Virus record (IMG/VR): IMGVR_UViG_3300034091_000306
From: an uncultured virus (IMG/VR IMGVR_UViG_3300034091_000306)
Lineage: Duplodnaviria > Heunggongvirae > Uroviricota > Caudoviricetes
Direction: 5' to 3' (one strand)
DNA: 20,000 nucleotides
The notes under the pieces are model-generated. The model saw only the letters and a program-made list of their open reading frames with translations. It did not search any database and was not told where the DNA came from. This document shows positions 1 to 20,000 of this stretch, piece by piece (the stretch's first letter is position 1; each line of letters begins with the position of its first letter). The position numbers and the translations under genes are program-made.

Positions 1-2
1 GC

Positions 3-1205
3 GACGGCCACGACGGGGGGCAATTCTTCACGAATGGGACGCGCACCGACGTCGCCAAGATGGCCCGCGAGGCGCGCCAGCATGCGGCGCTCATGCCTTT
101 CTCCCACGCGGCGGAGGAGCTACGCGCTCGCGTCCAGTCGGAAGGACGTCGCGACGTGGAAGTTACCGCCCGCGACTTCGCCCGCTCGATCAAGTCGAAT
201 GGCAAGGTGACGGCGGGCGGTCTCAAGGTGACCGAGCAGGCGATCCGTGGCGTCATCGCCCGGATCGAGTCGCCCGCGATCGGGCATCTCCTCGGCTTGC
301 GCGACCGCATCGCGGCGGCCGTCGAGTGCGAACGCGCGAAGCCGGAAGGTGAGCGCGATTTCAGCAAGCCGCACGCCGATCGTGCGGAGCTGGCTCGGAT
401 CCTCGCGTACGAGTGCGAGCGTGCGGGAGACGTTCGGTTGCAGCTCCGCACGCGAGAGGCGCTCGGCGACATCTTTGCGATCGTCTCGCCGGGGTACGTC
501 CCCGCGGACGCGCCGGCCGTCATCCCCGAGATCCTCAAGGCGAACCTTCCCCGCGACGCGAAAGGCTCGTGGAGCTACGATCCGGTGTCCACGCGCTGGG
601 AGCTTACCGCGTCGATCTGGACGCCTACGCCCGCGGCGGAGATGGCGGTCGGCGAGGCGTTCAAGGGGTACGTGACTCTCGGGTCCAAAGACAACGGGGG
701 CGGTCGGTTCAAGGGTGGGGGCGGGATCACTCTCATCCGTTGCGTGAACGCTTCCACCTATAACGCGACTACCGCGGACGTCGCCCGGCGCCACGTGGGG
801 CGAATCATGAGCGACGTTGATCGCATGGTCGCGGGCGGGCTCAAGGCGATCGATGCACTCTGCGTCGCGTGGGGCCGGAACCGTGCGGATGAGATCCTGC
901 TTCCCGTCATCGCGGAGAAGCGCGTCACGATCGAGGACGCGATCCCGGGATTCTGGCGCTGGCTGCTCCGCGATCAATCGAGCGAGCTACAGGGCGTGCT
1001 TCCCGGGCGGAGCGAGGCGCACGTCACCGAGCTGACGCGGGCCTTCGCAGCGGAGCGTCGCGACCCGTCGCGGCTCGTGCGGTCCGATCTGGCGCAAGGG
1101 TTCACGCGCTACATTCAAGGGCAACCGGTGGACGTCCGTCGCGACGCAGAGAGCGCAATCGGCTCGTGGCTCGTGAACGGGAAGCCGGTAGGCTTCCGCG
1201 CCTAA
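3..1205 (+). CDS. DUF932/DUF945-like phage/plasmid protein, 5'-partial (frame open to window edge)
   Basis: Frame has no stop from position 3. C-terminal half has S-x-D-N-G...IRCVNA...RRHVG, resembling the NSHDG...RxVCxN...H signature of DUF932. Confidence 0.55.
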   Translation, partial: DGHDGGQFFTNGTRTDVAKMAREARQHAALMPFSHAAEELRARVQSEGRRDVEVTARDFARSIKSNGKVTAGGLKVTEQAIRGVIARIESPAIGHLLGLRDRIAAAVECERAKPEGERDFSKPHADRAELARILAYECERAGDVRLQLRTREALGDIFAIVSPGYVPADAPAVIPEILKANLPRDAKGSWSYDPVSTRWELTASIWTPTPAAEMAVGEAFKGYVTLGSKDNGGGRFKGGGGITLIRCVNASTYNATTADVARRHVGRIMSDVDRMVAGGLKAIDALCVAWGRNRADEILLPVIAEKRVTIEDAIPGFWRWLLRDQSSELQGVLPGRSEAHVTELTRAFAAERRDPSRLVRSDLAQGFTRYIQGQPVDVRRDAESAIGSWLVNGKPVGFRA

Positions 1206-1215
1206 GGTGAGGGGT

Positions 1216-1290
1216 GGGGGAGCGCTTCGCGGCGCTCCCCCGTCCGATCGAGCCTTCGAAACGTAACGGCGTGGAAGGCTCGATCGGGCG
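1216..1290 (+). other. Structured intergenic element, copy 1 (two adjacent hairpins)
   Basis: GGGGGAGCGC(1216-1225)/GCGCTCCCCC(1232-1241) stem, then a perfect 14-bp inverted repeat CCGATCGAGCCTTC(1244-1257)/GAAGGCTCGATCGG(1274-1287), extended by CGT/GCG. Confidence 0.75.
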
Positions 1291-1398
1291 AAGGCCCGAG
1301 ATAGGAGAGGAGCGACGCGCGCGAGCGCTGTAGGGGGAGAGAATCGAGAAGCGCGCGCGAGCGCGGAAGGCGGAGATCTATTTTCGAAGGGGACAATC

Positions 1399-1710
1399 AT
1401 GGGAGCATTCGCGACAACGATCACGCGAGCGGACGCGGTTTACCTGCTGTCATTGCTCGCGCCTAGTTCAGCGTCGAGTTACGTGGAAGGCCTGGCGAGC
1501 GACGCGCGCGCCGGACGTTCGGTGATTCCTTGGTACACGACGGACGGTTGCGAGGTCGGCGCGTTCATGCGCGGCAAGCGTGTGCGCTTCTACGTGAAGG
1601 GCAACGCCCACGATGGATCGGACGTGCGCGCATGCCTCGCACGTCTCGGGGGACGCGATGACACGAGCGAGGGGCGCGCTCACTCGCTGGAACGGGAGGA
1701 TCCGTCATGA
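1399..1710 (+). CDS. Hypothetical protein
   Basis: RBS-like GAAGGGGAC before ATG; stop overlaps the next start (ATGA). Confidence 0.7.
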   Translation: MGAFATTITRADAVYLLSLLAPSSASSYVEGLASDARAGRSVIPWYTTDGCEVGAFMRGKRVRFYVKGNAHDGSDVRACLARLGGRDDTSEGRAHSLEREDPS

Positions 1711-1970
1711 CGAAAATCGAGCGAGCAAGCCAGCAAGTCAACATTGCGATCGAAGCGGTCGCACACGCGGCGCGCGAGGTCGGCGAGGTCGCTACCTGCA
1801 ACCCCGGCGAACCGTGGCGCGTACCAGGCCCGGAAATGCGCGAGATGCGCGCCGCTCTCAAAGCCTGGACGGACGCGACGAACGGCTTTCTACGCCTCGT
1901 AGGACGGCCCGAGGCGAACGAACCGGAAGGGGAAGGGGGGAAGGAAGGGGACGCGCCGGTCCCCGCGTAG
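1707..1970 (+). CDS. Hypothetical protein
   Basis: ATGA-coupled to the upstream ORF, with GGGAGG upstream. Confidence 0.7.
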   Translation: MTKIERASQQVNIAIEAVAHAAREVGEVATCNPGEPWRVPGPEMREMRAALKAWTDATNGFLRLVGRPEANEPEGEGGKEGDAPVPA

Positions 1971-1979
1971 CGTGGCGCT

Positions 1980-2097
1980 GGGGAGCGCTGTTAGCGGTGC
2001 AGCGCTCCCCCGTCCAAGGCGATCCGTTAGACACGGCTTCGCCGTTTAGTCCCCCCTTCGCGGCGGGGCTCTGCGGTCTAGCGGATCGCCTTGGGCG
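1980..2097 (+). other. Structured intergenic element, copy 2
   Basis: GGGGAGCGCTG(1980-1990)/CAGCGCTCCCC(2000-2010) stem, then a 21-bp stem 2011-2031/2077-2097 with two G-U pairs enclosing small inner hairpins. Confidence 0.75.
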
Positions 2098-2129
2098 ATT
2101 ACACACGCACAACGTGGAAGGGGACTACC

Positions 2130-2735
2130 ATGTCACAAGCAATCATCGAAAAGGTCAAAAAGCTACGCCAGCTTGCGCAAAGCTCCAACGCGAATGAGGC
2201 GGCAAATGCCGCGGCGGCGGCGGAGCGTCTCATACAGGAGCACCGGATCGCGGAGGCGGAGCTGGAGAGCGAAACCGAAGAGAGCGTCACGCCGATCACG
2301 GACTACCTAGTCGAGCCTGGTACAAGCGCCATTTCTTGGCGCGCTCAACTCATCTCGGCGCTTTGCAAAGGCTACTCGTGCGCCGTATGGCAATCGAGCA
2401 AGCGCGTCGAAGGGACCTACCGCACGAAACTCGCGTGGGGCGTCGTCGGCGCGCCGGATGACGTCGCGACCGTCAAGTATCAATACGCCTTTTTGACGAT
2501 CGAGATCATCCGCCTTGCGGCGGAGCACCCTATCAAGTTGAAGGGTAAGCGCGAATTCAACGGCGCGGGGCCTGGTACCGTTGTCGCCCACGTCGCGAGC
2601 GTCGCGGAGTACCTAGCGCTCGCCTGCGATAGGGATGGATGCCGGGATCCGGCGCTTCGCTTGTGGACGGGTACAAGCCCCGTCGGCGAGCGCGTGCGGA
2701 TGAAAGACTATAGCGAGCGCGAGGTGCAATCGTGA
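2130..2735 (+). CDS. DUF2786-like domain protein
   Basis: N-terminus IIEKVKKLRQLAQSSNANEAANAAAAAERLIQEHRI matches the DUF2786 pattern (KIxKLLxLA...EAxxAxxxAxxLM). RBS GAAGGGGAC precedes ATG 2130. Confidence 0.7.
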   Translation: MSQAIIEKVKKLRQLAQSSNANEAANAAAAAERLIQEHRIAEAELESETEESVTPITDYLVEPGTSAISWRAQLISALCKGYSCAVWQSSKRVEGTYRTKLAWGVVGAPDDVATVKYQYAFLTIEIIRLAAEHPIKLKGKREFNGAGPGTVVAHVASVAEYLALACDRDGCRDPALRLWTGTSPVGERVRMKDYSEREVQS

Positions 2736-2956
2736 GCAGCCTCGTAAAGGACGAGCTGAAATGCGGAGAGTGTGGAAAAGACACATTCAAGCTCTACACA
2801 ATAGCGAATGAGAACGCGGGACGCCTCGGGGGCGGTCCACGATTCGAAGGCGAGATCCGTGTAAAATGTGTGACTTGTGGGGAGGTCTCGAAAATCACGT
2901 CCGCGCGACCCGCAATCGAGACTGAGGGGACCCTCTGCGGAGGGTGGGGAAAATGA
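2732..2956 (+). CDS. Small zinc-ribbon protein (CxxC...CxxC)
   Basis: GTGA coupling, RBS GAGGTG, CGEC and CVTC pairs. Confidence 0.65.
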   Translation: MSSLVKDELKCGECGKDTFKLYTIANENAGRLGGGPRFEGEIRVKCVTCGEVSKITSARPAIETEGTLCGGWGK

Positions 2957-4092
2957 GTCAACCGAAATGGGAATTCATCGCGAACCTCGGCGACGCGAAT
3001 CCGATCGAGTACGGCGGTTATTTCCTCTACAAGGATTCAACCGGCGCCTACGATTTCGAGGCGGAGCTGCTAGAGGAACCGGAAGACGCCGATTCCAAAA
3101 AAGCGAAGTGGACGGTTCGGCGCGTTTGCCTGGACCGCTGCAAGCTGCAACGGTCGGAGGACGGCGAGCGCATCTATCTCGTCTCCTACGCTTACGATCC
3201 TGCGACGTATCCGCACGCGCTTTCGCAGTATGCGGAATGGTTCGCGAAGGATCTTGACGGTGTCGCGAGCACGATCGGCTCGACTCGTGAGGAACTAGAG
3301 CACGCGCTTTGCGCCGAGGACGGCGGAGAACGTGCGTGGGCATATAGGGCAATCGCAGACACCTACGGATGGGACAATTTCGATTCGTATCCTCTCTTTC
3401 TCACGAAGGAAGAGGTCGAGGCGCGCTACACCGACGGCGAGCTAGGCGATAACTACGCGCTCGATGACGCGGTTAGCCTGAAAAGCGAACACACACGCGA
3501 GGGGCGTTACGCTCTCCGCGCCGTGCATTGCCTGAACGCGGGTCAATACGGCGCCGACGCGAAGCCGGGCGACTTGATCCAATTCGCCTACCCGAGCAGT
3601 CCCGATCACGTGAACCTGGCGCGCGTGCTCGCTCGCGTGGACGCGCCAAGCGAGGGGCCTAACAGACGCCGCATGGGATGGCTCGCCGTCGTCGAGCTGA
3701 GTGTATCTCTCGGCTCCGCGTTCGTTCGATGGATCGATCCCGCGTGGGTGAAGTCGTGCGGCAAGATCCCGCAAGATATGCTCGCCTGGTTTTTCGCCGA
3801 CAAGTTGCCGGGCCTTCCGGCGATTCTGAAGCTCGATTCGCTCGGGGCACTCTCCGATCACTACGTCGCGAAGTACAAGGGCTCATGCGAGCGGTGCATC
3901 TGTACGCATCAGCGCGCGCGTTGTAGCGAGTGCGGCGGATCCTTCACGGTGAGCGTGAAGAACGGTGTCGGAGTCACGGAGCACGACGGCGACACGATCG
4001 ACGGAATCGATCACGAGAAAGACGCCGATCACACGGCGTACGAGGCGGACGGTAGCGGATGGCTGCGTCGTCATCCTGGGAGTGACGAATGA
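2953..4092 (+). CDS. Hypothetical phage protein, probably multi-module
   Basis: About 380-codon ORF coupled at both ends (ATGA); Cys-rich C-terminal segment. Confidence 0.75.
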   Translation: MSQPKWEFIANLGDANPIEYGGYFLYKDSTGAYDFEAELLEEPEDADSKKAKWTVRRVCLDRCKLQRSEDGERIYLVSYAYDPATYPHALSQYAEWFAKDLDGVASTIGSTREELEHALCAEDGGERAWAYRAIADTYGWDNFDSYPLFLTKEEVEARYTDGELGDNYALDDAVSLKSEHTREGRYALRAVHCLNAGQYGADAKPGDLIQFAYPSSPDHVNLARVLARVDAPSEGPNRRRMGWLAVVELSVSLGSAFVRWIDPAWVKSCGKIPQDMLAWFFADKLPGLPAILKLDSLGALSDHYVAKYKGSCERCICTHQRARCSECGGSFTVSVKNGVGVTEHDGDTIDGIDHEKDADHTAYEADGSGWLRRHPGSDE

Positions 4093-4418
4093 GCGCCCTT
4101 CGCTACTCCGGCGAGGTTACGATTCGCGTCACGTGGATCGACACTCCCGGGCGAAACAATCACGGGGGGCACTACCGCTGCACTCTCTCGCGCACCATAA
4201 ACAAGGGTACGCAATGGGAGAAGCGCGTTAGCACCACGCAATACGTAGGAGCGCCGGCCTTCCTAGAGCGTGGCGTCGGGATCGACTCTAGCGAAGCCTT
4301 CGATGACACGGCACATGCCGCGCTCTCCTTCGCTAGCAACGAAGAGACCGCCGAGGATGACGATCCGAACGGATGGGCGGAGCACGCCGCATACAAGGCG
4401 GACGGTAGCGGATGGCTG
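4043..4418 (+). repeat. 23-bp exact direct repeat AGGCGGACGGTAGCGGATGGCTG (4043-4065 and 4396-4418)
   Basis: Read directly; both copies lie near the 3' ends of consecutive ORFs and encode the same peptide. Confidence 0.9.
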
Positions 4419-4472
4419 ATTGCTAGGGCGCCTGCGAAGCGCTGGGGGAAGGAAGAGGCGACGACGTCATGA
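4089..4472 (+). CDS. Hypothetical protein
   Basis: ATGA coupling; shares the AYxADGSGWL motif with the upstream ORF end. Confidence 0.75.
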   Translation: MSALRYSGEVTIRVTWIDTPGRNNHGGHYRCTLSRTINKGTQWEKRVSTTQYVGAPAFLERGVGIDSSEAFDDTAHAALSFASNEETAEDDDPNGWAEHAAYKADGSGWLIARAPAKRWGKEEATTS

Positions 4473-4759
4473 AAATCGATTCCGCGGCAGCGATCAAGCG
4501 AATCCCGCTCGGGACTCGCCTTTACCTGATTCGTTCGCTCAAGGGCCCGCAGGCGCCGAGCGCTCGCATCGTCAAGCAGGTACGAAGCGCCGACGTCATC
4601 GTCACAATCGACGATCCAACGAATAAGAATCACGGGCGCGACTCTTACATGGATCTCCGTGGCGTCCGCGTCGAGCCGCGCGAGGACGGCTTCGCGCTCT
4701 ACGAGAAAGAGGCTAACGAAGTCTGCGCGGAGTATCGGTTTCACGAGGTGGCGCCATGA
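4469..4759 (+). CDS. Hypothetical protein
   Basis: ATGA coupling at both ends. Confidence 0.7.
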   Translation: MKIDSAAAIKRIPLGTRLYLIRSLKGPQAPSARIVKQVRSADVIVTIDDPTNKNHGRDSYMDLRGVRVEPREDGFALYEKEANEVCAEYRFHEVAP

Positions 4760-5016
4760 CACGCAAGCTGCAAGATCCGCTCGACGCCTATCGCGTCTCG
4801 CGAACACCGAAGAACGCGATCAAACCGTGTCCTCATCCTGGCGTGTATCATCTAGGGAGTGACGGGCTAACTGTCGTTCGTCCTCATCCGCAGGCCGATT
4901 CGTGCTTCGCACGCGAGCAAGGCTACGTCATTCTGAAAATTGAAGCGTGGGCTCGCGAAGCTGGCCCGGCGATCGTCGCTGCGTTGAACGCTGCGGGCGT
5001 GAAGGTGGGACGATGA
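4756..5016 (+). CDS. Hypothetical protein
   Basis: RBS GAGGTG, ATGA coupling. Confidence 0.7.
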   Translation: MTRKLQDPLDAYRVSRTPKNAIKPCPHPGVYHLGSDGLTVVRPHPQADSCFAREQGYVILKIEAWAREAGPAIVAALNAAGVKVGR

Positions 5017-5318
5017 ATACGTCAAAGCATGTGCCCGAGCTAAACATCGTGGAATGGGAGAAAGCCGGGGACGGCTATCTCATCGTAACAATCAACGTGT
5101 GCGGCTGTCCGATGCACCTGGAAGCGCACGGCGTAGCGTGGCGCCACGACGACGGAACGATCACGTCGGATCGCCCGGACACCGGGTTACAGATCCCTTT
5201 CGGGGAAGATTCACAATTCGATGAGCTGAACCGCGCTTTCTCATGTGATGGCCCCCAGCAAACGGTCACGATCGACGGCAAGCTTTACGTCCTTTTCGCG
5301 AGCGCGCAGGGGGAATAA
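5013..5318 (+). CDS. Hypothetical protein
   Basis: ATGA coupling; stop overlaps the next start (TAATG). Confidence 0.7.
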   Translation: MNTSKHVPELNIVEWEKAGDGYLIVTINVCGCPMHLEAHGVAWRHDDGTITSDRPDTGLQIPFGEDSQFDELNRAFSCDGPQQTVTIDGKLYVLFASAQGE

Positions 5319-5479
5319 TGAGACGCTTTCGCGTTACTTTGGAGTTAGAACTAGACGATCGCGCGCCGCGTGCAGGCGAGGGACGTCTGAAACAATCGAT
5401 CCCGAACGCGCTCAAGTATTTTGAGCTAGGCAAGGTCACGGCGATTGACGTGATCGAGCAGCAAAAGGTGAAGCCGTGA
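5318..5479 (+). CDS. Small hypothetical protein (53 aa, MRRFRVTLELELDD...), not in ORF track
   Basis: Fills the gap exactly, with TAATG and GTGA coupling. Confidence 0.6.
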   Translation: MRRFRVTLELELDDRAPRAGEGRLKQSIPNALKYFELGKVTAIDVIEQQKVKP

Positions 5480-6336
5480 TCGAACCGAACGATCAAGATC
5501 CGCCGTACAGTGACGGCCCGATTGATAATCCCACTATCAAACGCTACGACGCGCCTACGCTAAATCAGCTGCTACCGCTCCAATCGAGCACGGTGGACGT
5601 AGAGATGCTCGAAAAGGTGCGCGCCGTCCTCGCGGGCGAGCTTGACCCGTGCGAGGCCTCGCCAGCGTGCGCCGCGTGGGTCGCATCCTGCTACAACAAG
5701 CCCGATCCCGACGGCCACGATTGCAGGCTAGAGGCGTGTAACGATCTGCTGGGCATGTCCGGCGTCGTCGCGCTCAATATCGAAGGTGCGGAGACGTACA
5801 CGGACGAAGGGATCCGCATGTGCCCGCCCTTTAGCTACTGCAACGCCGGGGATACCTACGAAATTACGCTCGCTCGTGACCACGAAAATGGACAGTGGGT
5901 TATCGCGAGCTGGGGAGATCTCCTCGAAGAGTACGAGATCGAACACGAGCTAGGCGCCTATGCGACTTTCGAGGAGAAGCCTGATCAGTGTCCCGAATGC
6001 GATTGCGCATCGCTGGAGCTGCACCACTACACCGGCTCTGCACGCGGCGATTCGTATTCTTGGGTTTGCGTTAGCTGCAGTCACCACGTTTTTGCCGTAA
6101 TGGGATTCGATCCGGAAGGCGAGATCGTTACCTATTGCGACATGACGTGCGCGAAGTGCGGCATGACGTGCGCGAAGTGCGGTAAAGTCATCCTTGAATC
6201 GAAATCGTGGGGTCTAGGCGACGTCGGCGATTCGATTATGCCTTCGTATTGCTCGAAAGAGTGTTACGAAAGCGCCGAATGGGACAGGCCCGGCGACGAT
6301 GACGGCGACATCGCAGGCACGGGAGACGAAAAATGA
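5476..6336 (+). CDS. Acidic, Cys-rich hypothetical protein with zinc-finger-like C-terminus
   Basis: 286-codon ORF with CPEC, CVSC, CAKC x2 and YCSKEC motifs. Confidence 0.7.
   Translation: MIEPNDQDPPYSDGPIDNPTIKRYDAPTLNQLLPLQSSTVDVEMLEKVRAVLAGELDPCEASPACAAWVASCYNKPDPDGHDCRLEACNDLLGMSGVVALNIEGAETYTDEGIRMCPPFSYCNAGDTYEITLARDHENGQWVIASWGDLLEEYEIEHELGAYATFEEKPDQCPECDCASLELHHYTGSARGDSYSWVCVSCSHHVFAVMGFDPEGEIVTYCDMTCAKCGMTCAKCGKVILESKSWGLGDVGDSIMPSYCSKECYESAEWDRPGDDDGDIAGTGDEK
6141..6182 (+). repeat. Perfect 21-bp in-frame tandem duplication (MTCAKCG x2)
   Basis: CATGACGTGCGCGAAGTGCGG at 6141-6161 and 6162-6182. Confidence 0.95.
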
Positions 6337-6584
6337 GCACGAAACCTAACGGCGCCGGTGCGGGTCACTGCGATGTCTGTTTCAGAGCCTACACGTGGGG
6401 TTGCGGACATTCCGGCTCACAAGAGCATGAGTATCGACGACACCGTGCAACGAAAGCGCACGCCGAACGCCGGTGCAAGTGCTACGGACACGATCACTGC
6501 GATCCCAAAGCGTGCAAGCTCGCCGGGATTCGCATCTCCGGTTACTTGCCGTTCTATCAACACACGGAAAAAGCGGCGTCATGA
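6333..6584 (+). CDS. Cys/His-rich hypothetical protein
   Basis: ATGA coupling at both ends. Confidence 0.6.
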   Translation: MSTKPNGAGAGHCDVCFRAYTWGCGHSGSQEHEYRRHRATKAHAERRCKCYGHDHCDPKACKLAGIRISGYLPFYQHTEKAAS

Positions 6585-6826
6585 AAGATCGTTGCCGCCA
6601 ATGCGAGAGGCCGCTACGTCCCCTCAAGGGAACGAAGGGCGTCCTCGGCTACGGCTACGGAGGACACGGTTATTTCTGCTCGCTCCGGTGCGCCTGGCGT
6701 TTCGCGATTGACGCAATCGAGGACACCGAAGGAACGCCGGGCGGATCGCTTGCGAAGAAGACGAAGGAAGAGGCGGAAGAGAAGCTCGCCGATCTCATCA
6801 TCGAATCAATCAAACGAACGAGGTAG
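6581..6826 (+). CDS. Small zinc-finger-like protein (CxxC...FCSLRC)
   Basis: ATGA coupling; CRQC...YFCSLRC pattern. Confidence 0.65.
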   Translation: MKDRCRQCERPLRPLKGTKGVLGYGYGGHGYFCSLRCAWRFAIDAIEDTEGTPGGSLAKKTKEEAEEKLADLIIESIKRTR

Positions 6827-6829
6827 ATC

Positions 6830-7159
6830 ATGAAGATCGAAAAATTGGCATCGCTCGCGAAGCTCGAAACGAAAGAAGCCTTCCACACGACCGCAAAAGC
6901 AGCTCTAAAGGAGGTCGCCGACGCGCTCGAATTGCCTAAGGGAAGCTACGAGATCCGCAGTAACAAGGCCGGCCCCGCAATCCTCGGCGAGGTTACGCTA
7001 CACGGTGAGAACATTTACGTGCAGGTCGGCGAATCCCCGCACGGAATCCTCTATCGAACCTGCAAGGGACGAAAGGACTACACGGGAGGCGGCAATCAGT
7101 GGCTGGGATGGGATCGAGCCGATCGGCTTGTCGAGTCAATCAAACGGATTACGAGGTAG
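6830..7159 (+). CDS. Hypothetical phage/plasmid-type protein
   Basis: RBS GAGGT; globular-looking sequence (IRSNKAGPAILGEVTLH...YRTCKGRKDYTGG). Confidence 0.75.
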   Translation: MKIEKLASLAKLETKEAFHTTAKAALKEVADALELPKGSYEIRSNKAGPAILGEVTLHGENIYVQVGESPHGILYRTCKGRKDYTGGGNQWLGWDRADRLVESIKRITR

Positions 7160-7289
7160 AGATTATGAACCGCTCCGAATCTGCGCCGCATTTCTCGTGT
7201 TTGACTAGTCCCCTTGCACGGGCGGTGCGGCGTGGACTCGGGGCGGCTCGACGAGATGTCCGACGAGGCATCCACAGGTGGGGGGCGCG

Positions 7290-7553
7290 GTGAGCCAAAA
7301 ATACAGCTTGGAGGCCGTTTTCGAGGTGTGGAACGACACGACCGGCGAGCGCGTCCAGGTCGGAGCGGACCGTGACGGCGTGGATCTCGTCGAGATCAGG
7401 TCCCTTGCGAGCGATGCGGCCTTCACCGGCTCCGTCATGCTCACGGATGAGCAGGTCCCCCTCGTGATCGACGCGCTTACACGCTACATGGCGTGGAAAA
7501 ACGAAGCGAACAGGCAACGAAAAAACTTGTCGGACGGAAAGACGAAAACTTGA
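7290..7553 (+). CDS. Hypothetical protein
   Basis: GTG start after a G-rich RBS; typical codon usage. Confidence 0.6.
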   Translation: MSQKYSLEAVFEVWNDTTGERVQVGADRDGVDLVEIRSLASDAAFTGSVMLTDEQVPLVIDALTRYMAWKNEANRQRKNLSDGKTKT

Positions 7554-7567
7554 CGGACGGAAAGATG
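7522..7567 (+). repeat. 23-bp imperfect tandem repeat overlapping a possible sigma70-type promoter
   Basis: AAAACTTGTCGGACGGAAAGACG / AAAACTTGACGGACGGAAAGATG (21/23). The second copy gives TTGACG(7550-7555)-17 nt-TACAAG(7573-7578). Confidence 0.7.
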
Positions 7568-7585
7568 AGAGCTACAAGAGAATCG

Positions 7586-7802
7586 ATGATCCTCTACAAC
7601 GTGACTTTCATGGACAAGAACGGCCTTCGTACGCTGGTGGACGACGCACGAGACGCTCGACGCGGCGAAGGAATGCGCCGCCACCGACTTCGAAGAGGGG
7701 TGGACAACCGATCTCGTAGTCGATCTCGAAACGGGAGAACGCTTCGTCGCCAAGGTGACGGGCGTTCGACTCGAAGCCGAAGCCGAGATCAAGCATGGGT
7801 GA
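7586..7802 (+). pseudogene. Frameshifted or chimeric small ORF
   Basis: MILYNVTFMDKNGLRTL in one frame; the protein-like continuation WWTTHETLDAAKECAATDFEEGW...EIKHG* is in the +1 frame with no ATG of its own. Confidence 0.4.
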
Positions 7803-7841
7803 GTTCAAAAAGATCGCCGACACAACACCGAGGGAGAAGAC

Positions 7842-8165
7842 ATGACAACGGAAACAACGACGAACGGAACCGCGACGACGAAGACGGAAGAGAAACCGAA
7901 GCCGACGAAGGATGAGATCAAGGCGATGATCTCCGCCTACATCAAGGCGGATGACGACGTGACGACTGCGGAAGCGTTGCTCAAGAAGGCGCTGGAAGTC
8001 CGCGGTGTTGCCGCCAAAGAAATCCACGACAAGTCAGGCAAGGCGAAATACATGATTCGCGGCGAAGTCCTCACACTCACTTCGAGGAAGTCCAAGAAGA
8101 CGGGCAAGGAGACGTACTTCTTCAAAGGTCAAACCGATGACGACGTCATCGGCGGGGATGACTGA
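7842..8165 (+). CDS. Hypothetical Lys-rich protein
   Basis: Strong RBS GAGGGAG; typical codon usage. Confidence 0.8.
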   Translation: MTTETTTNGTATTKTEEKPKPTKDEIKAMISAYIKADDDVTTAEALLKKALEVRGVAAKEIHDKSGKAKYMIRGEVLTLTSRKSKKTGKETYFFKGQTDDDVIGGDD

Positions 8166-8347
8166 TGAAAGCGCGAAGGCGTACAATGAGAGTGCGCGCT
8201 CCCGTCTACGAGATTCTGGAGCGCGAAGACCATTTCATCGTCTGCCGGATCTATCGCTCACGTATTGAAGCCGAGCGGGCGGTCAAGAGCTGCGAACGAG
8301 CGGATCGCGCGGCGGCGACGCGGTTAGGCGTGGAGCTGAAACAATGA
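8165..8347 (+). CDS. Small basic hypothetical protein
   Basis: TGATG and ATGA coupling. Confidence 0.55.
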   Translation: MKARRRTMRVRAPVYEILEREDHFIVCRIYRSRIEAERAVKSCERADRAAATRLGVELKQ

Positions 8348-8571
8348 TCGAATGCAGTGCCGACCTAGGGCATCCATGCGATGCAGACGACGGCCAGCCG
8401 TGTCCAGCGTGCGTCCAAACCGCACATGAGATGCGCGAGGAGTACGATAGAGCTTCGCCGGAAGAGCGTCTCTACGCACGTCTCGATGGCGATCTCGCAC
8501 GAAAGAAGGCGTACGTCGAGGACATGATCGGTGCAGGGCGCGGGCATCTCTTGCGCGACGATGAACGATGA
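8344..8571 (+). CDS. Hypothetical protein
   Basis: ATGA coupling, GGAG upstream. Confidence 0.65.
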   Translation: MIECSADLGHPCDADDGQPCPACVQTAHEMREEYDRASPEERLYARLDGDLARKKAYVEDMIGAGRGHLLRDDER

Positions 8572-8702
8572 CTATCGCCGTCTACACATCCAGCCGATGC
8601 AAGAACTGCAAACGGCGGTATCGCTACCTCTGGACAACGCCGGTCACCGGCCTCTGCTCTCGGTGTGGTGGCTCTGCGCCGCCAAGGAAGCGCAAAACAT
8701 GA
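8568..8702 (+). CDS. 44-aa zinc-finger-like peptide (CKNC...CSRC), not in ORF track
   Basis: ATGA-coupled on both sides; MTIAVYTSSRCKNCKRRYRYLWTTPVTGLCSRCGG... Confidence 0.55.
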   Translation: MTIAVYTSSRCKNCKRRYRYLWTTPVTGLCSRCGGSAPPRKRKT

Positions 8703-9082
8703 TCATCGCCGCTCCCACCTACGCCATTCTGAAGCTGGACGATGGTTGGTTCGTCGTCCTCCGCCGTGTTGCTGGCGGAGTTCCGGCCGAGAACGATCCG
8801 GCCACGACGATCGCAACGCGCTCGGGGAGAGCGAAGCCGGCAAGGTTTCCGCCCGATCGGCGCGTAGAGGCTGAAGCCTTCATTTATACCCAACAGCTCG
8901 CCGACAAGGCCGCTGCGTCGCGCCTTCAAGTTACGCTCAGTGCAAGCGCAAACCCGAACGCAGACGAGCGTGCGGCTGTCGTTCGGTTCCTGCGTAGCTT
9001 CGAAGGACGATTTATGCCCGACGAGATCCCTTGGGATGCCATAGACGCCATCGAGCGCGGCGATCATCATCCATACCCATGA
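8699..9082 (+). CDS. Hypothetical protein
   Basis: ATGA coupling, AAGGA upstream. Confidence 0.65.
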   Translation: MIIAAPTYAILKLDDGWFVVLRRVAGGVPAENDPATTIATRSGRAKPARFPPDRRVEAEAFIYTQQLADKAAASRLQVTLSASANPNADERAAVVRFLRSFEGRFMPDEIPWDAIDAIERGDHHPYP

Positions 9083-9252
9083 GCCATCCTCTACAGCCCA
9101 TCGTCGAGGATCTCCTTCGCGAGATCCATCGGCAAGATCGTGCGCTACAGCGGGCGATCAACCGCGGTGACGATGCGTGGGCGACGATGCTCGCGAAGAA
9201 GGAGGGTCTACAGCAGGCCCTAAGCATCGTACTCAAACACAGGAATCGATGA
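9079..9252 (+). CDS. Small helical hypothetical protein
   Basis: ATGA coupling at both ends. Confidence 0.55.
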   Translation: MSHPLQPIVEDLLREIHRQDRALQRAINRGDDAWATMLAKKEGLQQALSIVLKHRNR

Positions 9253-9701
9253 TGGCTACGAAGTTTCGCATCGCGCAGCTGTTTGACTTCGCCGGGAACC
9301 TAGGCTTACGCACGCGCATCGGTGGCATCGATGCAACCTACACCCCGCAGACCCGAATTTGGGAAGGCATGATTACGCTCGGTATCTCTCCTCGCCTACT
9401 CGTTAGACGTCCGGAGATGGGTGTGAGATATCTCGCATCGCAACTCGCACACGAGCTAGGACACTACCTGATCGCTCCGAAATCGCGCAGGCGAAGGAAG
9501 GACTACGGCATTCCGCCTGATTCTACGTCCGCATTTTGGACGACGGACGAGACCAAGGCGCGCATCGTCGAACACTACATCCGAGCGTACTTTGGCGATC
9601 CGACGGCGCTCAAGGATCCCATCCGTCGGTTTGCGCGAAATCGTCGCAGCATGGGAGATCTGAAGGCGATCAGAAAGTGGTGGCAAGATGGTCAAGCATG
9701 A
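9249..9701 (+). CDS. HExxH motif protein (zincin/ImmA-IrrE-like metallopeptidase fold)
   Basis: LAHELGHY motif with a downstream E (DETKA). Confidence 0.55.
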   Translation: MMATKFRIAQLFDFAGNLGLRTRIGGIDATYTPQTRIWEGMITLGISPRLLVRRPEMGVRYLASQLAHELGHYLIAPKSRRRRKDYGIPPDSTSAFWTTDETKARIVEHYIRAYFGDPTALKDPIRRFARNRRSMGDLKAIRKWWQDGQA

Positions 9702-9767
9702 GCTGTCATGCTTCAAGCGTCACGTGTCTCCTAAGCGCATTCAACGCATTACGCAGAGGCGCAAACG

Positions 9768-10193
9768 ATGAACGACGAAGACGAAGTCAAAAGGTACCTC
9801 AAGACAATAGGCGGCATGCTCAAAGAAGAAATCCCGTCGGATGTCTGCTTCGTACTTTTCATCTACAAACAATCACGCCGCGAAGCGTTCTACGTCTCTA
9901 ATGGAAACCGCGCCGACGTGCTAAATGCACTCGACGAATGGCTCGTGAAGACAAGCGGCGCGCTCAACGTTGGGAAGAACGAAAAGAAGGCGAAGACGCC
10001 CGAGCATATCGACAGTCGCTTGGAGCTGGAGCGCAAATGCGCCGAGATCGGCAAGGTTATCGCCGGAGCCGCGAAGCTCTCGCTCTTCCTGTTTTCATTC
10101 GGTGAGAACGGAAGCGCGGCGTACTACACGAATGAACCCTCAGCGAGAAAGAACATCGCCGCATGGATCAAGCAACGCAGGAGCCTCTCATGA
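9768..10193 (+). CDS. Hypothetical protein with two similar halves
   Basis: IGG..FVLFIY...AFYVSNG is echoed by IGK..LFLFSFG...AYYTNE. Confidence 0.7.
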   Translation: MNDEDEVKRYLKTIGGMLKEEIPSDVCFVLFIYKQSRREAFYVSNGNRADVLNALDEWLVKTSGALNVGKNEKKAKTPEHIDSRLELERKCAEIGKVIAGAAKLSLFLFSFGENGSAAYYTNEPSARKNIAAWIKQRRSLS

Positions 10194-10705
10194 AAAAGAT
10201 CGGCTACGCGCTGCTACTCGCAGCGGCGTGCGGAGGTTCTCCGTTCGAAATCTCCGCCGACGATGCTGGATCGCGTGTTGTCGATGCTACCGCTGCCGAA
10301 GCGAGCGTTGACTCCGCTACCGAAGCAAGCATTGATGGTACTGTATCCAACGATGCGGGCAACAGTGATAGCGGCATCGCGCTGGACAGCAGCGTCCTTG
10401 ATAGCGGAGAAAGACTCGATGCGGGGATCGATGTCATCGAAGTAGATTCTTGTGCTACCAGACCCTCGGTGACAAACAGTTCTTGTGCGGGACAGGAAAT
10501 TACATATCCCAGCAACTTCTGTCTTTTTCTAATCACCGATGCTGTGAGCACTGGGGAATACATGACCGAAATCACGCCCGCCGCGTGCGCGTCGTGGTGC
10601 ACATTCACATGCGCGTGCTTGATCGAAGCCGGCACATGCGGAACCGGAGCACCGGCTTGCATGTTTTATTCAACAAGCTTTATCTTGGAATGCGATGATC
10701 GATGA
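10190..10705 (+). CDS. Predicted lipoprotein with D-A/S-G low-complexity linker and Cys-rich C-terminal domain
   Basis: MKK-hydrophobic-LAAAC lipobox; repeated DAG/DSG/EAS units; RBS AGGAG. Confidence 0.75.
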   Translation: MKKIGYALLLAAACGGSPFEISADDAGSRVVDATAAEASVDSATEASIDGTVSNDAGNSDSGIALDSSVLDSGERLDAGIDVIEVDSCATRPSVTNSSCAGQEITYPSNFCLFLITDAVSTGEYMTEITPAACASWCTFTCACLIEAGTCGTGAPACMFYSTSFILECDDR

Positions 10706-10781
10706 AGAAGCCTCCGATGCAACCGATCTACCTCGACGGAACGCCACACACAAAACATTGACAACAGAAAAGGAAAAACGA

Positions 10782-11219
10782 ATGGCAGCCACAAAGAAAG
10801 TTCCCGTAGTGAACATCAAGGATGCGAAGCCTGTATCCGTCAAGGAACCCAAGCCTAAAACCGTCAAGGAAAAATCGTCGAAACGTGTCTACAAGCAATG
10901 GGTCACCGGAGATGACGCTTTGACTTTGCACCTGACAATCGATCCTGATGACGAAGACAACCCGATTGTCGTTGACGTGCAGGACAACGAAAGCGAAGAG
11001 ATCGTAACGCTCGCGATCGACACTAGCGGATGCAAAGAAATTGCAGAGCTGCTCGACAAGGCGCGATCGGTGATCATTGCCGTCGAATTAGGCAAACAAG
11101 TGGAAAGCGATCCCGAGCCTCCGGAAGAGGATGAAGATCCTGACGACCAGCAAGTCGAGATCGACGAAGAAGAGGAAGAAGAAGAGGAGGAGGAAGAGGA
11201 GGAAGAAGAGACCGAGTAG
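10782..11219 (+). CDS. Hypothetical protein with basic N-terminus and poly-Glu acidic tail
   Basis: RBS AAGGA; ends in a long Glu run. Confidence 0.75.
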   Translation: MAATKKVPVVNIKDAKPVSVKEPKPKTVKEKSSKRVYKQWVTGDDALTLHLTIDPDDEDNPIVVDVQDNESEEIVTLAIDTSGCKEIAELLDKARSVIIAVELGKQVESDPEPPEEDEDPDDQQVEIDEEEEEEEEEEEEEEETE

Positions 11220-11237
11220 AAATGCGGTCTCGTCTTG

Positions 11238-11285
11238 CTGCATTACACCGTAGTGCAGTTTCTGCTTGACGGTGTATAGCAGAAA
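11238..11285 (+). promoter_or_regulatory. Intergenic double hairpin with complementary loops, overlapping TTGACG (-35-like)
   Basis: CTGCATTA/TAGTGCAG and TTTCTGCT/AGCAGAAA stems; TACACCGT(11244-11251) is complementary to ACGGTGTA(11269-11276). Confidence 0.5.
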
Positions 11286-11319
11286 TGGTACCCACAGTTG
11301 ACCGAGAGGTAGGGAGAGA

Positions 11320-11805
11320 ATGGCAGCAGCAAGAAGCGCTCGTGTGGCTGCAAAACACCGCACGAAGAGGAAGGGTACACCCCCAAGAGGCTCCAACGGA
11401 GACGAGTACCTCTACGCGATGGGCCCCCTCGGAGCAGCTCAGGTCCGCATCGAACGCGAGGGCGAGCGGCTGAGAAAGTGGATGCTCAAGCTGAAGGGTT
11501 TCGCCCTCCCATCAAGCGACGCCGTTGATGCGCTCGAGGAGGCATGCCTTCAGGTAACGAAGGCGGTAAGAGCCCTCAGCAGGATCCCGGAGAGCTGGCG
11601 TCCCGCACGCGGTACATTGGGGATGGCCCCAATCGAAGAGGGAGCCATGGTCGAGGTTCGTGCAAAACATCAAGGCAAGTACGAAGGCATCATCGACGGC
11701 GACACGTCGATGAGAGTTCTGAAGATCGTAGGAGGGCGCGTGATCGTAGATCTGGGAAAGGGGCTCAAGATGCCGATCCTTCGCGCGCACGTCGTGGCGG
11801 TCTGA
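11320..11805 (+). CDS. Hypothetical basic protein, possible C-terminal SH3/KOW-like beta domain
   Basis: RBS GGGAGAG; beta-rich C-terminus (GAMVEVR...MRVLKIVGGRVIVD). Confidence 0.7.
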   Translation: MAAARSARVAAKHRTKRKGTPPRGSNGDEYLYAMGPLGAAQVRIEREGERLRKWMLKLKGFALPSSDAVDALEEACLQVTKAVRALSRIPESWRPARGTLGMAPIEEGAMVEVRAKHQGKYEGIIDGDTSMRVLKIVGGRVIVDLGKGLKMPILRAHVVAV

Positions 11806-11806
11806 G

Positions 11807-12490
11807 ATGATTGACGACAACCCGCTCGAGCCGCAAGGCTGCGCTGCCTGCGACCTCGGCGAGAAGTTCACAGACGAACGCGCGTTCGTTCACACGGGCG
11901 TTGGCGCCTTCTGCAAGGGGAAACAAATCACGAAGGTGCCAGACCTCGGTGTTGACGTCGTCGAGAGTGTTGTATTCACAAAACGAAAGCCGGGACGCCC
12001 ACGCAAGGTGCCCGACGGGGCCCCCACAGTGGGGGGCTCGGCTACGGTCGAGATCAACGCGCTCGTCATGGGCGTCGTCCCGACCGATGTGGCGCGCCTC
12101 TCAGGCCAGCGTGCGACCGGACACCCATCTGTGGGTGCCCCGTCGGGCAGTGTGCAGCCAACACCGCCCGCAGCCGCAGCTGCCCCGAACAACAAGTGCG
12201 GGAAATGCGGAGCCGTCGGTCATGTCGAGCAAGATTGTTGGGTGACCGCGCGTGATGCAGCGAAGCGCGGTATCTCTGCCGCGGATCTCAAGAAGGCGTT
12301 ACTCGTTCCGAAGAAGATTGCTGCAGCGCAGAAGGCAGCGGCGACGAACGGGTGTACAATCTGCGGCGGAACCAAACACAGCACGGATGATTGTCCAGCG
12401 AATCCGGCGAATCCGCCATGTGACACGTGCGGTCTCCGTCACAGCAACGCTGGTCCGTGTCCGAACGCCAAGTTCTTCAAGAAGAGGTGA
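11807..12490 (+). CDS. Nucleic-acid-binding protein with AT-hook and CCHC zinc knuckles
   Basis: KRKPGRPRK AT-hook; CGKCGAVGHVEQDC and CTICGGTKHSTDDC (CX2CX4HX4C); further CDTCGLRH..C. Confidence 0.7.
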   Translation: MIDDNPLEPQGCAACDLGEKFTDERAFVHTGVGAFCKGKQITKVPDLGVDVVESVVFTKRKPGRPRKVPDGAPTVGGSATVEINALVMGVVPTDVARLSGQRATGHPSVGAPSGSVQPTPPAAAAAPNNKCGKCGAVGHVEQDCWVTARDAAKRGISAADLKKALLVPKKIAAAQKAAATNGCTICGGTKHSTDDCPANPANPPCDTCGLRHSNAGPCPNAKFFKKR

Positions 12491-12585
12491 GAGATGGCTG
12501 ACGAAGTGTATGCGCGTTTCAAGTGCATACAAGAAGCGGATGTCTCGGCATCGTGTAACTCACGCGCAATGGGCGGAGAAGAAAA

Positions 12586-13080
12586 ATGGCTGACGAAGAG
12601 AGCACATTCAAGGACGAGATCACGACGCCTGCCGATCGCACGCACGTGGATGTGCTGAAGCGTAACAAGTGGGCGCGCATTCGGCAGGATACGCTGATGG
12701 ATTGGGCTCAGATTGAGGGTCCGATTTCAACAGCGCGTGAGGACGAGCTGATTCGCATACGCTTCGGTGCGCGTTCAACAGCAACCGTACGTCGACGCTG
12801 GGCGACTTGCACTCGTGAGGACTTGATTGCGTGGTTGAAGGAACAGGACGAGGAACCGCTCCCTGCGATCAGTGCACAGGCGCGGCGCTTCTTCAAGGCA
12901 TCGGACATCGCCGCCGTTCGTCTCGATCGCGATGGAGCGCGGATCGCTGTTTATGTCGGGACACCGCCAGACTTCGTCAAGGGTCCGTACGATCCGGGAT
13001 CGGACGATCCGTGGACGAAGAACCTGCTTGCGGTCTGGATGAAGGACGGGGAGCCGGATTCGGAGCCAGAGGGGCTGTGA
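12586..13080 (+). CDS. Hypothetical protein
   Basis: GGAG RBS; GTGA-coupled to the next gene. Confidence 0.7.
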   Translation: MADEESTFKDEITTPADRTHVDVLKRNKWARIRQDTLMDWAQIEGPISTAREDELIRIRFGARSTATVRRRWATCTREDLIAWLKEQDEEPLPAISAQARRFFKASDIAAVRLDRDGARIAVYVGTPPDFVKGPYDPGSDDPWTKNLLAVWMKDGEPDSEPEGL

Positions 13081-13616
13081 AAGTTCCTGATTTCAAGTTG
13101 CTCGAAGACGCCGTCGCTCCACGCATTCTCGATGCGGCCCGCGCGGCGTCGAAAGCGTTGACGGCCGCCGGCATTCGTCATGTACTCATCGGAGGCTTAG
13201 CCGTCGGCGCATGGGGCTACATTCGTGCGACCAAAGACGCTGACTTTTTGGTGGGGCCAGAGGCCTTTGAGCAACATGCTGGAGGTATCGTTACGTTCAA
13301 ACCCGGCGTACCGATTGAGATTGGCGGTGTTCCAGTAGATCTACTCATGGTTGATCGCGTTGGAGAGCTTGATATGGATCAGGAAGATCCTCTGAAAAGC
13401 AGAGGTATTCCGATTGTCGATATCGAGCTTCTTGTCTATCTAAAACTTGTCGCGTTTCGGCGGCGAGACAAAGAAGACGTCGTCGCACTACTGAAGGCCG
13501 GACACAACGATCGAGAAATCCGTACGTTTTTGGAGAACACACGGTCCTTTTGGGCTGGGTCCCACGATTTGCTTGATCGTTTCGAGGAACTTGTTCGATT
13601 TGCGGATGAGGACTGA
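13077..13616 (+). CDS. Nucleotidyltransferase, Pol-beta superfamily (AbiEii/DUF6036-like)
   Basis: LIGGLAV...RATKDADFLV (GG + RxTxDxD) and the C-terminal LKL..RxxDxxD signature; GTG start coupled to the upstream stop. Confidence 0.8.
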   Translation: MKVPDFKLLEDAVAPRILDAARAASKALTAAGIRHVLIGGLAVGAWGYIRATKDADFLVGPEAFEQHAGGIVTFKPGVPIEIGGVPVDLLMVDRVGELDMDQEDPLKSRGIPIVDIELLVYLKLVAFRRRDKEDVVALLKAGHNDREIRTFLENTRSFWAGSHDLLDRFEELVRFADED

Positions 13617-13634
13617 CTGTCCAAGGAGATCGAA

Positions 13635-14108
13635 ATGAAAGCCACGTCGAAGAACAAGATCGTCAACGAAGAGGAGAAGGATGAGTACATCGATCTCATC
13701 CAAACGAACCTCTCCGCGACGTTTCGCACGCTCCAATATTTGGGACGCACGACGTCTGTATCTGGAAGTGCGCAAGGCATCCTTCTTCGCGAGCTCGCAG
13801 AGTTCGTAGCCGGCGAACTACTCGATGCAGGGCAAGATCCAGAGGAGGCCGAAGAAACATTACTGAAGGCGCTCGAAGACGTCATCGACTCCTCGGAGGA
13901 AGAGGAGGAGGAGGAAGAGGGGAACGAACAACTGCCTTCTATTTCATCTCCAGACAGCGGCTTCGGGCGATCCGTGAAGAATATGATGCAACCAATCATC
14001 ACAAATCCCGTTCCGGTGAAGGAGGTTCGTCCGGTCGGCGGCCTACCGGGGCCCGGTATCGATCCACGCGATGGCGCGGCGGGTGGTGAGGACATCGGCA
14101 ACGATTGA
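13635..14108 (+). CDS. Acidic hypothetical protein
   Basis: RBS AAGGAG; Glu-rich tract. Confidence 0.7.
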   Translation: MKATSKNKIVNEEEKDEYIDLIQTNLSATFRTLQYLGRTTSVSGSAQGILLRELAEFVAGELLDAGQDPEEAEETLLKALEDVIDSSEEEEEEEEGNEQLPSISSPDSGFGRSVKNMMQPIITNPVPVKEVRPVGGLPGPGIDPRDGAAGGEDIGND

Positions 14109-14265
14109 TGGTTGATGGAGGCGAGGATTCGGTAGCGATGGGTGTACCCGTCCGGTCACTGCGTTATCGCGCCGAACGACGTCCGCTTTTTGAAAGCGAC
14201 GATCGCGAGTCCGCCCGTGTCCCCGAAGGGTCATCCGTGAGGACTACATCGCAAAGGATGCGGAG

Positions 14266-14724
14266 ATGAGTTCGCAAGACGACTTCGGCGATCGCATGAA
14301 GCTCTACGAGGGGCTGACGAACGTGCGTCTACTTCCAGGCGCCATCGTCTGCGCGCGTCTCGACGGGCGCAACTTCCACTCGTTCACGAAGCACGCGAAG
14401 CGGCCGTTCAGCGAGACGTTCCACCGAATGATGGTAAACGTGACGGAGCACCTCGTCGTCGAGAGCTGCGCGACTGTCGGCTACACGCAGTCCGATGAGA
14501 TTAGCCTCGCGTGGCTCGATCACCCGTTCTTCGACGGCAATGCTCAGAAGATGTGCTCGACGCTGGCCGCGATGGCGAGCGTGCGCCTGAACGCACTGGC
14601 GTGGCACTACGATGACGGAAAGGCCAGCCGCGACGTCAAGGCTGGGCTCAAGTGGTCGCAGGACCCGACGTTCGACTGCCGCGTGTGGGTCGTGCCGTCG
14701 ATCGTCGAGGCGGCCACGACCGTC
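14266..14724 (+). pseudogene. thg1: Thg1-like tRNA(His) guanylyltransferase, N-terminal half (translated as an in-frame fusion running to 15243)
   Basis: GDRMKLYE, RLDGRNFHSFT, YTQSDEISL, FDGNAQK and FDCRVWVVP are canonical Thg1/TLP motifs; similarity ends after PSIVEAA. Junction uncertain by roughly +/-10 bp. Confidence 0.9.
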
Positions 14725-15243
14725 ACCGACTGGAACAGGGAGAAGGAGACGTACAACACGAAGCCGTCCCCCGAGCAGGACGTCTTTCTTACTCCCCGCT
14801 ACGCGCTCCAGCAGCTTGGCACCGAGTGGGGCCGGAGCTGCTACCCGAACATCTGGGTCGACTACGCTCTCCGCACGGCGAAGAAGCTCCTCGAGGAGGA
14901 TCGCCGTGAGCCCAACATGGTGAACTACTACTCGGCCAAGTCCGGGCTGATGTTCGTGGGGGGCTTGGAGAAGCCGGTGGGCGTCGCCATCTCCGACGTC
15001 CGCTTCAAGAACGAGATCGACGCCATCCATGAGGCCGGCGGCATCATCATCCGCATGTCGCGTGGAACCGGGCTCTCTGGCGTCGCCGGAGAGCATCGTT
15101 CCGAGACCGAGCAGCAGGGGCTCGACGACGAGCTCTTCGACATCACCATCGACAACCGTGAGTGGTCCCTCGAGCAGCTGGAGTCGTACATCGACCAGAT
15201 CGCCTGGGCCCACGTGGGAACGCACAAGGAGAAGACGACATGA
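14725..15243 (+). pseudogene. Deoxynucleoside monophosphate kinase (T4 gp1-like), C-terminal part lacking the P-loop, fused to the Thg1 N-half
   Basis: TPRYALQQLGTEWGR...IWV, ISDVRFKNE and HRSE motifs of phage dNMP kinases; no GxxGxGK Walker A upstream. Confidence 0.85.
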
Positions 15244-15920
15244 AGTCCATGCCCGACATGAACGAGTTCGCGAAGAAGTGCCACATCGCCTCCGAGGCGA
15301 AGGGGTGGACGAATCTGAAGCGCACCGATGCGCAGACGATCAACCTGATGGTCTCCGAGCTCTCGGAGGCGATCGAGGACTTCCGCGACCGTCACGCGGA
15401 CAACGAGATCTACTACGAGGTGAAGATCAAGGTCGGTGACAACGTCGAGGTGAAGAAGGTCACGGACCTGACCGTTCTAGCGAACCTGAAGCTCCTCGAC
15501 GGGAAGTTCGGCCGTGGCGACGTCTACCTCGGCTCGAAGCCCTGCGGCATCCCGATCGAGCTCGCCGATTGCATCATCCGCATCGGCCAGCACTGCGGCA
15601 CGCACAAGTACGAGCTCGCCGGCGCCATGGGCAACAGCCAGTGGGCGACGATGAAGCACCGCACCGACATCAACGAGGCCATCGCTGATGCATCCCTGCA
15701 CCTCTCGATGGCCTGGATGTACTCCCCGCAGTCCGGTCTGGTCACTGGTGAGGGAGCGAAGGTCGTCGGTCCGGAGATGATGGCGATGCACCTCGCCGGC
15801 GCGCTCTGGTCGATTCTCTACTTCTGCGAGGGCGCTCGGATCGACATCTGGGACGCGGTCGACATGAAGATGTCCTACAACGACACGCGCCCGATGCTTC
15901 ACGGCGGCAAGGCGATCTGA
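15240..15920 (+). CDS. MazG-like NTP pyrophosphohydrolase (all-alpha NTP-PPase family)
   Basis: LMVSELSEAIEDFR...IELADCIIRI...KMSYNDTRPMLHGGK; ATGA coupling with RBS AAGGAG. Confidence 0.8.
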   Translation: MKSMPDMNEFAKKCHIASEAKGWTNLKRTDAQTINLMVSELSEAIEDFRDRHADNEIYYEVKIKVGDNVEVKKVTDLTVLANLKLLDGKFGRGDVYLGSKPCGIPIELADCIIRIGQHCGTHKYELAGAMGNSQWATMKHRTDINEAIADASLHLSMAWMYSPQSGLVTGEGAKVVGPEMMAMHLAGALWSILYFCEGARIDIWDAVDMKMSYNDTRPMLHGGKAI

Positions 15921-16519
15921 TGCTCGACGGCAATCAGGTCGTTCTCCTGGACGTGGACGACGTCGTCTGTCGCTGCGTCCAGGGGATGGCCAACGAGGCA
16001 GGGAAGAAGCTCGGCGTCGAGATCAGCGAGGACGACGTCAAGACGTGGGACTTCCACGACACCATCGATGGGCCCGGTCTCAAGGAGCACATCGAGGAGA
16101 AGATGAGCGAGAAGGGCTGGTGCCTCTCGCTCGAGCCCTTCCCTGGGGCGATCGAGGGCGTGAAGCGCTTGATGACGATCGCCGAGATCTTCTTCGTCAC
16201 TGCTCCCTTTCACGGGGAGCACTGGATGCACGAGCGCCGCTCGTGGCTCTACTCGAACTTCGGCGTCGATCGTGACCGCGTCATCCAGGGGCACTCGAAG
16301 TTCCTGGTGCGTGGAGACGTCTTCGTCGACGACAAGGTCGAGAACCTGGTCCGCTGGGAGAAGTACGGCAGGGAGAACAACATGAGCGGCGTTCCAGTCC
16401 TCTGGGATCGACCGCACAACCGACTTCACCCTGGAGCGGGTTCCCTCTACCGTATCGGCAGTTGGGGTCAACTGTACGACTTCGTGAAGAGAGGACCACG
16501 TGGCAAGGAAGAAGGCTGA
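15920..16519 (+). CDS. HAD-family 5'(3')-deoxyribonucleotidase (NT5C-like)
   Basis: LLDVDDVV motif I, FVTAP, GDVFVDDKVENL, LWDRPHN. Confidence 0.85.
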   Translation: MLDGNQVVLLDVDDVVCRCVQGMANEAGKKLGVEISEDDVKTWDFHDTIDGPGLKEHIEEKMSEKGWCLSLEPFPGAIEGVKRLMTIAEIFFVTAPFHGEHWMHERRSWLYSNFGVDRDRVIQGHSKFLVRGDVFVDDKVENLVRWEKYGRENNMSGVPVLWDRPHNRLHPGAGSLYRIGSWGQLYDFVKRGPRGKEEG

Positions 16520-16763
16520 GAAGCCCCAGGAGACTCGAGAGCGCGTAGCGGGCCCGGACCGCATCAAGTTCCTGCGCTCCGAGCTCCCTGGACTCGATGC
16601 GGAGCTCGAGAGCATCTACAACGTCATGGCTGCTGCAGGCAGGGAGCCGAGCGAGAAGGTTCAACGCCTGATACTCTGGGTGAAGCAGGAGACTGCCGTT
16701 CTGAACGACCCAGAGTACGACCCGGACTTCAAGTGCGAGGAGTGCGGATCAGGGCAAGGGTGA
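16500..16763 (+). CDS. Hypothetical protein
   Basis: GAGAGGA RBS before GTG; C-terminal CEEC. Confidence 0.65.
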   Translation: MARKKAEKPQETRERVAGPDRIKFLRSELPGLDAELESIYNVMAAAGREPSEKVQRLILWVKQETAVLNDPEYDPDFKCEECGSGQG

Positions 16764-16765
16764 GC

Positions 16766-17165
16766 ATGAGCGCGAGAACGCCGAAGAAGATGCCTCCTGG
16801 AATCCAACGACAGATGGCGCCCCCTCCGGGGGCACGGGTTCGCTTCAAGACGGTAGCGATCAAGGAGAGCGACGCGATCAAGTTCGCCAAGAAGCACGAG
16901 GACGCGCTGAACGAGCTCGTCGCCGATGGGTGGAACATCGCAGGGATGATGCAGAGGGGGGAGGCGCTCATCATCAGCGCGCAGCGACTCGAGGTCCCCC
17001 CGCTGCCTCCTCCGCCTTCGCAGGCTGAGCCTGAAGAGGCTCCTCCGTTCACGCTCCCCCAGAGCACGACGGACGACGGGCACGTGGAGATCGTGTACTC
17101 GTTCATCGAGAGGGGGAAGCATCGGTCGGTCACCTGTCTGTCGATGCCCGACGCGATGAATCACG
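16766..17165 (+). pseudogene. Hypothetical protein truncated at the right junction (frame reads on out of phase through the thg1 C-half to 17464)
   Basis: Protein-like up to ...MPDAMNH; afterwards the Arg/Ala-rich text is the shadow of the thg1 frame. Confidence 0.6.
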
Positions 17166-17522
17166 CTCTGGAGGCAGCAGGACGCCTCGCGCAACTCCGT
17201 CCAGATGGCAGCGCGGCACCACTTCTCGCACAAGGCGTGCAACGATCTGAACGGGAAGGAGCTACAGGAAAAGCTCTTCACCGAGGCCGGCGTGAACTGG
17301 TACGACTATCCCCCCGCCTTCAAGCGCGGGACGTTCATCAAGCACGCGAAGACGCGACGCGCGTTCACCGCCGAAGAGCTGGCCGAGCTGCCGCCGCTCC
17401 ACGATGCCAGGAAGGACCCGAGCCTCGTGGTCGAGCGCCGCATCCTAGTCGAGTGCGACCTTGACCTACGCGGGATCGAGGACCGCGCTTCGACACTTTT
17501 TGCAGACCAGGAACGGGGTTGA
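17166..17522 (+). pseudogene. thg1: Thg1-like protein, C-terminal half
   Basis: CTC TGG AGG CAG CAG GAC... = LWRQQDASRNSVQMAARHHFSHK...LQEKLF...GVNWYDYPPAFKRGTF; in-frame TGA at 17157-17159 just upstream. Confidence 0.9.
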
Positions 17523-17570
17523 CGTGGGTTCGATCGTGTCCCCGGGGCGGGAGGGGAGGAATGAGACGTA

Positions 17571-17822
17571 ATGGGAACTGGAACGAGGGGCGACAAGACC
17601 GGCCCGGTATGGCGCTTGGCGACTGATCGTGGGCGCGGGTACATCACCCCCGAGGATGTGGGCGATGCCATCAACGCTGGCGCGACTCGTGAGGAGGTGT
17701 GGCGAGACGTGCTGATCGCCGTGGACATCAAGTCGGCAGAGGATGCCTCGCTTTGCGCGTTCATGGCACTCAACAAGTTCGATTCGCTCAGCTCCCCGGG
17801 GCGGGAGGGGAAAGCGCGATGA
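17571..17822 (+). CDS. Hypothetical protein ending SPGREGKAR
   Basis: GGAGGA upstream; ATGA-coupled to the next ORF. Confidence 0.7.
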   Translation: MGTGTRGDKTGPVWRLATDRGRGYITPEDVGDAINAGATREEVWRDVLIAVDIKSAEDASLCAFMALNKFDSLSSPGREGKAR

Positions 17823-18088
17823 GTAACGAGCGCACGCCGATTACGCACGTCGCCATTCGTTTCCGCGGAGTGGTGTACTCGCTACCACGCCCGAGCAGAC
17901 ATCATCACGTCATCCGCGAGATCATTCGGTTGAATCCCGATGTGTGCTCAGTGAGCGGCGAGGAGCAAGGCTTTCTTGACGAAAGCGGACGGTTCCTCAG
18001 TCGCGCAGCGGCACTCGTGAGCGCGGTCAAGTTCGGTCAACTGCGCGCCGAGCCGCGAGGCGTCCTCACGAGCGAGGATTTGTGGTGA
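17819..18088 (+). CDS. Phage-type hypothetical protein (RHHH...EQGFL...GRFLSR...SEDLW)
   Basis: ATGA coupling; motif pattern recalled from small phage proteins, not checked by search. Confidence 0.75.
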   Translation: MSNERTPITHVAIRFRGVVYSLPRPSRHHHVIREIIRLNPDVCSVSGEEQGFLDESGRFLSRAAALVSAVKFGQLRAEPRGVLTSEDLW

Positions 18089-18137
18089 CCATGAAGCTGT
18101 CCCCGGGGCGGCGGCGGGAGGGGAAGCAGGAGAAGTA

Positions 18138-18299
18138 ATGGCGCTCGTGTGGTTCACCGTCTCGATGTTACTTGCGGGCACGACCTGCGCGCTCGCCGTC
18201 GAAGTGCGGAAGTTGCGGGACAGTCTGCGCGTACGCGATGTGCTGCTCGGTTGGTCAAAAAGGAAGCCGTCCATGGGGCGGGAAGGGAAACGGCGATGA
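18138..18299 (+). CDS. 53-aa membrane-anchored/signal-peptide protein ending SMGREGKRR, not in ORF track
   Basis: RBS AGGAG; hydrophobic N-terminus MALVWFTVSMLLAGTTCALAV; ATGA-coupled to 18296. Confidence 0.6.
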   Translation: MALVWFTVSMLLAGTTCALAVEVRKLRDSLRVRDVLLGWSKRKPSMGREGKRR

Positions 18300-18718
18300 A
18301 TAGCGAGGTGTCCGCGCAGACCCGACGAGAGCAGATGCGAGCCCAGTCTCGTAAGGAGGCGGAGTGCATCTTCAAGCTCGCCGGTTTCGAGATTCGTCAC
18401 ACGTGGGAACTTGCAAACGGATACTGGCCCGACGCACCCGACTACGACGATGTTCGCACACCGTGGTGGCTGTTCTTGACGGATATGGGTCCGATTCGCA
18501 TCGGGCGCCGAAAGAGAGTGATCGAGATCGACTGGCGCGCCTGCGACGTTCGCGGTGAGGTAACCGAGGACGAGGTGACCAAAGAGAATTATCTCGTTCA
18601 CGCCTACTCCAGCGAGAAGGCGATTGAGTACATGCGCGCGCTGCGAGCACTGTCCCCGGGGCGGGAGGGGATAGTGATCCAGTGTCCCGACTGCCTCGAG
18701 AACATCCGATGCGCTTGA
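18296..18718 (+). CDS. Hypothetical phage protein (LANGYWP...PWWLFLTDMGPIRIGRRKRVIEIDW)
   Basis: ATGA-coupled start; Trp-rich core; reads through a junction motif (LSPGREG). Confidence 0.75.
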   Translation: MNSEVSAQTRREQMRAQSRKEAECIFKLAGFEIRHTWELANGYWPDAPDYDDVRTPWWLFLTDMGPIRIGRRKRVIEIDWRACDVRGEVTEDEVTKENYLVHAYSSEKAIEYMRALRALSPGREGIVIQCPDCLENIRCA

Positions 18719-18755
18719 CGCCCATCGTGCGAATGTCGAACGCGCGCTGCGAGCG

Positions 18756-19031
18756 TTGTCCCCGGACACTGCGCCTTGTGAACGCAGCGGGGGCTTCATC
18801 GTCTCGTACGAGGAGCGGGGCGACGGCGTCCTGACGAGCCGACACTTTCCGGACGTACGCGGGGGTGAACTAGGTATCGCTACGCTGGAAGAGGCGTGGT
18901 CGCGAGCAGGCAAGCTGGCCGCGAAGAGCGACCCCGACCGAATCGTGAACATCTACGTGTGCTCCGCGATCGACTTCGTGCCTGAGCCGCACTACCGCGA
19001 ACGCATCATGCACGTCTATCCGACGCGATGA
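18756..19031 (+). CDS. Hypothetical protein (start uncertain, TTG)
   Basis: Protein-like frame GFIVSYEERGDG...VNIYVC; the frame is open from 18678 without an ATG. Confidence 0.55.
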   Translation: MSPDTAPCERSGGFIVSYEERGDGVLTSRHFPDVRGGELGIATLEEAWSRAGKLAAKSDPDRIVNIYVCSAIDFVPEPHYRERIMHVYPTR

Positions 19032-19068
19032 AGCTATCCCCGGGCGGACCCCGAAAAAGGAGTGATAA

Positions 19069-19254
19069 ATGTGTGCCATCCCCGGAAGATGCTACGTCGA
19101 AACCGACAAGGGTATACACCTCTGGTGTATCTCTGTGTCCCGCGGACACGTGAATCTGGCCTATGAACGAGGAGGAACGATTGCAGTGTGTCTGACGGTA
19201 GAGGACTTCGGGATCTTCTTTGAGCTATCCCCCGACGAGGCAGTGAGCAAATGA
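19069..19254 (+). CDS. Small hypothetical protein
   Basis: RBS AAGGAG; ATGA-coupled to the next ORF. Confidence 0.6.
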   Translation: MCAIPGRCYVETDKGIHLWCISVSRGHVNLAYERGGTIAVCLTVEDFGIFFELSPDEAVSK

Positions 19255-19649
19255 CGCCTTGGGATCGAAAACGCATCCACACCCTCGCGTTGCTCGAGCG
19301 CGGCTCCATCACGCTTTGGGATGGATGGATCGTCTGCGATCCCGTCGGCGACAGCCCGGCTTTACCTGCCGTTCGCGAGTTCGCTAAGAAATATAGAGTC
19401 AATTTTCTCGACTACCGTTCGGGCTTATGGGGAAAGCCAAAACCGAACCTCACGATCATCATGCCCAGCGCCAATGTGTCAATGAGGGATTTGATTACGA
19501 ACACGCGCAAGGACGGCGAAATTTGCGTCTACACGCTGCCGGAAAGAATGCCCAGCACTTTCATTTCAAACCTTGAAATAGGACCACCTGATGTATTTAC
19601 TCTCCCAAACGACAGCCGCTTGGGTGTTCGGCCGTGGACGAGGTACTAG
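19251..19649 (+). CDS. Hypothetical protein
   Basis: ATGA coupling, GAGG upstream. Confidence 0.65.
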   Translation: MTPWDRKRIHTLALLERGSITLWDGWIVCDPVGDSPALPAVREFAKKYRVNFLDYRSGLWGKPKPNLTIIMPSANVSMRDLITNTRKDGEICVYTLPERMPSTFISNLEIGPPDVFTLPNDSRLGVRPWTRY

Positions 19650-19679
19650 AAGCAACGTGCTAGATCTGCGAGGGATCGA

Positions 19680-20000
19680 ATGAGTAATATAGCCGCTGCC
19701 GGCATCGTCGGAAAGAAGACCGTCAAACCGACACAGCCCTTTGTGAAGGTGACTGGCGGAAAACGAAAGCTCGTCCCGGAGATCTTGCAGGTACTCCCGC
19801 TCACGTTCGGCACCTACCACGAGCCATTCCTCGGCGGAGGAGCGCTCTTCTTTGCGTTGAAGCCGGAGAAGGCAATCCTATCCGATCTCAACGGCAAGCT
19901 CATCAACGTCTACAAGGTGATCCGAAACGACGTCGATTCGCTCATCCGGCACCTGAAGAAATATAAGAACAGCGAGAAGTTCTACTATAAGATCCGTGCA
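19680..20000 (+). CDS. dam: Dam-family (D12 class) DNA adenine methyltransferase, 3'-partial; not in ORF track
   Basis: Manual translation: PFVKVTGGKRKL...YHEPFLGGGALFF...ILSDLNGKLINVYKVIR...FYYKIR (motifs X, I and II of Dam/DpnM-like MTases). Confidence 0.9.
   Translation, partial: MSNIAAAGIVGKKTVKPTQPFVKVTGGKRKLVPEILQVLPLTFGTYHEPFLGGGALFFALKPEKAILSDLNGKLINVYKVIRNDVDSLIRHLKKYKNSEKFYYKIRA

Follow-up and report, generated by a model that had tools for sequence, protein, structure and literature searches.

A phage thg1 gene split by a fragment of a nucleotide-metabolism operon: a probable case of illegitimate recombination

We have analysed a window of 20,000 nucleotides from an uncultured peat phage, to which all coordinates below refer, and in which the gene thg1, coding for a tRNA 5'-end repair enzyme (Thg1-like), is found in two pieces. 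The first piece or N-half (14266..14716, plus strand like all the features described here) encodes the palm domain in 150 residues ending in ...PSIVEAA, and the second or C-half (17166..17522) encodes 118 residues plus the stop. Between them lies a block of 2449 bases (14717..17165) that corresponds to a nucleotide-metabolism operon fragment cut short on either side. The left junction is in frame, with the result that the ORF opened by the thg1 start codon is a chimera of 325 aa (14266..15243) in which the Thg1 N-half continues into the C-terminal part of a dNMP kinase (14717..15243). It is followed by an intact gene for a MazG-like nucleotide pyrophosphatase (15240..15920), an intact gene for a 5'(3')-deoxyribonucleotidase of the NT5C family (15920..16519), a small ORF of 87 aa from a GTG with unknown function (16500..16763) and the N-terminal 133 residues of an unknown gene, here called orfX (16766..17165).

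The assignment of the two thg1 pieces is clear. Pfam covers Thg1 and Thg1-like proteins with PF04446 and PF14413. The chimeric ORF matches the Pfam Thg1 family (PF04446) with an E-value of 3.3e-24 along residues 9-144, covering the full model (2-130 of 130) with a score of 85.7 bits against a cut-off of 29.2, and its residues 4-150 match positions 2-143 of the 250 in PHROG 4717, annotated as tRNA-His guanylyltransferase. The C-half had no Pfam match at E 0.01 and takes up positions 147-213 of the same PHROG profile; the two pieces adjoin without overlap, which bears out the view, put forward in an earlier note made from the sequence alone, that they are halves of one Thg1. They are 77% (N-half) and 82% (C-half, against residues 141-257) identical to the intact relative P0003, a protein that in turn matches the Thg1-like protein (TLP) of Bacillus thuringiensis (PDB 4KGK, E 7.5e-39). 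The N-terminal palm domain with the conserved residues of the family is therefore present, while the C-terminal module is encoded 2449 bases downstream and in another frame, that is, not in a single polypeptide. In all 80 viral loci kept, and in the near-length matches, Thg1 is encoded by a single gene.

Alignment with four intact relatives (L081-L084) shows that the Thg1 nucleotide homology stops at 14714-14716 and restarts at 17165-17166, with no homology to intact thg1 genes in between, and that 8-10 bases of these relatives have no counterpart between the two pieces. The 2449-base block stands in place of eight thg1 bases, amounting to three codons that read Asn-Val-Phe in relatives and of which the Asn is invariant (20 of 20). 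The split described in the earlier note is thus real, but its left boundary has to be moved by eight bases, since the Thr-Thr-Val at 14716-14724 that it gave to Thg1 belongs to the kinase (P0007 and P0033 read GALG-TTITEW there). Joining 14724 to 17166 is in frame, as was claimed, by the arithmetic of both frames; the restored Pro-to-Trp spacing, however, comes from borrowed kinase codons, and it is not quite correct that little or nothing was lost, given the three missing codons with their invariant Asn. Both of the 4-base repeats that had been pointed out were found (CACG at 14715 and 17162, TCAC at 14723 and 17161), and the sequence common to both junctions does not exceed 4 bases. The palm domain and the C-terminal helical module of Thg1 have been described (PMC2904730). 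An AlphaFold model of P0003 (pLDDT 89.4) places the break after residue 139, within the helix (135-161) that comes after a strand (124-132), and the insertion point is predicted to be the first turn of the helix opening the C-terminal module.

The block begins and ends in the middle of genes, as had also been noticed before, with a kinase deprived of its N-terminal part and an orfX deprived of its C-terminal part. The kinase is of the T4 gp1 type. Residues 159-313 of the chimeric ORF match PHROG 139 (E 3.6e-23), and the fragment, 58-72% identical to its relatives, retains the C-terminal two thirds of the fold. The alignment begins at residue ca. 79-80 of the full-length kinases P0028 and P0033 (PF21448), and a tblastn of residues 79-234 of P0033 maps to 14713-15192. 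About the first 79 residues are absent, including the P-loop (GxxGSGKD in relatives), for which there is no counterpart anywhere in the window, and the kinase fragment is probably inactive because of this missing P-loop. Two other short kinase ORFs, P0007 and P0037, both beginning with MKKGALG, come from contigs 1690 and 1014 bases long, and contig ends may have cut them as an artefact. At the other end, orfX has homologues (P0121, 182 aa, and P0122, 154 aa; 68% identical) in which the similarity ends at ...SMPDAMN (17161) and which each go on for ca. 42 residues absent from the window. Its ORF runs across the Thg1 C-half out of frame up to 17464. No relatives of orfX were found in viral contigs or in GTDB genomes.

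The MazG-like gene is recognized by PHROGs 3301, 9236 and 5658 ("pyrophosphatase") and by weak tblastn matches to annotated MazG-like phage genes, with no relative above 40% identity in viral contigs, and the NT5C gene by Pfam PF06941 (E 3.4e-20) and PHROG 420; the small ORF had no Pfam or PHROG match. Kinase and MazG loci shared a viral contig in four cases, within a few kb only once. The genes of the block are tightly packed with overlapping stop and start codons: the ATG of the MazG-like gene overlaps the TGA of the chimeric ORF (ATGA), and the start of NT5C overlaps the stop of MazG (TGATG). Each resident downstream gene is preceded by a repeated motif that the block does not have, and the layout of the block is in this way different from that of the resident genes. 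The repeated intergenic motif showed no clear structure (folding z-scores from -2.0 to +0.65). A scan of 13500-18200 detected no promoter-like site, and 4 terminator-like sites where 2.7 are expected.

The window stems from a metagenome-type record, and an assembly chimera was among the explanations initially offered. In that case the junctions would be absent from any real molecule, which is refuted by independent contigs bridging both of them with zero differences. Three runs, each with its own study code, have contigs that cross the left junction (X1, 14449-15160; X2, 14626-14884; X4, 14582-14815), and the right one is crossed by a contig of run X1 (16835-17233) and by a separate public metagenome contig of 1702 bases (L152) that is 100% identical to 16712-18413. 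It is true that one of the bridging runs may be the source sample, and that the studies may be parts of one campaign. Depth in X1 is even over flanks and block, about 3-5.6, which is a weak hint as the data are at contig level. Besides, four shared bases or fewer are too little for k-mer assemblers to produce a false join. We consider a chimera of assembly or library next to untenable. The exact junction pattern had 0 matches in viral contigs, and a single-protein search with the N-half was likewise without a match. Phages so arranged occur in at least three runs dating from 2019-2020, which indicates that the arrangement is not strongly deleterious.

Neither a transposase nor an integrase, endonuclease or intein could be identified on the plus-strand ORFs (Pfam, PHROGs) or on seven minus-strand ORFs (Pfam), and the block has no long terminal repeat, so that the absence of mobility genes recorded at first sight holds for both strands. 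A transposon or insertion sequence was discarded, with no transposase, no terminal inverted repeats and eight target bases lost, not duplicated. As to a group I or II intron, a single sub-threshold snoRNA-like match was all that Rfam returned for 13000-18500 with E-values allowed up to 1. An intein does not fit five separate ORFs with stops, no Hint/intein family and kinase sequence following the break. An integrative or excisable element was rejected as well: there is no recombinase, only 4-base repeats are available and no joint skipping the block appears in the contigs of four runs.

These results also bear on the suggestion that the block works as a switch, thg1 being restored by its removal from the DNA or the RNA. 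The CACG direct repeats do flank the block and some joins over it are in frame, but no recombinase, intron-encoded protein or intein domain is there to carry out the removal, and no group I/II intron was matched. Unlike a dedicated element, the block ends on either side in a piece of an ordinary gene, and the true Thg1 sequence at the site (eight bases) is gone; excising only the non-Thg1 bases (14717-17165) would give a thg1 that lacks eight bases and is no longer in frame. An empty-site joint was not seen in any of the four runs, as represented by contigs, which drop rare variants. The switch found no support and is, in our opinion, very improbable.

Both thg1 halves show no decay. Together they keep 76 of 77 invariant and 50 of 55 nearly invariant columns, including all the invariant ones of the N-half, and three of the six conserved columns lost are located at the break itself. 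The chimeric ORF was the only match covering more than 66% of the query among the best 120 of 3268, where no other protein matched both the Thg1 and the kinase parts, and an exhaustive search of 1.84 billion representatives gave no Thg1-kinase fusion elsewhere in the best 150 of 7255 matches. The event looks recent, because the halves are undecayed and no other such fusion was found. A relative with an empty site and the same neighbours was not found; tblastx against L081-L086, the contigs with the closest intact thg1 genes, shows homology in thg1 alone. Cellular Thg1 relatives are all at most 50% identical, mostly from MAGs of Gemmataceae and Myxococcota. The block, for its part, has a variant in run X3, which holds only 14770-16867 at 95-99% identity with zero depth on either flank, a weak, contig-level hint that it also exists elsewhere without the thg1 flanks. 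All 18 of the listed differences in this variant are synonymous.

As to the enzyme itself, the frame of the C-half is open from 17160, just after a TGA (17157-17159), and its first ATG is at 17205, 13 codons inside. Nothing resembling a Shine-Dalgarno sequence stands immediately ahead of 17160 or 17205, whereas such a sequence precedes the genes of the block and those downstream. To judge from the sequence, Thg1 is most likely inactive: its two modules are no longer joined and the invariant Asn has disappeared, and the C-half lacks a ribosome-binding site, is crossed out of frame by the upstream ORF and has its first ATG past the conserved WRQQD motif. A two-piece enzyme could nevertheless be imagined, in which the palm domain (as the chimera with the kinase) and the C-terminal module, started from the ATG at 17205 or from an unusual start near 17160, would assemble non-covalently and repair tRNA 5' ends, the insertion being tolerated or even selected. 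The position of the break at the start of the C-terminal module, the undamaged halves and the persistence of the arrangement across several runs would agree with it. However, besides the lost Asn and the absence of a Shine-Dalgarno-like sequence, a start at 17205 would drop the LWRQQDASRNSVQ segment, where W, R, Q, D, A, R, N, S and Q do not vary among 20 relatives, and orfX is read over the C-half in another frame. True split forms are not evident elsewhere either, as short Thg1 matches number 48 against 3268 of near length. The short Thg1 ORF P0136 (locus L269), a candidate for a recurrent split, has a frame open to the contig edge and is a contig-end artefact. A functional two-piece Thg1 appears quite unlikely to us.

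We would regard as improbable that the split works in any of the ways considered, either as a two-polypeptide Thg1 or as a palm-kinase chimera with its own use, which may be, for example, to anchor the translation of the captured genes or to pair with a separately encoded kinase N-part. If true, the peat phage would offer a natural instance of a chimeric or split enzyme that has only just come into being. In this respect, the undecayed halves fit a very young event but also selection on a two-piece enzyme, and the break lies near the boundary between palm and C-terminal module, where a split is most tolerable.

The explanation that we favour, with a probability of about 0.7, is that one recent event of illegitimate recombination put the operon fragment into an intact phage thg1. 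This had been one of the options from the beginning and is supported by the mid-gene ends, the eight replaced bases, the undecayed halves and the block variant in X3. The gene would have been hit once by non-homologous recombination, with a related phage or another place in the same genome as donor of the 2449-base piece. The joining may have taken place when a linear fragment was captured at a double-strand break, or else through two template switches during replication. The outcome would be a gain of three intact genes (MazG-like, NT5C and the small ORF) at the price of inactivating thg1. Translation from the thg1 start codon would pass through the kinase fragment up to the ATGA overlap with the MazG-like gene, and because the left junction is in frame up to this overlap, the resident thg1 signals probably drive the expression of the three intact passenger genes.

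A more specific version of this recombination event, and not an exclusive alternative to it, would have a homing endonuclease cut the donor kinase gene, which would account for the left end of the block, the broken end being then joined into thg1. Five of the 120 listed relatives (P0050, P0061, P0071, P0075 and P0085) carry an HNH endonuclease domain (PF13392) in frame in a loop of the kinase that spans ca. residues 72 to 103 of P0033, and the break in our window (residue 79/80) falls inside it. On the other hand, no endonuclease gene is found in or beside the block, the right end of the block, in orfX, and the break in thg1 are left without such an explanation, the donor sequence was not recovered, and the loop is a variable region in which coincidence is plausible. 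This additional step is possible, if on the unlikely side.

The random joins thought to create phage mosaics are rarely seen before selection clears the damaged products. In the present case the two junctions of a single join are located to within one or two bases, one can identify the target gene as well as the passenger fragment and the bases that were lost, and several peat samples contain the recombinant product. As a natural example of the gain of a gene cassette at the cost of an accessory gene it is a clean one and, provided that thg1 has indeed lost its function as we infer, it shows that this gene is dispensable in this phage lineage. What we describe is an ordinary mechanism caught unusually early, and reveals no new mechanism or kind of element.

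Junctions in surviving phages are usually located at gene borders. The locus resembles phage genome mosaicism by illegitimate recombination, a subject treated in PMC2327257 and PMC3945230, in the few bases shared at the join, the lack of a dedicated recombinase and the gain of a foreign gene block. It differs in that both junctions are inside genes and three genes (thg1, the dNMP kinase and orfX) are damaged, and it gives the impression of a product that selection has still to clean up. Compared with kinases bearing an HNH domain in the loop, the phage block has neither an endonuclease nor a new 5' end for the kinase, whose start has given way to half of an unrelated gene. Excisable elements of the sigK/skin type also split a gene with a multi-kilobase element carrying unrelated genes; the phage block, in contrast, has no recombinase or attachment repeats, ends in ordinary genes and has not been seen in an excised form. 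Finally, Thg1 relatives are found in 162 phage records, among them 201phi2-1, GAP32 and CcrPW, and the Thg1 of jumbo phages has been discussed as a tRNA 5'-end restoration enzyme (PMC7824862). Unlike these and the bacterial TLPs, the protein of the peat phage is encoded in two pieces 2449 bases apart, with three codons missing and its N-half fused to a kinase fragment.

All of the real genes of this region are on the plus strand, among them a Thg1-like gene (thg1) that is interrupted by a block of other genes. The chimeric ORF at 14266-15243 (+, 325 aa) starts as the N-terminal half of Thg1 and goes on as part of a deoxynucleoside monophosphate (dNMP) kinase. Its residues 4-150 match positions 2-143 of the 250 in PHROG 4717 (tRNA-His guanylyltransferase), the half covering the complete Pfam model PF04446 (E 3.3e-24), and residues 159-313 match PHROG 139, the kinase family. 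The frame of the C-terminal half (+) opens at 17160, after a TGA at 17157-17159, and corresponds to PHROG 4717 positions 147-213, so that the two halves abut in the profile without overlap. The closest intact Thg1 relatives are metagenomic and 70-91% identical among themselves (among the matches listed). In nucleotide alignments with four intact loci (L081-L084) homology extends up to 14714-14716 and resumes at 17165-17166, and 8-10 bases of these relatives (coding for Asn-Val-Phe in L081) have no counterpart between the two pieces. Right after ...VEAA the window reads TTVTDWNREK..., which is kinase sequence: GALG-TTITEWN is found at the matching point in the full-length kinases P0033 and P0028 and in the short forms P0007 and P0037, and residues 79-234 of P0033 align to 14713-15192 (tblastn). 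This places the insert at 14717-17165 (+), with a length of 2449 bases. The earlier note had correctly described thg1 as split by a passenger block, but the alignment with intact relatives moves its left boundary by 8 bases, and its join at 14724 borrowed three codons from the kinase.

The split is real at both junctions. Contigs assembled separately from public sequencing runs cross the left junction with no differences (X1, 14449-15160; X2, 14626-14884; X4, 14582-14815), and the right one is crossed by an X1 contig (16835-17233); a 1702-base metagenome contig (L152) is also 100% identical to 16712-18413. The bridging runs carry three study codes with a single habitat label (peat, 2019-2020) and one is possibly the source sample, so their independence is incomplete. 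The sequence common to both junctions is at most 4 bases, too short for a false join by k-mer assemblers. An assembly chimera, one of the possibilities raised previously, is thus refuted by the separately built contigs.

The block contains, all on the plus strand, the kinase fragment within the chimeric ORF, which lacks the P-loop, a MazG-like pyrophosphatase (15240-15920, profile match), an NT5C-family deoxyribonucleotidase (15920-16519; PF06941, E 3.4e-20), a small ORF of 87 aa and a truncated gene of unassigned function, orfX, starting at 16766. Stop and start codons overlap in an operon-like manner (ATGA at 15240-15243, TGATG at 15918-15922), and the block does not stand out from its flanks in GC content. 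orfX is 68% identical to each of its homologues P0121 and P0122, but the homology ends at ...SMPDAMN (17161), while both homologues run ca. 42 residues further, absent from the window; its ORF continues out of frame across the Thg1 C-half to 17464. With a kinase lacking its start at the left and orfX lacking its end at the right, the block is cut mid-gene at both ends, as had been proposed.

Neither strand of the block matched transposase, integrase, endonuclease or intein families (Pfam and PHROG profiles on the plus strand, Pfam on seven minus-strand ORFs), an Rfam scan found no intron, and no terminal repeats longer than 4 bases were found at its ends, which agrees with the earlier reading of the sequence. 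An excisable or spliced element that switches Thg1 on and off is left unsupported by these searches, and the contigs of four runs showed no join that bypasses the block, although contigs mask rare variants. The mid-gene ends, the loss of 8 target bases and the blunt or near-blunt joins support instead an illegitimate insertion. A linear DNA fragment may have been captured at a break, or two template switches may have occurred during replication; either would fit the joins, the target loss and the doubly cut passenger. Five phage dNMP kinases of 379-407 aa (P0050, P0061, P0071, P0075 and P0085) carry an in-frame HNH domain (PF13392, ca. 155 residues) in a variable loop that separates the P-loop part from the LTPRYALQQLGT motif, with no obvious intein. 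The window kinase is broken in exactly this loop, HNH-bearing in at least five relatives among the matches listed, and the left end of the block could stem from a cut that a nuclease made in the kinase gene of the donor, although no nuclease is present here.

Of the alignment columns conserved in 20 intact relatives, the Thg1 halves retain 76 of the 77 invariant ones and 50 of the 55 that are nearly invariant, and three of the six lost are residues at the break. Only the window's own protein exceeded 66% query coverage among the best 120 of 3268 matches. An exhaustive search of 1.84 billion representatives gave no other Thg1-kinase fusion in the best 150 of 7255 matches, each covering one part, with a top score of 206 bits, far under the level expected of a fusion. 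Both the undamaged halves and the lack of a second fusion protein among these matches speak for a recent insertion. Run X3, with a different organism label, has 14770-16867 at 95-99% identity and neither flank. Since every one of the 18 differences listed is synonymous, the block must occur elsewhere too, as a set of working genes. These low-depth contigs hint at a foreign donor.

In an AlphaFold model of P0003, an intact relative (mean pLDDT 89.4), a strand (124-132) and a two-residue turn lead into a long helix (135-161), and the break maps to the first turn of this helix, after residue 139. According to passages of PMC2904730, the part of Thg1 that follows the palm domain is a module of its own, with five helices and two strands, whose conserved charged residues probably contribute to the active site and to keeping the tRNA in place. 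As read from the sequence, neither possible C-half start (17160 or 17205) is preceded by a Shine-Dalgarno-like sequence, the first ATG sits beyond the conserved LWRQQDASRNSVQ segment, and orfX overlaps the half in another frame, all of which points to a probably inactivated thg1. The kinase fragment is presumably dead as well, and ribosomes may pass through the in-frame left junction as far as the MazG start that is coupled to it. The boldest reading, an enzyme that works in two pieces or as a chimera, appears very improbable.

Downstream of thg1, a 19-base motif, TCCCCGGGGCGGGAGGGGA, precedes each of the small genes, mostly 10-30 bases before the start (17539-17557, 17793-17811, about 18100-18121, 18270-18288 and 18653-18671, +); four copies match, against none expected from 200 shuffles, one further copy has an indel, and none lies inside the block. 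It includes a GGAGG-like ribosome-binding sequence, translates in frame as SPGREG and folds into no clear structure; the copies could serve as common promoter or translation signals, or encode a peptide end that recurs. Further on, a DNA methyltransferase gene starts (19680-20000, +; PHROG 56, E 3.5e-28) and continues past the window end. Upstream lies an extended series of orphan genes (60-13616), with a PHROG match in one of 21 plus-strand ORFs (2091-2732; PHROG 421, unknown function). Within it, the ORF at 11807-12490 (+, 227 aa) has no PHROG match and shows three spaced Cys-x2-Cys-x3/4-His-x4-Cys motifs resembling zinc knuckles.

Thg1-like relatives are present in 162 phage records, and those of jumbo phages are discussed, in passages of PMC7824862, as enzymes restoring tRNA 5' ends. 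Among solved structures, the Bacillus thuringiensis TLP (4KGK) comes closest, matching the intact relative P0003 with E 7.5e-39. The nearest cellular genes (L320-L377), 47-50% identical, come from Gemmataceae/Planctomycetota and Myxococcota genomes, perhaps a faint hint at the host range of this phage clade. On another viral contig (L270), an ORF that resembles HNH-type endonucleases and has CxxC and HH motifs (4896-5603) overlaps by 14 bases the 5' end of a Thg1-like gene that is intact (5590-6411). Phage mosaicism is the topic of PMC2327257 and PMC3945230. Illegitimate joins inside genes, as at this block, are its expected raw product, and the split thg1 is a fresh instance of this known process rather than a new type of element.

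Follow-up and report, generated by a model that had tools for sequence, protein, structure and literature searches.

We found that a short, G+C-rich sequence recurs at consecutive gene junctions of an uncultured peat phage, where it lies at the heart of a longer module whose most likely function, judged by its sequence, is that of a portable translational coupler. The window analyzed is a 20-kb stretch of a phage genome of roughly 140 kb, and the copies sit in a block of accessory genes made up of small ORFs. We assign a probability of about 0.5 to the full reading, namely that the motif is a portable translational coupler that has been copied and recombined between junctions and that serves as a boundary sequence for the gain and loss of genes.

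The core of the motif is an 18-mer (TCCCCGGGGCGGGAGGGG) with only two A/T positions in 18 nt (89% G+C) and with the palindrome CCCCGGGG at its center. Exact copies start at 17539, 17793 and 18653 and near copies at 18100 and 18270, all on the + strand, which bears out the original prediction of recurrence at these five positions. A search allowing up to three mismatches gave five matches in the window against 0.05 expected, all of them within 1.2 kb, and as many matches were reached in 0 of 200 shuffles. The copy at 18100 is not a three-mismatch copy but the full motif carrying a 6-nt CGGCGG insertion (TCCCCGGGGCGG[CGGCGG]GAGGGG, 18100-18123). The core thus defined occupies five consecutive junctions and its 5′ half is found at four more. 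All seven plus-strand occurrences of TCCCCGG in the 20-kb window fall inside 17539-19085 (1.55 kb), whereas one strand of 20 kb should hold ~1.1 by chance; for the 1.7-kb array this gives a Poisson P of ~1e-11. Decayed copies had been suggested at 18759, 19037 and 19228, and these are true 5′ halves, reading TCCCCGG or TCCCCCG, to which one at 19079 that was absent from that account is to be added. The four truncated copies (F, G, H and I in the order used below) each keep the 5′ half only, and the CCCCGGGG palindrome, or the sequence immediately 3′ of it, is where each is cut short. Inspected by eye for a G-quadruplex, most copies show three G-runs, and this reading was set aside. The array is not an assembly artefact, since an independent metagenome contig of 1702 nt is 100% identical over 16712-18413 and the parts of the region present in Logan contigs from four peat runs show zero differences.

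The core sits within a junction module of 38-51 nt. The peptide of this module, Ser-Pro-Gly-Arg-Glu-Gly, is read either in the C-terminal tail of the preceding gene (copies B, D and E) or in a free-standing 15-codon mini-ORF (copies A, C and the decayed copy G), and all copies and array genes are on the + strand. Copy A (type alpha, 17524..17573; core 17539-17556) encodes the mini-ORF VGSIVSPGREGRNET, which starts 1 nt past an upstream TGA (17520-17522) and whose TAA overlaps the ATG of orf83 as TAATG. Orf83 (17571..17822), which has four homologues, ends in SPGREGKAR and a stop, a tail encoded by copy B (type beta, 17793..17830), where the core (17793-17810) is followed by AAAGCGCG, an ATGA overlap and the MSNE codons of orf89. 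Orf89 (17819..18088) matches PHROG 839, of unknown function. Copy C (type alpha, 18091..18140; core with insertion 18100-18123) again encodes a mini-ORF of 15 codons, MKLSPGRRREGKQEK, which starts 2 nt past the upstream TGA, contains a second Shine-Dalgarno sequence (AGGAG) 5 nt before the ATG at 18138, and ends in TAATG. This ATG opens orf53 (18138..18299), which encodes a small hydrophobic protein and owes its tail, SMGREGKRR and a stop, to copy D (type beta, decayed, 18261..18307). The core of copy D (TCCATGGGGCGGGAAGGG, 18270-18287) has lost the palindrome (GGGAAGGG), yet it precedes orf140 (18296..18718), to which it is joined by an ATGA overlap and the MNSE codons. Orf140 belongs to a widespread phage family of unknown function and is the only array gene with a large family of homologues, so its position behind a decayed copy indicates that the exact core is not indispensable.

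Downstream of this point the copies become less complete. Copy E (18635..18670) has an exact core (18653-18670) inside orf140, where it is read SPGREG and is followed by 15 further codons, and no convincing gene start comes after it. Copy F (18741..18765) repeats (92%) 25 nt that comprise the flank of copy E and TCCCCGG, breaks off within the core, and contains the weak TTG at 18756 that is the first start of orf91 (18756..19031), an ORFan whose frame is open from 18678 and finds only itself in database searches. Copy G (19028..19071) is a decayed alpha module, with one G fewer than copy C, in which an ATGA overlap with the orf91 stop is followed by ATGAAGCTATCCCCGGG, AGGAG and an ATG at 19069. 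Copy H (19079..19085) is the half copy TCCCCGG, 10 nt inside orf61 (19069..19254), whose tail reads ELSPDEAVSK and a stop and which shares an ATGA overlap with orf132. Copy I (19225..19254) is the half copy CTATCCCCCG, read as L-S-P six codons before that overlap. Orf132 (19251..19649) is the last small ORF before the gene for a D12-class DNA methyltransferase (19680 onward).

TCC CCG is read as Ser-Pro in an open frame through eight of the nine copies, in agreement with the earlier claim of a common frame; the exception is the 19079 half copy, provided that the gene at this place is indeed ORF 19069-19254. In copies A-D a stop codon comes 3-4 codons past the core and overlaps the next ATG, as ATGA in B and D and as TAATG in A and C, and the type-beta module reaches into the first four codons of the downstream genes (MSNE, MNSE). 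This constant translation with stop-start overlap had been missed in the original prediction. Since the motif is translated and its frame overlaps the following start, translational coupling is the function indicated first. Stop-start overlaps of -4 and -1 are described as classic coupling layouts, and short ORFs as able to deliver ribosomes to the next gene (PMC12548453). The module also holds a strong Shine-Dalgarno sequence (GGGAGGGG), with GGAGG within the core, so the supply of such a signal at the junctions was correctly foreseen, as was the location of four copies 8-14 nt ahead of a start codon (core-to-ATG spacers of 14, 8, 14 and 8 nt in A, B, C and D). In copies A and C, the motif GGAGG is 16 nt from the start and other Shine-Dalgarno sequences are nearer (a second GGAGG at 11 nt in A and the module's own AGGAG in C), which argues that the motif is not simply the ribosome-binding site of the genes behind these two copies.

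The cores of copies A, B and E are identical at 18/18 positions, including six third-codon positions, and their flanks diverge, which points to constraint or copying at the level of nucleotides and not of the peptide. A C-terminal protein tag, LSPGREGK(x)R, serving as a signal for degradation, packaging or interaction, would account for the same frame in all full copies, and the close homologues of orf83 likewise end with LSP. We regard this as very improbable given the zero synonymous variation among the three exact copies, the two copies that are 15-residue mini-ORFs with little beyond the tag, the lack of the tail in the closest homologue of orf140, and the internal position of the peptide in copy E. 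Programmed -1 frameshifting is harder still to credit. The sequence C_CCG_GGG fits the slippery pattern X_XXY_YYZ, the -1 frame is that of the downstream gene, so that fusion proteins would be possible, and at copies B and C it runs stop-free past the core into orf89 and orf53, respectively; but it stops after seven codons in copy A, no stimulatory structure is predicted downstream, a core-start gap of 8-14 nt makes an open -1 frame nearly automatic, and the fit to the slippery pattern follows from the palindrome itself.

The conservation of TCCCCGGGGC is left unexplained by Shine-Dalgarno function. Another reading is an operator: a phage or host protein or RNA would bind the 18-mer and co-regulate the block of small genes, either through an mRNA site for a translational repressor at the ribosome-binding region or through a DNA site like the stoperators, immunity-repressor sites of Cluster A mycobacteriophages that are described as asymmetric and spread over the phage genome (PMC9283540). 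The identity of three copies at all 18 nt extends to the CCCCGGGG palindrome, which Shine-Dalgarno function does not require, all copies adjoin starts in a single orientation, and the authors who described the start-associated sequences (SAS) of Cluster K mycobacteriophages likewise allow for the binding of a host or phage factor (PMC3203893). We consider an operator plausible but unlikely, because it leaves four features unaccounted for, namely the fixed frame, the overlaps of stop and start, the mini-ORFs of equal length (15 codons) and the half copies, and because the sites in the window are clustered in 1.2 kb instead of dispersed and no candidate for a DNA- or RNA-binding regulator was identified in its 20 kb. 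Other regulatory signals were likewise scarce: no promoter-like site was found on the + strand between 16000 and 20000, terminator-like sites numbered three against 2.8 expected with none at a motif copy, and searches for Rfam families, tRNAs and tandem repeats found nothing. A promoter for a phage RNA polymerase was rejected by inference, as an 89% G+C site has no melting region.

The six + strand ORFs bracketed by the copies have no pairwise similarity beyond the motif-encoded tail, consistent with the prediction that they are mutually unrelated, and paralogy of the array ORFs was rejected for this lack of mutual similarity. For orf83 and orf140, the two array genes that have homologues, similarity to other phages stops at the 5′ edge of the motif, and the closest homologues have other tails. 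Homologues of orf83 (74-76% BLASTP identity) end in LSPKHQEKP or LSPKRHDKE, orf140 is homologous to its relatives as far as EYMRALRAL, directly ahead of copy E, and the closest orf140 homologue (84% identity) has neither an MNSE-type N-terminus nor an SPGREG tail. A protein search placed distant homologues of orf140 in phages of Xylella, Caulobacter, Xanthomonas and Erwinia, all annotated as hypothetical; the family was not found among GTDB genomes, and orf89 and orf132 had zero relatives in IMG/VR. Across the 13 + 9 IMG/VR loci with homologues of orf140 or orf83, these never stood beside other array genes, and the only other window gene matched in these 22 loci was the Thg1-like gene, in one locus (this gene was matched in 9 loci at 27-40% identity).

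The tails and gene neighborhoods bear on whether the module could be a self-spreading element like the MIRU (mycobacterial interspersed repetitive unit), in which the mobile unit would be the 45-nt mini-ORF module and not the genes, and in which insertion at existing start codons would be harmless since the element's own ORF couples translation. Copies A, C and G stand alone as mini-ORFs, preceded by the stop of one gene and followed by the start of the next, which is the layout reported for MIRU (PMC12548453), and the 5′ flank of copy D (AGGAAGCCG) resembles a mutated mini-ORF start when compared with that of copy C (ATGAAGCTG). The tails encoded by copies B and D, however, are about the same length as those of close homologues, so these copies look like replacements and not 45-nt insertions. 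Such an element appears quite unlikely on this ground, and also because the copies are limited to one block, the array genes do not form a conserved syntenic block in any of the 22 related loci, and arrays of the 18-mer were absent from three sequence collections, in which the only two-copy record was a contig identical to the window.

These collections were IMG/VR, the JGI metagenome collection and the GTDB genomes, and an array-bearing relative was found in none of them; a megablast of the window against cultured phages was also without a match. The exact 18-mer occurred at three loci in IMG/VR, as a single copy each and without BLAST or tblastx similarity to the window, in 96 stretches from JGI and other metagenomes, and at 77 loci in GTDB genomes with one copy apiece. 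Two copies occurred only in metagenome stretch L081, which is the window itself (100% identity, 1702 nt), while stretches L109 and L069 share 24-41 nt by chance. The start of the mini-ORFs, ATGAAGCTRTCCCCGGG, had 0 matches in IMG/VR. Two contigs, of 140,391 and 140,646 nt, carry proteins of the window, and their lengths differ by 255 nt, near the 254-nt spacing of copies A and B, perhaps by coincidence.

Comparison of the flanks within the array revealed families that do not agree on the two sides of the core. On the 3′ side, copy A resembles C (14/20, null P ~2e-4) and copy B resembles D (16/20, ~8e-5), the B and D modules being 82% identical over 38 nt. On the 5′ side, C resembles G (8/10, ~1e-3) and D (7/10, ~6e-3), and E resembles F (8/10, or 23/25 when extended), with the E flank at 18635-18659 duplicated at F, whereas the similarity of A and B (6/10) is not significant alone. 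Copies C and D share a 5′ type and have different 3′ types, although few short flanks lie behind this discordance. The repeat ATGAAGCT(G/A)TCCCCGGG is common to 18091 and 19028, as originally noted. Discordant flank families, a 25-nt duplicate that ends in the core and four half copies are signs of recombination among the copies. Elsewhere in the window, two adjacent gene pairs have similarity confined to their 3′ tails, and the duplication of tails and junctions looks like a habit of this genome.

The original prediction had read the motif as a recombination linker resembling an integron or att site. The position at junctions, the Shine-Dalgarno sequence and the signs of recombination between copies stand, while the integron- and att-like specifics found no support. 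The array does resemble an integron array in that single, unrelated, co-oriented and promoterless ORFs are parted by a recurring site. In integrons, attC sites are 57-141 bp long and form a hairpin through their imperfect inverted repeats (R''/L'' and L'/R'), a GTTRRRY core site lies at each cassette boundary, and the tyrosine recombinase IntI is encoded adjacent to the array. The phage junctions, by contrast, have no attC hairpin and no GTTRRRY, and no IntI was found in the 20 kb of the window. Predicted folds of six junctions of 67-73 nt were no better than those of shuffled sequences (z -1.46 to +1.38, positive in 5/6), and no inverted-repeat arms flank the copies. GTTRRRY occurred at chance level in the window (22 vs. 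20.9 expected), and the two occurrences in the array, at 17768 (minus strand) and 17929 (plus strand), are not at a junction. Recombinase and integrase families were absent among the 44 window ORFs (Pfam E<=0.01, PHROGs E<=0.001), and no recombinase family emerged when 13 ORFs (7 in the array and 6 larger unknowns) were rescanned at Pfam E<=1.

Single ORFs bracketed by direct repeats with a palindromic center would nonetheless suit a dedicated site-specific recombinase that moves single-gene circles, and four truncations in or just 3′ of that center are what crossovers at secondary sites would produce. Given the missing hairpin and inverted-repeat arms, the chance-level GTTRRRY and the absence of a recombinase family in the window, we judge such a site improbable. 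The metagenome contigs, though of low depth, argue in the same direction: at depth 2-5, those from four of eight peat-metagenome runs, with no RNA run among the eight, contained zero joints or differences at the array. Loose ends at 18064 and 18928 are short partial matches away from motif copies, and run X3 fills the gap that run X1 leaves at 18614-18763.

A broader version, in which the block is a phage gene-cassette platform with a dedicated translated boundary module and one-gene, one-module circles, seems fairly unlikely. The module would in that case supply the tail, stop, ribosome-binding site, start and first codons, a single gene would plug in frame between copies, and genes would be mobilized as circles via recombination at the palindromic core. 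If true, the platform would be a viral counterpart of the integron that lacks every known integron part, and would supply a working case of the linkers whose role in phage mosaicism has long been postulated.

As a portable translational coupler, the module would hand a ribosome that finishes the upstream frame on to the next small gene, and would give an identical initiation context to every gene plugged into the chain. Copies would have been derived from one another and would have exchanged flanks within the core. The direct repeats around single unrelated ORFs would offer homology for general recombination, by which genes could be added, deleted or swapped, such that the module would be a boundary sequence in the sense of the modular theory of phage evolution and a functional parallel to the PeSL cassettes of T4-type phages. 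The module is known from a single uncultured phage and has a well-defined anatomy, from which we infer its function, that is, both the coupling and the mechanism of recombination.

Several known systems share parts of this anatomy. The layout of the synthetic bicistronic design (BCD) has a leader of ~16 codons and a TAATG junction. As described, the coding sequence of the BCD leader cistron holds the downstream Shine-Dalgarno sequence, as in the phage module, and ribosomes that translate the leader are brought to the next start while inhibitory structure in the mRNA is cleared away (10.1101/2023.02.09.527918, PMC5995908, PMC12548453). BCD is an engineered part, unlike the phage module. Among natural systems, MIRU is reported as an operon junction repeat with its own small ORF, coupled by overlapping stop and start (Supply et al. 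1997, as summarized in PMC12548453), and the same coupling layout is found here, in that the mini-ORFs of A and C start 1-2 nt past a TGA and end in TAATG and G has a 5′ ATGA. MIRU is described as bacterial, dispersed on the chromosome and often tandem, whereas the phage module occurs as single copies at consecutive junctions, several of which continue the reading frame of the preceding gene, and its sequence is unrelated (PMC12548453). No tandem arrays of the motif were found in the window.

The Cluster K SAS of Pope et al. (2011, PMC3203893) is described as an asymmetric site that has a Shine-Dalgarno core inside, occurs in one orientation just upstream of start codons, is conserved to a degree that pairing with rRNA does not account for and in some cases takes in the stop codon of the gene before; in these respects the phage motif is alike, and SAS genes are likewise reported to be non-structural and of different families. 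The SAS is a 13-mer (GGGATAGGAGCCC) placed 3-7 bp from the start, with 11-19 copies over half the genome (PMC3203893). The phage core is a different 18-mer that does not follow this consensus and lies 8-14 nt from the start, and its copies, confined to 1.7 kb within the window, occupy consecutive junctions with a fixed frame, stop-start overlaps and mini-ORFs, in contrast to the SAS as described.

In T4-type phages, Arbiol et al. (2010, PMC2839356) described the PeSL (promoter-early stem-loop) elements, mobile cassettes with a regulatory role, and recombination between PeSL copies was shown to cause indels between close relatives and to yield mini-circles. Like the PeSL as reported, the phage module is a short regulatory unit repeated directly ahead of small ORFans within a plastic region, runs from the upstream stop to the Shine-Dalgarno sequence and start of the next gene, and forms direct repeats that bracket single genes. 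PeSLs combine a sigma-70-type promoter and a terminator stem-loop and are described as intergenic, whereas the phage module has neither signal, is translated and is 89% G+C in its core, so that it would act, if at all, at the level of translation (PMC2839356). The module also resembles the boundary, or linker, sequences of the modular theory, which are described as short and conserved and as able to let homologous recombination exchange modules (PMC3029335). Such sequences were proposed mainly for lambdoid phages and for exchange between genomes, while the phage repeats lie within one genome; as reported, they are rarely found at mosaic junctions, and those that would guide homologous exchange are unidentifiable at most of them (PMC3029335).

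Phage genomes are mosaics of small genes, and the best-documented case of mobile regulatory junctions in them is that of the T4-type PeSLs, which act via promoters and terminators. If confirmed, the module described here would be a second and mechanistically different type of mobile regulatory junction, and a natural version of the bicistronic couplers of synthetic biology.

Three exact plus-strand copies of the 18-mer TCCCCGGGGCGGGAGGGG occur at 17539 (copy A), 17793 (B) and 18653 (E), and two near copies, on the same strand, at 18100-18123 (C, TCCCCGGGGCGG-CGGCGG-GAGGGG) and 18270 (D, TCCATGGGGCGGGAAGGG), confirming the recurrence at five positions claimed in the original prediction. Reading copy C as a three-mismatch copy was rejected, as it is the full motif interrupted by the 6-nt CGGCGG. 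The decayed copies proposed near 18759 (F), 19037 (G) and 19228 (I, TCCCCCG) are real plus-strand sequences that each keep the 5′ half, and a further half copy (H) lies at 19079. The window holds five motif matches against 0.05 expected from shuffles, a count reached in 0 of 200 shuffles, and the motif is its sole strongly repeated word. All seven plus-strand TCCCCGG heptamers of the 20 kb fall within 17539-19085 (~1.1 expected per strand per 20 kb), a clustering in the 1.7-kb array with Poisson P ~ 1 × 10−11. The array region proved reproducible: 16712-18413 is matched at 100% identity by an independent metagenome contig of 1702 nt (L081), and four peat-metagenome runs yielded low-depth Logan contigs that span parts of it with zero differences.

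The core is always read in one frame (TCC CCG GGG CGG GAG GGG, S-P-G-R-E-G), with a stop soon after it in four copies, and the in-frame reading predicted for copies at ORF ends was upheld. In copies B and D (type beta), the core encodes the end of the gene before it, SPGREGKAR in orf83 (17571-17822) and SMGREGKRR in orf53 (18138-18299), each followed by a stop that overlaps the next start (ATGA), and the likeness between the two spans 38 nt (82%), reaching four codons into the gene that follows (MSNE, MNSE). Copies A and C (type alpha) are free-standing mini-ORFs of exactly 15 codons that begin with GTG 1 nt past the upstream TGA in A and with ATG 2 nt past it in C, and close with TAATG, overlapping the next start. 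Copy G is a decayed type alpha copy that overlaps the upstream stop in ATGA and has the start ATGAAGCT(G/A)TCCCCGGG in common with copy C, as foreseen for 18091 and 19028, where these two copies begin; it has one G fewer than copy C, and its frame is therefore no longer closed before the ATG at 19069. Copy E lies inside orf140 (18296-18718), where the frame stays open for 15 further codons. Half copies F, within the first codons of orf91 (18756-19031), and I, within the last 8 codons of orf61 (19069-19254), are read S-P, while H, at codons 4-6 of orf61, is read S-P only in an alternative 41-codon frame.

A GGAGG lies within GGGAGGGG; its distance to the ATG is 10 nt in B and 16 nt in A and C, with a second GGAGG at 11 nt in A and a separate AGGAG 5 nt from the ATG in C. 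One account (PMC12548453) describes stop-start spacings of −4 and −1 nt as classic translational-coupling layouts and reports short ORFs that solely hand a ribosome to the next gene, a principle that MIRUs may use naturally and that is applied in synthetic bicistronic designs. We consider it about an even bet (roughly 0.5) that the copies form a translated junction module, which would couple translation across consecutive small genes, would have been duplicated and recombined from junction to junction, and would thereby act as a boundary sequence where general recombination gains or loses genes. An operator for a regulator, on mRNA or DNA, is unlikely; it accounts for the conserved palindrome but leaves the frame, the stop-start overlaps and the half copies unexplained. 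A role of the shared residues as a peptide tag is very improbable. The core C_CCG_GGG (18655-18661 in E; equivalent positions in A, B and C) matches the X_XXY_YYZ slippery-heptamer pattern, and the −1 frame, which is that of the downstream gene, is open in B and C, running into orf89 (17819-18088) and orf53. Its use as a −1 frameshift site is the least probable explanation of all, as the fit to the pattern is nearly automatic from the geometry.

Copies A, B and E are identical at 18/18 positions, including six third-codon positions, despite differing flanks, which points to nucleotide-level copying or constraint. Flank pairs were compared with a null of 100,000 random pairs. Among 3′ flanks, A resembles C (14/20, P ~ 2 × 10−4) and B resembles D (16/20, P ~ 8 × 10−5); among 5′ flanks, C resembles G (8/10, P ~ 1 × 10−3) and D (7/10, P ~ 6 × 10−3), and E resembles F (8/10, P ~ 1 × 10−3; 23/25 when extended), while the A-B 5′ flanks (6/10, P = 0.03) were not significant alone. 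Given these pairwise families, C and D have a common 5′ flank type and different 3′ types, a discordance that exchange within the core would be expected to produce. In F, G, H and I the 5′ half is kept and likeness is then lost abruptly in or just past the CCCCGGGG palindrome, with no scattered mismatches in these truncated copies. Both patterns come from few copies and short sequences. A self-spreading element resembling MIRUs would account for the mini-ORFs; we find it doubtful, a little more so than the operator, since B and D end in tails that look like replacements rather than insertions and copies are confined to one block within the window.

A dedicated site-specific system is improbable, and the integron- or att-like reading first proposed was not borne out, with no hairpin at the junctions, GTTRRRY at chance frequency and no recombinase found in the 20-kb window. 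A small CCCC/GGGG hairpin that would mask part of the SD appears in minimum-energy folds of 4 of 6 junctions, and because none of the six folds beats its shuffles (z −1.46 to +1.38), no RNA structure is claimed. No Rfam family, tRNA, tandem repeat, or promoter-like or terminator-like site was found at the copies.

Array proteins were found on contigs of ~140 kb, of which the window is 20 kb, and array DNA is present in peat metagenomes. PHROG matches, together with homologues from IMG/VR and from cultured phages of Xylella, Caulobacter and Xanthomonas, identify the source as a large phage. Across the window, every plausible gene is plus-strand, and most join their neighbors through ATGA overlaps; the few family matches among 44 ORFs (Pfam/PHROGs-type family scan) include a Thg1-like and dNMP-kinase-like protein, a pyrophosphatase, an NT5C nucleotidase, a D12 DNA methyltransferase and DUF2786. 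The array is flanked by the nucleotide-metabolism genes on one side and the methyltransferase gene on the other, and its copies bracket each ORF, as predicted, from orf83 through orf89, orf53, orf140 and orf91 to orf61, followed by orf132 (19251-19649). These ORFs show no paralogy and proved mutually unrelated, as expected, the motif-encoded tails being their sole common stretches.

The Thg1-like gene is apparently split between 14266-15243 and 16733-17522; positions 2-143 of PHROG 4717 align with residues 4-150 of ORF 14266-15243, which has a dNMP-kinase-like domain after the Thg1-like part, and positions 147-213 with the open frame 17160-17522, where the match begins at the third codon, ahead of the first ATG (17205). 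Near 17160 the GC3 signal changes frame, and ORF 16733-17464 overlaps the open frame; a frameshift, a non-canonical start or a relic piece could explain the split. The orf91 frame (18678-19031) opens directly after TAG TGA, 3′ of copy E, without ATG or GTG, has coding GC3 from near 18720, a first start at TTG 18756 within half copy F, and no homologue but itself. Poly-Glu C-terminal tails of two genes derive from GAG/GAA-rich runs at 11157-11215 and 13896-13936.

Among homologues, orf140 has 58 besides itself; when 30 of these 59 proteins are aligned, the conserved domain stops at ...EYMRALRAL, directly 5′ of copy E, and all tails differ. The closest (P0002, 84% identity) starts MVSIQT and ends ...RALREQHK, without the MNSE start or SPGREG tail. 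The closest two of four orf83 homologues (74-76% BLASTP identity) end LSPKHQEKP and LSPKRHDKE versus LSSPGREGKAR in the window, with L-S-P (the 5′ half, compared at peptide level) in common and the remainder of the tail not. Of the 43 remaining window proteins, none was found within 4 kb of an orf140 homologue (13 IMG/VR loci) or an orf83 homologue (9), except one Thg1-like gene on an unrelated 90-kb IMG/VR contig (L125); there it lies (5386-5820) 1.2 kb downstream of the orf83 homologue (4001-4195), a pairing that echoes the window neighborhood and might reflect a functional link. Because neighborhoods share almost no window genes, the orf140 and orf83 families move singly among phage contexts, which fits gene-by-gene mosaicism and does not imply the motif as its mediator.

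No second genome with the array was found in IMG/VR, metagenomes or GTDB genomes, and the mini-ORF start sequence had 0 matches in IMG/VR. The exact 18-mer occurs once each at 3 IMG/VR loci and 77 GTDB loci and in 96 metagenome stretches, with two copies solely in the window's own fragment. Four related viral contigs (L001-L003, L071) carry it once, directly 5′ of the palindrome GGGGGTGCAATTGCAACCC, a context unlike the window and probably a chance match. An unrelated IMG/VR phage with an orf140 homologue (L121, 1021-8021) has up to five copies of a core TTGGTATAAGA in 8 kb, four extending to TTTGGTATAAG and three to GTATAAGAATA, which looks like a repeated promoter.

Two more adjacent, otherwise unrelated plus-strand gene pairs are alike in their 3′ tails alone. 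In 2944-4092 and 4089-4472 the likeness covers 42 nt at 86% (4024-4065 versus 4377-4418, encoding ADHTAYEADGSGWL and AEHAAYKADGSGWL), and in 6473-6826 and 6830-7159 ~40 nt (6788-6826 versus 7118-7159, terminal tails ADLIIESIKRTR and ADRLVESIKRITR, each ending at the stop), taking in GAGGTAG, an SD-like GAGG plus the TAG stop; in local alignment, both outscore all of 3000 random pairs. We infer that a circle of one gene and one junction copy, integrating at a homologous junction, would leave unrelated neighbors with the same tail, the logic described for PeSL mini-circles (PMC2839356). Tail sharing between neighbors would be a wider habit of this phage genome, seen within the 20-kb window.
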